In this document: piece after piece, positions 1 through 64,000 of the stretch
Layout of the letters: every line of letters begins with the position of its first letter
Position numbering within the stretch: the first letter of the stretch is position 1
Source: Candidatus Pacearchaeota archaeon UBA92
GTDB lineage: Archaea; Nanobdellota; Nanobdellia; Pacearchaeales; GW2011-AR1
DNA: 64,000 nucleotides
NCBI GenBank assembly: GCA_002497285.1
Contig: DANJ01000014.1
Coordinates: 34,089-98,088, forward strand
Direction: 5' to 3'
Notes under the pieces: model-generated
Told to the model about the DNA's origin: nothing
The model's database searches: none
Seen by the model: the letters and a program-made list of their open reading frames with translations, nothing else
Translations under genes and position numbers: made by a program

Positions 1-1266
1 CTTCCAATAATCTTTTAATTTCCGCAGGAACTCCAATCTTTTCCTCTTTCATATTTTTAATTCCAAAACCAAAGATGCAGTCAAACTTTTCCAACAATTT
101 TAATTTCTTTCCATGTTCAAAATCAAAATCATTTATTACTTTCCATAAAACATCAATCGCCCTAGAAGTATTAAGATTATCATTAATCGCATTAATGAAT
201 TCATTCTCATAATCTTTTGTCCTATCTGTTCCTTTATGCCTCTCCTTTTTTAGTTCTACAATTTTCTTTTTCAATCTCTCATAAGCATTTCTAGCAGCAT
301 CCAAAATATCTAAAGAAAAATTAAGTTGTTTTCTATAATTAGTAAGAAAAAACAAATATCTAAGATGCATAGGGCTATAACCTTCTTTTTCTAAATCGGA
401 AATAGTATAAAGTCCTCCAGTGCTTTTAGAAATCTTTTTTCCCTTATTCATTAGAAAAGCCCCATGAATCCAATAATTAACAAACTTCTTTCCTGTGAGT
501 GCTTCAGATTGTGCAATTTCATTTGTATGGTGTACAGAAATATGGTCTTCTCCGCCCGTATGAATATCAAAGTGATTTCCTAAGTATTTCATACTCATAG
601 CAGAACATTCTAGATGCCATCCAGGAAAACCGATTCCCCATGGCGATTTCCATTCCTGCTGTCTTTCCCCAGGATTAGAAGAAAATTTCCAGAGAGCGAA
701 ATCAGTCTTATTCTTCTTTTCCCCAATCTCAACCCTTTTTCCAGCCCTTAGTTCTTTAATGTTGAGTTTTGCTAATTTACCATAACCCTTGAATTTCTTT
801 GAATCAAAATAAATCCCGTCTCTTGTTTTATAAGTAAACCCTTTCTTTTCTAATTTCTTGACAAGTTCAATCTGTTCTTTCACATGTTTTGTAGCCCAAG
901 CCCATTTCCAAGGTGAAAGGATGTTCATCTTTTTCAAATCTTTTTCAAATTCTTTAAAATAAAATCTTGCAATGTCTTCGGCCTTTTTACCTTCTCTTTC
1001 AGCTGCCTTTTCCATTTTGTCCTCTCCAGAGTCGGCATCCGAAGTTAAATGCCCTACATCAGTTACATTAATTACATGCTTTACCTTGTATTCATTATAA
1101 ATTAAAGTTCTTTTCAATAAATCTGCCAAAACATAGCTTCTTAAATTTCCAATATGCTGGTAAGAATAAACAGTTGGCCCACAGCTGTACATCTTAACCT
1201 CTTTTCCTATTGGTTTGAACTGCTCTTTTTTTCTAGTTAATGTATTATACAAATTCACCTTACTCA
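1..1266 (-). CDS. cysS: cysteine--tRNA ligase; start in window, C-terminus runs off the 5' edge
   Basis: Reverse-strand translation from ATG at 1266..1264 gives MSKVNLYNTLTRKKEQFKPIGKEVKMYSCGPTVYSYQHIGNLRSY, the class I HIGH motif in CysRS context. Downstream: FDIHTGGEDHISVHHTNEIAQSEAL and KISKST (KMSKS-like). Not in the ORF track because it is truncated by the window edge. Confidence 0.85.
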
Positions 1267-1291
1267 TCAATTAATCAGGTAAAAAGAGATT

Positions 1292-1801
1292 TTAAGCGTT
1301 TCTAATTATTCCGTGTTCATCTTGCCTTGGAAGTTTGATTAATCTTGGACTATTCGTTTTTTCTGCTTGTCTTAAATTAGTAAAACTTAAATCTAAACTA
1401 TAACCGAGCCTCCCCAAAAGAGTTTCACGCAAATATATTTGAGAAAGTTTGTTCAATTCAAGGCTTGAAAAATATTGACCAAAGATTAGAGAACTCTCTG
1501 GAACGATTATTAAATCGTAATCCCTTTTAACAATTGAAGGGCTTCCAAGGATAAATTCTTTTGCTCTTCCTTCAACAGATTCCAATATTTCATTGCATCT
1601 TCCAAAAGTTGGCCTCTGACTTGGATCTATAAGACTATGTGATAAGACATAACCAGAAAGAAACCTATCAACAAGGCTTGCTCCGTTCCTTCCCGTAAAA
1701 ACTCCGATTGGTTTTCTGCCTAAAAATCTTATCTCCACAACCGCAGAGGTTAATTTCAAATCTATTCCCAACCCATTTACACTTTCAACAGCCTGAATCA
1801 C
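1292..1801 (-). CDS. hypothetical protein (169 aa); weak, unconvincing resemblance to a Brix-type RNA-binding fold
   Basis: Intact ORF tightly packed between cysS and dus. No diagnostic motif. SQRPTFGRCNEI vaguely recalls the Brix SRKPSxRTRS segment but is not N-terminal as it is in Brix. Confidence 0.3.
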   Translation of the reverse strand: MIQAVESVNGLGIDLKLTSAVVEIRFLGRKPIGVFTGRNGASLVDRFLSGYVLSHSLIDPSQRPTFGRCNEILESVEGRAKEFILGSPSIVKRDYDLIIVPESSLIFGQYFSSLELNKLSQIYLRETLLGRLGYSLDLSFTNLRQAEKTNSPRLIKLPRQDEHGIIRNA

Positions 1802-1852
1802 TCGTCATCTCTCCATATTCCATTTATTAATCTGCCAAAAATAAAAAGCAAA

Positions 1853-2800
1853 TTATTTAAAACTTTCTATGAATTCCAGGATATCCTCAAAATTTTTCTT
1901 CTGCATTAATTTCTGCCTGATTTTTGCAGCGCCGTCAAATCCCTTCAAAAAACTACCTCCAAGATGCTTTACTCTTCCTAAATCAACAACCTCATGTTTC
2001 TCCGCCAATTTTAAATAATCCCTGAAAGCAGAAATTTTTTCCCCCTTTCCAATCTCCTTCTCACTTCCAGTTTTAAAATATCTCTCAATTCCTCTAAAAA
2101 TAAAAGGATTGCCAATAGCCCCCCTAGCAATCATCACTCCATCGCACAGATCTAAATATTTTTCAACATCTTTCCCAGAAAAAATATCTCCATTGGCTAT
2201 CAAAGGAATTCCAATTCTATCTTTTATCTTTGAAATCCATTTCCCATCTGCAGGAACGCTTGCACCTTGGTTAGCCAATCTTGTATGGACCGTAATGAGA
2301 TCAGCTCCAGCTTTTTCTATTTCTTTAACAACTTCAAGAGAATTGTTTTTATTAAAACCCAATCTAATTTTAGCAGTCACAGTCAAATCCCTATCTTTTA
2401 GAGTCTTTATCATTTCTCCTATTTTCTCTGGACTCTTAAGTAAATAACTCCCTGCCTGATTTCCGGTAATTCTAATACTTGGACATCCACAATTAATATC
2501 TATCAAACCATAACCATGCAATAGGTCCAATTTCGCAAATTTCTTAAATTCTTCAATACTGTTTCCAGTAACTTGTAGGCCAAGAGGTTTATCCTCTTTG
2601 CATGTCTTCATCAAACTCTTCGTCTTAGAATTTTCATGCAAAATAGCATCAATATAAATCATCTCTGTATAAGCCATTCCAGCCCCCTGCTTCCTGCATA
2701 ACAGCCTAAAAGCTAAATCGGTAACATCTACCATAGGTGATAAAAAAAGTCTATTTTTCACAAGAACATTGCCTATTTTCAAAGATTGACTAAATTTCAT
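1853..2800 (-). CDS. dus: tRNA-dihydrouridine synthase (Dus family, FMN TIM barrel)
   Basis: LSPMVDVTDLAFRLL near the N-terminus is the Dus signature. Conserved Cys in the INCGCP loop, KIRLG substrate-binding strand, 315 aa. Confidence 0.8.
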   Translation of the reverse strand: MKFSQSLKIGNVLVKNRLFLSPMVDVTDLAFRLLCRKQGAGMAYTEMIYIDAILHENSKTKSLMKTCKEDKPLGLQVTGNSIEEFKKFAKLDLLHGYGLIDINCGCPSIRITGNQAGSYLLKSPEKIGEMIKTLKDRDLTVTAKIRLGFNKNNSLEVVKEIEKAGADLITVHTRLANQGASVPADGKWISKIKDRIGIPLIANGDIFSGKDVEKYLDLCDGVMIARGAIGNPFIFRGIERYFKTGSEKEIGKGEKISAFRDYLKLAEKHEVVDLGRVKHLGGSFLKGFDGAAKIRQKLMQKKNFEDILEFIESFK

Positions 2801-2827
2801 ATTAAAAAATAGTAGAAAGAGTTTTTA

Positions 2828-3922
2828 TTACTTGACACTGCGTAATTCTCTTAGTAATCTTGGCCCCTTAAATATAAGGGGGGTAAATATCTGAATTCCG
2901 ACTACATCTTCTCCCTTAGTTCTCTCCTTAGCTCTTTCAGCAGAATTTATACCTCCACAGGCATTAATGTACAACTTGTAATTACCCATCCTAATAAAAT
3001 CCTCAAACATCGATTGTACATCGCTTGCACGCTTATAAAGCGCCTCACCGCTAGCACCTCCACGACCTTCAGGATTTGGAGGAGAAGTTATAAATCTAGG
3101 ATCATAGATAGCAGTAGTATTTGTTGTAGTAAATGCTCTGATTCCCTCAAGATTCCCTCCTCCTGGAAGGTTAATTGCACTTTTTTTATTATACTCTGCA
3201 CATATTCTAACAATATCCTGGACATCCTGCCATCCTAAATCTGGAGACACCTTTATATCGAGCTCTTGTCCTATATGCATTGCTCCCCTCACAACTTTTA
3301 CCATATCAAGCATTCCAGATTGATACTCATTTCTTGAATCTCCTCCAGTAGAACTATGCGTGTTGGGACAAGATATGTTTAGCTCAAACCTGCTAACCTT
3401 ATGTAAATCTCTTGTTTCAAGCACTGTTCCTTCTAAATCTCTCAGCAACTCATCTCCCTGTTTTTCAGGAGTAGACATTAAATTTACAGTTACAGGAACT
3501 CCATGCTCTCCAAATTCATTCATATTGTCTGCAACTGGTTTAGCTCCTGGCCCTGGCAATTTCATCCAATTAACCAGAGATTCAGTTTCAGGATATCTTT
3601 TTATCGTATTTCCTGAATTTCCATCATATTTATCATATGTAACGGTTCCAATGACTATTCTATCAAAACCCAAGTACTTAAGAAAAACAGGAGGAATATT
3701 TCCATTTTTATCAAATCCAGCAGCATTAGAAATCTCAAAACCGAGATCTTTCCTATTCTCTCTGCAATTTAAAAGAATCTTGCTTAGCCCTCGTGAATCA
3801 ACCCACCTAGCTAACCGAACAAATTCATCATGGGCCAATTTAACATTTTCTTTAGTTCTTTCAAATATACCGTCTCTTCTTAATTGATACCCTACCTCAA
3901 CAGCTTTTCTTAATAATTTCAT
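2828..3922 (-). CDS. pyrD: dihydroorotate dehydrogenase-like flavoprotein (class 2 DHODH-like)
   Basis: NAAGFDKNG, LGFDRIVIGTVT, LPGPG, NISCPNT (catalytic Ser/Cys loop), TTTNTT and a C-terminal CGGI..G.QI.T motif match the DHODH family order. Adjacent to pyrC. Confidence 0.6.
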   Translation of the reverse strand: MKLLRKAVEVGYQLRRDGIFERTKENVKLAHDEFVRLARWVDSRGLSKILLNCRENRKDLGFEISNAAGFDKNGNIPPVFLKYLGFDRIVIGTVTYDKYDGNSGNTIKRYPETESLVNWMKLPGPGAKPVADNMNEFGEHGVPVTVNLMSTPEKQGDELLRDLEGTVLETRDLHKVSRFELNISCPNTHSSTGGDSRNEYQSGMLDMVKVVRGAMHIGQELDIKVSPDLGWQDVQDIVRICAEYNKKSAINLPGGGNLEGIRAFTTTNTTAIYDPRFITSPPNPEGRGGASGEALYKRASDVQSMFEDFIRMGNYKLYINACGGINSAERAKERTKGEDVVGIQIFTPLIFKGPRLLRELRSVK

Positions 3923-3923
3923 A

Positions 3924-5072
3924 TTATAACTTATTTACCATCCCTAGCTCTTCTTCAAGTTTTCTCCAAGGATTAATTTCATAATCTCCTCTTCTGTCCT
4001 TAATGGGCTTTCTCTTCCTGATAACGTCCGCTCCAAATCTTTCCACAGCAGCGCTAAAAGTTATCTCTTCTATTCTTTTTTCTGTAAATCCTCTTCTTCT
4101 GAAAAATTCCTCAAATAAAGGCCACCAAGCTAAAGCATTAACACCAGAAGCACAAGCCTCGTACTTATCCTTTCTTGTATGTGGCGCATGATCTGTTTCA
4201 AGAAAATCAATTCTGCCTTCCCTTAAATCTTCCAATAGCAACTCAGGTTCACCTGGAGCCCTAAGGGGAGGATTCATCTTTTTTTCTAGACCTTGAATTC
4301 CAAGCATCTCCGTATAAGGAAGTAAAAGATGATGTGGACATACTCCTGCAGAAACATCTAACCCTCTTTTTTTTGCAAGGTTAATATATTCAACACCCTC
4401 ATGTGTAGAAACATGAACAAAATGCAATTTTCCCTTAAATCCTGTAAGATAAGCAAAACCAAGCATATCTCTTATTGATTCTGTTTCAGCAATAGCTGGC
4501 CTTGCAAAAGCATGAGTTATTGGATTTCTTGGATCCCAAATCTCTGGCTTCATTCTTGCTTCTTTTTCTGGATGTATCAATAAAGACCCATCATATCCTT
4601 CGTTTGAAAAAGTATTGAAAACATTAAAATGATCTCTGACATCCACTATTCCTAGTTGATTAGTTGAATTCCCCCCATACATTTTAAATCCTAAAACAAA
4701 AGGAAGTCTTCTGTAAGCCTGTATACCTCTCTTTATTTGCTCAGGATCTTTTGTCACACCCATCCAAATAAAATAAGCAACCTCAGGAATATTTGCAGCC
4801 TTTGCCAGATTATATCTTGCAACAGCAAGTTCTTCAGTAAAGATAGAAGGTTTAGTATTGGGCATAATCCCTATCCCATCCACTCCAGAATCTCTTGCGA
4901 CATTTAAGACATGTTCAACCGTCTCTTTATACGCCTCTTCCCAATCTCTATCATGAACATGACCATCAAAATACATGGTCTTATCCAATTCAAGCCATTT
5001 AAATAATTGATTAACTACTAAGATAGACAAAAAATCAGATAATCCAAAACAATTATAAGATGCCTTAATCAT
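3924..5072 (-). CDS. pyrC: dihydroorotase (cyclic amidohydrolase superfamily); true start probably the internal Met at about 4976 (MYFDGHVH)
   Basis: Metal ligand motifs in order: DGHVH, FKMY (carbamylated Lys region), HFVHVSTHEG, CPHHLLL, NPPLR, ETDHAPH. Confidence 0.75.
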   Translation of the reverse strand: MIKASYNCFGLSDFLSILVVNQLFKWLELDKTMYFDGHVHDRDWEEAYKETVEHVLNVARDSGVDGIGIMPNTKPSIFTEELAVARYNLAKAANIPEVAYFIWMGVTKDPEQIKRGIQAYRRLPFVLGFKMYGGNSTNQLGIVDVRDHFNVFNTFSNEGYDGSLLIHPEKEARMKPEIWDPRNPITHAFARPAIAETESIRDMLGFAYLTGFKGKLHFVHVSTHEGVEYINLAKKRGLDVSAGVCPHHLLLPYTEMLGIQGLEKKMNPPLRAPGEPELLLEDLREGRIDFLETDHAPHTRKDKYEACASGVNALAWWPLFEEFFRRRGFTEKRIEEITFSAAVERFGADVIRKRKPIKDRRGDYEINPWRKLEEELGMVNKL

Positions 5073-5080
5073 AATATCTG

Positions 5081-5297
5081 ATGAAAAGAGGGCATTTTAA
5101 CCGAAAAATAGATATTTATAATCATCTCATTAATTATTGTAATTTCAACCCTATATTTTTTAATTCAAAAGATAATAGTTTCTCCACTAAAAAGTCCAAC
5201 AATTAAAAGTATAAACTCTGAAACCAATTTTAGAAAAGTTAATCTTATTGCTTATGAATGGGAAAATGGCTCCACTAGTCAAGATAATCTTGTTCCC
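5081..5297 (+). pseudogene. degenerate 5' end of the 5298 gene: remnant of a class III signal peptide disrupted by a frameshift and an in-frame TAG
   Basis: ATG at 5081 encodes MKRG in frame 2. Frame 0, the frame of the 5298 ORF, then reads GILTEK-TAG(5109..5111)-IFIIISLIIVISTLYFLIQKIIVSP. This parallels MQKRGLSEVITTVLIILIVLISISIIWLF of the downstream paralog. No in-frame ATG/GTG/TTG lies between the TAG and 5298. Confidence 0.35.
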
Positions 5298-6605
5298 ATG
5301 TACCAACTCTGGCATCCAAACACTGAAAGAGCGATAAGAGAAACTAATAGTCAACCTGTAGGGCATAGAGTAATTATTGATAGAATATCATACTCTGGAA
5401 TAAATGCTAACCCTGCCGATAAATGTCAAGACCCAGTAAGCAAAAATTATTACGACTGCATCTGGTGGGATAGCGGAATAAATTCCACAAAAGAAAAATA
5501 TGAAGATTTTTTAGCTCCCTTTAATGCCTCAGGAGGAAAACTAGACTATTGGGTATTAGATACAGAAACTTGGCTTTCAAACTGGGCAATTGGTTCAAAT
5601 AAAAATGACTTATCCCAAAAAGAAAGATGGAGAGCAATTCAAAATGATCCTAGAAATGCTACATTATTTGCAGAGTTAAATGCTCTCGGATTCACAGGAC
5701 AAGATTTAATCGGAACAGTCTATAATTGGAGCAAAGGTGGAGACAATTATCTAATATGGAATTCATTAATGGGAAATAAAGTAGCCGATTATTATAATGA
5801 AGCAACATATGATGTAATCAAAAAATATTATCCTAATGTGGAAATGTTGAATTATGGTTTAGGTTATCGTAGTCAAGAATATCAAGTTCCTGATTTGAAC
5901 GGACATAAACAATATAAATATGGTCCTGGAAATAATGTCGGAACCGATCAAACTCAAGATGGGCTATATGGTCGGCTTGGGCAAATAACAAATCGAAATA
6001 GGCTAATTAATGGCTTCACCTATAATGCAACTGCGTTCAATGCTTTTAGATACGAAGTAAACAGAATGCGTTCAATGCTTCTTTCAAACCAATCAGTACC
6101 TATATCTCCTTGGATTTCTCACAAAAGCTGGAATAAAACGCTAGTTGATGATAATGATTATTATGAAGAAATGATTATTCACTTATCTTTAACAAACGCA
6201 AACGTCATTATATATTGGAATCCAAAATCAGGAGATGGCCTATTACAAGATAAAGATGATGAATTACTTAGCAATTTGCTAAATGAAGAAAATCAATTTA
6301 TAGGTTATATGAATAAAAAGCCAATTACTTCTAATTATATAACCTATTCAGATGACTGGTGGACTTCAGATTATGTATTATCTGGAATGAACGCAGGAGG
6401 ACAAAAAGTATGGAGATTCACGCCAGATGTTATAAATGGCACTTACAAATTAGTCAATGATCCAAATTCAATAGTATTTACGACAGCCCAATATAGAGTA
6501 ACAATTCCAGAAGGTACAATTTATCCCAATCAAGTATCTAAATATGGTTTTTGGATTACACAACCCCTAAATTCTATAGATCCTGAAGTGGAAAAGTTGA
6601 GATAA
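5298..6605 (+). CDS. hypothetical protein, N-terminally truncated tandem paralog of the 6682..8550 product (shared about 430-aa C-terminal domain of unknown function)
   Basis: Collinear similarity to residues about 190-622 of the downstream protein, e.g. CQDPVSKNYYDCIWWDSGINSTKEKYEDF..LDYWVLDTETWLSNWAIGSNKNDLSQ..RWRAIQNDPRN. Lacks the signal peptide and pilin-like N-domain. Confidence 0.6.
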   Translation: MYQLWHPNTERAIRETNSQPVGHRVIIDRISYSGINANPADKCQDPVSKNYYDCIWWDSGINSTKEKYEDFLAPFNASGGKLDYWVLDTETWLSNWAIGSNKNDLSQKERWRAIQNDPRNATLFAELNALGFTGQDLIGTVYNWSKGGDNYLIWNSLMGNKVADYYNEATYDVIKKYYPNVEMLNYGLGYRSQEYQVPDLNGHKQYKYGPGNNVGTDQTQDGLYGRLGQITNRNRLINGFTYNATAFNAFRYEVNRMRSMLLSNQSVPISPWISHKSWNKTLVDDNDYYEEMIIHLSLTNANVIIYWNPKSGDGLLQDKDDELLSNLLNEENQFIGYMNKKPITSNYITYSDDWWTSDYVLSGMNAGGQKVWRFTPDVINGTYKLVNDPNSIVFTTAQYRVTIPEGTIYPNQVSKYGFWITQPLNSIDPEVEKLR

Positions 6606-6681
6606 AATTTATCTTAATCCTTTGATAATTTGTAAAATCACAAATCCAGAACCATTATAAATTAAATATTCTTATCATTAT

Positions 6682-8550
6682 ATGCAAAAGAGGGGTTTAT
6701 CCGAGGTTATAACCACTGTTCTGATAATACTTATTGTTCTTATCAGCATATCCATAATCTGGCTCTTTATCAGGCCAGCAATAGATAGCGTTGTTGGAAA
6801 CAATGACGACAATCCTGGAGAAATTTCAAAACTGAGAAGTTGTCTTGATTTAGAGTTAAATGTTAAAAATTGCAATTTCTTAGGAAATGACTCATACCAA
6901 ATTAGAATCGAAAGAGGAAATGATGAATTAGAAATAAAAGAAATTGTCTTTAAATTTAAGACAAATAATAATGAATTTATATTGAGAAATAATACTCTAA
7001 TTCCAATGCAGTTTGGCTCAGCTATTTATACCTTCAATTTATCAAAAGAAACACAAGAGTCGATTAACTCTGTAGACATATCAGGAATATTATCAAACAA
7101 TAATCCTTGTAGCTTCTCAGGTTTGTCTTTTTCCTGCTCTCAGCAAACTATAGAAAATAATGGAGAAAATAATTTCGAACTTCTGACAACTTATGCATTA
7201 TCCTGGGAAGGAACACCTGGACTAAATTCTAATGTAATTCCAATGTATCAACTAAGAATACAGAACACCCCTGCTCAGGCACTGGCTTTTACATCACAAC
7301 AACCCTCCAGATACAGAACAATAATAGACAGAAGTAGATATCAAGGGATAAATACAAATGAATCAGACAAATGTCAAGATCCAGTAAGTGGCAATTTCTA
7401 CGATTGTATATGGTGGGACAACGGAATAAATGCAACAAAACAAAAATATGAAACTTTCCTCAGCCAATATTCTCAGCAGGGCGGAGAATTAGATTATTGG
7501 ATTTTAGATACAGAAACTTGGCTTTCAAACTGGGCAATTGGCTCAAATAAAAATGACCTATCACAACAGGCAAGATGGAGGGCAATTCAAAATGATCCTA
7601 GAAATGTTACATTATTTCAAGAATTAAATTCTCGTGGATTTAACGGTCAAGATTTGCTAGGAACCGTATTTGACTGGCAAAATGGAGGAGATAATTATCT
7701 AATCTGGAACTCTTTAATGAGAAATAAAGTTGCAACCTATTACAATGATTCTGTGTATAAAGAGGTCAAAAAATATTATCCTAATGTGAAAATGTCCAAT
7801 TATGGTTTAAATCATTGGAGTCAGGAATATGAGGTTCCAGAACTAAACGGGCATAAACAATACAAGTATGGCTCAGGAAGTCATGTTGGAACATATCAGA
7901 CCCAAGACGGCTTATATGGAAATTTAGGGCAAGTAACCTGGACAAACAGATTAATACAGGGCTACACATATGAAGGAACTCCATTCAACGCATTCAGATA
8001 TGAACTAAACAGAATGCGTTCTATGAAACTATCAAGCACCATAGAAATACAACCCTGGATTATCTATAAGGGGTGGAATAAGAGTTTAATGTTCGGAACA
8101 GATTATTATGAAGAATTAATGTTGCACCTAACCTTAATAAATCCAGAAACGTTTCTCTACTGGAATTATAGAGGGCAAGGAGAAAGCCCTCCTTCAAATG
8201 ATGGAAATGACACGCTATTCAGTAATATCCTATCTGAGGCAGACTCTCTAGTTGGATATAAAGATAAACAAATAATAACTTACAACTACGAATCTTACTC
8301 TGATGAGGAATGGTGGAAATCAGATTATGTTTTATCTGGAATGGAAGCCAAAGGGCAGAAAGTATGGAGATTCACTCCTAATTCAACGAACTATGAAATC
8401 AATACAAATAACATAAGAACAACATTCACAACTCAAAGGTATAATATAACAATTCCTCAAGGAGAAATAAGACCAAATAGTGTGTCCACAATAGGAATTT
8501 GGGTAACCCAACCCCTTGGAGCTGGAGAAATAACGATACAGTCCATTTAA
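6682..8550 (+). CDS. exported protein with archaeal class III (prepilin-type) signal peptide, conserved pilin-like N-domain and a C-terminal domain of unknown function
   Basis: N-terminus MQKRGLSEVITTVLIILIVLISISIIWLF has the KRG|LSxVIxTVLLI prepilin-peptidase substrate pattern. The N-domain carries the C..LDL.V..C motif also seen in the 58924 and 61970 proteins. The C-terminal 430 aa are paralogous to the 5298 gene. Confidence 0.7.
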   Translation: MQKRGLSEVITTVLIILIVLISISIIWLFIRPAIDSVVGNNDDNPGEISKLRSCLDLELNVKNCNFLGNDSYQIRIERGNDELEIKEIVFKFKTNNNEFILRNNTLIPMQFGSAIYTFNLSKETQESINSVDISGILSNNNPCSFSGLSFSCSQQTIENNGENNFELLTTYALSWEGTPGLNSNVIPMYQLRIQNTPAQALAFTSQQPSRYRTIIDRSRYQGINTNESDKCQDPVSGNFYDCIWWDNGINATKQKYETFLSQYSQQGGELDYWILDTETWLSNWAIGSNKNDLSQQARWRAIQNDPRNVTLFQELNSRGFNGQDLLGTVFDWQNGGDNYLIWNSLMRNKVATYYNDSVYKEVKKYYPNVKMSNYGLNHWSQEYEVPELNGHKQYKYGSGSHVGTYQTQDGLYGNLGQVTWTNRLIQGYTYEGTPFNAFRYELNRMRSMKLSSTIEIQPWIIYKGWNKSLMFGTDYYEELMLHLTLINPETFLYWNYRGQGESPPSNDGNDTLFSNILSEADSLVGYKDKQIITYNYESYSDEEWWKSDYVLSGMEAKGQKVWRFTPNSTNYEINTNNIRTTFTTQRYNITIPQGEIRPNSVSTIGIWVTQPLGAGEITIQSI

Positions 8551-8589
8551 TCCAACAATCTTTATATATTCTAATTTATATCATTATTA

Positions 8590-8970
8590 ATGGAAAAAGA
8601 CATCGACAGAATACCAAAAAATCAGGAAACGGACATAGTAATTAGAATTGACGACTTCGGCGGAAGAATAGGATTGACAATAAGAGAATTCGTAAAATCT
8701 GAAAGATACACCGGCTTCACAAAAGCAGGCACACGAATTCCAGCAGACCAGTTCAAGAACTTCAAGGCATCAATTAACTCGATAAAAGAATCTGATTTCG
8801 AACAAGAAGCAAGTGAAGAACAGAAAGAGGCAGAAGAGCCAGAATCAAGGCCCGCACACGACAAGCACGTATCAAAACAAGGCAGTAAGCAAGACAATAA
8901 ATCGGGCAATAAGCCAAGTCACAATCAAGGCCATAGTCATTCAGACGCTCCAGAAGAAATGGAGATGTAA
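8590..8970 (+). CDS. PC4/YdbC-like ssDNA-binding protein (transcriptional coactivator p15 fold) with acidic/His-rich tail
   Basis: DIVIRIDDFGGRIGLTIREFVKSERYTGFTKAGTRIPADQFKNFKASINSI matches the PC4 core pattern (K.LIDIREY....G...PGRKGISL..EQW..L...I..I). Confidence 0.5.
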   Translation: MEKDIDRIPKNQETDIVIRIDDFGGRIGLTIREFVKSERYTGFTKAGTRIPADQFKNFKASINSIKESDFEQEASEEQKEAEEPESRPAHDKHVSKQGSKQDNKSGNKPSHNQGHSHSDAPEEMEM

Positions 8971-8986
8971 TTTATTTTGTGAAAAT

Positions 8987-9241
8987 CTAGCACAACCTCT
9001 TCTCATCATCGCTTCTTCTATCTTCCCAATCATCACTAAAAGTGACAAGCCCTGTCAAAGGAACCATCTCAACCAATTCATTATCGCTACAAGTAATCAA
9101 AAAATCCTGGCACGAATTGCCCTGGCAGATTGCTTTGGTGTGTGTATAATCATAACTAATTCTTTCTTCTCCTTTAGTTAAAATTACAAATGCTGAAAAG
9201 ATAATTAATAGTAAAAGAATCAAAATCAAAGCTTTTTTCAT
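8987..9241 (-). CDS. small secreted/membrane Cys-rich protein (84 aa)
   Basis: N-terminal hydrophobic segment KKALILILLLLIIFSAFVIL, then 5 Cys in 50 aa. 4-nt start/stop overlap with the upstream gene at 9238. Confidence 0.35.
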   Translation of the reverse strand: MKKALILILLLLIIFSAFVILTKGEERISYDYTHTKAICQGNSCQDFLITCSDNELVEMVPLTGLVTFSDDWEDRRSDDEKRLC

Positions 9242-9654
9242 TGGGCTAAATCAATCTCCCCACTATCTGAACTATCATTTTCTTCTTTTAATTCTTTACG
9301 TTCTTCTTTTAATTCTTCACGAGCCTCTCTGCTTTCTTCAACTCGCTCATCATAATCTCCCCCAATTACAGGTAATTTTAATCTGGCTCTAAGCAAATTG
9401 TATTCTCCAACATCATACACAAGTAATCTTTCAGGAGTTCTAAGAATGTCACCAAAATAAGGCAAATTCATCAAACCTTTATCCTCCCGCCAATTATTGT
9501 TAGGTTTCCTAAATATCTCTTTCGCATCCGCCAATCCTATTTCAGCCCTGTGCCTTACAAAATCTTCATCAGGATGAGTTAAAAATTTAACTTGCACTCT
9601 GTCTGTTAAAGTTCTCTCCAAAAAAGCATAATAATGCTTCCGTCCTTCTGCCAT
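9238..9654 (-). CDS. hypothetical protein with acidic coiled-coil C-terminus
   Basis: 138-aa ORF with good coding appearance. No recognisable motif. Confidence 0.35.
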   Translation of the reverse strand: MAEGRKHYYAFLERTLTDRVQVKFLTHPDEDFVRHRAEIGLADAKEIFRKPNNNWREDKGLMNLPYFGDILRTPERLLVYDVGEYNLLRARLKLPVIGGDYDERVEESREAREELKEERKELKEENDSSDSGEIDLAQ

Positions 9655-9715
9655 AAAAAATCTAATAAAGGCAGATTAAAAACCTTTCTAATTTGTAACT
9701 AGAGGATTACTACAA

Positions 9716-11929
9716 CTATCTCTTTGCTCTCTTTGAACGAGATTTCAAAAGCCATAGGATGGCAAAGAAGATTATCACAAGAACTACCGCCAAAACGGAC
9801 AAGACAAATGAAGGCAGCTTTTCAGGTTCAACTGGAATGTCGAAAAATCCTTCAGAGGTTTTATCTGTCGGAATCTTTTCATTTATAGATTTTATAGTCA
9901 AAACCGCAGACAATTTAGAAGCAGCTATCTCATTCACTTCAACCTGCAAATCATAATAACCATCGACATCCATGTCAAATTTCCCAGTATTTCCAAGGAA
10001 AATTTCCTCTGTTATAGGCTCCGAAGAAACAGTCACAACCACAGAATTATTATTTATATCATCCAGCACCAATGAGTGCAGTTCATTGTTTAATAAAAAT
10101 TTCAAACTCCATTTCTTGAAGAAAGTTCTCTTGTATCCATCTTTCAAATTATCAGGAGTCAAAGAAATAATTGCAGCACTCCCTGAAGAGCCTGTAGATG
10201 CCGTAGCAGCAGAAGTCGTATAAGATATTGAAATTGTATTGCTACCTGAAGCCTGCTCCAAGCCAGTAACATTAAGATTAACAATTGAGTTTGAACACTC
10301 ATATTCTCCCGTTAAGTAGGTCTTTGAATAATTTCCACTGTGAGATGAATAAGATATTGACTGAATAGTCATGCATGAATCCGTATTGAATAAAACACTA
10401 ATATTAACTATACCTGTCAGGTTTGATGCAATATTCTTGCTCGTTGTTGAAACCGAAGAAAACCAGATAGGAGTATTATTTCTATTTGCTCCCTCAGTTA
10501 AATTGAACCAGTTTAAAACAAAAATACCTCTTCCAGGATTTAAAGTAAAATTGATATTAAGATCATTGCTAAAGAGATTACCACTCCCAATGACTGAATA
10601 ATTATCGAGGTAGAGCAAAGCATTGGTAAGATTATACACTTGGACATAGCTTTTTAATAATCCCGTGTTATTAAACAGCAATCCGGGATTATCCAAAGAA
10701 GTGTTACTCACTTTATAACTATCAGCAATCCAATCTATTCCATTTCGGCTGGAATTTTGGTTCGCTAGCCCTTTTACAATCTGGTTCCACATATAAGTCG
10801 CAAACTCCAATGCTCCCGCTTTGCTTGGATGTATTCCATCAATAGTATAAGTATTGTTCCAAGAGGTATAAGTTCCATTTGTATCATTGACAATACTTCT
10901 TAACTTAATCATTCCAATTTCAACATTGGCTATTGAAGTATTAACAGTAAGATTAACTAAGTCTGCTTCCAATGCAATTTTCTTATCTTCAGAATTGCTG
11001 GTATCATATTGAGAAACTAAAATAAAGTATAGTCTATCTGAAGAGTATCCAGCAGTATTATAGGCATCCCTATATCTTGTTATAATATTATAAATATTTC
11101 GAGAATAATTTTGTTTGCACCATTCTACATCATCTCCTCGTTCACACATAGTCCATGCATCAAAGAAGGTCAATGCAATTTTATCTTTTTTTATTAAACC
11201 TTCTTTTCCTGACCAAGGAACTAACACTCTACAAGTAGAATTATAACCCTCCGCCCAGTTTATAGTGAGATTTGTTCTTGTTAGAACATTTGTGATATAT
11301 GCCGTTGTATCAAACGAATCTCCCAAATAAGGATACCATAATTCTTTATGAATTTCTTTTCCATTAGCATATATATCAAATTGAACCTTACAAAATTCGC
11401 AATAATTATTGGTTACACTCTGTGGGACATCCAAATAACAATTATTTTCCGAATCTAAATAAACATCAGACCAAACTTTATCTGTATAAATTTGACAGCT
11501 AGTGTTAAGAAGAATATCTGTTTCTAAATTAAATCCAGAAGGCTCGTTTTGATATAGTGTGTTTTTTTGAAGTGTTGCTTTTTTTGGAGGAAGACCACAA
11601 AAAGTATAGGTAACTGCTAGGTTGTTAATATCTTTATCACCTACATTTTTGATACTAAATGGGATAATTGTTGCATTGTCTTTTACAATTGGGCTAAAAG
11701 AGGGATCAACACTCACATCGATTGTTCCAAACCAAACTGGAAAAATATTAAATTTTTGTATAATCTTGCTTTCATGTAAGAAAGCCCCTCCAAAAAACGA
11801 GATATAAAATAATAAAATGACTAATAAAATATAAATTAATGGTCTCTTTTTCAACTTAGTTTTAGTGCTTTCAATTTTCCTCTCAATTGTTTCTATATCG
11901 GCAACCATCTTATAGCTTATTAACCGCAC
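9716..11929 (-). CDS. membrane-anchored surface protein with central SGNH/GDSL-hydrolase domain, Ser/Thr-rich linker, and N- and C-terminal TM segments
   Basis: SGNH block I YPYLGDSFD (GDS nucleophile, about aa 203), block III-like VNDT, block V DGIHPSKAG (DxxH, about aa 365), spaced about 160 aa apart. Many N-x-S/T sequons. The C-terminal TM SVLAVVLVIIFFAILWLL is followed by a KSRSKRAKR tail. Confidence 0.55.
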   Translation of the reverse strand: MRLISYKMVADIETIERKIESTKTKLKKRPLIYILLVILLFYISFFGGAFLHESKIIQKFNIFPVWFGTIDVSVDPSFSPIVKDNATIIPFSIKNVGDKDINNLAVTYTFCGLPPKKATLQKNTLYQNEPSGFNLETDILLNTSCQIYTDKVWSDVYLDSENNCYLDVPQSVTNNYCEFCKVQFDIYANGKEIHKELWYPYLGDSFDTTAYITNVLTRTNLTINWAEGYNSTCRVLVPWSGKEGLIKKDKIALTFFDAWTMCERGDDVEWCKQNYSRNIYNIITRYRDAYNTAGYSSDRLYFILVSQYDTSNSEDKKIALEADLVNLTVNTSIANVEIGMIKLRSIVNDTNGTYTSWNNTYTIDGIHPSKAGALEFATYMWNQIVKGLANQNSSRNGIDWIADSYKVSNTSLDNPGLLFNNTGLLKSYVQVYNLTNALLYLDNYSVIGSGNLFSNDLNINFTLNPGRGIFVLNWFNLTEGANRNNTPIWFSSVSTTSKNIASNLTGIVNISVLFNTDSCMTIQSISYSSHSGNYSKTYLTGEYECSNSIVNLNVTGLEQASGSNTISISYTTSAATASTGSSGSAAIISLTPDNLKDGYKRTFFKKWSLKFLLNNELHSLVLDDINNNSVVVTVSSEPITEEIFLGNTGKFDMDVDGYYDLQVEVNEIAASKLSAVLTIKSINEKIPTDKTSEGFFDIPVEPEKLPSFVLSVLAVVLVIIFFAILWLLKSRSKRAKR

Positions 11930-11967
11930 TTTTTAGAGTTATCTTTTAGGGAGGGGATACGGATTAG

Positions 11968-11990
11968 ATATCTTTTTAAAAAGCATATCT
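11968..11990 (+). promoter_or_regulatory. putative archaeal TATA/BRE-like element upstream of the defense operon
   Basis: ctttttaaaaagcat lies 20-30 nt upstream of the ATG at 12002 (leaderless-type spacing). No SD before 12002, whereas the internal genes carry GGAGG. Confidence 0.2.
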
Positions 11991-12001
11991 CTAGGATAAA
12001 T

Positions 12002-13519
12002 ATGGGAACTGGCAACTCAGGAGAACGTCAAAAAATTCTAACTAAATCGAAGTATCTCAATGGGTTGCAGTGTTTAAAGTATCTATGGATTGCAGTTAAT
12101 GATCCTAAAAGAATACCTGCACCAGATGAGCAAGACGAGTTTAGATTTGATGAGGGGCATATTGTTGGGGAATATTCAAAAAAGCTTTTTCCTGATGGCA
12201 TTGATTTGCCTAGCTCACCTGCTGATTTTAGTAAGAACTTAGAAGAAACCCAGAAGTCGCTGGCTATTAGAAAGCCATTATTTGAAGCAGGATTCTTAAA
12301 AGAAAGAGTTTATTCTAGGGCAGATATTCTTGACCCAGTTAAAGGCTCTAAAGACATGTGGGATATTATAGAAGTTAAGAGTTCAACAGAAGTCAAAGAT
12401 GTTCATATTCAAGATGTAGCCTTTCAAAAGTTTTGTTACGAAAAAGCAGGATTAAAAATAAATAAATGTTTTCTTATGCATATTAATAAAGAATATGCTA
12501 AGAAGGGAAATATTAAGGTAGACCAGTTATTTGTTAAAGAAGATATAAGCGAGAAAATTGAAGAAGAGATATCTAACATTCCTGATCGATTAGGTCAAAT
12601 GTTTAAAGTAATGGATTGTAGTGAAGAACCTAAAAGTAAGATAGGGGAGTTTTGTAAAGACCCTTATGACTGTCCAATAAAAAGTGAATGTTGGGGTTTT
12701 CTTCCAGAGAATAGCGTGTTTAATCTTTATAGGGGTGGAAAGAGATCACTTGATTTATTTGAAAAAGGGATTTTGGCAATAAGAGACATTCCAGAAGATT
12801 ACGAGTTGGGAGATAAACAAAAAATCCAGCATTTTTGTGCTAAAACCGATAAACCTCATATAAACAAGGAAGCAATAAAATCTTTCATAAAGAGATTAAA
12901 ATATCCCTTATATTTCCTAGATTTTGAAACCTATCAAACGGTAATCCCCTTGTATGATGGATTGAAACCCTATCAGCAGATACCCTTTCAGTTTTCTTTA
13001 CATATAGTTGATAAAAAAGGAAATAAAAAGCATTACTCATTTGTTGCTGAAGGAAATACAGATCCACGACCTGAGTTTTTTAAACAACTAAAAAAGAAGT
13101 TAGCAAAAAAAGGGAGTATAATTGTTTACAACCAGAGTTTTGAGCAAGGAAGACTAAAAGAATTAGCAGAGCTATTCCCAAAAGAAAAGAAAACTGTAGA
13201 AGAATACATAAAAAGAATGGCTGACTTGTTAGTTCCATTTAGAAATTTCGATTATTATGATTGTAAACAACAAGGGAGTGCAAGTATAAAACATGTTCTT
13301 CCAGCATTAACAAAAGTTACATATAACGGAATGGATATCGCAAACGGCGGTCAAGCATCATTAAGGTATTTGTTTATTACTCACGGATCCAATGATGGAA
13401 AGAAAGCAACAAAAGAAGAGATAAAAAAAGTAAGAGAAGATTTAGAAAAATATTGTTGTCTTGATACTGAAGCTATGATAATGGTTATGAATAAATTAAA
13501 AGAAGTTACAAAAAAATGA
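12002..13519 (+). CDS. DUF2779-type protein: N-terminal PD-(D/E)xK (Cas4/RecB-like) nuclease fused to a DEDD/DnaQ-like 3'-5' exonuclease domain
   Basis: DILD...DIIEVKSS (D..ExK nuclease core). Cys cluster CSEE..C..PYDCPIKSEC. Then YFLDFET (Exo I), IIVYNQSFEQ (Exo II), CCLDTEAM (Exo III). Stop overlaps the start of the next gene (ATGA at 13516). Confidence 0.65.
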   Translation: MGTGNSGERQKILTKSKYLNGLQCLKYLWIAVNDPKRIPAPDEQDEFRFDEGHIVGEYSKKLFPDGIDLPSSPADFSKNLEETQKSLAIRKPLFEAGFLKERVYSRADILDPVKGSKDMWDIIEVKSSTEVKDVHIQDVAFQKFCYEKAGLKINKCFLMHINKEYAKKGNIKVDQLFVKEDISEKIEEEISNIPDRLGQMFKVMDCSEEPKSKIGEFCKDPYDCPIKSECWGFLPENSVFNLYRGGKRSLDLFEKGILAIRDIPEDYELGDKQKIQHFCAKTDKPHINKEAIKSFIKRLKYPLYFLDFETYQTVIPLYDGLKPYQQIPFQFSLHIVDKKGNKKHYSFVAEGNTDPRPEFFKQLKKKLAKKGSIIVYNQSFEQGRLKELAELFPKEKKTVEEYIKRMADLLVPFRNFDYYDCKQQGSASIKHVLPALTKVTYNGMDIANGGQASLRYLFITHGSNDGKKATKEEIKKVREDLEKYCCLDTEAMIMVMNKLKEVTKK

Positions 13520-16431
13520 AATCTCAAAAGCATTCAAAACTAATTCTGAAAGAAAAAAATACCCATTCAAATCTAACGGATTACCATGCAAAATATTATG
13601 CAAATGAATTAACAAAAAGAAATCCTTCAGATAGTATAGAAAAATTAACTACTTCGCTTGCTGATGCCCAAGTTGATTTAAATCCTCATCAAATTGATGC
13701 TGCACTTTTTGCATTCAAATCGCCTCTTTCTAAAGGAGTTATATTAGCGGATGAGGTTGGTTTAGGAAAAACAATCGAAGCAGGAATAGTATTATCTCAA
13801 AAATGGGCAGAGAGCAAAAGAAAAATATTAATTATAGTCCCTTCAAATTTAAGAAAGCAATGGAATCAAGAATTATTAGAGAAGTTTTTCTTAGAATCTC
13901 TAATTTTAGAAACAAAATCTTTTAATGAGATAAATGAGAAAATTAAAATCGGAAATCCATTTGAGCAGAACAAGATAGTTATTTGCTCTTATCATTTTGC
14001 AAGAATTAAAGAGGAATTTATCAAATCGATTAATTGGGATTTGATTATTATTGATGAAGCCCATAGATTAAGGAATGTTTATAAAAAAGGAAATAAGATT
14101 GCCAAGTCAATCAAAGAGTCAACAAAACATGCTCCAAAAATCCTACTTACTGCCACACCTTTACAAAATTCTTTATTAGAACTATATGGATTAGTGGGAT
14201 TTATTGATGATCATATCTTTGGAGATTTAGAAAGTTTTAAAGAACAATTTGTATGGGGGACTGAAGGGAATGGAGTTAATTTTGATGATTTGAAAAAAAG
14301 ATTGAGCCCAATCTGTCAGAGGACATTGAGAAAACAAGTTTTAGAATACATAAAATATACCAATAGACTCGCACTTACTCAAGATTTTATTCCAAATAAA
14401 GAGGAGCAAGAACTTTATAAAAAAGTATCAGATTACTTACAAAAAGAAGACCTTTTTGCATTACCTTCTGGTCAAAGACATTTAATGACTCTGATAATGA
14501 GAAAATTACTGGCATCTTCGACCTTTGCAATTGCGGGAACATTAAGATCTCTTACAAAAAGATTAAAAAAAGTTGTTGAAGCTGGTTCCTTTGAAGAAGT
14601 GGGTAGTTTGTTTAGGGGAGAATATGAGGGGCTAGACGAATTAAGTGAAGAATGGAATGATGAGGACGAACCAGAGAAAAAACAATTAACTCTTTCTGAA
14701 AAAGAACAACTTAAAAGAGAAATAAAAGAGCTGGAAGATTTTAGTAATCTTGCTGAATCCATAAAATCAAATGCAAAAGGAGAAGTTATGCAGACGGCAC
14801 TTGCAGAAGGTTTTTCAAAATTAAAAGAACTTAAAGCTCCAGAAAAAGCATTGATATTTACTGAATTTAGAAGAACCCAAGAATATCTTTATGAAATACT
14901 TTCAAAAACGGAGTATAAAGATAAAATAGTTCTATTTAATGGAACAAACAATGATGAGCTCTCGCAAAGGATATATCGAGAATGGTTAGATAAAAACCGA
15001 GGCACAGATAAATTTACAGGCTCTAAATCTGCTGATCTAAGATCTGCACTAGTTGAATATTTTAGAGATGAAGCTAAAATAATGATCGCTACCGAAGCTG
15101 CAGCAGAAGGCATCAATCTACAGTTCTGTTCATTAGTTGTTAATTACGATCTGCCTTGGAATCCTCAAAGAATAGAACAAAGAATAGGAAGATGTCATAG
15201 ATATGGGCAGAATCATGATGTCGTCGTTATCAACTTTTTGAATAAAAAAAATGAAGCAGACCAGAGAATTTTCCAATTACTTTCTGAGAAGTTTAAATTA
15301 TTTGATGGAGTTTTTGGTGCAAGCGATGAAGTTTTAGGAGCAATTGAATCGGGAGTAGATTTTGAAAAAAGAATAAGTCAGATTTATCAAGAATGTAGAG
15401 GTGCAGAAGAAATAAATAAATCATTTGATAATTTGCAGAAAGAATTAGAGTCACAGATTGAGGAAGGAATGAAAGTTACTCGTAAAAAGCTTTTAGAAAA
15501 TTTTGATGAGGCTGTTCACGAAAGGTTAAAAATAAGTTTAGACCAAAGCAAACAATATCTCAATAGATTTGAACAGTGGTTATGGAGTCTTACTAAATAT
15601 GGTCTTAATGACTCTGCAACATTCAATGACTCTGATTTTTCATTTGATTTGAAAAAATCTCCCTTTAGTGAAATAAACATTTCAACTGGGAGATATAAGC
15701 TAGGTAGAAAAGTTGAAGATGCCCACATTTATCGTATAGGACATCCGATCGCCCAGAGATTATTAGAGAGATTTAAATCTAAAAATCTTCAAGATAGGGA
15801 ATTAGTTTTTGACTTTTCAAACTATGGAAAGAAGATTAGTGTTTTGAATAACCTGCAGAAGAAGAAAGGAGAATTAATATTATGGAAATTAATTGTAGAC
15901 TCATTTGAAAGCGAAGACTATCTTATATTTACCGCTTTAACAGATAAAAAGGAAATTTTGGAAGAAGAGCAATGTAAGAGATTATTTAGTTTGCCTGCAA
16001 ATATGGGTGATGTTTCCAAGAGCTTAGAAATGGAATCAAATTTAAGATCTGAATTTGAAAAGAAAAAGGTTAAGCTCATATCTGAAATTGCAGGAAAAAA
16101 CAGTGTCTTCTTCGATGAGGAAATGGAGAAGTTAGATAAATGGGCGGAGGACAGGAAAAGAACATTAAAAAATAGCTTAAAAGAGCTTGATGAAAAGATA
16201 CAAATCCTAAAAAAAGATATTAGAGTAACCACTAATCTTCAAGATAAACTTAAAAAGCAGAAAGAAATTAGGAGTTTAGATAAAAAGAGGGATGAATCTT
16301 GGAAAGAATATGACCAAGAAGCCCAAAGGATAAACGTTAAAAAGGACGGATTGATTGATAATATTGAAGCGAGAATGGAGCAAAAGATAAAGGTCGAAAA
16401 GCTCTTCTCGATCAAATGGAGTGTTAAATAA
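13516..16431 (+). CDS. SNF2-family (SF2) helicase/translocase with a long C-terminal coiled-coil extension
   Basis: Motif I LADEVGLGKTIEAG, motif II IIIDEAHRLRN, motif III LLTATPLQNSLLELY, motif VI QRIGRCHRYGQ. About 350 aa Lys/Glu-rich coiled coil after the helicase core. Confidence 0.85.
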   Translation: MKSQKHSKLILKEKNTHSNLTDYHAKYYANELTKRNPSDSIEKLTTSLADAQVDLNPHQIDAALFAFKSPLSKGVILADEVGLGKTIEAGIVLSQKWAESKRKILIIVPSNLRKQWNQELLEKFFLESLILETKSFNEINEKIKIGNPFEQNKIVICSYHFARIKEEFIKSINWDLIIIDEAHRLRNVYKKGNKIAKSIKESTKHAPKILLTATPLQNSLLELYGLVGFIDDHIFGDLESFKEQFVWGTEGNGVNFDDLKKRLSPICQRTLRKQVLEYIKYTNRLALTQDFIPNKEEQELYKKVSDYLQKEDLFALPSGQRHLMTLIMRKLLASSTFAIAGTLRSLTKRLKKVVEAGSFEEVGSLFRGEYEGLDELSEEWNDEDEPEKKQLTLSEKEQLKREIKELEDFSNLAESIKSNAKGEVMQTALAEGFSKLKELKAPEKALIFTEFRRTQEYLYEILSKTEYKDKIVLFNGTNNDELSQRIYREWLDKNRGTDKFTGSKSADLRSALVEYFRDEAKIMIATEAAAEGINLQFCSLVVNYDLPWNPQRIEQRIGRCHRYGQNHDVVVINFLNKKNEADQRIFQLLSEKFKLFDGVFGASDEVLGAIESGVDFEKRISQIYQECRGAEEINKSFDNLQKELESQIEEGMKVTRKKLLENFDEAVHERLKISLDQSKQYLNRFEQWLWSLTKYGLNDSATFNDSDFSFDLKKSPFSEINISTGRYKLGRKVEDAHIYRIGHPIAQRLLERFKSKNLQDRELVFDFSNYGKKISVLNNLQKKKGELILWKLIVDSFESEDYLIFTALTDKKEILEEEQCKRLFSLPANMGDVSKSLEMESNLRSEFEKKKVKLISEIAGKNSVFFDEEMEKLDKWAEDRKRTLKNSLKELDEKIQILKKDIRVTTNLQDKLKKQKEIRSLDKKRDESWKEYDQEAQRINVKKDGLIDNIEARMEQKIKVEKLFSIKWSVK

Positions 16432-16433
16432 AA

Positions 16434-18377
16434 ATGGCAAAGAAGGAAACTAAAATTGAAAGAGTTGATTTGAAATCTAGGGATATTGTTGCTAATCAGA
16501 AAGAAAAGCTTAGACAATTGTTCCCAGAAATATTCTCTGAAGATAAAGTTAATTTTGAAAAACTAAAAAAGACATTAGGTGAAAATGTTGATGAATCTCA
16601 GGAAAGATATGAAATGACTTGGGCAGGAAAGACTAACTGTTTTAAAATTATACAAGAATCTTCATTAGGAACATTAAAACCTATTGAAAAGGAGTCGATT
16701 AATTGGGGCGAAACACAGAATTTGTTTATTGAAGGAGATAATTTAGAAGTTCTTAAACTTCTTCAAAAATCCTATAATGAAAAGATAAAAATGATTTACA
16801 TTGATCCTCCTTATAATACGGGTCATGATTTTGTGTATAAAGATAAATTCGGACAACAATTAGATGATTATCTAAAACTAACTGGACAAGTAGATGAAGA
16901 GGGTAAAGCCTTATCTACAAATACTGATGCAGATGGAAGGTATCATAGTAATTGGATGAATATGATGTATCCGAGATTATTTCTTGCAAGAAATCTTTTA
17001 AAAGAAGAAGGCGTGATTTTCATTTCTATTGATGATAATGAGGTAGATAATTTAAAGAAGGTTTGTAACGAAATATTTGGAGAGGAAAATCTTGTTGCTC
17101 AATTAGTTTGGAAGAAGAAAGCGGGAGGAGGAAACGATACTAAATATTTTGCTATTGATCATGAGTATATTTTATGTTATGCAAAGAATATAATCTCTAT
17201 GGGAAGATTATGGATAGGATTAACTGAAGAACAAAGAAGTAAATATGTTCTAAAAGATGAATTTTTTGATGAAAGAGGACCATACCAATTAAAAAATCTT
17301 TATCAAGGATCTATTGCAGAAGATCGTCCCAACTTAAAGTATCCAATAACTTGCCCTGATGGTTCTAAACTGCATAAGAAAAAGGATGGGGGACTTTATA
17401 GATGGAGATGGGAAGAGTCTCGGTTTTTGGAAGGTGTAAAAGATAGTAAAATAGAATTTAAAAAAATAAATGGAGAATGGCAGGTTTTTACTAAGCAATA
17501 TCTTTATGATGGAGAAGATGGAGATGAAAGAATGACTAAACCTAGATCAATTTTATTGAAGGAAGGAATGACTCGAGATGGTAAAGAAGAATTAAAATCT
17601 TTGTTTGATAAACCTCCTTTTGATTTTCCAAAACCTACAAAATTGATAAAGCATCTCATGAGTATAATGACTAATTCAGATTCAGATGAAATAATCTTAG
17701 ACTTTTTTGCTGGTTCTGGAACAACTGCTCATGCAGTTTTAGAGTTAAATAAGGAGGAGAACGGGAGGAGAAAGTTTATTCTTGTTCAATTACCCGAGCC
17801 AACCAACGAGGACTCAGAAGCCTTCAAGACAGGATATAAACATATAGCCCATATCTCTCAAGAAAGAATAAAGAGAGTAATTAAGAGAATTAAAGAAGAA
17901 CAAAAAGAAGCTGGAAAGCAAAAGAAAATTGGAGAAGAAAATAAAACAAATAACCTCGATTTAGGATTTAAGGTATTCCAATTAGATAAATCCAACTTTA
18001 AGATTTGGGATGCACAAACAAGAGATATTCAGACTGCCTTGAATGAACATATAAATCCGATAAGAAAAGAAAGTTCGCAAGAAGATGTCCTTTATGAACT
18101 GATACTAAAATCAGGATTATCTTTAACAACAGATATTAAAGAGATAAAAGTTGGCAATAAAAAATTGTTTTCTATTGAGGATGGAATGCTCCTAATTTGT
18201 TTAGAGAAAGAGCTAACTTCTGAATTAATAAAGAAAATTGCAGAAATGAAACCTGCGAGATTTTACTGTTTAGATGATGGATTTAAAGGAAATGATCAAC
18301 TAAAAGCCAACGCTGTTGAAATCTTTAAGAATGTTGAAACTGTTGATGGAGAAAAAATTGTCTTCAGAACAGTTTAA
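16434..18377 (+). CDS. mod: type III restriction-modification Mod subunit (N6-adenine DNA methyltransferase, beta class)
   Basis: IYIDPPYNTGHDF (motif IV DPPY) precedes FFAGSGTTAHAV (motif I, AdoMet binding). Size 647 aa. Immediately followed by Res. Confidence 0.85.
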   Translation: MAKKETKIERVDLKSRDIVANQKEKLRQLFPEIFSEDKVNFEKLKKTLGENVDESQERYEMTWAGKTNCFKIIQESSLGTLKPIEKESINWGETQNLFIEGDNLEVLKLLQKSYNEKIKMIYIDPPYNTGHDFVYKDKFGQQLDDYLKLTGQVDEEGKALSTNTDADGRYHSNWMNMMYPRLFLARNLLKEEGVIFISIDDNEVDNLKKVCNEIFGEENLVAQLVWKKKAGGGNDTKYFAIDHEYILCYAKNIISMGRLWIGLTEEQRSKYVLKDEFFDERGPYQLKNLYQGSIAEDRPNLKYPITCPDGSKLHKKKDGGLYRWRWEESRFLEGVKDSKIEFKKINGEWQVFTKQYLYDGEDGDERMTKPRSILLKEGMTRDGKEELKSLFDKPPFDFPKPTKLIKHLMSIMTNSDSDEIILDFFAGSGTTAHAVLELNKEENGRRKFILVQLPEPTNEDSEAFKTGYKHIAHISQERIKRVIKRIKEEQKEAGKQKKIGEENKTNNLDLGFKVFQLDKSNFKIWDAQTRDIQTALNEHINPIRKESSQEDVLYELILKSGLSLTTDIKEIKVGNKKLFSIEDGMLLICLEKELTSELIKKIAEMKPARFYCLDDGFKGNDQLKANAVEIFKNVETVDGEKIVFRTV

Positions 18378-18388
18378 GGAGAAAAAAT

Positions 18389-21313
18389 ATGGCTCTTAAA
18401 CTAAAATTCGACAGCGATTTACGACACCAAAATGATGCAATTAGTTCTATAGTTGATTTATTTGATGGTCAGCCATTAAATCAAGGAGATTTTGAAGTCT
18501 ATATGGCAAAGAAGAAGGGTGAGCTCCATAGTCATTTGGGATTGGGAAATAAAATTCTATTAGATGAAAAAGATATTTTAGAAAATTTGAAAAAGATACA
18601 AGAAAAAAATGAACTTCCACTTTCGGATAATTTAGATGGGCTTAATTTTTCTATTGAAATGGAAACAGGAACTGGAAAAACTTATGTTTATTTAAGAACG
18701 ATATTTGAATTAAACAAAAAATATGGTTTCAAGAAGTTTATTGTTGTAGTTCCAAGTGTTGCGATTAGGGAGGGAGTTAAGAAAAATATTGAAATTACAG
18801 AAGAACACTTCAAAAAGTTATATAATAATGTTCCATTCAAATGTCAGGTCTATGATTCTAAAAAAATAAATCAAGTTGGGGAGTTTGCAAGAAGTAATAA
18901 CATTCAGGTTCTAATTATCAATATTGATGCATTTAGGAAGACATTAGAAGATAAAGATGAACTCTCAAAGGCAAATGTTATTCATAGAGAACAAGATAAA
19001 CTCGGTGGTAGAAAACCAATTGAGTTCATTCAAGCAACAAAACCGATCGTAATTATAGATGAACCTCAAAGCGTAGACAATACAGATCTAGCTAAAAAAG
19101 CAATTTCTTTATTAAACCCTTCCTGCATATTAAGGTATTCTGCTACGCATAGAGAACAATATAATTTAGTTTACAAATTAGATCCTATAAAAGCGTATGA
19201 TTTGAAATTAGTTAAAAAAATAGAGGTGGCTTCTTTAACCGAAGACTTATCTGCAAATGAACCATACATCAAGTTAGAAAAAATGGATAATTCAAAGGGT
19301 CTCAGAACAAAAATATCTATTCTACAAAAAGGCTCTTCGGGAACAAATAAGAAAAGCTTGTTTGCAAAACAAGGCGAAGATTTGTATGATCTCTCTGGTG
19401 AGTTGGAAATTTACAGAGGATATATTATATCTGACATAGATGCTACCCCTAAAAATGAATTATTGACTTTCAGCAATGGCAAGTTTTTAACATTGGGTCA
19501 AGAAATGGGTGGAATAAAAGAAGAATTGATAAAACAACAAATTAAAGAGACTATTAAAGAACATCTTAAAAAAGAAGCTAAATTTAAGAAACTCGGTATA
19601 AAGGTTCTTTCTCTATTCTTTATTGATAGAGTTAATAATTATAGATATTATGATGAAAAGAATAAGGCACAAAAAGGAAAATATGCTCAATGGTTTGAAG
19701 AGTCATTTAAAGAGTTATTAAAAGAATCTTACTTTAAGTTTATTATAGATCAAGTTTATCCAGGATTTTCAGAAGAGTCCATTGAAAGGCTACATAACGG
19801 ATATTTTGCACAAGATAAAAGTGGAAATTGGAAAGATACAAATGGACAAACTCAAGCTGATGACGATATCTATGGGCTTATTATGAGAAACAAAGAGCAA
19901 TTATTGTCTATGGACGAACCATTGAGATTTATATTTAGCCACTCTGCTTTAAGAGAGGGTTGGGATAATCCTAATGTTTTTCAAATATGCACATTAAATG
20001 AGACTAAATCTACTATGAAAAAAAGACAAGAAATTGGACGAGGGTTAAGACTCCCCGTAAATCAAAAAGGAGAAAGAATTTATGATGATGAAATCAACAG
20101 ATTAACTGTCTTTGCTAATGAAAGCTATGAAGATTTTGTTAAGAAGTTACAAGAAGATTTTGAAGAAGACGGTATGAAATTTGGTATTGTTGACGAGATT
20201 ATATTTAGAAAAGTAAGGGAACTTATTGCTGGAGAGAAATTTATTCCTTCGGAAAAAGCCAAAGAGATTTTTATCGAATTAAAAGATAAAGGATACATAA
20301 ACAAAGATGGAAAGATTGAAGAGAAATTTGCCCCTGAAAAAGAAGGATTCAAATTGGAGCTTAAAGAGTCATTAGTCAAATATTCTCCGCAGATAACTGA
20401 TTTATTGAAGAAACAATTATTAACTAGTAGAGTTAAGAGAAAAAGAGATAGACAACCTGTAAAACTAAAGAAAGAAGTTATAGCTAGTCCAGAATTTAAA
20501 GCTCTTTGGCAAAAAATAAATAAGAAAACATTCTATTCAGTAGAATTTTCTACTAAAAAGCTTATAGACAATTGTTCAATCCTAATAAGACAAATTGATA
20601 AAATAAGACCATTGAAAATTGATTTTAAGAAAGCTGAAGTTGAATTAGAAAAGGAAGGACTAGACACAACCCTTTTAAGAACTCAAGAAATTGAAGTTAT
20701 GAAAGAGAACTCTCTTCCAGATATCTTATCTTATCTACAGAGAGAAACACATTTAACTAGAGACACGATAGCAGAAATTCTAATAAAATCAAATAGGATT
20801 GAAGAGTTTAAAATAAATCCTCAAAGATTCATGGATGCTATAATTGAAGTTGTCAAAAAAGAATTATTGAGCTTATTGCTATCGGGAATAAAATATGAAA
20901 GAATAGGCAATGAAGTTTATGAGATTCAAATATTTCAAGAAAAAGAAATTGAAGAATATTTAGATAAAATGATAGAAGTCAATAATAGCGTTTATGATTA
21001 TGTTGTTTATGATTCCGAAGTAGAGAAGAAGTTTGCTAAAGAACTTGACAAAAGAGAAGATGTAGAATTATTCATGAAACTTCCTCCAAAGTTCATTGTA
21101 AATACACCATTAGGATCTTATAATCCAGATTGGGCTGTTGTAAAAAAGGATGAAAAGGGAGCTAAAAAATTATATCTTGTAAGAGAAACAAAAGGTTCGC
21201 TTTCTGAAGAAGACCTTAGAGGTAGAGAAGCATATAAGATAGAATGTGGAAGAAGACATTTTAAGGCAATTGACGTTGACTTTGATGTTGTGACTAGTGC
21301 CAGCGAGGTTTAA
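18389..21313 (+). CDS. res: type III restriction enzyme Res subunit (SF2 helicase plus C-terminal PD-(D/E)xK endonuclease)
   Basis: Walker A EMETGTGKTYVY, DEAD-like IIDEPQ, helicase motif VI region QEIGRGLRL, C-terminal nuclease motif YNPDWAVV...LYLVRETKG. GGAG SD-like sequence 8 nt upstream. Confidence 0.85.
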   Translation: MALKLKFDSDLRHQNDAISSIVDLFDGQPLNQGDFEVYMAKKKGELHSHLGLGNKILLDEKDILENLKKIQEKNELPLSDNLDGLNFSIEMETGTGKTYVYLRTIFELNKKYGFKKFIVVVPSVAIREGVKKNIEITEEHFKKLYNNVPFKCQVYDSKKINQVGEFARSNNIQVLIINIDAFRKTLEDKDELSKANVIHREQDKLGGRKPIEFIQATKPIVIIDEPQSVDNTDLAKKAISLLNPSCILRYSATHREQYNLVYKLDPIKAYDLKLVKKIEVASLTEDLSANEPYIKLEKMDNSKGLRTKISILQKGSSGTNKKSLFAKQGEDLYDLSGELEIYRGYIISDIDATPKNELLTFSNGKFLTLGQEMGGIKEELIKQQIKETIKEHLKKEAKFKKLGIKVLSLFFIDRVNNYRYYDEKNKAQKGKYAQWFEESFKELLKESYFKFIIDQVYPGFSEESIERLHNGYFAQDKSGNWKDTNGQTQADDDIYGLIMRNKEQLLSMDEPLRFIFSHSALREGWDNPNVFQICTLNETKSTMKKRQEIGRGLRLPVNQKGERIYDDEINRLTVFANESYEDFVKKLQEDFEEDGMKFGIVDEIIFRKVRELIAGEKFIPSEKAKEIFIELKDKGYINKDGKIEEKFAPEKEGFKLELKESLVKYSPQITDLLKKQLLTSRVKRKRDRQPVKLKKEVIASPEFKALWQKINKKTFYSVEFSTKKLIDNCSILIRQIDKIRPLKIDFKKAEVELEKEGLDTTLLRTQEIEVMKENSLPDILSYLQRETHLTRDTIAEILIKSNRIEEFKINPQRFMDAIIEVVKKELLSLLLSGIKYERIGNEVYEIQIFQEKEIEEYLDKMIEVNNSVYDYVVYDSEVEKKFAKELDKREDVELFMKLPPKFIVNTPLGSYNPDWAVVKKDEKGAKKLYLVRETKGSLSEEDLRGREAYKIECGRRHFKAIDVDFDVVTSASEV

Positions 21314-22009
21314 ATGACACTAGCCCTAACTTTTCCAATAAGGGATGCATGGGTAGTTATTGCAGATAAAAAGATGATTAGTAAGGAGGATAATATTAAA
21401 GATAGCGATCTAATGTGCATAAAGTTTTTTACAGATAATAGACAAAAAATAGAAAAGATAGCTCATGGATTAATCTTTGTTGGTGCTGGAAATAAGGACA
21501 TATTAGATAAGACTATTGAGAGAATAAATCTTTCAAAAGACTTTGACGAGTTTTTGAAGTATTTAAAAGAAAAAATAGGTGAAGTATACTCTCATTTTGG
21601 TGATACTATAAATGAAGAGGAATTTTTGATTATTGAACAGAACAAACAAAGAGCTTTTAAGTTCAAGATTAAAGAAATAAAAAGAAGCGAGGGTAAAAAA
21701 GGCTGTTATCCTTTGATAGCCCAGAATCTTGAGAATAATTTCATTGGTTGTTATGAAAATTGCATAAATCTCGGGAATGTTAAATTAGAGATAAACCAAT
21801 TAAGAACTAATATTTCTACAAGTGCGGGCAAGAAATTTTATCAAGAGTGTAATAGAATTCTTTCGCTTCTCGCAATAGATAATCTATATTCAGTGGGACA
21901 TCCAGCAATACATGGATCAGACATCTGGTTAGTTTCAAATAATAAGATTAAAAAAGTTTACTCTTCGCCAGCAAATACATATCTATGGGAGGTTAAAGAA
22001 GATGATTAA
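21314..22009 (+). CDS. hypothetical protein of the defense operon; N-terminus resembles an Ntn-hydrolase (HslV/proteasome beta-like) fold
   Basis: MTLALTFPIRDAWVVIADKKMISKEDNIKDSD..IKFF..IAHGLIFVGAGNKDILD. Thr directly after Met1, Asp about 17 residues after it, Lys about 33-36, G-x-G-D further on. This copies the T1/D17/K33 spacing of HslV ([20 protein letters not shown]...KVRRL...IAGFAGGTAD). GAGG SD upstream. Start abuts the res stop. Confidence 0.3.
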   Translation: MTLALTFPIRDAWVVIADKKMISKEDNIKDSDLMCIKFFTDNRQKIEKIAHGLIFVGAGNKDILDKTIERINLSKDFDEFLKYLKEKIGEVYSHFGDTINEEEFLIIEQNKQRAFKFKIKEIKRSEGKKGCYPLIAQNLENNFIGCYENCINLGNVKLEINQLRTNISTSAGKKFYQECNRILSLLAIDNLYSVGHPAIHGSDIWLVSNNKIKKVYSSPANTYLWEVKEDD

Positions 22010-24185
22010 GGAATTTGAGGATATTCGATATAAATTTGAAGAACAAAAAGTAAGGTATACTTCTATTTCCAATAAATTTTCATTTGAAGATAAGAAAAAA
22101 ATAATAGAAACTATCTTGGAAGAGGATATCTGGGCATATTTTCAATTAGCAGTTGAAATATTATTTGAGTTTTGTTCTGATACTAAGGAATACATTAATC
22201 TGTTAGAAAGAACCTATAATAAAATAAAAAATGATATGGCATCTGCACCTTTCTTTGAGATGTTGATTAGAATCGGTAAGGAGAAGCCATCTATAGGTCT
22301 TGCAATTTATAAAGAAATAAATCAAAATAGCAATAGCGATGAGCTCAAAACAATAAGCGGTTTAATACTTGGGGGATATTCAATAAAAGAGAATAATCTT
22401 TTAAACAAGTTAATAGGAGAAAGAAAAATAGAATACCCTCTTACAAATCTGACTCTTAAGGCAATTCTGGTAAAATATGAAAATGAAAACGCTATTCCTG
22501 AAGAGGTAAAATCATTTATTGAATATGTCTCTAACTCTGAAGAGGAAAAACATTTGAGAGAACTTATGAATCTTTGTATTTTTTTATACAAATTAGATAA
22601 TAACTATTTTTATGATATAATTAAAAAGATAATGGAAAAGAAAAATAGTAGAGTAAATGAGATGATTTTTATTAGATGCAAAAGGCTAAACTTCTCAAGT
22701 AAACAGTTTATAGAATTAGCTGAGCTTACAAAAGATTGTGATGAACACGCTTTAAATGAACTGATGCATTCTTTTATTGATTATCCAGAGGAAGTTGAGA
22801 ATATATCAGAATTATTTATTTATTGGGTAAACAAGAACTTGGAGTTTAAAATTATAAATTTTGATTGGACATTAAAAGAATTGGCTAAAAAGAATAAGAA
22901 ATTCATAGAATACTTCATAGATAATTATAGCAAAATCCAGACTGAAAAGTTATCTTATTTTCATTTATTCCCAAGAATGTTTGAGAGATTAGCTTCTGAG
23001 GATATCTCTTTCGCCATAAAAATATTAATTATCAAGAAAGTATGGGAAAAGGACTTAAGACTATTCTTTGAATTGGTATCTAAAATTATAGGCGATATTT
23101 ATAAGTTGAGTGATAAAAACAAGGCATTTGATTTGTTCTTACCTCTTGCCAATGTAATTGAAAGCATCTCGGAGGGTTCAGATTTTGTAAATTATGACAA
23201 GGATAATTTTAATAAGATTATTCAAACAAAAAACTTTGATGAGTTAATCAATTATGTCAACTATTTGTTGGATGCTTTAAGGTTTCGTAAGAATAAATAT
23301 AACTTTGAAGAAATAGATAAGTCATTAGAAGAATTTAAAGAACTAAACTATGTTGTAAAAACTACTCTGGATAAAATAAAAAAAGAAAAGAGATACTCTC
23401 CATTATTCTGGCTAGGCGAACAAGAAAGAGATAAGGAGTTAAAGAAAGCATACCTAGAAGAATTAAACCAATATTTGAATTTAACCTCGGATATAGTGAA
23501 TGAAGAATGTTCTGAGAACAATAGGTCTTTGATTAATAATCTAAGTGATGAAAGTGGCTTTTTTGATGTCTTTAGTGAGGTGCTATTCATAAATAAATTT
23601 GTTGTTTTAAAGAGCAAGTATAGTTTAGTTATTGAACCAAAAATACCTAATAAGAGAGGTTATTCAGATTTATTAGTTCAGAATAAGCAAAGAAAGTTTT
23701 TCTTTGAGGTTAAAAATTCAAAAACAGATCGAAATTTAAGTTTAGATAACGGGGCAGTCTTAATAAAAAATAGGGTGGACAAGATAATTAAAGAAAAATC
23801 CAAGCAGTTCTTTGATGAAAAAACATTTAAGGAGATGGAAGATGGAAAAAGGACAGATCTCTACTTTATAGTAATTGATGCAGATAATTCAACTATCGAT
23901 GAATACATGATTGCCAATAGCTTTTTTGGAAGTTTAGCTTATCAGTTTTATAGAAATAATAAAACTGGGGAGACTACAGAACCCCAGTTAGTAAGGAATG
24001 ATGATGCAATAGCTAAGGATAAGAAAATTGTTAGCGGATTAATATATTTCAAAAAACAGTTAATCAATAAAGATGGAAAAATAAAATTTATTTTGGTAGG
24101 GGATATTATTGTAAATCCTTATGCAGTTAATCAACCAACAAAAGAAGAGGTTGAAGAGTTAAAGAAAATATTATTTAGTGCGTAA
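22002..24185 (+). CDS. large hypothetical protein (727 aa): N-terminal all-alpha repeat region plus C-terminal restriction-endonuclease-like (PD-(D/E)xK) motif
   Basis: C-terminal segment LVIEPKIPNKRGYSDLLVQNKQRKFFFEVKNSK (D-x11-E-x-K) then DLYFIVIDAD. GGAGG SD upstream. Start overlaps the previous stop (22002 vs 22009). Confidence 0.45.
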   Translation: MIKEFEDIRYKFEEQKVRYTSISNKFSFEDKKKIIETILEEDIWAYFQLAVEILFEFCSDTKEYINLLERTYNKIKNDMASAPFFEMLIRIGKEKPSIGLAIYKEINQNSNSDELKTISGLILGGYSIKENNLLNKLIGERKIEYPLTNLTLKAILVKYENENAIPEEVKSFIEYVSNSEEEKHLRELMNLCIFLYKLDNNYFYDIIKKIMEKKNSRVNEMIFIRCKRLNFSSKQFIELAELTKDCDEHALNELMHSFIDYPEEVENISELFIYWVNKNLEFKIINFDWTLKELAKKNKKFIEYFIDNYSKIQTEKLSYFHLFPRMFERLASEDISFAIKILIIKKVWEKDLRLFFELVSKIIGDIYKLSDKNKAFDLFLPLANVIESISEGSDFVNYDKDNFNKIIQTKNFDELINYVNYLLDALRFRKNKYNFEEIDKSLEEFKELNYVVKTTLDKIKKEKRYSPLFWLGEQERDKELKKAYLEELNQYLNLTSDIVNEECSENNRSLINNLSDESGFFDVFSEVLFINKFVVLKSKYSLVIEPKIPNKRGYSDLLVQNKQRKFFFEVKNSKTDRNLSLDNGAVLIKNRVDKIIKEKSKQFFDEKTFKEMEDGKRTDLYFIVIDADNSTIDEYMIANSFFGSLAYQFYRNNKTGETTEPQLVRNDDAIAKDKKIVSGLIYFKKQLINKDGKIKFILVGDIIVNPYAVNQPTKEEVEELKKILFSA

Positions 24186-24240
24186 AACGTCCGTTTTCTC
24201 CAGCCCCAGTTTTAACATCCTATCACGACGATTAGAATTC

Positions 24241-24705
24241 TTATTTTACATGGGGGGATTTTGGTCTGCCGAGCTTTTTGCCTTCCTGCCTTGCCCTTTC
24301 TAAGCCAGCCATAGTCCTTTCCCTGATAATATCCCTCTCAAATTGGGCAAATGACGAGAGAATGTTTATCATTAGCTTATTTGTTGGGTTATCATCTAAG
24401 ACTATATTCTCCTTTAGAGTTTTGAATTGAACATTATTTTGTTTAAGAAGTTCTAAGTCATTAATGAGTTCCTGCATGCTCCTTGCCCATCTGTCAAGTT
24501 TCCAAACTAAAATTAAATCCCATTTCTTTCTTAATGCATCTTGAAAAATATCGTTTTTTACAGGGCGAGTCTTTCTTGTTGACTCCTGTTCTTCAAATAT
24601 TTTATAATCATAGCCCATAGCTTTTGCATACTTTTCCAACTCTATCTTTTGATTCTCAGGATTCTGATCTATCTTTGAAGTTCTACAATATATCGCTACT
24701 TTCAT
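24241..24705 (-). mobile_element. serine recombinase (resolvase/invertase catalytic domain), C-terminal HTH missing and probably truncated
   Basis: MKVAIYCRTSKIDQNPENQ carries the catalytic Ser in the YxRxS context. Also ...DRWARS, LGRPK. 154 aa ending right after the GRPK linker, where the HTH would normally follow. Confidence 0.7.
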
Positions 24706-25164
24706 GTTTTCTTACCTTAGTTGGCTCTCTATGAATTTCACAAGGGCATTCAAAAGGATCAATCTTATATTTTTGTTTTAATTCTGTAACATACAACACT
24801 TCTCTTTCCCCTGCTCCGCCATTAACATGTCTATTCCAATAAAGATTGTTTACTAAAGAAATAATTGAGTTCTCTTGGGTTATCGATGCTATTTCATTTA
24901 ATTCTGTGCCCGCAAACCTGCCAAAAATATATTCATGGAAACCTTGTGCGACTTTTTTATTTAAACTTGTTAAAGATGAACATGCTCCTCCATCACCTTG
25001 ATAATTTCTATTCTTATCCCATGTTTTTTGCAGGCTTCTTCTATTGCAACTCTGCAAAAAACTTTCAGTTTTTCGCTTCTCATCATGCGATATCTGTACT
25101 TTGGTGTTATCTGAACATACTTCCTGTTTGCTCCGACAGAGCTCCCGCTATGTTTGTATTCCAT
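24683..25164 (-). pseudogene. tnpA: IS200/IS605-family Y1 transposase (tnpA) remnant split by a frameshift
   Basis: N-part ORF 24970..25164: KYVQITPKYRYRMMRSEKL...KVMEEHVHL (HuH motif). C-part in another frame, 24683..25057: ...EYIFGRFAGTELNE...LYWNRHVNGGAGEREVLYVTELKQ matches the tnpA C-terminus (Y-containing helix, GG...Y.E). The two frames overlap around 24970-25057. Confidence 0.6.
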
Positions 25165-25222
25165 TTTTTTACCTCCCGTTAAGTTTATTTAGTGAGAACC
25201 AGTTACAACTACAGGTTTGGTG

Positions 25223-25248
25223 CAGGGAGTAGCAACTTGCTCTCCCTG
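25223..25248. repeat. imperfect hairpin (cagggagtagcaa/ttgctctccctg), candidate IS200/IS605 subterminal LE hairpin
   Basis: 12-bp stem with one bulge, 60 nt upstream of the tnpA remnant start on the minus strand, in a locally GC-richer spacer. Confidence 0.3.
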
Positions 25249-25568
25249 TTTTATATTTATTTTAGTAGAAAAACATTACGGCGCCATTCATCTATGGGCT
25301 AAAGCCCACAGGGTTCTGGCACGTCTCTAAAAATCCACCTCTCATCTTCAAAACCTAAATGTCTCTAACGCTTATAAAATTTGCCTTTCGTTAACCTTTT
25401 TAAACAAACTTTCCTTTCAATAAAGCATGATAATCAGACAGCCAATCATATACAACACGAGTTATCTTGGAGATGTTAACTCTTTTTTATTAGCCTAATT
25501 AATTGAATAATGAAGAATATTTATACCTTTCTAGAAATAATTAAAAACATACTTTCTTTCTTAAAACT

Positions 25569-26003
25569 ATGAAAAAAGAGTGTATATTTTGTAAGATTAT
25601 AAAAGGAGAAATAGTTTCTTCAAAGGTTTATGAAGACAGGGATGTCTTGGCTTTTCTTGACATACAACCAGTAAACAATGGACATATACTTATTATTCCA
25701 AAAAAACATATTGAACTTATTATTGACTTGAATGACAGGATAGTAGAAAAAATGTTTAAAATAGCTAAAAAATTAAATCAAGCCTTGAGGAAGTCAGGGT
25801 TAAAATGCCAAGGTGTTAATTATTTCTTAGCTGATGGAGAAATAGCTATGCAAGAAGTTCCACATGTTCACTTACATGTCTTTCCACGATATAATGGAGA
25901 TGGTTTTGGTCTAAAGTTTCCAAAGAAATATTTTAAGTTGCCTTCTAGGAGATTATTAGATAATAGTGCTTCTAAAATAAGAACTAACTTGAAAAGAATC
26001 TAA
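25569..26003 (+). CDS. HIT-family (histidine triad) nucleotide hydrolase
   Basis: HVHLHVFPR histidine triad, NNGHILIIPKKH, 144 aa. Confidence 0.8.
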   Translation: MKKECIFCKIIKGEIVSSKVYEDRDVLAFLDIQPVNNGHILIIPKKHIELIIDLNDRIVEKMFKIAKKLNQALRKSGLKCQGVNYFLADGEIAMQEVPHVHLHVFPRYNGDGFGLKFPKKYFKLPSRRLLDNSASKIRTNLKRI

Positions 26004-26037
26004 GCTTTTCCTTAAGCAAAAGCTTTTAATGCATTAA

Positions 26038-27792
26038 TTGATTGTTTTCTGTATGAATGAACAAAGAATACGCCAGCCAATAATAACAGTAGTAGGTCAT
26101 GTAGACCATGGAAAAACATCCCTCTTGGATTGTTTTAGAGGTAGCTCTATTCAAACAGGCGAAGCAGGAGGCATTACACAGAAGATATCATTCACAAAAT
26201 ATCCGTACGAACAAATAATAAAATCATGCCCTCTAATAGAAAAGAGCAAGATAGACTTGAAAATTCCAGGATTTTTATTCATAGACACTCCTGGACACGC
26301 AGCATTTACAAACCTAAGAAAGAGGGGAGGTGCTTTAGCAGATATGGCAATCCTTGTTGTAGACATAAAAGAAGGAATTAAACCACAAACTGCAGAAGTC
26401 TTATCCATCTTAAAATCTAATAAAACTCCCTTTGTTATTGCATTAAACAAATTGGACACAATATCAGGATGGCAAAAAAAGTCAACAATCAAGGAATCAA
26501 TTGAATCACAAGCAATAAACGTTGAAGAAGAATTTAACACAGCCTTATTAACCTTTCAAGGCTCTTTGCAAAATCATGGATTTGATTCAGATTTATTCTA
26601 TCAAATGGAAGATTTTACAAAAAAAATAGCAATAGTGCCATGCTCCGCAAAAACAAAGCAGGGAATTCAGGAGTTATTGTTTGTCCTCTGCGGATTGTCT
26701 CAAAAGTTTCTGACAAAAAGTCTCCAGATTTCAAAAGAATCAAAAGGAGTTATATTAGAAGTAAAAAAAGACAAGGCAGTTGAACTGGCTGAAGCAATTC
26801 TTTATGACGGTCAATTAGAAGAAGGCGATGAAATAGCAGTTGCAACTCTTTCAGGAGACCCCTTAATAACAAAAATACGTTCAATACAGGAAATTCTACC
26901 CCTCTCTTCAAAATTCAAATCTGTAAAAAATGTAACTGCCGCAACCGGAATAAGACTACAATTCACACACAAAGAAGGCCTTGTTTCTGGAATGCCTTTC
27001 CAAAAGATACAAAATAATCTAAAGGAGATAAAAGAAACATTCAAAGAAGAAATAGCACAAGCAACAAAACCAGATAAACAGGGAATTATAATAAAGGCAG
27101 ATTCGTTAGGAAGTTTAGAAGCCCTTGTGACTCTGTTAAAACAATCGAACATCCAATTTGTAAAATCTGGAATAGGCTCCATAAACAAGGTAGATATAAT
27201 CAATGCAAAAGCCAATTTAGAAACAAATCCTTTAGACGCAATAATTGTCGGTTTTAATGTGAAAGCAGAAGAAGAACTAAATGCAGAAAACATCAAAGTA
27301 ATCACAGATGATATAGTTTACAAGTTAATAGAAAACTTAGAATTATGGAGAAAAAATAAACAATCCGAAATTGAGAAAGAAAGGCTAATGGAATTAGCAT
27401 TAATATGTAAGCTGGAAATCTTACCCCAATACCTCTTCCGTAATTCAAATCCTGCAATATTTGGGGTAAAAATTTTAGCTGGAAAGCTCAAAAATCATGT
27501 TAATTTAATAGATAATAATGACAACGTAATAGCCAGAGTAAAAGCAATTCAAGCAGACAAAAGTTCAGTCGAAGAAGCTTCAGAAGGCCAAGAAGTAGCC
27601 ATCTCCCTTCCAGGAACAAACTTTGAAAGACAAATAAAAAATACCAATGTCAAATTCCTTTATTCCCAACTGTCAGAATCACAATTCAAAAAATTTAAGG
27701 AAAATAGGGATTTATTGTCTCAATCAGAAATAAAAGCCTTGTCAGAGATAGCTGAAATAAAAAGAAGAAAAACAGAGAGCTGGGGTATCTGA
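26038..27792 (+). CDS. infB: translation initiation factor aIF5B (IF2 homolog); start may be Met at 26053
   Basis: G1 VVGHVDHGKTSLLD, G3 DTPGH, G4 NKLD, four-domain length 584 aa. Confidence 0.85.
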   Translation: MIVFCMNEQRIRQPIITVVGHVDHGKTSLLDCFRGSSIQTGEAGGITQKISFTKYPYEQIIKSCPLIEKSKIDLKIPGFLFIDTPGHAAFTNLRKRGGALADMAILVVDIKEGIKPQTAEVLSILKSNKTPFVIALNKLDTISGWQKKSTIKESIESQAINVEEEFNTALLTFQGSLQNHGFDSDLFYQMEDFTKKIAIVPCSAKTKQGIQELLFVLCGLSQKFLTKSLQISKESKGVILEVKKDKAVELAEAILYDGQLEEGDEIAVATLSGDPLITKIRSIQEILPLSSKFKSVKNVTAATGIRLQFTHKEGLVSGMPFQKIQNNLKEIKETFKEEIAQATKPDKQGIIIKADSLGSLEALVTLLKQSNIQFVKSGIGSINKVDIINAKANLETNPLDAIIVGFNVKAEEELNAENIKVITDDIVYKLIENLELWRKNKQSEIEKERLMELALICKLEILPQYLFRNSNPAIFGVKILAGKLKNHVNLIDNNDNVIARVKAIQADKSSVEEASEGQEVAISLPGTNFERQIKNTNVKFLYSQLSESQFKKFKENRDLLSQSEIKALSEIAEIKRRKTESWGI

Positions 27793-27827
27793 AAGATTTA
27801 AAAACCCTTCTTATCAAATAATCTAGT

Positions 27828-28415
27828 ATGGTGTTCAAAATAAACATATCTGGCAAAAACGGAAAGACCTGGAAGTTCGAAACAGAATCAGAGGTTCTAA
27901 TTGGAAAGAAACTAGGAGAAAAACTAAATGGCTCTGAAATATCTCCAGACTTAGCAGGATATGAGCTTACTATTAACGGGGCTTCAGATATAGCTGGATT
28001 TCCTCACAAGTTAGATGTTGAAGGTCCACAACTAAAAAGAGTTCTCTTATCTAAAGGTTGGGGAATGCATAAAAGGCCTAAAAAAGAAGGCAAGAGAAAA
28101 GTTCAAACTCCTAGAGGATTCAGGAAAAGAAAGACAGTAAGAGGAAACATAATCTCAGAAAAAACAACACAAATAAACTTAATGATAACAAGGGAAGGAA
28201 GCAAAAAAATATCTGAAATTTTCCCAGAACAAAATAAGATTATAGAAATTGAAAAGCCAACAGAAGTTATTAAAGAGGCCCCAAAAGAAGAGATAAAAGA
28301 AGAGGTTAAGAAAGAGATAAAAGATTCAATTCCTGAATCTCCAGAGACTGAAACCTCAGAATCGAAGGAAAATGCTGCTGAAGAGATTGCTGAAAAAGAA
28401 AAAAAGGAACAATAA
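27828..28415 (+). CDS. rps6e: 30S ribosomal protein S6e with K/E-rich C-terminal extension
   Basis: KINISGKNGKTWKFE...GASDIAGFPHKLDVEGPQLKRVLLSKGWGMHKRP...RKRKTVRGNIIS matches the S6e signature order (FPMKQGV...RLLLSKGHSCYRPRR...RKSVRGCIV). Confidence 0.8.
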   Translation: MVFKINISGKNGKTWKFETESEVLIGKKLGEKLNGSEISPDLAGYELTINGASDIAGFPHKLDVEGPQLKRVLLSKGWGMHKRPKKEGKRKVQTPRGFRKRKTVRGNIISEKTTQINLMITREGSKKISEIFPEQNKIIEIEKPTEVIKEAPKEEIKEEVKKEIKDSIPESPETETSESKENAAEEIAEKEKKEQ

Positions 28416-28506
28416 CTTTTAAACCTTTAACTTTTTCAAAAAATGAAAGTTTAAGGGCAAAGATTTGTAAGGCAAATCTTTAAAACACCTATTTCTAATT
28501 ATATTT

Positions 28507-29706
28507 ATGGTAAAAACCGATATAACAAATTTGGAAACCGTTAACATTGTAATAGTTGGGCACATAGACCACGGAAAGACAACATTATTACAAAAATTAT
28601 CTGGAAAGTGGACTGACACTCACTCAGAAGAATTAAAGAGAGGAATAACGATAAAACTTGGTTACGCTGATATAATTCTATCCAATGATAATGGAACTTA
28701 TAATATAGAAGGCAAAGGAGAGCCAGAAAGATATGTCTCATTTGTAGACGCCCCTGGACATGAGATGCTTATGGCCACAATGCTTTCAGGAGCTGCGATT
28801 GTTGATGCGGCAATCTTGGTCGTAGCAGCAAACGAAGGAATAAAACCACAAACCCAAGAACATTTAATTGCTTTACATACAAAGGGAATAAAACAAATAA
28901 TAATAGTGCAAAATAAAATTGATCTTGTTTCAAAAGAAAAAGCCCTTGAAAATTACAAAGCCATAAAGGAACTTGTAAAAGGAACAATTGCAGAAAATTC
29001 TCCTATAATTCCAGTATCTGCACAACAGGGAATAAACTTGCAAAGCATATTTGAAGAAATAGCCAAGATAAAAATTCCTGAAAGAGATTATGAAGGAACT
29101 CCCTTATTTGTTATTGCGAGAAGCTTTGACATTAATAAGCCGGGAACATCTCCTGAAAATCTACACGGGGCAGTTCTAGGAGGAGCAATGAAACATGGCA
29201 GATTAAAAGTCGGAGATGAAATAGAAATCAAGCCAGGAATAACAATAAAAGAAGCCAATCAAATAAAATATAAAACCCTTAAAACAAAAATTGTTTCACT
29301 GTTCAAAGGTGTACATAAAGTATCTGAAATTTCCCCTGGAGGAAGTCTTGCTATAGAAACAGAACTTGACATGTCCACAGGAAAAACAGATACCCTATCT
29401 GGAGGGGTAATTTCAATTCCGGGAAAACTACCTGAAATCACAACTTCCCTAAAATTAAAATACTCATTATTTGAAGAAATCTTTGGCACTGGAAAAAAAG
29501 AAAAAGTGGCACCCTTGAAGCCATCCGAAATGCTAATGCTCTCAGTAAATACAGCAACATCTGTAGGCATAATTAAAAGAATGTCAAATGGAATTATGGA
29601 CATGACCCTAAGAATTCCAGTTGTTCCGTTCAAAGGAGACAATGTCGGATTAGCAAGAAACATAAATAATCACTGGCGCCTTATTGGTTATGGGGAAATT
29701 CTGTAA
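28507..29706 (+). CDS. eif2g: translation initiation factor aIF2 gamma subunit
   Basis: VIVGHIDHGKTTL (G1), DAPGHE (G3), QNKIDL (G4), C-terminal beta-barrel domains, 399 aa. Confidence 0.9.
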   Translation: MVKTDITNLETVNIVIVGHIDHGKTTLLQKLSGKWTDTHSEELKRGITIKLGYADIILSNDNGTYNIEGKGEPERYVSFVDAPGHEMLMATMLSGAAIVDAAILVVAANEGIKPQTQEHLIALHTKGIKQIIIVQNKIDLVSKEKALENYKAIKELVKGTIAENSPIIPVSAQQGINLQSIFEEIAKIKIPERDYEGTPLFVIARSFDINKPGTSPENLHGAVLGGAMKHGRLKVGDEIEIKPGITIKEANQIKYKTLKTKIVSLFKGVHKVSEISPGGSLAIETELDMSTGKTDTLSGGVISIPGKLPEITTSLKLKYSLFEEIFGTGKKEKVAPLKPSEMLMLSVNTATSVGIIKRMSNGIMDMTLRIPVVPFKGDNVGLARNINNHWRLIGYGEIL

Positions 29707-30059
29707 TGACAAGACTTATCAGCATTGCCATTAATTGGGCAGGCAATAAAGCTGGAAAACTAACTAAAAAAGGTGAATTGAAAAAAAAATCAAATACAAT
29801 AATCTTCAATTATTTAGAAAGAGATGCAACAATAAGAGGCGTAATAGGAACTGCAAATTATAACGAAGATCAGTTAAGAATAATTTATGATAATGCAAAA
29901 AGTCAAAGGCCTGAGAGATTAAGAGAATATTTGAAATTATTACATTCCATTGTTGAGGACAGGGCATTTTATGATTTAACTGGTTTGGATTATGTGACTG
30001 GAGAAATACCTAAAGTAAAGGCCGGAATGGCTTTAGCAGTTTTAAGGGAAAATATATAA
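29706..30059 (+). CDS. hypothetical protein (117 aa), start overlaps the aIF2-gamma stop
   Basis: ATGA-type overlap with the upstream gene. No recognisable motif. Confidence 0.35.
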   Translation: MTRLISIAINWAGNKAGKLTKKGELKKKSNTIIFNYLERDATIRGVIGTANYNEDQLRIIYDNAKSQRPERLREYLKLLHSIVEDRAFYDLTGLDYVTGEIPKVKAGMALAVLRENI

Positions 30060-30081
30060 GAGCTTCTTTTTTAGAACAATA

Positions 30082-32988
30082 ATGCCCTCAGCTATAGAAA
30101 AAACATTCGGTCCATGTATTATTCTTGCAGGAGCAGGCACAGGAAAAACCTACAAAATAGTTGAGAAAATAGAATATCTGTTAAAAAATAATCTTTATCA
30201 GCCAGAAAAGATTGTCTGCCTTACATTTTCAAACGAAGCCGCAAATTCATTAAGAACAAAAATTCTCCCAATACTAAAAGACGATAGAGAACCAATAATG
30301 AGAACATTTCACGCATTTTGCTCTGACTTGATTAAAAAGCATGGAAAAAATATAGGAATAACAGAAAACTTCAGAATAATGACTCCAGAAGATGCGAAAA
30401 TAATTCTTCATAAACATTTTAAGATTCAGCCCTACTACTGTCACAGATACATTTCAACAATAGGAACTGCAAAAGACCTTGGAATAAAGATAGAAGAGCT
30501 TGACAAATATTTTATAGAAAATATGAATGCCCTTGGAAATCCAAATCTTGAAAAAACTCTTGAGAATTTAAATTTCACTCTAAAAACATCTCACTTAAAA
30601 AAAGAAAGTTATCACAAAAAAAGCGGATTGAGTGAATTAATAGAAAGACATCAAAAACTGCTAGATTTGAGAAAATTCGTGCAAACATGGAAAGCATACG
30701 AAAAAATAAAGAAAATAAAGAATTTCCAAGATTATTCTGATTTAAACAAAAATGCCATAGATTTACTTGAAAAAAATCCCCATCTTGCAAATGAATTTGA
30801 TTATATCATAGTAGATGAATTTCAGGATACAAACAAAATGCAATTTGACTTGTTAAAATTGATTTCTCCTAAAAAAAATATAACTGTCGTAGGCGACTTA
30901 AATCAATCGATTTACAGATTCAGAGGAGCTTACAAGGAAAACTTTAACCTTTTCAAGAAACATTTTTCAGTAAGAGATGAAGAAATATTTACCCTTACTA
31001 AATCATTCCGGTCCCCAGATTCAGTATTAAATCTCGCACATCAGTTGATAGAATACAATTACGAAAAAAAGGAAGATTGCTTTAAAGTTGAAAATGCCCA
31101 TAATAGAAAAGGTGAAAAGGCGCAGGTCTATGAATTAAAAAACGCAAAAGAAGAAACAAGGAAAATTATAGAAATAGTAAAACATGAAATCGGGAAAGGA
31201 ACACCGGAAAATGAGATATGCATTATGTTTCGAACCCATCAGCAATCGAGAATGTTGAAAAAGGCATTTGAATACGAAAAAATCCCTTATATTGCCATTG
31301 CCTCAAATTCTCTTTTAAAAATTCCAATTGTGAAAAAAGTAGTTGATTATTTGAAAATTATAAATTCAATAAAAACAAAAACAAATAATTCAGAGCATTC
31401 ATGGTGGAATTTGATACATGAAGCAAATCTTCCTGATTCGGATTTAATAAACCTCGGAAAGTTCATTAAAAATAACAAAGAGGAAGATTTAAACAAAGAA
31501 CTAACAGAGAACATACAAAAGTTCAATCTTTCAGAAGAAGGAAAGATAAAATTCGGAATTATAACAAAAAAAATAAATGACCTTGTTCCACATGCATCCG
31601 AAGATATACAAAAATTAATCTTAAAACTATATGAGATAACTGGAATAAGTTCGGAAGCAAGTGATAAGGAAAATTTCTTATGTCTTCAAAAGCTTCATGA
31701 AATAACTCAAGAATATTCAGAAACAGATTCCCCAGACATAGACTCTTTCATAAACCACCTCAAGATAATGGAAACCCTTGACATCGAAATAGATGCCCCT
31801 TCAGCTCAAGAGTCCGGAATAAGAATAATGACTCTGCATGCAACTAAAGGTTTGGAATATAAGGTGGTCATTGTAACTAACCTTGCCCAAAAACGTTTCC
31901 CGATGGAAAAGATTGGAAATAATTCAATTATACCTCCCGAATTATCTCCTGAACTAAAAGAAATGCTTAAACCAATTCCAGAAGTTGAAAGGAAATATAT
32001 TATAAAAGAATATGAAACCAAGAATCAGTTATTAGAAGAAAGGCGCTTGTGTTATGTAGCCTTCACAAGGTCTAAAGAAAACCTCTATTTAACATATGCA
32101 AAAGAATATGGAAATAAAAAATATTTACCATCACAATTTCTTAATGAGGTAGAATACAAGAAAAATCCAGATATCTTATTTATAGAAGATAATGAAGAAA
32201 AGTACCTTGAGCCAAATCTGGAAATAAAACCTGCACAAATTCAGAACAACCTCAAAAATATTAAGTTCTCACCCTCTTCTTTATTACTCTTTGACGAATG
32301 CCAGAAAAAATATGAGTACAAATATATTTATAACATGCCAGAACCAATTCCTCTTTCTTGGGAAGCAATAAAGCTCGGTTCTTTTGTGCATCATGTTGCA
32401 GAAATAGGGACAAAAAGCCTTATCAAAGAAGAAAAAGAATTCATAATTCTTGCAAAAACTCTTCAAGCTGAGGAAAAATGGGAATTCGTTAATTTAGATG
32501 AAGCTATTCCTCTAATAAGGGTATTTTTTGAAAGAAACAAAAACAAATATTCTAAAGACTCTAAAACGGAAATAAATCTTCAAGCAAATATTGAAGGAAT
32601 AAATTTTATAGGTTATGCAGACCGCATTGACTTCACAGATAAAGGAGTTGAAATAATTGACTACAAAACTGGGAATACTATTGTAAAACCAAAAGCCAGA
32701 GATTGGCAACTTGGATTTTACGCTCTAGCTGCAAAAGACAAATATGGAAAAATCTACAAGTTAACTTTGGATATGTTAAAAAAGGAAAAACCAATAGAAT
32801 TTGTCTTAGATTCTAAAGGAAATGCCGTAGAATCAATATCAGGAAGAATGTCTTTCAATTTAGATGAAGTCAAAGAGCAATTAATAGAAACTGCAAAAAA
32901 AATTCTTGCCTGTTATCAGTCAGGATTCAAACCCTGCCCTATAGAAAAGAACTGCGAATTCTGTAATGAATATGTCTGGAATATCTAG
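30082..32988 (+). CDS. UvrD/PcrA-like SF1 helicase fused to a C-terminal RecB/Cas4-like PD-(D/E)xK nuclease with Cys cluster
   Basis: N-terminus ILAGAGTGKTYKIVEKIEYLL (Walker A), IIVDEFQDTN (motif II), VGDLNQSIYRFRGA (motif III), TLHATKGLEYKVV and YVAFTRSKENLYL (motifs V/VI). C-terminus GYADRIDF...IIDYKTG (RecB nuclease motif) and CPIEKNCEFC. Confidence 0.7.
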   Translation: MPSAIEKTFGPCIILAGAGTGKTYKIVEKIEYLLKNNLYQPEKIVCLTFSNEAANSLRTKILPILKDDREPIMRTFHAFCSDLIKKHGKNIGITENFRIMTPEDAKIILHKHFKIQPYYCHRYISTIGTAKDLGIKIEELDKYFIENMNALGNPNLEKTLENLNFTLKTSHLKKESYHKKSGLSELIERHQKLLDLRKFVQTWKAYEKIKKIKNFQDYSDLNKNAIDLLEKNPHLANEFDYIIVDEFQDTNKMQFDLLKLISPKKNITVVGDLNQSIYRFRGAYKENFNLFKKHFSVRDEEIFTLTKSFRSPDSVLNLAHQLIEYNYEKKEDCFKVENAHNRKGEKAQVYELKNAKEETRKIIEIVKHEIGKGTPENEICIMFRTHQQSRMLKKAFEYEKIPYIAIASNSLLKIPIVKKVVDYLKIINSIKTKTNNSEHSWWNLIHEANLPDSDLINLGKFIKNNKEEDLNKELTENIQKFNLSEEGKIKFGIITKKINDLVPHASEDIQKLILKLYEITGISSEASDKENFLCLQKLHEITQEYSETDSPDIDSFINHLKIMETLDIEIDAPSAQESGIRIMTLHATKGLEYKVVIVTNLAQKRFPMEKIGNNSIIPPELSPELKEMLKPIPEVERKYIIKEYETKNQLLEERRLCYVAFTRSKENLYLTYAKEYGNKKYLPSQFLNEVEYKKNPDILFIEDNEEKYLEPNLEIKPAQIQNNLKNIKFSPSSLLLFDECQKKYEYKYIYNMPEPIPLSWEAIKLGSFVHHVAEIGTKSLIKEEKEFIILAKTLQAEEKWEFVNLDEAIPLIRVFFERNKNKYSKDSKTEINLQANIEGINFIGYADRIDFTDKGVEIIDYKTGNTIVKPKARDWQLGFYALAAKDKYGKIYKLTLDMLKKEKPIEFVLDSKGNAVESISGRMSFNLDEVKEQLIETAKKILACYQSGFKPCPIEKNCEFCNEYVWNI

Positions 32989-33386
32989 AATTTTACATTC
33001 ATCATAAATTCCTTAACCATCTTCCTTGTCTCTTTCTCGCTTCTGACAGAATGATGTATAATTTCATGGACAAAAGTATCTAATAATTCTTTATTCAATA
33101 ATTTCCCTTTAAATTTAGCAAATGGTTTCGTATAAATATCAATTACAATAACATTCTTTGATATTCTCTTGCCCTGAACATAATAAAACCCATAAAGCTC
33201 TCCCTCGCCTTCCTTGAAATTTATCAGAACTTCCTCAGGAAGTTCATACTCGTCCATCAATCCCTCAAGTTCATAAGAAAAATTATCTATAATCTTAAAA
33301 AAGGAGTTATATATTTCAGAATTACATTCGTCAGAACATCTTATTCCTAAAACCCTTCTTCCTAAAACAAGTCTCTTTTCCATCAT
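32985..33386 (-). CDS. hypothetical protein with HExxH motif (FVHEIIHHS), possible small metalloprotease
   Basis: 133 aa. Single HEIIH motif near the C-terminus. 4-nt overlap with the upstream membrane-protein gene. Confidence 0.3.
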   Translation of the reverse strand: MMEKRLVLGRRVLGIRCSDECNSEIYNSFFKIIDNFSYELEGLMDEYELPEEVLINFKEGEGELYGFYYVQGKRISKNVIVIDIYTKPFAKFKGKLLNKELLDTFVHEIIHHSVRSEKETRKMVKEFMMNVKF

Positions 33387-33961
33387 TTATTTCTAACATA
33401 AACGATGATAGTAGCCAACAATGCCCCTAAAGTGTTGAACACTAAGTCCCATGCGTTATTATAATATCCTCCAACCCCACTACTTTCTAAGAACAAAACC
33501 ATCATAAATTCAACTATCTCATTCAAAGCTCCAATACCCACGCTAATTAAAGCTAAGGCAACAAAAACAAGCCAGTGTTTTTTCTTCAAATTTCCTTTCA
33601 ACAAATGCCATATTGCAAAGACAACTACAAAATACAAGTATGCATGAATAAACTGATCCATTTTTAGCACATAAAAGTTCTCAGTAACCCATATAGGAAT
33701 TAATTGTAATGAATACAATGTTGCCCCCTTAACTATCAAACCGCCTCCTAACATATGAAGAAGTCCCCATATAGATAAGCCCCATAATATTCCATAACCA
33801 AACTTAGTCCTTCTTAGAGTTCCAGCAACTACCAAAAATAAGATGACAAGAATTGCAATATATCCAAGGAATTCATAATCGTTTATAGAAATATAATATA
33901 TTGCAGCTCCAATTATATATGCAAGGTTGAAAACAAGAAGTAACCACTCACCTTTTTTCAT
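33383..33961 (-). CDS. integral membrane protein (about 6 TM), function unknown
   Basis: Alternating hydrophobic segments across 192 aa. Co-transcribed with the HExxH protein. Confidence 0.45.
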   Translation of the reverse strand: MKKGEWLLLVFNLAYIIGAAIYYISINDYEFLGYIAILVILFLVVAGTLRRTKFGYGILWGLSIWGLLHMLGGGLIVKGATLYSLQLIPIWVTENFYVLKMDQFIHAYLYFVVVFAIWHLLKGNLKKKHWLVFVALALISVGIGALNEIVEFMMVLFLESSGVGGYYNNAWDLVFNTLGALLATIIVYVRNK

Positions 33962-34076
33962 AATCTATAAAGGAAACTTCAGCTTAAAAACCTAATTGTT
34001 ATTCTAATTCTTTAACACATAGCTTCAAGACAAAATCCAGCAGTTTCATCTAAGATAGGAAACTTCTACCGAGCAT

Positions 34077-34346
34077 TCATAAGTATTCTATGAGCTTCCG
34101 CATAAATAATATCATCAGCTCCTTCGGATTATTTATATGAGCAAAATCAAGAAATTTTATAGAATCTTTAATCACTTGTTTATTAGCATATTCGCCCCTA
34201 AATAAAAAATAACTAAACTCTTCTGGAATCGCGGCCACAACTATTCCCTTATTATCAACCTTATTAACTTTATATCCCCAAGGATTTGGAGCCTCTCTAG
34301 GTTTAGGAATTTTATTGTACCTTAATAATCTTACTTCTTCATCCAT
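34077..34346 (-). CDS. hypothetical protein (89 aa)
   Basis: ORF only. Confidence 0.25.
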   Translation of the reverse strand: MDEEVRLLRYNKIPKPREAPNPWGYKVNKVDNKGIVVAAIPEEFSYFLFRGEYANKQVIKDSIKFLDFAHINNPKELMILFMRKLIEYL

Positions 34347-34404
34347 AAAAATTATCCTTTTAGAACCTATTTAAAGATTATGAAGAATTAATACTAATTA
34401 GAAT

Positions 34405-36933
34405 TTATTCGCCTTCCAAAACAACATCTTCCCTTACAAGTTTAACAACATCTGCAACTCTGTCTCCAGGTTTAAGCTTAACAACGTGAACTCCTTGTGT
34501 TGCCCTTCCCATCACACGAAGCTGTTTCATCCCAATTCTAATTATCATTCCCTTTGTTGTTGTAAGGATTACAGAATCTTTGTCATCTACACTAACGCTC
34601 TTCACAATATTACCTGTCTTCTCGCCTGCTTTAAGATTAATGACTCCCTTTCCACCTCTCGCAGTCTTTCTATAATCTTCAAGAGCAGACCTTTTTCCAA
34701 AGCCTTTTTCAGCTATAGTCAAAATCGTTGTCTTCCCCTCTTTATCCAAAGGAACAAGAGCAACTACTTCATCTCCATTTCCAAGATCAATCCCCTTAAC
34801 CCCATAACTTGCTCTACCCATACTTCTGACATCATTAGAATTAAACCTCACTGCTTGTCCTTTCTTTGTTGTGAGTAACACTTCTTGCCCATCTTCAATA
34901 CGACTTACACTAATTAAATTATCACTTCCATCTACAGGAAGATTAATTGCACGGACTCCTGCAGACCTTGGTTTGCTTAAATCTTTCAAAGGCAATTTCT
35001 TCACAATTCCAAGTTTCGTAGCAAACATCAGATAGTCTTTATCAAAATCTTTTACAGCCATTATATTTGTAACTTCCTCGTCTCTCAAATTAAGAAGATT
35101 TGCAATGCTTCTGCCCTTGCCTTGTCTCATAGCATCAGAAACATCATTTGCCTTAAGCCAATAAACTCTACCTCTTGAACTGAAGAAAAGCAAATAATCA
35201 TGAGTTGAACAAGTTATCAATTCTTTCACAAAGTCTTCTTCCTTCAGTCCTGCCCCTGTGACTCCAGAACCTCCTCTCTTCTGCTCCTTGTAAGTCTTTG
35301 TATCTGTTCTCTTTATATATCCCGAATGAGTAAGTGTTACAACAACCTCTTTCTTTTCAATTAAATCTTTTTCCTTAATTTCGGCAATTTTCTTTAATAC
35401 AGTAGTTCTTCTTTCATCCCCATATTCTTTCTTCAAATCCTGAACCTCTTTCTTTATTACTCCGAGTATTTCTTGTTCACTTCCAAGCAATTTCTGAAGA
35501 TGAGCAATTATTTCATTCAGTTTCTTTTCCTCATCTCTAAGTTTACCATCTTCAAGTTTCGTTAATTGTTGTAATCTCATTTCAAGAACAGCTTTCGCCT
35601 GTCTAATTGTAAGCTTAAACTTACCCATTAACTCATCCTGAGCATCAGAAACATTCTTTGACCTCTTTATAGCTGCAACAACTGCATCTATATCTTTCAA
35701 AGCCAATAGCAAACCAAGAACAATCTCAAGTCTATCTTCTGCCTTTTTTAAATCAAACTTACTTCTTTTTGTTACGACTAATTTCCTATAATTAATGTAG
35801 ACTCCAAGATAATCATTAAGATTCAAAATCTTAGGCTTTCCATCAACCAAAGCAAGAATGTTAGCATCAAAATTAGTCTGTAACTTTGTTAGTTTATACA
35901 ATTTATTCAATGTAAACTTAGAGTCGGCTCCCTTTTTCAATTCTATAACAATTCTCACAAGCCCCTTTGCACTTTCATCTCTCAAATCAGAAACATCAGG
36001 AAGTTTTTTGTCAGTAGCAAGTTTGGCAATGTCTTTAACTAAATCAGCCTTGTTAACCATATATGGAATCTCTGTTATAACTATTGAAGACTTGCCTTTG
36101 ATTTCTTCTATCTTTGTCTTAGCCCTCATAATTAATTTTCCTTTTCCGAACTTGTACATTTCTTGAATTCCTAATCCAGTCACATATCCGCCAGTTGGAA
36201 AATCAGGACCTGTAACTATTTCCATCAAAGCATTTTCATCTATGTTCGGTTTATTGATTTTAGCGACAATGGCATCACATAATTCAGTAAGATTGTGAGG
36301 CGGAATATTTGTAGCCATTCCAACTGCAATTCCTGTAGCTCCATTCAAAAACAAATTTGGTAACTTTCCAGGAACAGTCTCGGGTTCCTTAAGAGAATTA
36401 TCATAGTTGGCATTCATTTTCACAGTTTCTTTCTCAATATCTTTCAATAATTCCTGAGAAATCTTGCTCATTTTTGCTTCAGTGTATCTTTGAGCAGCCG
36501 GACTATCTCCGTCCATGCTTCCAAAATTACCTTGCCCATAAACAAGAGGGTATCTCAAAGAAAAATCTTGAGCCATTCTAACCATTGCATCATAAACTGC
36601 TACATCTCCATGAGGATGAAACTTTCCAAGAGTCTCTCCAACTATTCTAGCAGATTTCATAGTAGGCTTACTTGGATCCAATCCGAGCAAATGCATAGCA
36701 TAAAGAATTCTTCTATGAACAGGCTTTAAGCCATCTTCAGCATTTGGCAAAGCCCTTTGAACAATGACTGACATTGCATAGTCTATGTAAGATTTCTCCA
36801 TCTCTTCGACAATTTCTCTTCCTGCAATTCCCTTCTCTTCTCCAAGCTGATCTTTCAATCTTCTTTTTATTTCTAAGTCTTCTAACTTCTTCTCAATAAG
36901 ACTTTCGCCGTTTTCATTTGTTTCTTCAGTCAT
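34405..36933 (-). CDS. gyrA: DNA gyrase subunit A
   Basis: [16 protein letters not shown] (active-site region; catalytic Tyr in [17 protein letters not shown] context), GyrA-box-like beta-pinwheel C-terminal domain, 842 aa. Confidence 0.9.
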
Positions 36934-37112
36934 TCTTCCTCCTCTTCATTTTCTGAATAGTGTATTAAAAGATCATTATCTTCATCTATGCTAAAACCAA
37001 TATGCCCCTTCGTTTCCATAAGTTCATTCAATTTTCCCATAAGTTCCTCTATTCCATCTCTGTCAAGTTCAAATTCAAGAACATCAACTTCATCCTTTTC
37101 ATTTTCTTCCAT
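36930..37112 (-). CDS. small highly acidic protein (60 aa) encoded between gyrB and gyrA
   Basis: ATG at 37112..37110 lies 2 nt after the gyrB stop (37114..37116). The [63 protein letters not shown] ends with ATGA overlapping the gyrA start at 36933. It exactly fills the 180-nt gyrB-gyrA spacer. Confidence 0.4.
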
Positions 37113-37113
37113 C

Positions 37114-39003
37114 TTAAATGTCAACCTCCGCTTCATGTGCCTTAGCAAGTATAAACTCTCTTCTAGGTCCAACATCATCTCCCATAAGCCTAGAAAACAC
37201 TTCATTCGCCTTAACTGCATCTTCTATAGTGATTCTATTAAGTAATCTGGTTTTAGGGTTCATTGTTGTATCCCATAGCTGCTCAGAATTCATTTCACCT
37301 AATCCCTTAAATCTCTGCACATTTGAGCCAGAACCAAGACTTCCTATAACTGTTTTAAGCTCTTCATCAGTATAAACATAATGATCTTTCTTCTTTCTTA
37401 TTTTATACAAAGGAGAAACAGCAACATATATATTTCCATTATCAATCAAATCTTTCATAAATCTAAAGAAAAAAGTCAGTAATAAAGTTCTTATGTGAGC
37501 CCCATCAACGTCCGCATCTGTCATTATAATGACTTTTGAATATCTCAACTTATTAACATCGAAAGATTCTCCAACTCCAGTCCCTATAGCAGTAATAAGA
37601 TTTGCAATCTCTTCATTGGCAAAAACTTTAACCAGATTAGATTTTTCAACATTCAGTATCTTTCCCTTTAATGGTAATATCGCCTGATATTCCTTATTTC
37701 TTGCCTGCTTAGCCGTACCACCTGCAGAATCTCCCTCAACAAGGTATAATTCCGTCTCCTCTGCTTTCTTATTCGAACAATCGGAAAGCTTTCCTGGAAG
37801 ACCTCCAAGACTAAATGCATTTTTTCTCCTTACAAGATCCTTTGCTTTTTTCGCAGCATCTCTTGCCCTCTTAGAATCTATTACCTTGCTAACTATCCTT
37901 TTTGCTATAGCTGGATTTTCCTCAAAAAACTGCGAAAGTCCAATCATAGAAATACTATCAACAATTCCTTTTATTTCGCTATTCCCAAGTTTGGTTTTAG
38001 TCTGTCCTTCGAACTGCGGTTCAGGTACTTTCACAGATATTATCGCAGTTAACCCTTCTCTAACATCGTCTCCGGTAAAACTTTCAGATTTCAAAAGATT
38101 ATTTTTTTTGGCATACTCATTTATTGCTCTTGTTAGTGCCGTTCTAAAACCTACAACATGGGTTCCGCCTTCAACAGTATTAATTGTATTTACAAAACTC
38201 AAAACGTTCTCCTGATATCCAGAATTATATTGTATTGCTCCTTCAACAACTACACCGTTATCCTGTTTCATAAAGTAAATGGGTTTTGCATATAACACTT
38301 CCTTACCCTCATTAACCCATTTAGCAAATTCAATTAAACCACCTTCAAAGTAAAAGGTCTCTTTCTTTCCAGATTCATAATCGGATAGTTTAATTTTCAA
38401 ACCTTTATTAAGAAAAGCAATTTCTCTAAGTCTTGTTTCCAAAATAGAAAAATCAAACTTGAGTGTAGAAAAGATATCTTTGTCCGGGGAAAAAGTAACT
38501 TCCGTTCCAGTTTCGTCACTATCTGTCTCACCCACAACTTTCAACTTGTACAATGATTTTCCGATTCCATATTCTTGCTGGTAAATTTTTTTGTCTCTCT
38601 TAATCCTTACCTTCATATTACTACTTAATGCAGCCACAACACTAATTCCAACTCCGTGCAAACCTCCAGAAACAGCATAGCTTCCCTTATCGAATTTACC
38701 TCCAGCATGCAACTTAGTCACAACAACTTCAACTGCAGGAAGATTATAAACGGGATGCATATCAACAGGAATTCCTCTTCCATTGTCAATTACTGTAACA
38801 CTTCCATCTTTATTTATTGAAACATCAATAAGATTACAGAAACCAGCCATTGCCTCATCAACTGAATTATCAACTACCTCATAAACTAAATGATGCAAAC
38901 CCTGCTTACCTGTATTTCCAATATACATGGCAGGCCTTCTTCTGACTCCTTCTAAGCCCTCTAAAACTTTTATTTTTTCTGCTGAATATTCTTTTTTCTC
39001 CAT
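37114..39003 (-). CDS. gyrB: DNA gyrase subunit B
   Basis: GHKL ATPase motifs (HHLVYEVVDNSVDEA, GLHGVG), Toprim EGDSAGG and DADVDGAHI, QLWDTTMNP. 629 aa. Confidence 0.9.
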   Translation of the reverse strand: MEKKEYSAEKIKVLEGLEGVRRRPAMYIGNTGKQGLHHLVYEVVDNSVDEAMAGFCNLIDVSINKDGSVTVIDNGRGIPVDMHPVYNLPAVEVVVTKLHAGGKFDKGSYAVSGGLHGVGISVVAALSSNMKVRIKRDKKIYQQEYGIGKSLYKLKVVGETDSDETGTEVTFSPDKDIFSTLKFDFSILETRLREIAFLNKGLKIKLSDYESGKKETFYFEGGLIEFAKWVNEGKEVLYAKPIYFMKQDNGVVVEGAIQYNSGYQENVLSFVNTINTVEGGTHVVGFRTALTRAINEYAKKNNLLKSESFTGDDVREGLTAIISVKVPEPQFEGQTKTKLGNSEIKGIVDSISMIGLSQFFEENPAIAKRIVSKVIDSKRARDAAKKAKDLVRRKNAFSLGGLPGKLSDCSNKKAEETELYLVEGDSAGGTAKQARNKEYQAILPLKGKILNVEKSNLVKVFANEEIANLITAIGTGVGESFDVNKLRYSKVIIMTDADVDGAHIRTLLLTFFFRFMKDLIDNGNIYVAVSPLYKIRKKKDHYVYTDEELKTVIGSLGSGSNVQRFKGLGEMNSEQLWDTTMNPKTRLLNRITIEDAVKANEVFSRLMGDDVGPRREFILAKAHEAEVDI

Positions 39004-39412
39004 TATTATCCTAGGATTTTATATCAAATCTAACCAAAAAAGTCAAACTGCCTTTATAAACCTTTATATACCAAAATTACATTTTATCGACGATAAACTA
39101 GAAATCAATCTAAGGTTGTTAGAAGCAGTACAATCTATTAAATCCTAAACCACAAACAGTACTGCCTGCACTAGTCAATCTAACATCTACTTGACCAATT
39201 ACTCCACAAGTTCCAGTTGAGCCACTTCTATCAAACCAATTACAACAAATCCGGTTATACTTACAAAGGGATTCAAAATATAAACAATGCCCAAAAAATC
39301 CTATTACTGAATAAATTATTCTACTAATCTGTGACCTCTCTTTTATAACCCTAAATCAAAGAATGAAATATGCAAAAATCTGTTGTTATTCAAAAAAATT
39401 TATCTTGGATAA

Positions 39413-39673
39413 CTACTTATTTCCAGCACTCTTCTTTTTTTCAGCCTTTTCAGCCCTAGAACTATCCGCTTTTTCCTTTTCTTTAATCACTCTTTTTCCT
39501 CTAGCAAGATGAAATGCCTCAGTCCATTTCATTTTTCGCTTATCTCTCTTTAGCTTTAGACTATTCTTTCTACATTTACTAGTACAAAAATAAATACTTG
39601 TTCCATCATTCTTCAAAAGATAAATACCTTTGTAATCATCCTGTTCTTTTCCACAAAAAACACATTTAGCCAT
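39413..39673 (-). CDS. rpl24e: 50S ribosomal protein L24e
   Basis: CVFCGKEQDDYKGIYLLKNDGTSIYFCTSKCRKN is the L24e zinc-ribbon-like fold. Confidence 0.8.
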   Translation of the reverse strand: MAKCVFCGKEQDDYKGIYLLKNDGTSIYFCTSKCRKNSLKLKRDKRKMKWTEAFHLARGKRVIKEKEKADSSRAEKAEKKKSAGNK

Positions 39674-39960
39674 TAACTATGCGCTCCCTTTGTAATCTTT
39701 CCCTTGACTCTTCTAGCTTCAATTTCACTTTCCCTTAGAATAAGCAAATCTCCAATTCTCACAGAACCCCTAACATTTCTTCTCATACTTTTTCCCTCAT
39801 TTCTTCCACTTAACACTTTAACTTTAACCTGAGTAATTTCTCCTCTGGTTCCAGTTCTAGCACTTATCTCTTCAACTACTGCATTAACTGGCTCACTCGT
39901 TAAACTTGCTTTTGTATTTTCTACAGATTTTCCTTCCTTAGTTTTCTGAGTCTTTGCCAT
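39673..39960 (-). CDS. rps28e: 30S ribosomal protein S28e
   Basis: GTRGEITQVKVKVL..GR....RNVRGSVRIGDLLILRESEIEARR is the S28e signature. Confidence 0.8.
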   Translation of the reverse strand: MAKTQKTKEGKSVENTKASLTSEPVNAVVEEISARTGTRGEITQVKVKVLSGRNEGKSMRRNVRGSVRIGDLLILRESEIEARRVKGKITKGAHS

Positions 39961-39961
39961 C

Positions 39962-40267
39962 CTACTTCTCCTTCAAATTAGAAATATCTTTTTCGGCATC
40001 ACCTGCATCAATCACAGCAACAGTGCTTGTATTAACAGAAATGCCGACTGCAAGTCCTAACTTCTGTTTAGAATCAACTTCAATACACAAAATATTTTTT
40101 TCCTTACAAATTGCAGATAAATGCTGAACTATTTCTTTTGGTTCAACATCTGTAGCATAAACAACAAGCTTTGCCACACTTCTCTCTATGGCTTTTGTAA
40201 CTTCATTTACACCTTTATCAACTTTTCCAGTTTTTCTTGCCTTCTCAATGATATTGTAAACATCCAT
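39962..40267 (-). CDS. rpl7ae: 50S ribosomal protein L7Ae (also a box C/D and H/ACA RNP component)
   Basis: KTGKVDKGVNEVTKAIERSVAKLVVYATDVEP..IVQHLSAICKEKNI is the L7Ae/L30e K-turn-binding fold. Heads the L7Ae-S28e-L24e operon typical of archaea. Confidence 0.85.
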   Translation of the reverse strand: MDVYNIIEKARKTGKVDKGVNEVTKAIERSVAKLVVYATDVEPKEIVQHLSAICKEKNILCIEVDSKQKLGLAVGISVNTSTVAVIDAGDAEKDISNLKEK

Positions 40268-40375
40268 TTTTAACCTCCGCTGACACTAAAGCGTCATTGG
40301 TTAAGATTTGATGATAAAAGTGGTTTATAAACTTTGCTGTAAGATTTTGCAAAGTTTATCTCAAGGATATAAATT

Positions 40376-41350
40376 CTATTTCCAGCTAACTTTGACATCG
40401 TCAGTCCTTTCCCTCGGAGAAATATCCAACTTATCAGGATGGATTAATAATTTTTTATCCCTCTTTGCCATTATCTCTCCTGTAAATGCAATCATTGCCC
40501 CATTATCTACCAATAGACTTCTATCCGGACAAAAATATTTTGCCCCTCTTTCTTTACACATTATATTTGCCATATCCTGTAATCTTGCATTACAAGCAAC
40601 TCCTCCACCGAGAACAAGCTCTTTCTTTCCTGTATGCGCTAATGCCCTTTCAGCAGCCTCAATAAGCATTGCAAAGGCAATCTCCTGCATTGAATAACTA
40701 ATATCTTTCAATTTCTCGCCTTTATCATATAATTGTTTCATCTTAGTCTGCATTCCAGAAAAAGAAACGTCCATTCCTTTAATTGAATAAGGCAACTCAA
40801 TATATTTTCCATTTAAAGCTAATTTTTCAATTTCAGGCCCTCCAGGAAAGGGGATTCCACAATACCTTGCAAAAGTATCAATAAAATTTCCTATCCCTGA
40901 ATCTAGCGTTTCTCCAAATACCCTATACTTTCCAGATGAATAAGCAATTATCTGTGTATTCGCTCCTGACGCATATAATAACACCGGATTTTCAGCTCCA
41001 AGAGACTGCCCGATTTCCAGATGAGCAATACAATGATTCACAGGAATAATTCTTATCTTTAATTTTCTTGCTTTCTCCTTAGCAAAATGCATTCCAGAAA
41101 GCAAACACGGGGCTAATCCAGGAGCGTTAGAAATCGCAATTACATCGATATCTTTCTCGCTTATCTCTGCCTCCTCCAAAGCCTCCTGATAAACAGTCTC
41201 TGCAACTTCTTTATGATGATTAGCAGAATCCATTGGGATTATCCCTCCTTTCTCTGGCTTATACATATCTTTAACATTAGCGAGAATTTTTCCATTATTA
41301 ACAATACCAATTCCAAAAGTATGGGCAGTACATTCAATACCAAGTATCAT
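40376..41350 (-). CDS. kae1: tRNA N6-adenosine threonylcarbamoyltransferase Kae1 (stand-alone, no Bud32 fusion); start taken at MILGIECTAHT
   Basis: ILGIECTAHTFGIGIV, metal-binding HCIAHLEIG (HxxH), SGGVACN, 324 aa. Confidence 0.8.
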   Translation of the reverse strand: MILGIECTAHTFGIGIVNNGKILANVKDMYKPEKGGIIPMDSANHHKEVAETVYQEALEEAEISEKDIDVIAISNAPGLAPCLLSGMHFAKEKARKLKIRIIPVNHCIAHLEIGQSLGAENPVLLYASGANTQIIAYSSGKYRVFGETLDSGIGNFIDTFARYCGIPFPGGPEIEKLALNGKYIELPYSIKGMDVSFSGMQTKMKQLYDKGEKLKDISYSMQEIAFAMLIEAAERALAHTGKKELVLGGGVACNARLQDMANIMCKERGAKYFCPDRSLLVDNGAMIAFTGEIMAKRDKKLLIHPDKLDISPRERTDDVKVSWK

Positions 41351-41763
41351 TGAAAGATGAAGACGATTATATTTATAAACTAAACCCATATTATTTTGTG
41401 ATGACTGAAAACATCTATCCTTTCTTCCAGGATTGCGGAGAAAGAGGGATTATCCCAAACATAACACTCCCAAGAGATTATGAAATCCTTGTCCCTCAAT
41501 TTTATGCAAGGGGTGGAAAAAAAGAAATAGATGATTTAGTAAGTAATCTAAATCGATTTAATTCACAGCGAATTCGTTCCTTGCCTGAAATTCGGCTTGG
41601 ATGGAATGAAAAGAAAGGTCTTGCGCACATTTCAATGTGCCATGGAGGCCTTGACATAAATCAACGAGATCAATTCCAAGAACATAATTTAGGTATAGAA
41701 AATGGATTATACGTCGGAGCAGTAGCTATTACATACATAAAAAAACTCATAAACATAAAATAA
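41350..41763 (+). CDS. hypothetical protein (divergent from kae1; true start probably a downstream Met)
   Basis: 137-aa ORF with no known motifs. It starts at the kae1 start codon position, so an internal Met (MTENIYPFF, about 41401) is more plausible. Confidence 0.3.
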   Translation: MKDEDDYIYKLNPYYFVMTENIYPFFQDCGERGIIPNITLPRDYEILVPQFYARGGKKEIDDLVSNLNRFNSQRIRSLPEIRLGWNEKKGLAHISMCHGGLDINQRDQFQEHNLGIENGLYVGAVAITYIKKLINIK

Positions 41764-41802
41764 AAAACACCAATAAAAAATAAAAATAAAAAAACTCCGA
41801 GA

Positions 41803-41967
41803 TTATCTTCTCTTCTTTGCGACCTTTCTCTTAGTTGTCTTCTTTGTGGCTTTTTTTCTTCTTCCGCCTCGAGCCATCATAGCCTCACAAACATTACCAG
41901 CACCATCTACATAGTAAAGATAACCCTTTCTTCTGGTTACAACATTCTTAGCAATTATTTTTCCCAT
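41803..41967 (-). CDS. small Lys/Arg-rich protein (54 aa), not in the supplied ORF track; likely nucleic-acid-binding or ribosome-associated
   Basis: Hand translation of the minus strand: MGKIIAKNVVTRRKGYLYYVDGAGNVCEAMMARGGRRKKATKKTTKRKVAKKRR, stop TAA at 41805..41803. Structured N-terminal beta-hairpin-like segment plus a poly-basic tail. T-rich tract downstream. Confidence 0.4.
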   Translation of the reverse strand: MGKIIAKNVVTRRKGYLYYVDGAGNVCEAMMARGGRRKKATKKTTKRKVAKKRR

Positions 41968-42016
41968 TTAGCACCTCCTTTTTAATCATTACATCGATAC
42001 ATATCAAATATCATAT

Positions 42017-42361
42017 TTAAACTTTTCCTTTACCGACGAATAAACTTATAATTTTTCTATTTTCACCATTGATAGGAATTTCTACAAGTCGCCTAAATTT
42101 TATTTTTGGCTTAATTCTGAAAGTAAATGGTTTTACAACTTTCCATTCAATTATTTTATTTTTATCGTCGAGCCATATGGCCAGAAAAGGAAAAAAAACA
42201 AAATAAGAATGTATTGAAATTCCAGTATTCTTCTTAAATTCAAAAAGTAAATTTCCAGAATTTCTAGATTTAAACATAAGCCCTACCCCTTTAGAAAAAT
42301 ACCCTAATCTTTTAACGTCAACACTTAACTTCTTCCCCTTATAAGGAAAATAAATTATCAT
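42017..42361 (-). CDS. DUF192 (COG1430) family protein
   Basis: KGVGLMFKSR matches the DUF192 RGLMFR signature, with typical size and beta-rich composition. Confidence 0.5.
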   Translation of the reverse strand: MIIYFPYKGKKLSVDVKRLGYFSKGVGLMFKSRNSGNLLFEFKKNTGISIHSYFVFFPFLAIWLDDKNKIIEWKVVKPFTFRIKPKIKFRRLVEIPINGENRKIISLFVGKGKV

Positions 42362-42364
42362 CGA

Positions 42365-42688
42365 TTAAATATCGGACATTTCAGATCTTATCTTAGAAAT
42401 CTTATTTACCTTATCAGAAACCCTATCAACCTCTGCCTGCAAAGTTTTTTTCTTTTTGTTTAACGAAGCTTCCTTTTCAATGAGCCTTGCAATTTTCTTT
42501 TGTAACTCCCTTTCCTTGTCGTGATCACCATCCAAAGAAGAAGAGACACTCTTCAAATCAGCCCTAAGTTCTATTCTTTCCTTAGACAAACTCCTAATTT
42601 CACTACCCAAATCTCTAATGGCGCCAGATAAAGGAGACTTCTTAATTACAGAAATTTTCTTACTCCCAACCCTCTTTTTCATACCCAT
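42365..42688 (-). CDS. basic coiled-coil protein (107 aa), hypothetical
   Basis: Heptad-like K/E-rich sequence. Stop abuts the DUF192 start. Confidence 0.35.
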   Translation of the reverse strand: MGMKKRVGSKKISVIKKSPLSGAIRDLGSEIRSLSKERIELRADLKSVSSSLDGDHDKERELQKKIARLIEKEASLNKKKKTLQAEVDRVSDKVNKISKIRSEMSDI

Positions 42689-42704
42689 CTTAAAACAATA
42701 TTAT

Positions 42705-43718
42705 TTATAAACGTTTCTTTAGTTGATTTAAAAGCTCATTAATCTTCTTCCGGCTATTCTCATAAGAAATTTTCTTAATATACCCTTTACTATAAGCGCT
42801 ATCCAAAAGCTTTTTTTTATATTCCAAATCATGAATTTCTTTAGCAACATTTCCGAGTTTTATTTTCCTAATATCGACAACTTTCTTATTCCAATAAGAA
42901 GCATTATCCTTAATCTTCTTATTCCAAAAAAAATTAAAAACAAAAAAAACAACAATTAAAACACCTGCTAGAATCATAACTGCATATAAATATTGGTTAG
43001 ATTCGTTAAACTTTGGTCCTAAATTAACTTGTTCTCCAACACTAAAAATAGAGCTACTTGTAGCCACAAATCCTTCGCTCTCAGTAAGGACATAAAAAAT
43101 ATAATCTCCATATTCTAAATTTTCAGGCAAATAAAAACTTTTGCCAAGTTGTACTTGATTTCCTACTTCCACATACTGACTTTCAGAAAAAATTGTATTA
43201 CCCAAAAAATCTTTTATAATAAAATTAACATGGGCTCTACCTGTTTTTGATTTTAAATTAAAAATTTTAACATCGACATTCAAATCATTTCCTGGAATAA
43301 TATTAAACTGGGCAGAAGGAATCTCAAAAAAAGAATCAAACAATACTTCTGTGCTTTCAATTTCAAAAACTACCGGAATAGTTAATATTTCATTCTTATC
43401 ATCTATAAAAATTCTTCCTACATAAACTCCCGGAGCCAAATTTAATGAATCCAATTCAATTAAAAAACTTAAATCTCTTTCAGATTCAAAAGAAAGAATT
43501 TTCTTATCAATATTAATAAAACTACCAGATGATTCTGATGAAATGAACAATTCTCCCTTGCCATCAAGATTGATAATATTAATCTGAACATTAACTTTTT
43601 CGCCTGCCTTAACCACAACTTTCACAGATAATGGGTTTACATTGAAATTATCTAAAGCCGTAACAAAAAAAATAGATATGAAAAGAGCAAAAAGAGCAAA
43701 AACAATCAATTTATTCAT
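42705..43718 (-). CDS. type I membrane surface protein (signal peptide plus Ig-like/CARDB-like beta domains plus C-terminal TM anchor)
   Basis: N-terminal LIVFALFALFISIFFVTA. C-terminal YLYAVMILAGVLIVVFFVFNFFW followed by a KK-rich tail. 4-nt overlap with the upstream gene. Confidence 0.55.
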   Translation of the reverse strand: MNKLIVFALFALFISIFFVTALDNFNVNPLSVKVVVKAGEKVNVQINIINLDGKGELFISSESSGSFINIDKKILSFESERDLSFLIELDSLNLAPGVYVGRIFIDDKNEILTIPVVFEIESTEVLFDSFFEIPSAQFNIIPGNDLNVDVKIFNLKSKTGRAHVNFIIKDFLGNTIFSESQYVEVGNQVQLGKSFYLPENLEYGDYIFYVLTESEGFVATSSSIFSVGEQVNLGPKFNESNQYLYAVMILAGVLIVVFFVFNFFWNKKIKDNASYWNKKVVDIRKIKLGNVAKEIHDLEYKKKLLDSAYSKGYIKKISYENSRKKINELLNQLKKRL

Positions 43719-44752
43719 CTTTTCTTCAACCTCTTATTTAACTGCCTTGTAGCTTTTTTATATTTATATATCGAAAAGATAACTACTAAAATAGTCAATA
43801 AAACAAGAACTATCATATAAATAATCCCTTTGTTTATAATTTTCTCAGCCACTGTGAAATGTGCGCTCGAAGTAGCAAATCCTTCAGGATATATAACCTC
43901 GATACCAACTATATAATCTCCAGAAGACAATTTTTCAGTAGAAAATTCCCTAACATAACTTTTTTCCTTGAAAACTCTAAACGTCTCAGTTTCTGATGAA
44001 AGGGTATTTCCATCAAAGTCCTTAATCACATAGTTAATAACTGTATCAACTTCTCCTAATTCACCAAGCTGAATTAAAGAAATAAAGGCTTTGACTTTTT
44101 TACCTATAGATATAAGCCTAGAAGAATCTGGAATAAATAAAGAAACATCAAACAAAGCCTTTCCTGCACTTCTAACATTCATCAAAACAAAGGCTTTCCG
44201 TTCTATATTTCCAGTAGTAAACTTAATACTTCCAGCATATATTCCTTGTCCAGGAGCACGAACACTTAAAAGCACCGTTTTTTCTTCACCTTTCTTTAAA
44301 GACAATTGATTACTATCCAAACCAACATAATTACCAATTCCAGTAACGCTTATACTTATAACTATATCGCTATTAAAAGAATTTTTAACAGTAATTAACT
44401 GCTCCTGCTGTTCGCCTTCCTGTAAAAACAAATTAAGTTCTTCAGGGGTAATTGAAAAATCAACTAATTTCTCTGATGAAGAAGCTCCGCCTCCGCCTCC
44501 CCCACTTCCACCTCCTCCTGTGCTTCCTCCTCCAGAAGGTGGAGATGGTGCTGGAGTAGGAGCAGCTTCTATAGTAATAGAGGCAGTAGCAGTTTCGCTT
44601 GTAGTCTTCGCATTTATGAACCCCTTAGAAAAATTAGAACTATTTTTATACAAAATAAAATTGCCAAAAATAACAAAAATAGAAGCTATTATAATCAGAA
44701 TAATTATAACTCTATAAATTAAAATTTCCTTCTTAGAATTTGTTTTGCCCAT
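43715..44752 (-). CDS. type I membrane surface protein with Pro/Gly-rich linker (PAPSPPSGGGSTGGGGSGGGGGG) and C-terminal TM anchor
   Basis: Signal anchor ILIYRVIIILIIIASIFVIF. C-terminal IIYMIVLVLLTILVVIFSIYKYKK. Paralogous architecture to its neighbours. Confidence 0.55.
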   Translation of the reverse strand: MGKTNSKKEILIYRVIIILIIIASIFVIFGNFILYKNSSNFSKGFINAKTTSETATASITIEAAPTPAPSPPSGGGSTGGGGSGGGGGGASSSEKLVDFSITPEELNLFLQEGEQQEQLITVKNSFNSDIVISISVTGIGNYVGLDSNQLSLKKGEEKTVLLSVRAPGQGIYAGSIKFTTGNIERKAFVLMNVRSAGKALFDVSLFIPDSSRLISIGKKVKAFISLIQLGELGEVDTVINYVIKDFDGNTLSSETETFRVFKEKSYVREFSTEKLSSGDYIVGIEVIYPEGFATSSAHFTVAEKIINKGIIYMIVLVLLTILVVIFSIYKYKKATRQLNKRLKKR

Positions 44753-44753
44753 A

Positions 44754-45188
44754 TCAGCCTTTATCCTCAGACTTATAAATTTTAAACACTAAACTCCCCG
44801 AATAATTTCTAAAATTAACATCTCCTGGAACTTCAAGCAAAACGCCTATTGGCATCTCCTGTCCTTCTTCAATATAAATATCTCTATCTGTTTGAACATA
44901 ATCAGCAATCTCTTTACTTGCAAAAATTTTTACAGTTATGGGGAAACCATAATCATTCTTTATAAAAACTTTTTTAGTTGCAGAATTCCCCGGAACAACC
45001 CTTCCAAAATTAAGATAATCTAATTTATCTACATTAAATCCAGTAGTCTCACCAGTAGAAAATACTACATTAACTTTCGTTACTTCAATAGGACTTGAAA
45101 GTAAAATTGAAAAGAATAAAAAAATAATTATAAGACTAACTGCTATAACTATTAAATAAAATAGTTTATTACTTTTAAGTTCTTTCAT
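44754..45188 (-). CDS. small secreted/membrane-anchored beta-rich protein (144 aa)
   Basis: N-terminal TM LFYLIVIAVSLIIIFLFFSILL. Sits within the coupled surface-protein operon. Confidence 0.45.
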   Translation of the reverse strand: MKELKSNKLFYLIVIAVSLIIIFLFFSILLSSPIEVTKVNVVFSTGETTGFNVDKLDYLNFGRVVPGNSATKKVFIKNDYGFPITVKIFASKEIADYVQTDRDIYIEEGQEMPIGVLLEVPGDVNFRNYSGSLVFKIYKSEDKG

Positions 45189-46270
45189 CGTTTAATTTTC
45201 TTTAGCCTCATTATTAAAAAGACAATTACTATTATCAATAAGACAAATCCGACAATTATTCCATACAACAGATAATTAATTTCCTTTTCAAATCCAAAAT
45301 CAACTATCTGTTCTGTTGTTCTGCCTTTATAATGTAAAGTTATATTTCCCTTAATTGTGTCCTCCTCTATACCAGTAGTATCAAAATATCCTGTTAATTT
45401 GCCTTTCGTCCACGAATCTAAGATTATAGAAGGGGTCAAAAAATCAATATCTTTATTTATAATATCAACACTTGCATATAGCTCGCCAATTTCCGAATTC
45501 CAAAAACTTTCAACATCAATATAAAAAGGATTTATTCCATTCCTCTTGAGAATTTTCGAATAACCTATAATTTTTACATTTAATTCTCCAACTCTGACGA
45601 TTCTTTCTTCATTTAGTTCATCAGCACCATAATCAACAACCGCAATAGCTCGATAATCCCCAGGCTTATAATTAGAAGTATTCAATTCGCTATAAAATTC
45701 TTTAGCTTCTCCAGTTCCAAAAATCGCATTTCCAAGATTAACTGTCTCTAATTTTTGTTCCCCTTCATAAAAATCAACGCGAACATTTGCGCTAATATTT
45801 TCCTTTCCAAGACTATTTACCTTTACAGTAAGTCTTACAGGATCTCCAAGATTAACATTTCCCGTAAGAAACTCCATAGTTGCATATTTTCCAGGATATG
45901 GAACTTTAATTTTAATAACTCCTCTAACATCTGCTATGGCTCCAATTCCACTGCCGGTATCGATAGGAACAGCACCGATATATAGCCGATGTGTTCCAGG
46001 CAATTCAATATTTTCAGGGAGTTGCAAAAGAGCATTTACTGTCCCTTTTCCCTCAAGGGACTCGGCACTTAATTCGATGTATTCTGCTAAATCCCCCTCT
46101 GTATAAACCCTCAATTTTTCATAATCTCCAAAAAATTCAAAATGAAAAACCTGCTTCAGCCCGGGCTGAAAATCAATTTCATAATAAGCTGGACTGACTC
46201 CAAGTGCCGCATACGCTCCAGGAGCTAAAACTAAAAATAAAAAAATAAATAGTATTTCCCTCTTTACCAT
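45185..46270 (-). CDS. type I membrane surface protein (signal peptide, beta domains, C-terminal TM anchor)
   Basis: ILFIFLFLVLAPGAYAALG signal. C-terminal LLYGIIVGFVLLIIVIVFLIMRLKK. Confidence 0.55.
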   Translation of the reverse strand: MVKREILFIFLFLVLAPGAYAALGVSPAYYEIDFQPGLKQVFHFEFFGDYEKLRVYTEGDLAEYIELSAESLEGKGTVNALLQLPENIELPGTHRLYIGAVPIDTGSGIGAIADVRGVIKIKVPYPGKYATMEFLTGNVNLGDPVRLTVKVNSLGKENISANVRVDFYEGEQKLETVNLGNAIFGTGEAKEFYSELNTSNYKPGDYRAIAVVDYGADELNEERIVRVGELNVKIIGYSKILKRNGINPFYIDVESFWNSEIGELYASVDIINKDIDFLTPSIILDSWTKGKLTGYFDTTGIEEDTIKGNITLHYKGRTTEQIVDFGFEKEINYLLYGIIVGFVLLIIVIVFLIMRLKKIKR

Positions 46271-46313
46271 AACAAGAACAAAGTAAAATAGTTTTTATAG
46301 CTTTCTAAGAAAA

Positions 46314-46955
46314 TTAAGCCGCAGCAATTGTAGCAGTAACAACATCTCCCAAATCTCCAGTAGTTGCGTCTTCGGGAATAGTCATGTTAAAGTCTATCCT
46401 TAGAATATCTAAACCCGTATTAAAATTAAACGTTGCACAAAATCTCATTCCAGAAGTATTAACTGGATAAAAGTAGCCAAGCTCATGGCCTCCATTAAGA
46501 AGTGTTGTTGTATTTCCACACGTTCCGCCTACATCAGCAGCAGTACCGTTAGCAGTAACATTCCACTGGTACCCTGGATTAGTACCTCCAAATAAAGTCG
46601 TTGAATTCTTATTAGTTTTCAAATCCAAAGTAACATTAACATTTCCTATATTTTCAAGTATAAATCCTTCCTGTGCAGTCCAGTTTCCATTTGTAACACT
46701 TCCCTTGTGTGTTGTGAGCAATTGTGCCCTTGTCTGCCCTCCATTTATTCTTCCAGAACTCCAATTGATAATCGCATTAGAAAAATTAATAGAAACTGCA
46801 GATTCAATTGTAAGATTTGCCTGTCCTGAAGAAACAAATCCTGTAACCCACGTGTTTTTAAAATTGTTTATTGCTGAATATGTAAATCCTGCTCCAATCG
46901 CGGAAACAAGAACAGCGAAAACTGCAACGATAATCAAAACATTATCAAAGTTCAC
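46314..46955 (-). CDS. secreted Thr/Asn/Gly-rich protein with N-terminal hydrophobic anchor; possible minor pilin-like or S-layer-associated subunit
   Basis: MNFDNVLIIVAVFAVLVSAIGAGF, then a low-complexity N/T/G-rich beta region with many N-x-T sequons. Confidence 0.4.
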   Translation of the reverse strand: MNFDNVLIIVAVFAVLVSAIGAGFTYSAINNFKNTWVTGFVSSGQANLTIESAVSINFSNAIINWSSGRINGGQTRAQLLTTHKGSVTNGNWTAQEGFILENIGNVNVTLDLKTNKNSTTLFGGTNPGYQWNVTANGTAADVGGTCGNTTTLLNGGHELGYFYPVNTSGMRFCATFNFNTGLDILRIDFNMTIPEDATTGDLGDVVTATIAAA

Positions 46956-47143
46956 TTTCCATCTCCTTCTATAATCAAAGCAACATTTCCGCCGGAACTA
47001 ACCGCGCCCCCATTATCTGCAGGAGCAGAATTTTGTCCGACTGGTTTTAAACTAATTAAAGAAAAATTAAGAGCTAAAGAAACGACTGAAAAAACAATCG
47101 CCACAATTAAAAGTGTTACAATAATTTTCTGTGTCTTATTCAT
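46952..47143 (-). CDS. small membrane protein (about 63 aa from MNKTQK), first gene of the minus-strand surface operon
   Basis: MNKTQKIIVTLLIVAIVFSVVSLALNF single TM. The track ORF extends to 47194, but the internal Met at 47143 fits promoter spacing. Confidence 0.35.
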   Translation of the reverse strand: MNKTQKIIVTLLIVAIVFSVVSLALNFSLISLKPVGQNSAPADNGGAVSSGGNVALIIEGDGK

Positions 47144-47169
47144 CTCTTCTTCTCTCCACAAATAAATAA

Positions 47170-47290
47170 ACAAGATATATAAATCTTTCTCCAATTCAGC
47201 ATATACCTAAACACTATTGTCAATGCAGAAACAAAAGTGATTTTCTATAATTGTTTATTACGCCCAAATAGCAAAATTTATATATCCCAA
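47170..47290. promoter_or_regulatory. divergent intergenic region with two TATA-like boxes (ttatatatct for the minus operon, aatttatatatc for the plus gene)
   Basis: A/T-rich TATA-like octamers about 25-40 nt upstream of the respective ATGs (47143 minus, 47306 plus). Archaeal leaderless-type spacing. Confidence 0.2.
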
Positions 47291-47305
47291 ACACCTTATA
47301 AAAAC

Positions 47306-48346
47306 ATGAGTTTAACAGACAAATTAGGAAATAATGTAAAATCAGTAGCGTTAGCTGGAATTATAGGACTCTCTAGCTCTTCGGCTCTTGCAGATACGAT
47401 TTACATAGACACTAACTGGACATTTGATGAAATTAATAATCTCCTGGATGGAAACCCTGAAACCTTTGGAAAAGACGGGCAAACTGACCCAGTGAGAAAT
47501 GATGTAGTTGAATTTGCATTAGGAACATACCAAGTACCATTAATTCGAGATGCAAAATTCAAGTCAAATATAGATGGAATAACAATTATAGGACAAGGGC
47601 CAGGTTTAACAATCTTCAGAGGTAATAGCCCAGATGGTGGATTGATATGGGAAGTACAAGGTCAAGATGTCTCAATCGGATTATTCAGCATGGAGAACAG
47701 CAGAGGCGGATTAAAAGTAGACGGAGACAGAGCTTACAACAACGTTTACGTAGGATATATAGATTCAGAGGGATTGGATATACATTATATTTATGATCAG
47801 CAAAAGGCAAGCGGAAGAATAGACACGCCAAGTGTTTTCGTTGACCACTTAAATCTTATAGACGGAACTACTTCATTCCATTGGAATGACCGAGATCAAA
47901 TAGTTGATTACACAGATAAGTTTATGGAAGGGGATAATGTATCAATAGACGGAACAGGCAATGGAATAGACCCGCCAATGATTATAGAAGATGGACATGT
48001 AATTGAAACAAGGGGAACTGACTGGCGCAATTGTCTATTTCAAAATATGCAGTCAACATTTGTTCCTAGGGCATATGAAGGATTGCCTGGTAGATTAAGT
48101 GGGAATGCACCTTCGTTCTGCGGAGAAAGCAATATTAATCATGCAACTCTTTATGAATTAGGCATAGGCGTTGGAAACTGGGAAGAAAATAATCCAAACA
48201 AATTTCTTGATAACGAAGGAAGACCAATCTGGGGCTCAATAGCAACAGGACCATGGTACAAAGACAGACAAAATAGATTCATTGGATATATCGGAGCAAA
48301 AGAGCCCGCATTCATTCCAAGAGTAAGTGCAGTAAGACCAAGATAA
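47306..48346 (+). CDS. secreted protein with Sec-type signal peptide (start taken at MSLTDK), function unknown; locally GC-richer gene
   Basis: VKSVALAGIIGLSSSSALA|DT signal. No TM after it. Composition noticeably less AT-rich than flanking genes. Confidence 0.45.
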   Translation: MSLTDKLGNNVKSVALAGIIGLSSSSALADTIYIDTNWTFDEINNLLDGNPETFGKDGQTDPVRNDVVEFALGTYQVPLIRDAKFKSNIDGITIIGQGPGLTIFRGNSPDGGLIWEVQGQDVSIGLFSMENSRGGLKVDGDRAYNNVYVGYIDSEGLDIHYIYDQQKASGRIDTPSVFVDHLNLIDGTTSFHWNDRDQIVDYTDKFMEGDNVSIDGTGNGIDPPMIIEDGHVIETRGTDWRNCLFQNMQSTFVPRAYEGLPGRLSGNAPSFCGESNINHATLYELGIGVGNWEENNPNKFLDNEGRPIWGSIATGPWYKDRQNRFIGYIGAKEPAFIPRVSAVRPR

Positions 48347-48392
48347 ATAAGCTCATCTAATTTCTATTTTAAGGTTATATTTTAAAAGACTT

Positions 48393-49595
48393 TTATTTAC
48401 TTCTTCCCTTCAATTTCTTTCTCAAGAAGATAAACCACAAGGCATTGACAATTATCAGCAAGACAATTCCAACGGCCAAAACAACAACTATCGGATTGCT
48501 GAAAAGACTTGAGCTACTTCCTTCTGAAATTACATAACCAATTCCAATAACATTTATTCTATTATTTGAAACATCAAGCTGTAACTCTCTCTGATCCGAC
48601 TTTGAACCATATCTTAAGAACAATGTCGCATCATAAACTCCTGCCTTAACTCCCTCACTATCCCAAAATGCAACCATCACCGACTTGCTCAATGCTGAAA
48701 TATCGTAAGTAGGAGACTTGAAGTCTGCCATGACTTCTCCTTTATTGTTATAAATCTGCATCTCGGCATAAGTTCCTGAAAGTTCTCTATTCCATTTATT
48801 CTCAACTAAAATCTCAAACTTTGCAATACCTCCTAATGAGAAATCATTTACAACTATACTGCTAACATCAAGAACTTGTTGTCCTAAATCAAACTCTCTC
48901 TCTAGTTTCAAAGTTTGTTCATCATAAACTAACGTTGCAACAGCCCTATATGGTCCAGGAGGAACGTCTCCTTTCCAAACAACTGCAACCTCTTTTCTCT
49001 CCCCACTTTTAATTTCAATCTGATTTGTAGTTACACTATCAATTTTCTCATTCAAAGAACTATAAATATCAATGTCTGCTCTAACTCTTACAAGATCTAA
49101 ATCTCCTCTGCTTGTAACTGGAATAACAAAGGTAACACTCCCATCAGCATCTGGACCAAGAACATCAAGGCTTGCCTCAGCATACTTTCCAGGATAGAGA
49201 ACGAATACATGAACTTGTGTAGCTACTGCAACGGCTGCGCCAATAAAAGCCCCTCCCGTTCCTGATTTCTTAGGAAGTTGAACAACAACAATTTCTCCTT
49301 TATGCAATCCTGGAGAAAGAGAATTAGGAATATCTATTTTATACTTCAATTTCTTCTCACTTTCTCCCGCAAGCATTTTAAATGAAACTTCAGAAACCGA
49401 AATACTTTCATTCAAGTCTCCTTGTATAAGAACTGCAAAGTCAGAGTCCTGTGCATCTGTATTAATGACAATGAATTCTATTTCTCTTGATGTTCCAGGA
49501 TTATAATCTACATCAGTCTTTCCAGGAGTTATTCCTATAGCAAAAACATTTGTTGCAAGTAAAATAAACAACAATATTAAACTAATTTTCTTCAT
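48393..49595 (-). CDS. type I membrane surface protein (start at MKKISLILLFILLATNVFA; C-terminal TM anchor)
   Basis: Signal peptide at the internal Met (49595). C-terminal VVLAVGIVLLIIVNALWFIFLRKKLKGRSK. Same architecture as the 42705-46270 proteins. Confidence 0.55.
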   Translation of the reverse strand: MKKISLILLFILLATNVFAIGITPGKTDVDYNPGTSREIEFIVINTDAQDSDFAVLIQGDLNESISVSEVSFKMLAGESEKKLKYKIDIPNSLSPGLHKGEIVVVQLPKKSGTGGAFIGAAVAVATQVHVFVLYPGKYAEASLDVLGPDADGSVTFVIPVTSRGDLDLVRVRADIDIYSSLNEKIDSVTTNQIEIKSGERKEVAVVWKGDVPPGPYRAVATLVYDEQTLKLEREFDLGQQVLDVSSIVVNDFSLGGIAKFEILVENKWNRELSGTYAEMQIYNNKGEVMADFKSPTYDISALSKSVMVAFWDSEGVKAGVYDATLFLRYGSKSDQRELQLDVSNNRINVIGIGYVISEGSSSSLFSNPIVVVLAVGIVLLIIVNALWFIFLRKKLKGRSK

Positions 49596-50082
49596 TTTCT
49601 CCTCCAACAAATTTATTTCCAGAAACTTCTTTTCCCTCGTCAACTCGAAGAACAACACTTCCACTAAGCTCATCATTCTCATAAATATCCACATTGAGAA
49701 CATTATTACCAGCATTTACAACTTCATAACTATCCTCTCCTAATGACTTAACTTTTAAAGCAATCCCAGAAACAATGGTTAGTTTTCTCACCTCGCTTGA
49801 CAATGGTCCTTGAACCTTCCAGTAATAAACTCCCGACTTCAAATTTATCACTAAATTGTCCTCTGCAAAGATTTCCTGAGGTGAAGTGAAAGAAGGATTA
49901 TCATCTAAAAGTATCAAATTAGCATTATTAAATTCAAATAGTACGGAAGAATTAGTTGTTTCATATCCATTAACAGGTGAAATAACAAGCGGCGTCACAT
50001 AACCAACTACAAAAAATAAACTGATTAAAGTTCCAACTATTATAACAAAATCAATCGCCAAAATATGTCTATTCGTTATCAT
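49582..50082 (-). CDS. small N-terminally anchored surface protein (166 aa)
   Basis: TM ILAIDFVIIVGTLISLFFVVGYV. Stop overlaps the downstream start by 14 nt. Start abuts the giant gene's stop. Confidence 0.45.
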   Translation of the reverse strand: MITNRHILAIDFVIIVGTLISLFFVVGYVTPLVISPVNGYETTNSSVLFEFNNANLILLDDNPSFTSPQEIFAEDNLVINLKSGVYYWKVQGPLSSEVRKLTIVSGIALKVKSLGEDSYEVVNAGNNVLNVDIYENDELSGSVVLRVDEGKEVSGNKFVGGENEEN

Positions 50083-53000
50083 TTATTCTCCCAAGCTTGC
50101 AGTAAAGGTAATAGTTGAATTCCTAGCTCCTGCAAATTCCTCCGTAGGTACAGTAACATTGATATCAATTTCAGCCGTATCTGTAGCATTTGTATAATTT
50201 AGCTCCACTATAGCCAACACAGAAGAACCTGTGTCCGGAATTTGAGTATAGATAAATTTAGATAACAACCAGTTAAAAGAACTATTTTCAAGAGTGTTGT
50301 TGTCTGCTTTAAAAGTATAATAATTGCTTGGATTCGCCTGTGTAATCCAAAGACCAGTTGCACCTAAAGTAATGTTCACAAAAGAATTTCCATCATTCTG
50401 TAAAAGGAAAGGTCTCGGAGAATTATCAGAAGTATCATTGAATCCAAACTGTGCTATGGATCCAAAATCAACGGTTGAATTTAGAAGGCTTATCTGAATA
50501 AGTGCTGAAACATTTAAGGCAAAAGATTCAGTCCATGCAGAGAATTCTTCAGCATCATAAACCCTTATGCTCCAGTTATACCTATAAGAATTATCATACA
50601 AATAAACCAAATCCCCTCCGCCTATTGGTTCACTTCCTAAATCATAGCTGTTAGTATCAATAGTTTCTACATACCTTGTATCATCTCCTCTGTTTGTGCA
50701 TCCTCCTCCGGAAGTGTGAAAACAGGTGATGTTAAGGTCATAATAAAGCACGTCAGAATCATCATCACTGCTTGCACCCCATGCGAAAACAGGAGTCCTG
50801 TCTGTGGTCGACGCCCCATTAGCCGGCGTTGAAAGCGCAGGCACTATTGGAGGCGTGTTCAATATTTTAATTGTCTGCGTGGAATTAGCCCAGTTACTCT
50901 GTGAAATCTGATTATCGAACAATCTCAATGAACATGTCCAATTCTGTCCCTTTGTTGTGTTACCAGAATATAAAATTGCATCAAAGGCACTTCCATTTGC
51001 ATAGCTGTTATTAAATTCTGCAGTCAAATGTATCTTGCTTTCATTATACCATAGAACTGTAACATTCATAGCTTCATTGTCCTGGTCATATATTGTATCT
51101 ATACAATGTAGGTTCTGAGCTGTCTTGTTAGTTCCAAGAGTTGAATTTATTTCAGGAGTTGGAGTGTCTGGAGCTAAATTTCCTTGGGCAGAATTCACAT
51201 CAAAATCTCTAATCTGACTTTCGTTATTATTACCGCCATTATCGGTGGCATTCAATCTCCAATTATACTTGCCAACCCCAAGCGTGTATGTGTCAGCTAT
51301 TTCACTTGCAGTCAGAGTCTTATTCCAAATTGCAATTTCATCTATAGTTCCATTAAATCCTCCAGGAGCTCCAGAACCAACAGCAGTTTTAGTAGTAGAA
51401 CCAATTAGTAAGGGATTTGTATTACTAAATATTGAATACGTGCCTTCATTCGTACCAGCAACAGCTCCGTTAATATAAAATTTAATTGTCGTTGCATTGA
51501 CGGTAACTGCTACATGATTCCATTTATTTCTTGAAATAATATTTGAACTGGAATTGACAGGAGAGTCTGCTCCTGTATCAAACATCGTTCCATTTGATGT
51601 ATAATTAAACATGAACCAGAATCCATCATTTCCCCCTCCCGTCTCATCATCCTTAGAGACTATAAATCCATCATATCCATCTAAGTTAGGATATATCCAA
51701 ACCATAACAGTTAAATTTGAGACATTTAACAAAGCACCGCTTGGAGAAGACAAATAACTGGTATAACTAACTCCTGGAAGAATAATTCCTCCGCCAAGCT
51801 TGCCGCCGCTTTCATTAACTAATGCACCTCCAGAAAGATTACCGCTGCCTCCATGATCACTATAATCATAATACCTTGTATCATTCTCCCCATACTCGCT
51901 TCTATTATCCAAATGCAGTAGCAGAACACTAAATTCATCTGGAATAATAACTGGAGATGTCCAATTATAAATCACAAAAGAATTATTAGGGATAGTATTT
52001 TGATAGATAAGCCCGTGCTTGTAAAGATTTGCCTGTAAACTTGAATTTATTCCGAATATTCTTGTCTTCAAAACATCATTATAAGTATCATTTACAGTCG
52101 CATTTAAAATAATATTGAGAGAACCATAAGTAAATTGACTTGCATTATTAGGAGAATTTAATATAAAGTTTGGCGAGGGATTATTAAGGTTTGTAAATAC
52201 AATATTCAAATTTCTTGTAACATTGAGAGGTATTCCACTATCACTATATCCTATCTTGCTTGTATTCACACTATAATTGCTCTGAAGAATTACAACTCCT
52301 CCTGCTAAAGTTCCATTAACTATATATTCGGATATTCTATATCCCGCATCTCCAGTTGAATTTGTTAGTTCAGAGTCTGTAGCAGAACCGGTATTATTGA
52401 AAAAAGTCACGTTAACATTTGATACAAAATTACTCAATGTGTCATTAGTTTTAACATTCACAAACCACTGCTTATACAATCTTCCTCCAGGGTTGACGGT
52501 ATGGGTGCTGTAATTTGAGCTGACAAGATAAATACTCTGATTTCCGCTGATAACAATATTAGAAAGAAAGGACCCTGAAAGATTAGAATCAAGTATGCTA
52601 ACATTGTTACAGAATACACAGAAAATATTGTAATTTGACCTTCCTCCAGCCCCATCAGCCCCAAAAAATCGGGAGTTAGTAAGAATAATATTTTCTGATA
52701 AAATTTCTATATCTGCATCAAAAGCCTTGGAAACTGTATTATTATCAAAAACTAAACTAGATGTATTTATAGAAAGTCCTCTTCTCATATTAATTGCTTC
52801 TGTATTTCCAGTATAACTGACATAAGAATTCTTCAGGCTAAGATTAGAGCCCTGCCCAACTTGAAATAAAAATCTGAAATCATTATTTTTAGTTATGTTA
52901 GAATAATTAGCTGACAATGTTCCGCCATCAGAAACATAAAGATTGAACTCTCCGTCAAAATTCGAATTGCTCATTTCCAAAGTGCAGGATTCCAGAATTA

Positions 53001-56000
53001 ACTTTCCAATTGTTATGTTTATATTTGCATGACTAATATACCAGCATGGGTTCACAGAAGTACTAGAGTTAGTAAATACAGTATTATCATTAATCCTTGT
53101 ATAAATATCATACAGACTTTCAGTTGTGCTGACAACAATTGTATGAAAAACGCTGATTGGGAGATTCAATTCTTTATCCGTAGTCATATTAATACTTGCG
53201 CCAGTTGCAGGCTGATATCCAGCTTTAGAATAATTAACAGTATAGTTATTCCAAATAACCTTTCCAGCTCCTGTATCTGTATATTGAGTAAGATTATAGA
53301 ATACCGAACCTTGAGCATCTGTATTAATGGAAAATACCTTAGTTCCTGTCCTGTTTGTTGCAGTCATATTAACTCCTGAAATTACTGCTCCAGCACTTTT
53401 TACTGTCGCATTAAGTCTAAACTTTCTTTCTAAAACACTATTAGCTCCAACACTATATGAAGTAATGTCAGTAGAGTTGATAAGTGTAAAAGTATTATTT
53501 ATCTTTATATTGCTGAATGAAATCAAACTATCACTAATATTAATAGGGGTATTGAAGTTGGCTTCAGTAATACTTCCTTTAGAATCAACAAAGAAGTAAG
53601 GATCGCCAATAATACTAAAGTTATAATTATTTGCAATAACTACTGCATTCATAGATCCTACACTCAAATTAAGAGTTCCTGAAAGATACAATGAATATTG
53701 CCCCTCATAACTTGAATTAAAGAATACTGTACATCTTGAATCAACATCAAGTCTACCCGAATTAGTAATGTTCAAATTCGTATCAAGGGAAATACAACTA
53801 ACAAGAGTTGAATCTCCAACCTGGCACGTTGAAGTATAATTGGTTCCAAACCCAAGTTCCAGAGCTTTTGAAAGCAAATCATCACAAGTAAAGGTATTTG
53901 AAATTTTCAGATGTTCTGGTCTTGTAATAATTTTCCTTTGGTTAGTTTGATTCTTATTACCTGCCTTATCAACCACATAAGCAGTGAACGGATGAATTGT
54001 AGAATTAAGATTAGTAAAATTATTCTCATACCTATTGATTCCAGAGTCATACAAAGCAAGAATCTCGCTCTGATTTAATTCCCTAGAAAACATGAATACT
54101 TCATCCATCGTTCCGTTCATATAAAAAGTCTGAGTTCCAGATCTCCCAACATATAAATTATTTGTTGAATCTGATGTAACTGTATAAGTTCCATTTCCAT
54201 CAATTGTTCCATTCAGATACAAATAAGCATAACTTCCGTTATAAGTGACTGCAATATGATACCATCTTCCTGTACTAAGAGTTGTTGCTCCTGGTAATGA
54301 CTGCAAGCCCGGGTCAAAAAGAGTTAATTTATTACTTGCTACACGAAGAGAGACTCCATTACTTAAACTACCAGTTTTACCCATAAGTCCCTGATTGACT
54401 GTATCATTAAGATAAATCCAAGAAGCCCAAGTGAAAGGACCATTTAGAGTAAGACTATTAGCCTTTCCAAAATCAATATAATCTGTCGCGCCATCGAAAT
54501 AAAACCCATTCCCATAAAATCCAGCATCAACCTGAACAGCATCACCCTGTTTTGTACCATTATTGCCCCAAGAAGACAAGTCCACAACATCTCCAGAATC
54601 ATTAACATCATCCATCCTAGCCCACAAAACTAAACTCCTATTAAAATCAACAAATGAATAATGCCTATTCGCATCTGAAGTCGATAAGTTAACATATATT
54701 GCATTTCCCGTTATCGCAGTATCATTTGCAGGAGTTGGAGAGATAAAGCTCACTCCGGGTTTAGCGTCATCAAAACTGAAATTGACAAATTGGCTATAAT
54801 TTTTATTTCCTGTTGTATCATTAGCATAAACTCTGAAAATAAAACTTCCAGAGCCCAATGAAGAATTAGTTGCATTAAGTTCTACACCCAAAACTCCTCT
54901 GGAAAGATTAAGCATAGTTAAATTGTTAATTCCTTCATCAAGAGTATATTGGGCGCTTCCACTCTCACTCAAAGTTACATTAAATAACAGCGGTAAATCT
55001 GACAAGCCGTAATAAGCTCCTCCTTGAGGCTTACGAATAATCACTCCAGGAGCACTTGTATCTGACTCTGGCGGGGAAGTCAAGGGAAGCGTTATCACTT
55101 GCCAAGCAACATAAGCATCATTGTTTCCTGCTTCCCTGTGTAGGCTTAATGCTGTAGGACTGTCTAAAGCGTTTGTATAAAAAAGATTAGCAAAGATAAT
55201 TCCTGTTCCGGTGAGATTATTGGAAGCGAGCGAGAAGCTCCTGTTTTGAACGACAGAACTTATGGTTATAACATCATCCCCACTACTTAAATAATAAGAA
55301 GAACCATTCTGGACAACAGCTCCCGGGGTCGATATAACATAAGCCCCGATGTAAGCAGCACCTCCAGAACCTTCTCTAGCAACTCTAAGAGTTGTAGAAT
55401 TCCATATTTCTACAGTTGTACCTATCTCGGCCAGAACATTTGCCGTGGCTGTAAACGTCTGTGAATAATAGACCCATGAATTTGACGTGTTTATTACTGC
55501 TCCTATTGGCACAAAATCATTTGTTCCTAGGAGGTCTTCGACATGGTAGACTGTAGAGCCATCATTGAACTCAACAACAAAATAACTTATATTTCCTGCG
55601 CAAGCACCAGAATCAGCTCTTTGAAGGTTTAAGTTTGTGTTGCTAGTAAAATTAGCCGCCCAATATTGTTCGTTTTCATTGGCGGTATTAGTAGTTGTAC
55701 AGCTACCATAATTGACAAATGGAACTGTCTTAGTCAAATCAACAGAATCTAGAGTAATATCAAAATTAGTATCTGTTGTTATATATTCTACTGTTCCGTT
55801 TTGGACACTAATATTGTTTCCTTCTATAACATACCATGCAACTGTAGTGGTTGAAGAAGCGCCAACATTATTCAATGCAAATCTTGTAGTATTTACCCAC
55901 GTTGCATATATTCCAGTGTTATCAGGATCATCTCCTGAGGTTGTCGCTCTTCTTGAAAGAAGAATAAAAGATTTATTCAACTGTACTGCTTGGGAAATAT

Positions 56001-58803
56001 CTACAAAGCTCGGACTTGAAGCCATTGTTACCTCTCCACCTTCTGTCCACCACTGAACATTATTATCTACAGGGTCTATTATATGGTCAAACTCGACGCT
56101 TCCTCCAATAATTTTCAAGTCAAATGTATCCTGTTCGCCTTGTAATCCTGATAAAAATACTTTATTATACTCATTGTCATTTAGATTATCAAATTCTGCA
56201 ATTATTTCATTTCCATTAAATTCGTATACTTCAATTCTTGGTGTCCCATTGACTGCCCTTGGATAAACAGTTATATCGTTTTCACTTGTCAGATTTTTTT
56301 CAAAAGTAACTCGAACATAATGTGTATCTGGAATTATTTCAGTCCAGTTCCCATCCAATTCCCTCGCCTGCTCATATATATCCGAAATGAACGTTCTATT
56401 TTCATCCAAATGCTCCGCATTTGTAATTACAATAATATCAAATGTTTGATTAGACAAACGAGGAGCTATCCATTCAACGTAATCCATTATGCCGTTGCTA
56501 TTATTATCACTGGCGCCTAAAACAGAAAGATAGGTCATATTTTCAACCCAATAAATTCTTATTTTGGATGCATCTGCAATTCCAAGGCTTTCATTCAATT
56601 CTGTAAATGCAAGAACATTTTCATAATGCACATCGGCCGGTGAGAATATTCTTACCCTCTTGCCATTCACAAGTTCCTCTTCTTCAGAATAAGGCGCATC
56701 AGTATAATACTCTATTTCAACGGCATCTTCAGTTGCATTTAATTCTACAAGAACCTCCTGCGTTGCATTTTCCTCCTCGGAAACAACGAGTCCTGTAAAT
56801 CTCAAAAGCCCCCTAAAAAATTTAGAGAAAGCAGATTTCCTTTCAATATTCAATTCAGCAGTGACTTTTCCAGAAATAACATTTCCGGACAAGCCGACAC
56901 TTATTTCCTTTGGCTCCTCTGCATTTTCAACTGCATTTTCATCGCTTGCACCCGCATTTTCGACATTTGTATTTTCATTCTCGGCAATTGTATTTTCACT
57001 TTCAGGAACATTAGTTTGAGTTATATTTTCATCTGCAGGAGCAATTGTATTTTCCTCTTCTGCAATTGTATTTTCACCTTCTGAAGCATTTCCATTTTCA
57101 GCATTTGCATTTCCACTTTCGGAAGCATCTGCATTTTTACCTTCGGCAATTGTATTTTCATTTTCAGGAATATTTTCGTCCTCATCTAATTTTACAACCG
57201 AAATATTTCCCGCACTTAAAGGCAGTTCAACAACAACATTGGCAGGCCCTGCAATTTCAACTTTCTTATTCCACTTGACAGGTTTGCCCAAAACTGCAGA
57301 ATATTGGGTAATATTAACACTTACATTTTCAACCAAGCTAACATTTGCAAGCGTGTTATTTGCAAGAGTGATATTTTTATCTAGAAGAGTAACATTAGTT
57401 TCATTAAAATCAGGCAATGTAACATTTTCTTCGGGCAAAACAACTTCTTCATCAACGGCCTCAACAGAAATGTCTTTTTCGACATCAACTATGATTTCAT
57501 CGCCATAAACAAGTCTAACACTGAAGATAGAATTATTTTTAGCGACAAAGGCAAAAGATGACAAATCCACTTCAAGCTTCAAATTGCCACTGCTCAAATA
57601 TTCTTCGCCAAACCCTTCTTCGCTTACAGAATATTTAGTAGAAACTTCAAGATTATTTTTCTGAACCTTCAAGTCTATCTCGCCGTCGCCAATCTCTTCT
57701 CCATCAACATTAACACTCCCTGAAACTATTCTCGCACCCTCGCCTTCATTAATTTCATACTCAAAGCTATTGTCTTTGCTTACTTTTCCTGAAATGATAT
57801 TTCCTTCAGATATAACTCCTCCTGTAATTCCTGAATCTCCGCCTGAATCTCCGCCTGAATCGCCACTACTCGAATCACCTCCGGAACTTCCGCCATCCCC
57901 GCCAGAATCGCCGCTTGAACTGCCCGAATCGCCTCCACTTGAACTTTCACTGCCAGAGCTTCCATCGCTTCCTGATTCTGTTCCTGCACTTCCGCCCTCC
58001 CCCGAACTTCCATCCACTCCAGAATTCCCAGCATTTCCAGAGTCGCCAGTTCCTTCAGTCAAACCTCCATCATTAGAATTTGTAGAATCAACAGGCGCAT
58101 TTGTAGAATCGGAAGGTATATCTTCGGGAGGAAGAGCACCATCGGCAACAGAACCATCTCCAGATGTATCAACCCCAGTTTCTCCAGAAGCATCGGAACC
58201 AGAAGCATCGGAGCCAGAAGCATCAGTAGCACTATCTCCACTCTCTTCAGAAGTTGCATTGTCACCATTTGAGCCATCATTGCCCCCTTCAACTGCACCC
58301 TTGTCACTATTAAAAATTTCCAGCTGGAATTCAACATCAGGATAAACTTCTTTCTCTCCAATCAGCCCATATCCTTCTCCTGCCCCAGAAATACTTCTGC
58401 CTTCAGCATAAAAATCACCATCAGTCGTTTCAGAATTTACAAGCTCGGAAAGCAAAAACTCTTTCTCCTCTCCGTTATAACTGACAATTACTTTTGAATC
58501 TGCAGGAATCAATTCTCCAGATTTTAAATTTAGATTTAAATTTCCCGCAATTTCCTCGCCAATTTGATAATTTGATTTTATATCTAATGAAACTCTTCCG
58601 GTAAATCCTGAAAAAAAGAAAAATAAAAGTAAGAGAACTGCAAACAATCCAAAAAGAAAAATCGGTAAAATTAATCTTCTATTACTTCGAGGCGGTTCAC
58701 TGCCTAAATAAGTTGTAACGACCTCTCCATTGACTCTTTTAGTTTCATAATAATATGGACCAAACCTCTTTCCATCTTTGTAAGTATACTTCTTATGAAC
58801 CAT
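50083..58803 (-). CDS. giant (2906 aa) N-terminally anchored surface adhesin-like protein with Ser/Gly/Asp low-complexity stalk, beta-helix-like repeats and two LamG/ConA-like lectin modules
   Basis: N-terminal cytoplasmic segment plus TM (RRLILPIFLFGLFAVLLLLFFFF). SGD-rich stalk. LamG_3-like endings MDEVFMFSRELNQSEILALYDSG and IDEIAIWNKTLTASEIADTY. Very many N-x-S/T sequons. Intact single ORF of 8.7 kb. Confidence 0.7.
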   Translation of the reverse strand: MVHKKYTYKDGKRFGPYYYETKRVNGEVVTTYLGSEPPRSNRRLILPIFLFGLFAVLLLLFFFFSGFTGRVSLDIKSNYQIGEEIAGNLNLNLKSGELIPADSKVIVSYNGEEKEFLLSELVNSETTDGDFYAEGRSISGAGEGYGLIGEKEVYPDVEFQLEIFNSDKGAVEGGNDGSNGDNATSEESGDSATDASGSDASGSDASGETGVDTSGDGSVADGALPPEDIPSDSTNAPVDSTNSNDGGLTEGTGDSGNAGNSGVDGSSGEGGSAGTESGSDGSSGSESSSGGDSGSSSGDSGGDGGSSGGDSSSGDSGGDSGGDSGITGGVISEGNIISGKVSKDNSFEYEINEGEGARIVSGSVNVDGEEIGDGEIDLKVQKNNLEVSTKYSVSEEGFGEEYLSSGNLKLEVDLSSFAFVAKNNSIFSVRLVYGDEIIVDVEKDISVEAVDEEVVLPEENVTLPDFNETNVTLLDKNITLANNTLANVSLVENVSVNITQYSAVLGKPVKWNKKVEIAGPANVVVELPLSAGNISVVKLDEDENIPENENTIAEGKNADASESGNANAENGNASEGENTIAEEENTIAPADENITQTNVPESENTIAENENTNVENAGASDENAVENAEEPKEISVGLSGNVISGKVTAELNIERKSAFSKFFRGLLRFTGLVVSEEENATQEVLVELNATEDAVEIEYYTDAPYSEEEELVNGKRVRIFSPADVHYENVLAFTELNESLGIADASKIRIYWVENMTYLSVLGASDNNSNGIMDYVEWIAPRLSNQTFDIIVITNAEHLDENRTFISDIYEQARELDGNWTEIIPDTHYVRVTFEKNLTSENDITVYPRAVNGTPRIEVYEFNGNEIIAEFDNLNDNEYNKVFLSGLQGEQDTFDLKIIGGSVEFDHIIDPVDNNVQWWTEGGEVTMASSPSFVDISQAVQLNKSFILLSRRATTSGDDPDNTGIYATWVNTTRFALNNVGASSTTTVAWYVIEGNNISVQNGTVEYITTDTNFDITLDSVDLTKTVPFVNYGSCTTTNTANENEQYWAANFTSNTNLNLQRADSGACAGNISYFVVEFNDGSTVYHVEDLLGTNDFVPIGAVINTSNSWVYYSQTFTATANVLAEIGTTVEIWNSTTLRVAREGSGGAAYIGAYVISTPGAVVQNGSSYYLSSGDDVITISSVVQNRSFSLASNNLTGTGIIFANLFYTNALDSPTALSLHREAGNNDAYVAWQVITLPLTSPPESDTSAPGVIIRKPQGGAYYGLSDLPLLFNVTLSESGSAQYTLDEGINNLTMLNLSRGVLGVELNATNSSLGSGSFIFRVYANDTTGNKNYSQFVNFSFDDAKPGVSFISPTPANDTAITGNAIYVNLSTSDANRHYSFVDFNRSLVLWARMDDVNDSGDVVDLSSWGNNGTKQGDAVQVDAGFYGNGFYFDGATDYIDFGKANSLTLNGPFTWASWIYLNDTVNQGLMGKTGSLSNGVSLRVASNKLTLFDPGLQSLPGATTLSTGRWYHIAVTYNGSYAYLYLNGTIDGNGTYTVTSDSTNNLYVGRSGTQTFYMNGTMDEVFMFSRELNQSEILALYDSGINRYENNFTNLNSTIHPFTAYVVDKAGNKNQTNQRKIITRPEHLKISNTFTCDDLLSKALELGFGTNYTSTCQVGDSTLVSCISLDTNLNITNSGRLDVDSRCTVFFNSSYEGQYSLYLSGTLNLSVGSMNAVVIANNYNFSIIGDPYFFVDSKGSITEANFNTPINISDSLISFSNIKINNTFTLINSTDITSYSVGANSVLERKFRLNATVKSAGAVISGVNMTATNRTGTKVFSINTDAQGSVFYNLTQYTDTGAGKVIWNNYTVNYSKAGYQPATGASINMTTDKELNLPISVFHTIVVSTTESLYDIYTRINDNTVFTNSSTSVNPCWYISHANINITIGKLILESCTLEMSNSNFDGEFNLYVSDGGTLSANYSNITKNNDFRFLFQVGQGSNLSLKNSYVSYTGNTEAINMRRGLSINTSSLVFDNNTVSKAFDADIEILSENIILTNSRFFGADGAGGRSNYNIFCVFCNNVSILDSNLSGSFLSNIVISGNQSIYLVSSNYSTHTVNPGGRLYKQWFVNVKTNDTLSNFVSNVNVTFFNNTGSATDSELTNSTGDAGYRISEYIVNGTLAGGVVILQSNYSVNTSKIGYSDSGIPLNVTRNLNIVFTNLNNPSPNFILNSPNNASQFTYGSLNIILNATVNDTYNDVLKTRIFGINSSLQANLYKHGLIYQNTIPNNSFVIYNWTSPVIIPDEFSVLLLHLDNRSEYGENDTRYYDYSDHGGSGNLSGGALVNESGGKLGGGIILPGVSYTSYLSSPSGALLNVSNLTVMVWIYPNLDGYDGFIVSKDDETGGGNDGFWFMFNYTSNGTMFDTGADSPVNSSSNIISRNKWNHVAVTVNATTIKFYINGAVAGTNEGTYSIFSNTNPLLIGSTTKTAVGSGAPGGFNGTIDEIAIWNKTLTASEIADTYTLGVGKYNWRLNATDNGGNNNESQIRDFDVNSAQGNLAPDTPTPEINSTLGTNKTAQNLHCIDTIYDQDNEAMNVTVLWYNESKIHLTAEFNNSYANGSAFDAILYSGNTTKGQNWTCSLRLFDNQISQSNWANSTQTIKILNTPPIVPALSTPANGASTTDRTPVFAWGASSDDDSDVLYYDLNITCFHTSGGGCTNRGDDTRYVETIDTNSYDLGSEPIGGGDLVYLYDNSYRYNWSIRVYDAEEFSAWTESFALNVSALIQISLLNSTVDFGSIAQFGFNDTSDNSPRPFLLQNDGNSFVNITLGATGLWITQANPSNYYTFKADNNTLENSSFNWLLSKFIYTQIPDTGSSVLAIVELNYTNATDTAEIDINVTVPTEEFAGARNSTITFTASLGE
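56870..57190. repeat. in-frame short tandem repeats (ENTIAE-type) inside the giant gene
   Basis: gcaattgtattttc recurs four or more times (56984, 57041, 57062, 57139), encoding ENTIAE/NENTIA units. Confidence 0.5.
57820..58260. repeat. low-complexity codon repeats (SGD/SGS and GSDAS units) inside the giant gene
   Basis: cctgaatctccgcct x3 and agaagcatcgga(a/g)cc x3, encoding SGDSGG... and GSDASGSDASGSDAS. Confidence 0.5.
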
Positions 58804-58923
58804 TCCTCTTTTTATTGTAAGAGAACCTCTTTTTCTCCGAATATATACAGAAAAATAGATTTATAAGCATTTCTAAAGACAATAATAGTTTATTTGTAGA
58901 GTTCTCTTACACTATTTTATGCA

Positions 58924-60846
58924 TTAAAAGTAAATTCCGGTCTCGTTAAATTCAACATCTACTCCGCCACTGTTGTTGAAATATCCATCGCCACAATAAT
59001 CTAACTCTCCGCCATCAACCAGTCCATCATTATCATTATCCAATGTATCAGAACATTGCTCATATGTCGTAGGAATTGCCGGAACTCCCTCACTCAAATT
59101 CAGCCTTCCTATTTCATCATCACTTGCATTAAGGAAAACATAAGTATCGGTGCCTATAAGCCTTATCTTTGAATATCCCTTTGATTCATCCGTAAATCTC
59201 TTATATCCATCCCTTGCATACTGCCTTGCCCCTCCGTTGAAGTTAGTCATAGCTTCCAACCCAAAATTAACTTTAAAAGTAAGTTTTTTAGCAGGCACCC
59301 ATGAAGCCCAGGCGATAGAATCAAATCCCTCAAAGAATGAATGCGTCAAAGATGAAGGTATAAAATATTTCTGATAATCTGTAGTATAAAAATAAAATGG
59401 TCCTCCATATTCTGTAGATGAAAGCCCTTTACCCATGATTCCATTATCTTTCCATAAATCTCTTATCCATTGCGCAACATATCCATGATCTTGATAGTAA
59501 TTTGACCTAAAGTGTATATCAAGGTAATCATAATAAGATGAGGAGTTTATTATGAAGTCTTCTATTTTCTCAACCGAACTTTCATCAATATCTTTAGGTG
59601 TGTTGTTTATAATCCCATTTTCAAGAAACCCATCATAAGTTATGTTCTCAAGATTAAATCCTCTCTTTAAAGCAAAATTATCTACTCCTGTCAATCCATA
59701 AGTTATCATTGGAAGTCTTTCTTCTCCAGGATTCAGGCTCTCTTGAGCTTCCTGCATTGCAGAATAAGTTAAGTTCATCAACTTTATCATGCTTTCAAAC
59801 TTAACCTCCTGGATCGTGTTCCTAGGGTCGCAAGTCGGATTACCTGTAGTGTTAACAACAAACTGATGACTCCATTCATTCCCTAATTGTATCCCTGCAA
59901 GAACTGATTCCGACCCGTTATTTACAGGCTGCACATAATACTTGTCAACGACAAACTTAACATAATTTGTCCATTCGGCTTCATTCTTAGGATAAGAATC
60001 TCTTTCATCAATACTTCTCTCTCCAATTTGATAAGAACATGTACTTCGGTTAGGGTCATTTGCCTTTATTGTCAAAAGGATTTTAGTATTCTCGCTTTTA
60101 TAGAATAAAGTTGCATTATTAAATATATCTTCCTTGAAACTCCCATCCCCATTATAAACATTATGCCATGAGATTATTAGTCTATGAAACTCTGCCCCTA
60201 CTGCCGAAGTAGCTGGAAGATGTAAAGCACCGACACTATGAAACCCTATATAAGGCATAGGCTCTATATTTGAATTAATCAAACCATTTCTTATTCTCGT
60301 GCAATTATCCTCAAAATCGTCAAGATAAACTATTCCTTTATTTATCTCACATCCATCTCCTTCAGTTTCATTACCTTCCCCGAGCCCTGATAATTCTTCA
60401 GAGCATGAAACAGAAGCGCCGGTAAATCCACAGATATTATTTCCAAGAACTGAAGCGACATCAACACTCACAATCTCTCTCCCAGAGCGGTTAAAATCAA
60501 ATATATAATTCTTAGATCCAAATTCTCTCGGAACGCTATTATTCGACAAAATAAAAGTCTTGCCCTTAGAATCCTTAAACAAAAATTTCAGTTCACTAAT
60601 CTGCGAACTACCTATTCCCCTATTAACCTTTACAGAATAGATTGCCTCTCCCGAATCGCTACAACTCTTTACAGCTAAATCAAGTTTGGCGCAAACAATT
60701 AAATTATTTATCGAACCATTTTCATTCGAACCAAGTTTTTCAAGCAATAAAGGCTGAACAAAAAGCCAGATTATTGAAATAGAAATCAAAGAGATGAGAA
60801 TTATGAGAACAATCGCAATTATCTCACTCAACCCCCTCTTTAACAT
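58924..60846 (-). CDS. exported protein with class III (prepilin-type) signal peptide, pilin-like N-domain, TIM-barrel glycoside-hydrolase-like domain (GNEW motif) and C-terminal Ca-binding DxDxDG-like module
   Basis: MLKRGLSEIIAIVLIILISLISISIIWLF; C..LDL.V..C N-domain; AGIQLGNEWSHQF (clan GH-A-like acid/base NE); C-terminal CSDTLDNDNDGLVDGGELDYC. Confidence 0.65.
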   Translation of the reverse strand: MLKRGLSEIIAIVLIILISLISISIIWLFVQPLLLEKLGSNENGSINNLIVCAKLDLAVKSCSDSGEAIYSVKVNRGIGSSQISELKFLFKDSKGKTFILSNNSVPREFGSKNYIFDFNRSGREIVSVDVASVLGNNICGFTGASVSCSEELSGLGEGNETEGDGCEINKGIVYLDDFEDNCTRIRNGLINSNIEPMPYIGFHSVGALHLPATSAVGAEFHRLIISWHNVYNGDGSFKEDIFNNATLFYKSENTKILLTIKANDPNRSTCSYQIGERSIDERDSYPKNEAEWTNYVKFVVDKYYVQPVNNGSESVLAGIQLGNEWSHQFVVNTTGNPTCDPRNTIQEVKFESMIKLMNLTYSAMQEAQESLNPGEERLPMITYGLTGVDNFALKRGFNLENITYDGFLENGIINNTPKDIDESSVEKIEDFIINSSSYYDYLDIHFRSNYYQDHGYVAQWIRDLWKDNGIMGKGLSSTEYGGPFYFYTTDYQKYFIPSSLTHSFFEGFDSIAWASWVPAKKLTFKVNFGLEAMTNFNGGARQYARDGYKRFTDESKGYSKIRLIGTDTYVFLNASDDEIGRLNLSEGVPAIPTTYEQCSDTLDNDNDGLVDGGELDYCGDGYFNNSGGVDVEFNETGIYF

Positions 60847-60887
60847 GCCTGATTAAGCTAAAATGATTATATAAATCTTAATAACAT

Positions 60888-61268
60888 TTAAAAAAATCTT
60901 CCTCTTTTCATATTCGCAAATTTCCTATGCATAATCTCAACATTCCTGTCGCAGACAAAATCGTGCTGCCTGAAACCCCCGCCGAAAGTTTTAGGAATAT
61001 GCATAAGCTCATGTATAATCACCTTGTCCTGTTCATCTTTATTCATCCGTTCAAATCTCTCCAAAAATTCTATTGCATAATGCGCCTTAACTCCTATTGC
61101 CTTCTGCATTAGCTTTCCTATTGTATGACAACGCGCGATAATCCTCTTAGTTGAACTTCCAGAACTCCTAAAACATTTCACCCTCTCAATGGCTATATGC
61201 TCCATCTCAAGGAATTTCGCAATTTCTTCCATCCTATTTTGTAAGTCTTCAGCGTATTCGTATTTCAT
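60888..61268 (-). CDS. DUF45/YgjP-like HExxH metal-dependent hydrolase (SprT-like fold)
   Basis: VKCFRSSGSSTKRIIARCH (like RxWGSCS..G.IRLN) followed by IIHELMHIPKTFGGGFRQH (HExxH...H). Confidence 0.5.
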   Translation of the reverse strand: MKYEYAEDLQNRMEEIAKFLEMEHIAIERVKCFRSSGSSTKRIIARCHTIGKLMQKAIGVKAHYAIEFLERFERMNKDEQDKVIIHELMHIPKTFGGGFRQHDFVCDRNVEIMHRKFANMKRGRFF

Positions 61269-61753
61269 CTAAATTTTTCAAACCACCCTTTCATATCTTT
61301 CAATACATCATCAGAATTTGTATCAATCTTCTCCAACAGCTGTTTTTCATTAAACCAGCCAACTTGGGCAACCTCATCTTTATTAATTTTAAGTTTGTCT
61401 AAATCAATATCTTTTTTTAGGATAAACCATTGAGTAAAATGTTTATATTGTCCTAAAACCAATTCCTTGAATCCCTTTTTGGGATTAATATTCTTCAATC
61501 CAAGCTCTTCTTCAGCTTCCTTAACAATATTTGATTCATAGGTCTCTCCCTCTTCAATAGTCCCTGCAACTGCAGGACCCCATTTTCCAGGATTTTGTTT
61601 TTTACTCAAAGCTCTGCGAGCCAGCAATATTTCTTTTTTATTATTCAAAACCCATAAAGCAGAAACTCGGTAAATGTCCTTGGAATAATCTAACGCCTCC
61701 CTTTCTTTTGAGTCAATAACATTATCCTTATCATCAACAATAATTATTTTCAT
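61265..61753 (-). CDS. NUDIX hydrolase
   Basis: Nudix box GKWGPAVAGTIEEGETYESNIVKEAEEELGL (GX5EX7REUXEEXGU pattern). Confidence 0.75.
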   Translation of the reverse strand: MKIIIVDDKDNVIDSKEREALDYSKDIYRVSALWVLNNKKEILLARRALSKKQNPGKWGPAVAGTIEEGETYESNIVKEAEEELGLKNINPKKGFKELVLGQYKHFTQWFILKKDIDLDKLKINKDEVAQVGWFNEKQLLEKIDTNSDDVLKDMKGWFEKFR

Positions 61754-61968
61754 TCTTTCACCTCTATAATTTTATCTCTGCTTTTGGGATTTTTAATCTT
61801 TATGGCTCTAAAATTCACGCCCAATTTCTTAGCCAACAGGTTAATCAGCCTTTTATTTGCCTTCCCGTCTTCAGCCCTTTCCTTCAGGCTAATAAGATAT
61901 TTATCCTCTGCAATTTTCTCAATGCTCTCTTCCTTCATCCCCGGTTTAACTTTGACATAAATTATCAT
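61750..61968 (-). CDS. DUF167/UPF0235 (YggU-like) small protein
   Basis: VKVKPGMKEE..I.L.ERAEDGKANKRLINLLAKKLGV....IKIKNPKSRDKII matches the DUF167 pattern (V.VKP.AK.......I.....P.DGKAN..LI.FLA..L.V......I..G..SR.K.I). Confidence 0.65.
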   Translation of the reverse strand: MIIYVKVKPGMKEESIEKIAEDKYLISLKERAEDGKANKRLINLLAKKLGVNFRAIKIKNPKSRDKIIEVKE

Positions 61969-61969
61969 T

Positions 61970-64000
61970 TTAGAACGTAAATATCCAATTATTTTCAGAA
62001 AATCCTTCAGGGTCTATGCAGTTTAGAGTCTGCCTTTTTTGACCATTGCACTTAGTAGGATCCGCTAAATTGTAATAATCATAACATCCTGAATCAGCTT
62101 GATCAGGTAAACCATCTCCGTCATTATCCATTCCATCAGAACATTGGTACAAGCTCGGATATGGGGGCAAGTCCTTGCTAAGATTAAGTTCTTTCTCAAC
62201 AGCTCCAATCTTGAAAGATAATAATTCTCCATGTCTGGAGACCGTATCAAAATTCTTAGACAAGCCCTGAAAGTAAGTGTAATTATAGATTTGCGGAAGC
62301 TGATACCCAGCGCCCCCGTTAAACTTCATGGATGTCTGCAGCAGGTTAGGTGATGCAGGAGAAGGATTCCAGTTTCCCCATACAATTGCATCAAAGCCTG
62401 AATGATAAGCAACTGCCTGTGCTGCTTTGATATTATAACTATGGAGGTCATAACTGTAATTGTATATTGGATTCGCAAACTCGGTAGAGATAAGCCCTTT
62501 TCCCGTTATTCCATTAAGTCTCCACGTGTCCCTGACGAAATTAGCCACATATCTTGCGCCCTCTGGGGATTGGAAATATATATGTGCATCAAAATAATCA
62601 TAAAATGCAGAACCATTGACCACGGCAGATTTCGCACTAGTTATAGGGTCCTGCTTAACACTCTGCCGGGTTGCGATTGTGATTCCATTCAGCCCGTTAT
62701 TAGTTTTATAATATATTCCATCGTATTTCCATCCCTGCTCATCATAGCCTGCTCCAAGAGCCATGTTTGGGGTATCGGAAATCGCAAAAGCTATCACTGG
62801 AATATTTGGGGATACCTCTTTTATAAAATTGTAGCTTAGGTTCATAAGGTCAAGAATAGCCTGTTGTTCTTCTTCCTGTGTATATCGGCCATATGACTCA
62901 TTGACCTTAAATTGATGTCCCCATTCATTACCGACCTGGATGGCGACAAGAACTCCCTGATGCTCTGGAGTAGGATTGGCATAATACCTATCAGTAACAT
63001 TTTTTAGATAATCAACCCAATCATCTTCCTGACCAAATTTAGGCCAGGAATCATCCTGGAGTAAGGTCTGAGAATTTGGATTAAATTCAATCTCAGAACG
63101 GATAGGGTGATTAGCTCTTAAAGTCAAAATTACTTTCATATTTGCAGCCTTGTATCCAACAATTTTCTGGTCAAGTTCAGTAAAATCAAGCGGTGCATCC
63201 AATTCTAGAGTATCATACATTTCATACCACTGTATTATGTCCCTTCCATAAGAAGCTCCTGTTGCTGCAGCTCTGCTCCAATCAGATCCTATAACTCTCA
63301 AGCCTGCTGAAGGGATTTTGTCTACTCCGCTGGCAACAAGCCCATTTCTCGTTCTTGTGCATGTTGATTCATCAAAGTCTGATAAAGGAATGATAGTTAT
63401 ACCAAAATCATCGCAAGATTGACCCAATTGCCCTTCTAATTGACAAGTAGAGCTACATCCATCACCATCCTCAATATTCCCGTCATCACATTCTTCTCCT
63501 ATTTCTTTATTTCCATTACCGCACTCGATATTAGATTCGGGCTCTTCCAAACAGTTTACAGGCGTATCCGTAAACTCACATGCTTCTCCGTTTTGAAATA
63601 TAATTGTTGTCCTGACATTTTTAGGAATCTGTTCGAACTTATCCAAACTAAAGACTATTGTTGAATGTCCAAATTCATTAGGAACTTCCCCTCTTAAGGA
63701 ATCTTTTAAGAATAGATTGGAAACACTTCCATCAAACTTAAAAGCCAAACTAGATATCTCTTGTTGTCCCACTCCTCTGCCAACTCCAACCTTTACCGAG
63801 CTTTCGTTATAAAAACATGAATCTGTTCTAATATCCAATTCAGCACATGAAATAAAACTTGTAAGTTGCCCATTATCTTCTCCGCTTCCAATTATTCCAA
63901 TTATAGAAGGTTGAATAAAAAGCCAGATTATTGAAATACTTACAATAGAAATTAATAGTAAAAGGAGAACAGTTACAACACCCGACAGCCCTCTTTTTTG
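61970..64000 (-). CDS. exported protein with class III signal peptide, pilin-like N-domain and GH-like TIM-barrel domain (paralog of 58924..60846); N-terminus runs off the window
   Basis: Reverse translation of 63839..64000 continues the ORF upstream of the track's Met: QKRGLSGVVTTVLLLLISIVSISIIWLFIQPSIIGIIGSGEDNGQLTSFISCAELDIRTDSC. Then VAIQVGNEWGHQF and C-terminal CSDGMDNDGDGLPDQADSGCYDY. Confidence 0.65.
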   Translation of the reverse strand, partial: QKRGLSGVVTVLLLLLISIVSISIIWLFIQPSIIGIIGSGEDNGQLTSFISCAELDIRTDSCFYNESSVKVGVGRGVGQQEISSLAFKFDGSVSNLFLKDSLRGEVPNEFGHSTIVFSLDKFEQIPKNVRTTIIFQNGEACEFTDTPVNCLEEPESNIECGNGNKEIGEECDDGNIEDGDGCSSTCQLEGQLGQSCDDFGITIIPLSDFDESTCTRTRNGLVASGVDKIPSAGLRVIGSDWSRAAATGASYGRDIIQWYEMYDTLELDAPLDFTELDQKIVGYKAANMKVILTLRANHPIRSEIEFNPNSQTLLQDDSWPKFGQEDDWVDYLKNVTDRYYANPTPEHQGVLVAIQVGNEWGHQFKVNESYGRYTQEEEQQAILDLMNLSYNFIKEVSPNIPVIAFAISDTPNMALGAGYDEQGWKYDGIYYKTNNGLNGITIATRQSVKQDPITSAKSAVVNGSAFYDYFDAHIYFQSPEGARYVANFVRDTWRLNGITGKGLISTEFANPIYNYSYDLHSYNIKAAQAVAYHSGFDAIVWGNWNPSPASPNLLQTSMKFNGGAGYQLPQIYNYTYFQGLSKNFDTVSRHGELLSFKIGAVEKELNLSKDLPPYPSLYQCSDGMDNDGDGLPDQADSGCYDYYNLADPTKCNGQKRQTLNCIDPEGFSENNWIFTF

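Follow-up and report, generated by a model that had tools for sequence, protein, structure and literature searches.

Results

A giant gene in a syntenic chromosomal neighbourhood

The window analysed here is a 64,000-nucleotide stretch of contig DANJ01000014.1 from Candidatus Pacearchaeota archaeon UBA92, a small-genome DPANN-type archaeon. The giant gene at 50083..58803 (-) encodes a protein of 2906 aa, with a mass of 313 kDa prior to glycosylation and a pI of about 4.2. As the original prediction held, the reading frame is intact: it opens with an ATG, at a position consistent with the starts of its homologues, and contains no internal stops. The exact protein sequence is found on 8 public contigs.

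Two co-oriented genes lie immediately downstream, dn166 (49582-50082, (-)), whose start abuts the stop of the giant gene, and dn400 (48393-49595, (-)), which overlaps dn166. Both specify TM- or signal-bearing products, and both probably share the giant gene's transcription unit. This order is kept behind the giant gene in four other genomes, with 34-64% identity for dn166 and 43-65% for dn400, and the giant gene is followed by a conserved cluster encoding eight further TM- or signal-bearing proteins. BLAST comparison of the neighbouring surface proteins with the giant protein found no homology. The gene directly upstream (58924-60846) resembles one for a secreted glycosidase-like protein, and its counterpart at locus L005 matches Glyco_hydro_56. 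Scans of the 64-kb window for tRNAs and Rfam families were empty, and a scan for sigma-70 promoters and terminators, using a sigma-70 model that is not applicable to archaea, returned background levels.

In at least five genomes the giant locus is syntenic, lying among housekeeping genes between those for a YchF-like GTPase and Kae1. Across the 80 genome loci listed, which come from 77 genomes, a second copy is present in only three genomes, and the same metallopeptidase-like gene lies directly upstream at 23 loci. A PhageMetallopep neighbour and phage-like Foldseek matches prompted the idea of a viral origin. We rejected this idea, as the locus is chromosomal and holds its place between the YchF-like GTPase and Kae1 genes in five genomes.

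An undescribed N-terminal module with a predicted signal anchor

Only one segment of the entire giant protein is hydrophobic, aa 44-66 (58606..58674, (-)), which we interpret as a single TM helix acting as a signal anchor with N-in/C-out topology; AlphaFold2 places a helix at aa 42-63. The N-terminal 44 aa hold 10 K/R against 4 D/E, which is compatible with a cytoplasmic N-terminus; the short cytosolic segment and TM helix of the original prediction are retained. We infer that this is not a cleavable Sec signal, since a folded n-region of 43 aa precedes a 22-residue helix, after which no AxA-type site is seen. A C-terminal hydrophobic helix or sorting signal was not detected by hydrophobicity or NCBIfam, nor did Pfam, NCBIfam or hydrophobicity reveal an S-layer, PGF-CTERM or other known envelope-anchor signature. 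The protein carries 131 N-x-S/T sequons compared to 60 +/- 6 in shuffled sequences, and this more than two-fold enrichment, far above chance, agrees with an extracellular glycoprotein.

Ahead of the helix is a basic, predicted cytoplasmic beta-meander (MVHKKYTYKDGKRFGPYYYETKRVNGEVVTTYLG; aa 1-40, 58684..58803, (-)), a short motif conserved more strongly than any other in the family. Its 34-aa consensus, HKKYTYKxGKRFGPYYYETKRVxGKVVTTYLG, is near-invariant, and residues G15, P16, Y17, Y19 and Y32 are invariant among 50 homologues. AlphaFold2 models it as three strands with a pLDDT of about 95. Behind the helix, both the alignment and AlphaFold2 define a juxtamembrane beta-sandwich (aa 67-165, 58309..58605, (-)) with the motif TG.V.LD...Y..GE.I.G.L.L.LK.GELIP.DS.

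Over this N-terminal module the window protein is 38-65% identical to 49 homologues, and neither Pfam nor NCBIfam has a match to it. A profile of the 165-aa module retrieved 1,903 representative proteins (clusters at 50% identity); meander, TM helix and sandwich occur together and lie at or near the N-terminus in all matches listed. The module is encoded at 265 loci in species-representative genomes. Nearly all of the 80 loci listed lie in MAGs labelled Pacearchaeota, Woesearchaeota or Nanoarchaeota, four being labelled merely 'archaeon'. Within the 64-kb window, no second N-terminal GPY.Y motif was found. We regard this undescribed module as the most interesting lead of the locus.

Stalk, linker and two conserved modules

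The sandwich is followed by a low-complexity stalk of Ser, Gly and Asp (aa 174-328, 57820..58284, (-)), the three residues making up 69% of it. Built on in-frame micro-repeats of 9, 12 and 15 nt, it includes a 12-nt unit present 2.7 times at 100% identity (57830-57861) and a 15-nt unit present 2.7 times at 96% identity (58184-58224). Sequons are almost absent from the stalk and its conservation among homologues is low. Further along, an acidic ENTIA / Asn-Glu-Ala linker (aa 546-636, 56896..57168, (-)) has four copies of ENTIA between aa 549 and 607, arranged imperfectly in tandem with a 21-nt period and 71% matches (57041-57160). Both the codon-repeat stalk and the ENTIA repeats had been anticipated from the first reading of the DNA.

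Stalk and linker flank conserved module B (aa 335-545, 57169..57801, (-)), for which 43 homologues were aligned at 26-49% identity and Pfam gave no match. Module C (aa 640-935, 55999..56886, (-)) comes after the linker and is the best-conserved extracellular block, with 48 homologues at 30-67% identity and 45 invariant columns in alignment A2. It holds a Ca-loop-like motif, D..(S/D)NGI.DYVEW. Module C matched nothing in Pfam and no PDB sequence, and hhalign found it unrelated to the C-terminal region.

Repeat periods in the stalk and ENTIA block are 9, 12, 15, 21, 24 or 39 nt, all divisible by three, so slippage would preserve the reading frame. Copy numbers stay below three for the perfect or near-perfect repeats and peak at 5.7 in the longest array. 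Homopolymers extend to 7 nt at most, and (AT)4 is the sole dinucleotide run; aside from this run, no unit of a length indivisible by three exceeds about two copies. The 8,721-nt gene is 100% identical in ENA ERZ909571, Logan SRR5037140 and ENA ERZ27293400, three consensus assemblies possibly of one population, so that the absence of repeat polymorphism among them goes part of the way towards an invariant copy number.

A variable middle with two LamG modules

The middle of the protein begins with a variable Asn/Thr-rich region (aa 940-1250, 55054..55986, (-)) common to only the 3-4 closest homologues. Two LamG/ConA-like modules had been proposed here, and both are real. The whole protein matches Pfam Laminin_G_3 in two stretches at E 3e-44 and 151 bits, against a gathering cut-off of 27.6 bits. 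The first stretch (aa 1437-1581, 54061..54495, (-)) alone scores 83 bits at E 3e-23. The second (aa 2348-2503, 51295..51762, (-)) is also modelled as a jelly-roll by AlphaFold2, with a pLDDT of only 55-85. The two modules are 35% identical over 110 aa, and the DE(V/I)...SEI motifs said to end them are located at aa 1566-1585 and 2487-2506. Structure prediction thus did return a LamG fold: the model of aa 1707-2906 has Foldseek matches to BoNT Hc, a trans-sialidase lectin domain, phage LamG/ConA-like jelly-rolls and FN3 arrays, covering ConA-like and LamG folds for the second module.

Between the two LamG modules, the AlphaFold2 strand pattern (pLDDT about 80-90) suggests two beta-solenoid stretches, each with a CarboxypepD_reg-like beta-sandwich behind it (aa 1736-2206, 52186..53598, (-)). 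Solenoid-like strands fall at aa 1736-1786 and about 1890-2105; their DSSP assignment, at aa 1736-1786 and about 1910-2105, is compatible with coils of roughly 22-27 residues having about three short strands each, in an alignment that is shallow at about five sequences. The original prediction of beta-helix-like stretches agrees with this strand pattern; in Pfam, beta-helix models PF13229 and PF05048 had no match to the whole protein or to segments at E up to 10. The Pfam match to CarboxypepD_reg in this region is weak (E 6e-4), and it was the sole match when seven separate segments of the protein were searched at E up to 10. This part of the protein is rare, only P0001-3, P0199 and P0200 aligning with it; a homologue search with aa 1620-2300 added just two further proteins and left the alignment shallow.

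An NCBIfam search of the protein gave nothing meaningful, and no catalytic family was matched anywhere in it by Pfam or NCBIfam, with segments searched at E up to 10. Sequence comparison with the PDB was likewise without a credible result for the profiles of the N-terminus and of module C and for aa 940-1290, aa 1620-2300 and aa 2540-2906.

A family defined by its ends

The protein closes with a conserved C-terminal tip (aa 2551-2906, 50086..51153, (-)) of about three beta-sandwich (FN3/Ig-like) domains and without a C-terminal anchor. AlphaFold2 models it with a pLDDT of 80-90, and Foldseek matches it to FN3 arrays. In every one of the 29 homologues that cover it, at 39-63% identity, the tip lies no more than about 11 residues from the C-terminus.

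Giant homologues number 71 and range from 1,600 to 5,004 aa. Those with a named taxon all belong to Pacearchaeota, Woesearchaeota or Nanoarchaeota, except for one clone labelled as a marine group II/III euryarchaeote. Mapping conservation along the protein shows a variable middle between conserved ends, which measure roughly 900 aa at the N-terminus and roughly 360 aa at the C-terminus. Syntenic orthologues carry 0, 1, 2, 3 or 9 LamG modules and span 1,636 to 4,664 aa. One of them, P0012, has zero LamG modules and keeps base and tip, so that whatever function the family conserves cannot depend on LamG. We conclude that LamG is accessory, swappable cargo and does not define the family, which is defined instead by the N-terminal module together with the base (about 900 aa) and the tip (about 360 aa). 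Our working definition of a member is a 165-aa N-terminal module at or near the N-terminus together with module C and the C-terminal tip; the window protein has all three and heads alignments A1, A2 and A3. It belongs to a large, poorly described family of probable cell-attachment proteins, whose conserved base, tip and predicted cytoplasmic head are absent from the domain databases searched (Pfam and NCBIfam).

Discussion

We propose that the giant protein is a fibre-like surface protein, heavily N-glycosylated and anchored in the membrane in type-II (N-in/C-out) orientation, and on balance we favour a role in contact with, or adhesion to, a glycosylated envelope or extracellular polysaccharide. 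The conserved base of about 900 aa (meander, TM helix, sandwich, acidic stalk and modules B and C) would anchor the protein and raise it off the cell. The lineage-variable middle would then display binding cassettes, namely two LamG/ConA-like jelly-rolls, Ig-like domains, and beta-solenoid and beta-sandwich units, with the three beta-sandwich domains of the tip terminating the fibre. Such a fibre could contact either another cell's glycosylated envelope or extracellular polysaccharide, its specificity changing over evolutionary time through swaps of middle cassettes and not through repeat slippage. Weighing against this role, conservation of the distal tip argues for a conserved partner over a host-specific one, the host dependence of this archaeon being assumed from its lineage.

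LamG surface proteins of DPANN archaea have been proposed to mediate host attachment (PMC5498576, PMC10266531, PMC7414124). These proteins (arCOG07813-type; 'Ca. Mancarchaeum' Mia14, Nanohaloarchaeota, Undinarchaeota) share with ours the superphylum setting and the Laminin_G_3 domain, and they too lie outside the cell, either bound to the membrane or secreted, and are often very large as well as lineage-specific. The adhesin reading is plausible and in line with these proposals. However, that group is defined by LamG (PMC5498576, PMC10266531, PMC7414124), whereas in the present family LamG is dispensable, at 0 to 9 copies.

Other roles deserve weighing. LamG_3 domains occur also in enzymes and in purely structural proteins. 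The protein could instead have a structural role in the envelope, as part of the archaeon's own wall: an S-layer-like canopy or spacer in which the LamG and Ig cassettes merely bulk or cross-link the glycocalyx. The syntenic housekeeping locus, the rarity of second copies, the metallopeptidase-like gene upstream at some loci elsewhere, conservation of both protein ends and the downstream cluster of membrane or signal-bearing proteins are all in keeping with this, as is the heavy sequon load, which is typical of archaeal envelope glycoproteins. Turnover of the middle, however, is very fast, which would be unusual for a lattice-forming protein; known envelope-anchor signatures are missing, and some genomes have two copies. 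We consider a structural role unlikely.

A surface-tethered polysaccharide-degrading enzyme, with the beta-helix as lyase or hydrolase domain and the LamG modules as carbohydrate-binding feeders, strikes us as decidedly improbable. It would accommodate the modelled beta-solenoids, a DUF1565 (beta-helix) phage protein among the Foldseek matches, the beta-helix repeat protein labels of some homologues and the glycosidase-like gene upstream. Against it, matches to catalytic families of Pfam or NCBIfam and to PDB sequences are lacking, catalytic residues could not be assigned, and the solenoid region, with its roughly five homologues, is among the least conserved. Least credible of all is a contingency locus, as first suggested for this gene, in which slipped-strand mispairing in short perfect repeats toggles expression or changes the length of the stalk among cells of one population. 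Both the stalk and the ENTIA block do contain short tandem repeats, and between species the stalk varies in length and sequence, but the in-frame periods, the few copies, the lack of any homopolymer of 8 nt or more and the identical assemblies largely refute on/off switching by repeats.

The adhesion reading can also be set against other giant surface proteins. In SPEARE proteins, as re-analysed, an N-terminal Sec signal is combined with a VirB4/TraG-like ATPase domain, and a VirB4-like ATPase is encoded by a neighbouring gene (PMC10266531). Found in Nanohaloarchaeota at 5,000-9,400 aa, they are likewise giant DPANN surface proteins with Ig-like/adhesion arrays, each accounting for some 1% or more of a genome that is very small. 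Our protein differs in having one N-terminal TM helix only, and we rejected a SPEARE-type secretion device because no ATPase was found in the giant protein by Pfam or among its neighbours. Phage LamG-like tail-fibre and baseplate proteins resemble the modelled second LamG module and the beta-sandwich arrays in Foldseek (for example A0A6J5NKQ5, TM-score 0.68, 28% identity), and matches to the receptor-binding Hc domains of clostridial neurotoxins reach E 1e-7. Both likenesses concern the domain fold only, and nothing points to viral origin or toxin function for a gene at a conserved chromosomal locus.

The meander at the N-terminus invites a different kind of comparison. Serine-rich-repeat and other giant Gram-positive adhesins carry an extended N-terminal signal of the KxYKxGKxW type. 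Like them, the archaeal protein has a basic N-terminus with Y-K-x-G-K-x-aromatic (here YKDGKRF), a hydrophobic helix, a Ser-rich stalk and binding domains. They belong to another domain of life, however, and the archaeal motif lies within a 34-aa, three-stranded folded unit. The N-terminus of the giant protein had no NCBIfam match at E up to 1, in a library that we take to include a KxYKxGKxW model, and no accessory-Sec genes (SecA2/Y2-like) were found among the neighbours of the giant gene. We treat the likeness as a lead only.

A second resemblance is to UBP, a nucleoid-associated DNA-binding protein of Sulfolobus islandicus (PDB 9efd/9eff; PMC12141716). UBP residues 44-81, which include its DNA-contacting 'stirrup' hairpin and are only a fragment of the UBP fold, align with the 34-aa meander. 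The match is weak in Foldseek (probability 0.96, E 0.68) and in phmmer, where it is the top PDB match at E 0.17; hhalign gives a probability of 75% (P 2.5e-5). Meander residue R23 and consensus K27 align with the DNA-binding K63 and K67 of UBP. UBP is a soluble dimer, whereas the meander is fused to a TM helix. From these two analogies, it is tempting to speculate that the meander does more than set topology and may be a functional head that couples surface fibres to the cell interior, though we would bet clearly against it. Coupling through nucleic acid is suggested by the likeness to the UBP hairpin, and a targeting or export pathway devoted to giant glycoproteins by the analogy with the KxYKxGKxW signal.

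The present result is a refinement of annotation, not a new mechanism. If the speculation on the meander were true, this head would be a previously unrecognised mechanism, specific to Pacearchaeota and Woesearchaeota, for tying surface contact proteins to machinery in the cytoplasm. Both of these archaeal groups are abundant and uncultured and have small genomes, and the giant protein offers a concrete, widely conserved candidate for their contact apparatus. The eye-catching LamG modules are interchangeable, and what is kept across hundreds of species is the base, the tip and the putative cytoplasmic head. With its conserved ends and variable middle, the protein may serve as a marker for the evolution of host range in metagenomes.

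Architecture of the giant protein

The giant surface protein is encoded by an uninterrupted minus-strand ORF of 2906 codons with an ATG start (50083-58803) and has a calculated pI of 4.2 and a mass of 313 kDa. This intact frame bears out the original prediction, and the transmembrane (TM) segment, Ser/Gly/Asp stalk, ENTIA repeats and two LamG modules that it listed are all present. Residues 44-66 form the sole hydrophobic segment, preceded by 43 residues that hold 10 Lys/Arg versus 4 Asp/Glu. Gly, Ser and Asp make up 69% of the stalk (aa 174-328), whose DNA carries in-frame tandem repeats of 12 nt (2.7 perfect copies, 57830-57861) and 15 nt (2.7 copies, 58184-58224), and ENTIA occurs four times within aa 549-607 in an imperfect array of 21-nt period. 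Pfam Laminin_G_3 matches twice (whole-protein E 3e-44), at aa 1437-1581 (LamG1; E 3e-23 scored alone) and aa 2348-2503 (LamG2), the two being 35% identical over 110 aa. The protein holds 131 N-x-S/T sequons, against 60 ± 6 in shuffled sequences, and its first 400 residues are nearly free of them.

The distal half (aa 1707-2906) was modelled with AlphaFold2 from an alignment of 17 rows (mean pLDDT 72.8). Solenoid- or beta-helix-like patterns of short, evenly spaced strands appear at aa 1736-1786 and ~1890-2105, each stretch followed by a beta-sandwich, one with a weak CarboxypepD_reg match. The beta-helix reading of these segments, proposed from sequence, is plausible, although the model behind it draws on few aligned sequences and the Pfam beta-helix models give no match. 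A low-confidence region (aa 2209-2286) leads into the LamG2 jelly-roll, and the tip (aa 2551-2906) is modelled as three confident beta-sandwich domains. In the PDB, Foldseek matched the model to botulinum-neurotoxin receptor-binding domains (E ~1e-7), a trans-sialidase lectin-like domain, and arrays of FN3 and macroglobulin type; among viral models its matches were many phage 'LamG-like jellyroll' or 'ConA-like lectin' proteins (best TM-score 0.68, 28% identity) and one DUF1565 beta-helix protein. Model and structural matches together uphold the LamG fold.

A conserved scaffold with variable parts

A homologue search with the giant found 71 proteins of 1,600-5,004 aa. Laying their BLAST alignments onto the giant as query revealed four conserved blocks, at aa 1-150 (54 homologues), 330-900 (37-52), 1250-1620 (~40) and 2300-2906 (~35), and three stretches common to few homologues: the stalk, aa 950-1250 and aa 1650-2250. 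The best-conserved extracellular part, module C (aa 640-935), is 30-67% identical in 48 homologues with 45 invariant columns, and matches nothing in the databases searched. The tip, roughly the last 360 residues, lies at the C-terminus or within ~11 residues of it in all 29 homologues that cover it (39-63% identity). Three extracellular blocks open with a (F/I)(T/S)G(K/R)V motif (57790-57801, 56866-56877 and 58591-58602; aa 67-71, 337-341 and 643-647), present as FTGRV, ISGKV and ISGKV, two of them directly after a low-complexity linker; homologues keep it as ITG.V or LTG.V, and it may mark where a domain begins or where processing occurs.

The N-terminal module (aa 1-165) reads MVHKKYTYKxGKRFGPYYYETKRVxGKVVTTYLG, a TM helix, then TG.V.LD...Y..GE.I.G.L.L.LK.GELIP.DS, and G15, P16, Y17, Y19 and Y32 are invariant in its 50-sequence alignment. 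AlphaFold2 with this alignment (pLDDT 83) gives a three-stranded meander (aa 2-34, pLDDT ~95), a helix (aa 42-63) and a beta-sandwich (aa 70-146). Run against 1.84 billion proteins, the module's profile picked up 1,903 representatives, 560 of them at E <=1e-30. It sits at or near the N-terminus in all 150 matches listed, which range from 165 to 5,116 aa; contig ends may have truncated some of the shorter proteins. Across one genome per species it occurs at 265 loci; the 80 listed represent 77 MAGs, four labelled only 'archaeon' and the others Pacearchaeota, Woesearchaeota or Nanoarchaeota. No match in Pfam, NCBIfam or PDB sequences covers it.

In six homologues (P0008, P0021, P0057, P0062, P0069 and P0070) a Lys/Glu-rich, apparently helical head of ~90 aa replaces the meander before the TM segment, and three (P0027, P0038 and P0045) lack a cytoplasmic head, their N-terminus being short, so the head is modular. 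The motif in the giant's own head resembles the YKxGKxW core of extended signal peptides in Gram-positive serine-rich adhesins; no NCBIfam model matches it. For the N-terminal model, Foldseek against the PDB placed the Sulfolobus islandicus nucleoid protein UBP first (probability 0.96, E 0.68, 46 columns, 30% identity), as did phmmer with aa 1-43 (E 0.17), and a post-hoc hhalign of the family profile with UBP residues 44-81 gave a probability of 75% (P 2.5e-5); all of this is statistically weak, and Foldseek itself draws partly on sequence. That UBP segment holds the 'stirrup' hairpin, whose K63, K67 and K69 are required for DNA binding (PMC12141716), and its DNA-binding lysines align with the nearly invariant R23 and consensus K27. 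A UBP-like head is a hypothesis, and a specific role of the head in nucleic-acid binding or export targeting seems unlikely.

Locus and organism

The giant's stop codon abuts the start of dn166, which encodes a 166-aa TM protein and overlaps dn400 (400 aa, signal and TM; downstream genes are named by length in aa). By tblastn, four loci with homologues 40-63% identical to the giant in the best local alignment keep the order of a 126-aa metallopeptidase-like gene, sometimes a 640-aa gene, giant, dn166, dn400, and then dn63-dn213-dn361-dn144-dn345-dn337-dn107-dn114-dn54 and Kae1, the order being confirmed only up to dn361 at one locus (L005) and dn63 having no match at another (L007). The metallopeptidase-like gene lies directly upstream of a giant homologue in 23 of the 80 genome-collection loci listed. 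Since gene order and this upstream gene are shared, these giants are positional orthologues. Their lengths and LamG counts are 1,636 aa with one, 1,988 with none, 2,906 with two, 3,463 with two and 4,664 with nine; P0003, a homologue outside the fetched loci, has three.

The 126-aa HExxH protein (60888-61268, minus strand; PhageMetallopep, E 3e-20) is 62-86% identical across genomes, and its place beside the giant may reflect either a functional link or merely conserved gene order. Two paralogues on the same strand, of 640 aa (58924-60846) and 622 aa (61970-63838), are 32% identical, have no Pfam match and both end in a Cys/Asp-rich CSD..DND.DGL.D motif. The 640-aa protein begins with a pilin-like (class III) signal, MLKRGLSEIIAIVLIIL; its gene is missing at some giant loci, its positional counterpart in L005 matches Glyco_hydro_56, and it may be a secreted glycosidase. 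Downstream (42705-50082, minus strand), dn166, dn400, dn63, dn213, dn361, dn144, dn345 and dn337 encode eight proteins with a TM segment or signal, none credibly assigned to a Pfam family, including the paralogue pairs dn400/dn361 and dn345/dn337. This cluster, whose order recurs in four other genomes, may represent an unrecognised operon, linked to the giant, for a surface structure.

The window (~34% GC) carries archaeal genes for aIF5B, aIF2-gamma, ribosomal protein S6e and Kae1, and amid this set bacterial-type DNA gyrase subunits A and B (34405-39003, minus strand). A plus-strand defence island (12002-24185) comprises a DUF2779/RNase-H-like protein (12002-13519), a DrmD-like SNF2 helicase (13516-16431; PADLOC DrmD, E 1e-222), a type III methyltransferase (16434-18377; E 6e-211), a type III restriction enzyme (18389-21313; E 0) and two ORFs without matches (21314-22009 and 22002-24185). 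Four ORFs of 382-737 aa (3924-5072, 5298-6605, 6682-8550 and 9716-11929) have no Pfam match.

Giant homologues with a taxon name bear the labels Candidatus Pacearchaeota, Woesearchaeota or Nanoarchaeota, except one 'uncultured marine group II/III euryarchaeote' clone. Among species-representative genomes, a Pacearchaeota MAG gives the top match. Single contigs that carry related proteins measure 660-760 kb, consistent with genomes below one megabase. An identical protein occurs on eight public contigs, a groundwater metagenome being among their sources.

Discussion

DPANN archaea are already known to have large surface proteins with LamG domains, and several homologues carry the NCBI label 'LamG domain-containing protein [Candidatus Pacearchaeota archaeon]'. 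The giant is not a SPEARE-type protein, as it lacks an ATPase, and we also rejected its identity as a C-terminally sorted envelope protein or a phase-variable gene. The evidence best supports a model of a type-II-anchored, glycosylated fibre, in which the basic folded head would remain in the cytoplasm and the helix would cross the membrane. The beta-sandwich, acidic stalk, module B (aa 335-545) and module C would form a conserved base, the variable middle would display binding cassettes and the conserved three-domain tip would lie at the fibre end. Architecture, family, synteny and sequence invariance are direct observations here, whereas the fibre's topology, glycosylation and function are inferred.

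Such a fibre probably attaches the cell to the glycosylated envelope of a partner or to polysaccharide outside the cell. This role is suggested by its extracellular lectin-type and receptor-binding-type folds, the pattern of conserved ends and variable middle, earlier proposals in the literature for DPANN LamG proteins and a dependence on other cells that is presumed for the lineage. A core locus among housekeeping genes and the adjoining genes for eight more membrane or surface proteins would also suit a purely structural envelope component, which we consider unlikely. A tethered polysaccharide-active enzyme is more improbable still, with no catalytic family match anywhere in the giant. The original idea of a contingency locus, with short repeats driving phase variation, we judge very improbable, as every tandem-repeat period in the stalk and ENTIA block is divisible by three and homopolymers in the gene and the spacer before it reach at most 7 nt, leaving on/off switching without a substrate.

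Those arrays have at most six copies, the perfect or near-perfect ones fewer than three, and (AT)4 is the sole further simple repeat. Three public assemblies (ENA ERZ909571 from SRR1534154, Logan SRR5037140 and ENA ERZ27293400) are 100% identical to the window over 17-24 kb spanning every base of the gene, so the predicted repeat-number variation is not seen among these consensus sequences, which perhaps represent one population and hide minority alleles; in-frame length variation is possible in principle. Across species, stalk length and sequence vary, as is usual for low-complexity linkers.

It is the LamG complement that turns over. Because its count swings from none to nine among positional orthologues, LamG is exchangeable cargo on a conserved scaffold, and the conserved function of the family therefore cannot depend on it. 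Our analysis defines the true conserved parts of this family, which domain databases lack.

Follow-up and report, generated by a model that had tools for sequence, protein, structure and literature searches.

Pilin-headed proteins that probably hold glycosidase-like enzymes on the surface or pili of a Pacearchaeota archaeon

The 64,000-nucleotide stretch analyzed here (the window) carries all three open reading frames (ORFs) named in the original prediction, which gave no strands: protein A (622 aa) is encoded on the forward strand at 6682..8550, and proteins B (640 aa; 58924..60846) and C (61970..64000) are encoded on the reverse strand. The start codon of C lies just past the window end, so that an ORF listing yields only an internal TTG start; read from base 64000 the protein begins QKRGLSGVV, and a longer contig (L001:6844-8877) contains the full start MQKRGLSG and the complete protein of 677 aa. 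Pairwise alignment gave 37% identity between the N-terminal regions of A and B (230 residues; E 2e-24) and 32% identity between B and C from end to end (E 3e-89); B and C have in common, in addition, the motif IQ(L/V)GNEW and a C-terminal CSDxxDNDxDGxxD...C motif. On this sequence evidence, the N-terminal region common to the three proteins is homologous and not a chance match. The span 58924..64000, under which the family had been listed, contains B and C but also two small unrelated genes, a PhageMetallopep gene (60888..61268) and a NUDIX gene (61265..61753). A fourth paralog, D, is located just outside the window; it carries a PhoPQ-related hydrolase-like cargo and has KEG, not KRG, at its predicted cleavage site.

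The N-termini of A, B, and C look like class III signal peptides, in which a short basic N-terminus running up to [KR]-[GA] precedes about 20 uncharged hydrophobic residues. The leader of A is MQKRG (6682..6696, forward strand), with a predicted prepilin peptidase cut after Gly5, and is followed directly by the hydrophobic α1 helix LSEVITTVLIILIVLISISIIWLFI (6697..6771; helix 8–38 in the AF2 model), which is almost identical in B and C. Leader and helix of B (MLKRG; residues 1–30; 60757..60846, reverse strand; AF2 helix 5–38) weakly match the BasA N-terminus, and those of C ((M)QKRG; 63914..64000, reverse strand) lack only the Met codon, which lies beyond the window end. A scan of all six frames of the window for [KR][GA] with an uncharged hydrophobic stretch behind it gave nine matches, of which only three open a long ORF with an xKRGLS leader, namely those of A, B, and C, for which a prepilin-type leader had been predicted. 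The TIGR02537 model (arch_flag_Nterm; cut-off 20) scored A at a borderline 20.5 bits over residues 3–30 and C below cut-off at 14.6 bits, and did not match B; it matched 24 of 40 small members of the family at E ≤ 0.01. The Pfam model Pilin_N remained far below threshold on A (E 0.2). Across the family the leader consensus is K-[RK]-G, then [LIQV]-S after the predicted site, and the strict pattern is present in 77 of 96 representatives, the failures being mostly truncated sequences or minor variants. Gly (n = 68) or Ala (n = 9) occupies the predicted site in these 77 sequences, with K/R-K/R ahead of it and L/I/Q/V, then S, behind it. Other secreted proteins in the window have ordinary Sec-type leaders, and no A-x-A type cleavage site was found after the hydrophobic core in A, B, or C.

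The globular N-domain behind the helix spans residues 31–155 in A (6772..7146, forward strand; Cys54/64/143/152), where alignments, profile matches, and predicted β strands delimit it, residues 31–151 in B (60394..60756, reverse strand; Cys52/62/139/148), where AF2 places seven strands at a pLDDT of about 70–85, and, by alignment, 63542..63913 (reverse strand) in C. Four Cys are invariant in all three proteins, which bears out the proposed common Cys-containing domain. A profile built from this domain without the leader retrieved the 96 representatives, three of them spurious, with the domain nearly always at residues ~30–155. About 40 of the homologs are complete proteins of 135–180 aa that end just past the fourth Cys, with downstream genes present on the same contigs. 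Such stand-alone proteins of pilin size, obtained by the N-domain-alone search that had been suggested as a check, support the interpretation as a pilin domain. The profile of the small homologs matched 8FK7, the pilin of the Pyrobaculum calidifontis type IV pilus solved by cryo-EM (PMC10334743), with an E-value of 7.7e-6; the match runs beyond the helix into the first strands, and six of eight weaker matches were archaeal pilins or archaellins. The AF2 model of B, of moderate quality (mean pLDDT 60.5), likewise contains the long N-terminal helix followed by the seven strands. The α1 helix with a small β domain and the homology to a filament subunit are features of type IV pilins, and judging from profile and model the N-domain appears to behave as an archaeal pilin domain.

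Beyond this carrier, a short linker leads into the cargo. It is unconserved and of low pLDDT in A (residues 156–169; 7147..7188, forward strand), acidic, Gly-rich, and variable in the alignment in B (residues 152–165; 60352..60393, reverse strand; pLDDT < 50), and a Cys-rich acidic repeat in C (63431..63526, reverse strand), which scored 34.8 bits with TIGR02232 (cut-off 20.8) and weakly matched DUF4215. The cargo of B (residues ~166–590; 59077..60351, reverse strand) and its paralogous counterpart in C (62201..63406, reverse strand) are predicted to be clan GH-A (GH39-like) TIM barrels, in agreement with the glycoside hydrolase-like fold first assigned to the GNEW domains of the two proteins; the predicted structure has the (β/α)8 fold. 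In the AF2 model of B, N323 and E324 of the GNEW motif (59872..59883) follow strand 316–321, and E479 of the STEYG motif (59404..59418) follows strand 474–477; the corresponding motifs of C are GNEW (62921..62932) and STEFA (62474..62488), all on the reverse strand. This arrangement corresponds to the acid/base Asn-Glu behind strand 4 and the nucleophile Glu behind strand 7 expected of clan GH-A, presuming that the strands are numbered correctly within the barrel. His445 of B is encoded within 59512..59523 (reverse strand). N323, E324, and E479 are invariant in a nine-sequence alignment of B/C relatives, and among 11 aligned relatives E479 is retained in 11 and E324 in 10, the exception (P0028) probably being misaligned at this position. 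Sequence identity to the solved clan GH-A chains is 8–14%, and a Pfam search of B and C gave no GH family at E ≤ 1; only a distant relative, P0027, came near with the Pfam GH39 model, at 25.5 bits for a cut-off of 26. Because no curated GH model (Glyco_hydro_39, Cellulase) is matched, B and C should not be filed as GH39 members.

In the C-terminal region behind the barrel, B (58924..59055, reverse strand) has an acidic double-Cys repeat with the sequence CSDTLDNDNDGLVDGGELDYC (58993..59055) and, ahead of its stop codon, a conserved tail with the sequence VDVEFNETGIYF (58927..58962); C (61970..62143, reverse strand) similarly has such a repeat (62084..62143), a tail, and the stop codon. The D/N/G/C columns of the repeat are invariant in the alignment. 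The DNDxDG motif, for which a Ca-binding module had been proposed, is thus present and conserved, but the matches to NF033662 (cut-off 41) stay below cut-off in both C (36.6 bits) and B (19.5 bits); the motif may bind Ca.

The cargo of A (residues 170–622; 7189..8550 including the stop codon, forward strand) combines a predicted glycosidase-like TIM barrel with a C-terminal β-sandwich and contains an invariant LD(T/F)E motif (D276 and E278; 7504..7521, forward strand). It matched no Pfam family, GH families included. Originally described as unrelated to the B/C domain, it is so by sequence, but its predicted fold is also that of a glycosidase-type barrel. Homologs without the carrier occur in many bacteria, where they are stand-alone secreted proteins or lipoproteins of glycan-degrading lineages, and homologs with the carrier occur in DPANN archaea only, a distribution that suggests that the cargo was grafted onto the carrier. 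The window contains a paralog of the A cargo (5081..6605, forward strand), whose ORF (5298..6605) is 61% identical to A. Ahead of it lies a disabled class III-like leader (5081..5297, forward strand): the upstream DNA, which a second assembly gives unchanged, translates in the ORF frame as KEG-ILTEK-stop-IFIIISLIIVISTLYFLIQ, and its sole ATG (MKRG) is in another frame. The globular pilin domain is absent from this paralog.

The same carrier is fused to a GH56 domain (E 1.7e-50) and to PhoPQ_related, LamG_3, β-helix/NosD, PKD, NHL, and phosphodiesterase domains in other members of the family, which was found in Pacearchaeota and Woesearchaeota. The proposed modular system is therefore far more modular than is visible from the window. 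From leader and N-domain to GNEW barrel and modularity, the predicted architecture held in every test run, whereas the accompanying bindosome analogy proved only partial and the supposedly unrelated domain of A needs the qualification given above.

Taken together, it is reasonably probable that A, B, and C, and also D, combine in modular fashion a complete type IV pilin-like head with an enzyme-like cargo held outside the cell. This tiny groundwater archaeon, a member of the Pacearchaeota (DPANN), probably displays sugar-cutting enzymes on its cell surface or on pili by means of pilin-headed proteins. A PibD/FlaK-type peptidase would cut the leader after the Gly of xKRG, and the mature protein would begin with a hydrophobic helix of ~25 residues and a small disulfide-stabilized β domain, together forming a complete archaeal pilin, whose natural C-terminus would be joined to the cargo by the flexible linker. 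The cargo would be a retaining clan GH-A (GH39-like) barrel in B and C, a glycosidase-like TIM barrel in A, and a PhoPQ-related hydrolase-like domain in D, kept outside by the pilin part, which would act either as a membrane-embedded, bindosome-like stalk or, in a type IV pilus, as a subunit that is minor or sits at the tip. The cargo would there cut extracellular or host-envelope glycans and may serve the carbohydrate scavenging first proposed.

Possibly, though we rather doubt it, the three proteins build no filament at all and are membrane-anchored stalks, either bindosome-like or monotopic ectoenzymes, in which the helix, with its leader processed or intact, tethers single proteins or small oligomers and the β domain provides the distance needed to bring the enzyme through the S-layer. 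The genomic context is in line with this explanation: the 64-kb window has no gene for a prepilin peptidase or a pilus ATPase and none resembling TadC, the Pfam families T2SSE, T2SSF, and Peptidase_A24 were absent within 10 kb at six related loci (L001, L005, L010, L011, L012, and L054), so that linkage to an assembly ATPase and platform (TadC/FlaJ) was seen at none of these places, and the carrier genes sit amid housekeeping genes. In archaea, genes for pilins and bindosome proteins frequently lie apart from those of the assembly machinery; type IV pilus loci have been reported for Pacearchaeota (PMC11291902), which speaks against mere stalks, and a preprint states that DPANN genomes lack type IV pilus components (10.1101/2020.05.14.094862). 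A subunit of 600 aa could not pack in a filament body, as was argued for PilB (PMC8179133), a bindosome filament has never been seen (PMC2910488), and the paralog at 5298 apparently once had the helix directly on the cargo, without a pilin domain. Against this, however, the carrier constitutes a full pilin, has many homologs that are stand-alone proteins of pilin size, and is homologous to the subunit of a real filament (8FK7); modules just as bulky do enter pili in the bacterial modular pilins (PMC8179133).

It is improbable that the barrels are catalytically dead GH folds serving as glycan-binding adhesin modules for attachment to a host or surface. Many relatives do bear clearly non-catalytic binding modules (LamG_3, NHL, PKD, β-helix) on the same carrier, the barrels reach no Pfam GH model, and the cargo of A has no designated catalytic residues; however, in B/C relatives the two carboxylates of catalytic type are conserved at the strand ends where they would be expected, a strong GH56 domain is found on the same carrier, and the bacterial homologs of the A cargo point to glycan degradation. 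An N-terminus of the ordinary Sec type, as signal peptide or signal anchor, followed by a lineage-specific surface domain with superficial pilin likeness, would fit the weak leader HMM scores and the generic nature of a short basic and then hydrophobic stretch, but is very improbable given the missing A-x-A type site, the different appearance of the true Sec substrates of the window, the strict conservation of G/A at −1 with K/R before and an uncharged helix of 22–25 residues after it, and the extension of the 8FK7 match past the helix.

For a modular pilin-like protein as favored here, several known systems invite comparison. Bindosome-type proteins, whose genes lie outside pilus clusters, have been proposed to functionalize a type IV filament machinery so that nutrients can be acquired, and the analogy drawn to them originally is only partial. 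It fails in that A, B, and C contain no substrate-binding protein (SBP) domain according to Pfam/HMM searches and have neither an ABC transporter nor Bas-like genes in the neighborhood; matches of the family to BasA and BasC cover the leader only and are far below cut-offs, so that the SBP cargo, adjacent ABC transporter, and BasEF/BasABC set of the Sulfolobus type are lacking. Moreover, the cargo of bindosome proteins is an ABC-type substrate-binding protein that, by the published descriptions, sits immediately on the helix, with no full globular pilin domain between, whereas A, B, and C retain this domain and carry enzyme-like cargo; the bindosome preprint mentions no hydrolases or enzymes. 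With archaeal type IV pilins (8FK7, a flagellar-like pilus subunit; Pilin_N/TIGR02537) the proteins share leader, hydrophobic helix, and a small β domain with intramolecular disulfide, but the DPANN family has four conserved Cys and a weak or no Pfam Pilin_N score. The B/C barrels resemble clan GH-A, especially GH39 (β-xylosidase 1W91, α-L-iduronidase, PslG), in the predicted (β/α)8 fold, the Asn-Glu pair, and the later-strand Glu, and differ from these enzymes by an extra N-terminal Cys-containing segment and the C-terminal acidic Cys repeat. The minor pseudopilin GspK of type II secretion and the tip proteins CofB/TcpB also have the pilin fold and an additional large domain and sit at the filament tip (PMC8179133); unlike A, B, and C they are bacterial, and in place of a glycosidase-like barrel their additional domain is either an insertion or serves structure only.

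Of the two analogies, that with bacterial modular pilins is closer than that with the bindosome. They include PilB (vWA module) and PilC (lectin module) of the Streptococcus sanguinis type IV pili (Raynaud et al., 2021; PMC8179133). The survey in the same study used the bacterial signature IPR012902, does not mention archaea, and predicted peptidase as the sole enzymatic function of modules. Both groups combine a class III leader, a small pilin module, a short linker, and a bulky functional module in many architectures, and LamG/PF13385 recurs often among the modules of either group; the carrier described here differs in being an archaeal pilin with an Ig-like β domain, and the cargo in being a glycosidase-type barrel. 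The pilin-fused glycosidase-like proteins are an archaeal counterpart of the bacterial modular pilins.

The three ORFs named in the original prediction are all present in the window, which has a G+C content of 34%; A and B are 100% identical to NCBI proteins of the MAG Candidatus Pacearchaeota archaeon CG1_02_32_132. Protein A is read from 6682..8550 on the forward strand (622 aa) and protein B from 58924..60846 on the reverse strand (640 aa). Protein C (61970..64000, reverse strand) has its start codon just past the window end; on the longer contig L001 it is complete with 677 aa and begins MQKRGLSG. The predicted common leader was recovered, as all three proteins open with xKRGLS(E/G) followed by a near-identical hydrophobic stretch of 25 residues, and so was the shared Cys-containing N-domain, in the form of about 120 homologous residues behind the helix with four invariant Cys. 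Sequence alignment gave E 2e-24 for A and B, while B and C are paralogous throughout (32% identity, E 3e-89). A six-frame scan for [KR][GA] plus an uncharged hydrophobic run yielded nine matches, only three of which represent an xKRGLS-type leader opening a long ORF; the other exported proteins of the window carry ordinary Sec-type leaders. The interval 58924..64000, where most of this family was placed, also holds unrelated genes (PhageMetallopep and NUDIX according to Pfam, and a small PF1765-like gene).

We conclude that the N-module, consisting of leader, helix and four-Cys globular domain, is an archaeal type IV pilin-like unit. A search already proposed in the original prediction, with the globular domain minus its leader as the profile (alignment A2), was run against 1.84 billion representative proteins and gave 96 matches at E <= 1e-3. 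The domain lies at residues ~30–155 in almost every case, directly behind the N-terminal segment. Three matches (P0052, P0054, and P0068) are internal repeats of huge unrelated proteins and were discarded as spurious; the remaining sequences, when read, have an uncharged helix behind an opening K/R-K/R-G-(L/I/V/Q)-S. The strict leader pattern is present in 77 of the 96 representatives, with Gly at position -1 in 68 and Ala in 9, and most of the others are minor variants or lack their 5' end. About 40 family members are complete proteins of 135–180 aa that end a few residues past the fourth Cys. Because these small members terminate at this point, the cargo, i.e., the large C-terminal domain of the longer proteins, is joined to a pilin-size protein at its natural C-terminus. 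Genes downstream of the small stand-alone members are present on their contigs; three small stand-alone homologs lie on contigs of just 0.7–1.7 kb. One further candidate, P0025, was rejected as a stand-alone pilin, since it makes up the front half of a PhoPQ-type fusion whose gene is split, and a word-indexed protein search with the small-pilin profile returned mostly LamG fusions on short contigs. Against the PDB, the profile of the small members matched 8FK7 (E 7.7e-6, spanning the helix and first strands), a type IV pilus subunit of Pyrobaculum calidifontis with a disulfide and an Ig-like domain (PMC10334743), and six of eight weaker matches are archaeal pilins or archaellins. TIGR02537 matches 24 of 40 small members; on A it scores 20.5 bits against a cut-off of 20, on C it stays below the cut-off, and B has no match. 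In the AlphaFold2 model of B, a helix (residues 5–38) is followed by seven strands at pLDDT 70–85.

Pfam and NCBIfam models found almost nothing in the large domains of the full A, B and C proteins, no curated glycoside hydrolase (GH) model was reached by B or C, and the B and A family alignments (A3 and A4) gave nothing useful when used for sequence-profile searches against the PDB. The GNEW motif of B, originally proposed as an acid/base-type element, comprises N323-E324 directly after the strand 316–321, and E479 (in STEYG) follows the strand 474–477. N323-E324, E479, His445, and Trp513 are invariant in the alignment of nine B family sequences, and E479 remains so once more distant relatives are included. 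An Asn-Glu pair after one barrel strand and a Glu after a later strand are the pattern of retaining clan GH-A enzymes. The closest approach to Pfam GH39 is that of a distant relative, P0027, with 25.5 bits against a cut-off of 26. The B/C cargo is predicted to be GH-A-like in its catalytic pattern, and it should not be filed in GH39. As for the putative Ca-binding module at the C-terminus, the motif CSDxxDNDxDG...C is conserved in the B/C family but falls below the NF033662 cut-off; it may bind Ca. Strong conservation extends to the last 12 residues of the family (58927..58962, reverse strand, in B; the C-terminus in C), which read VDVEFNExGIYF with D630, E632, F633, and F640 invariant.

The cargo of A belongs to a Pfam-orphan, glycosidase-like family that is scattered over many bacterial phyla. 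Its classification by sequence as a divergent GH56 or B-type domain was dropped, because hhalign of the A family with the B family or with a GH56-fused relative aligns the N-module only. A scan of the genome collection with a single protein gave no matches. A-type cargo without the pilin part, with Sec or lipoprotein leaders visible, was found in Balneolales, Bacteroidales, Kiritimatiellia, Victivallaceae, Planctomycetaceae, Arenicellales, Thiothrix, and Oscillospiraceae, among others. In the scan with the A family alignment (loci L013–L053), the family also turned up in Paceibacterota, Bdellovibrionota, and a Methanosarcinales MAG. Full-length matches including the pilin part occurred in Pacearchaeota and Woesearchaeota only. 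This taxon pattern fits a secreted bacterial-type enzyme that would have been grafted onto an archaeal carrier. The window also contains a "signal-less" paralog of the A cargo (5298..6605, forward strand), preceded at 5081..5297 by a disabled class III-like leader. Its own frame reads KEG-ILTEK-TAG(stop)-IFIIISLIIVISTLYFLIQ... upstream of the ORF and continues into the conserved LIAYEW strand; the sole upstream ATG (MKRG) is in another frame, and the globular pilin domain is absent between helix and barrel. The DNA of this region is identical in a second assembly. The ORF is probably a decaying copy or starts from an internal Met.

Pfam searches of the family members bore out the modularity of the system, with one carrier joined to many cargos. 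PhoPQ-related cargo occurs in P0023, P0044, and D, a fourth paralog of the source genome located about 2.6 kb past the window end (L001:3923-6217). D combines the leader MRKEGLS and the four-Cys pilin domain with a stretch of 25 or more Gly and a domain of ~570 aa; it has no Pfam match itself and shares 62% identity with P0023, a protein that passes Pfam PhoPQ_related. P0033, from a related archaeon, carries a GH56 hyaluronidase domain on the same pilin module (Pfam E 1.7e-50). GH56 is mainly an animal family and would not be expected on a DPANN pilin. Many family members have LamG_3 cargo, and others right-handed beta-helix/NosD, PKD plus disaggregatase-like, NHL propeller, or type I phosphodiesterase domains, while several cargo domains lack a Pfam match. 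The linkers between carrier and cargo vary as well, from short acidic stretches to poly-Gly, as in D, and Cys-rich acidic repeats (TIGR02232 in C). P0015 with A-type cargo (L011:10001-11935, a Woesearchaeota MAG) and P0007 with B-type cargo (L012:10001-12019, another DPANN contig) share one syntenic slot downstream of exosome, enolase, and ribosomal protein S2 genes, which suggests that cargos have been swapped at a conserved locus.

The strand of B also encodes, 120 bp downstream (50083..58803, reverse), a giant membrane-anchored surface protein of 2906 aa with two LamG_3 regions. At two other Pacearchaeota loci (L005:13981-; L054:11362-18822), pilin-module genes adjoin giant LamG or beta-helix proteins of 3466 and 2486 aa, in what looks like a recurrent surface-protein neighborhood. 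Directly downstream of the giant gene in the window, 42705..50082 (reverse strand) holds seven genes whose products have an N-terminal signal or anchor and mostly a C-terminal transmembrane segment; none gave a significant Pfam match. Elsewhere, six large genes at 12002..24185 (forward strand) resemble by eye a restriction-modification or defense island. They encode a tool-supported DUF2779 protein and, by eye, an SNF2-type helicase, a DNA methylase, a type III restriction-enzyme-like helicase, and two unknowns, and are followed by a serine-recombinase-like gene, also identified by eye (24241..24705).

On balance, we favor the view that A, B and C are modular pilins. A prepilin peptidase would take off MxKRG, with cleavage after Gly5 as judged from the leader motif, the processed helix plus beta domain would act as pilin, and the cargo would be presented at the cell's exterior. 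The pilin part could enter a filament as tip or minor subunit, a possibility that we regard as slightly disfavored: for bacteria, a location at the tips of pili has been argued for bulky modular pilins (PMC8179133), but genes for the ATPase, platform protein, and prepilin peptidase needed for assembly were found neither in the 64-kb window nor within 10 kb of six related loci, and the larger related loci have only housekeeping genes or giant surface proteins around the family members. The literature on type IV pili in DPANN is split. Their components were described as missing (He et al. preprint, 10.1101/2020.05.14.094862), two conserved type IV pilus loci were reported in Pacearchaeota and Woesearchaeota (Hamm et al., 2024; PMC11291902), and ATPases were noted in "nanoarchaea" without identifiable pilins (Makarova et al., 2016). 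That the pilin part instead remains in the membrane, like the substrate-binding proteins of the Sulfolobus bindosome, seems only slightly less likely than entry into a filament.

For modular pilins of an episymbiont, it is reasonable to guess at host or biofilm glycans as substrate. More speculatively, and with little confidence, the four-Cys family might constitute an unrecognized pilin repertoire of Pacearchaeota and Woesearchaeota, with pili tipped by interchangeable enzyme heads that serve as enzymatic grappling hooks, cutting host envelope or biofilm glycans for contact or feeding. Such heads may include GH39-like, GH56 hyaluronidase-like, and PhoPQ-related hydrolases and the Pfam-orphan GH-like family. 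The finding is of moderate interest by itself and would be of high interest if the enzymes sit at pilus tips. The genomes of DPANN archaea are tiny and the organisms rely on other cells, yet little is understood of how they contact, hold, and exploit their hosts. A pilin carrier that serves a dozen or more types of cargo, three different glycosidase-like folds among them, would amount to a compact set of tools for surface chemistry, and the family offers concrete proteins for testing. It also flags two glycosidase-like families outside Pfam coverage, one of them spread across many bacterial phyla.

That archaeal proteins other than pilins, binding proteins and proteases among them, can bear class III signal peptides has been known since Szabo et al. 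(2007; summarized in PMC2910488). A 2026 preprint predicted ~4,400 binding proteins and proposed functionalized filaments for scavenging; there, the cargo is described as following the helix directly, and hydrolases or other enzymes are unmentioned. In the limited library of literature searched, we found no report of a fusion between archaeal pilins and glycoside hydrolases. Bacterial modular pilins are well described, but archaea go unmentioned in the survey, which relied on a bacterial signature (PMC8179133). The proteins described here would carry the modular pilin principle over to archaea from bacteria, and to enzymes from binding modules.
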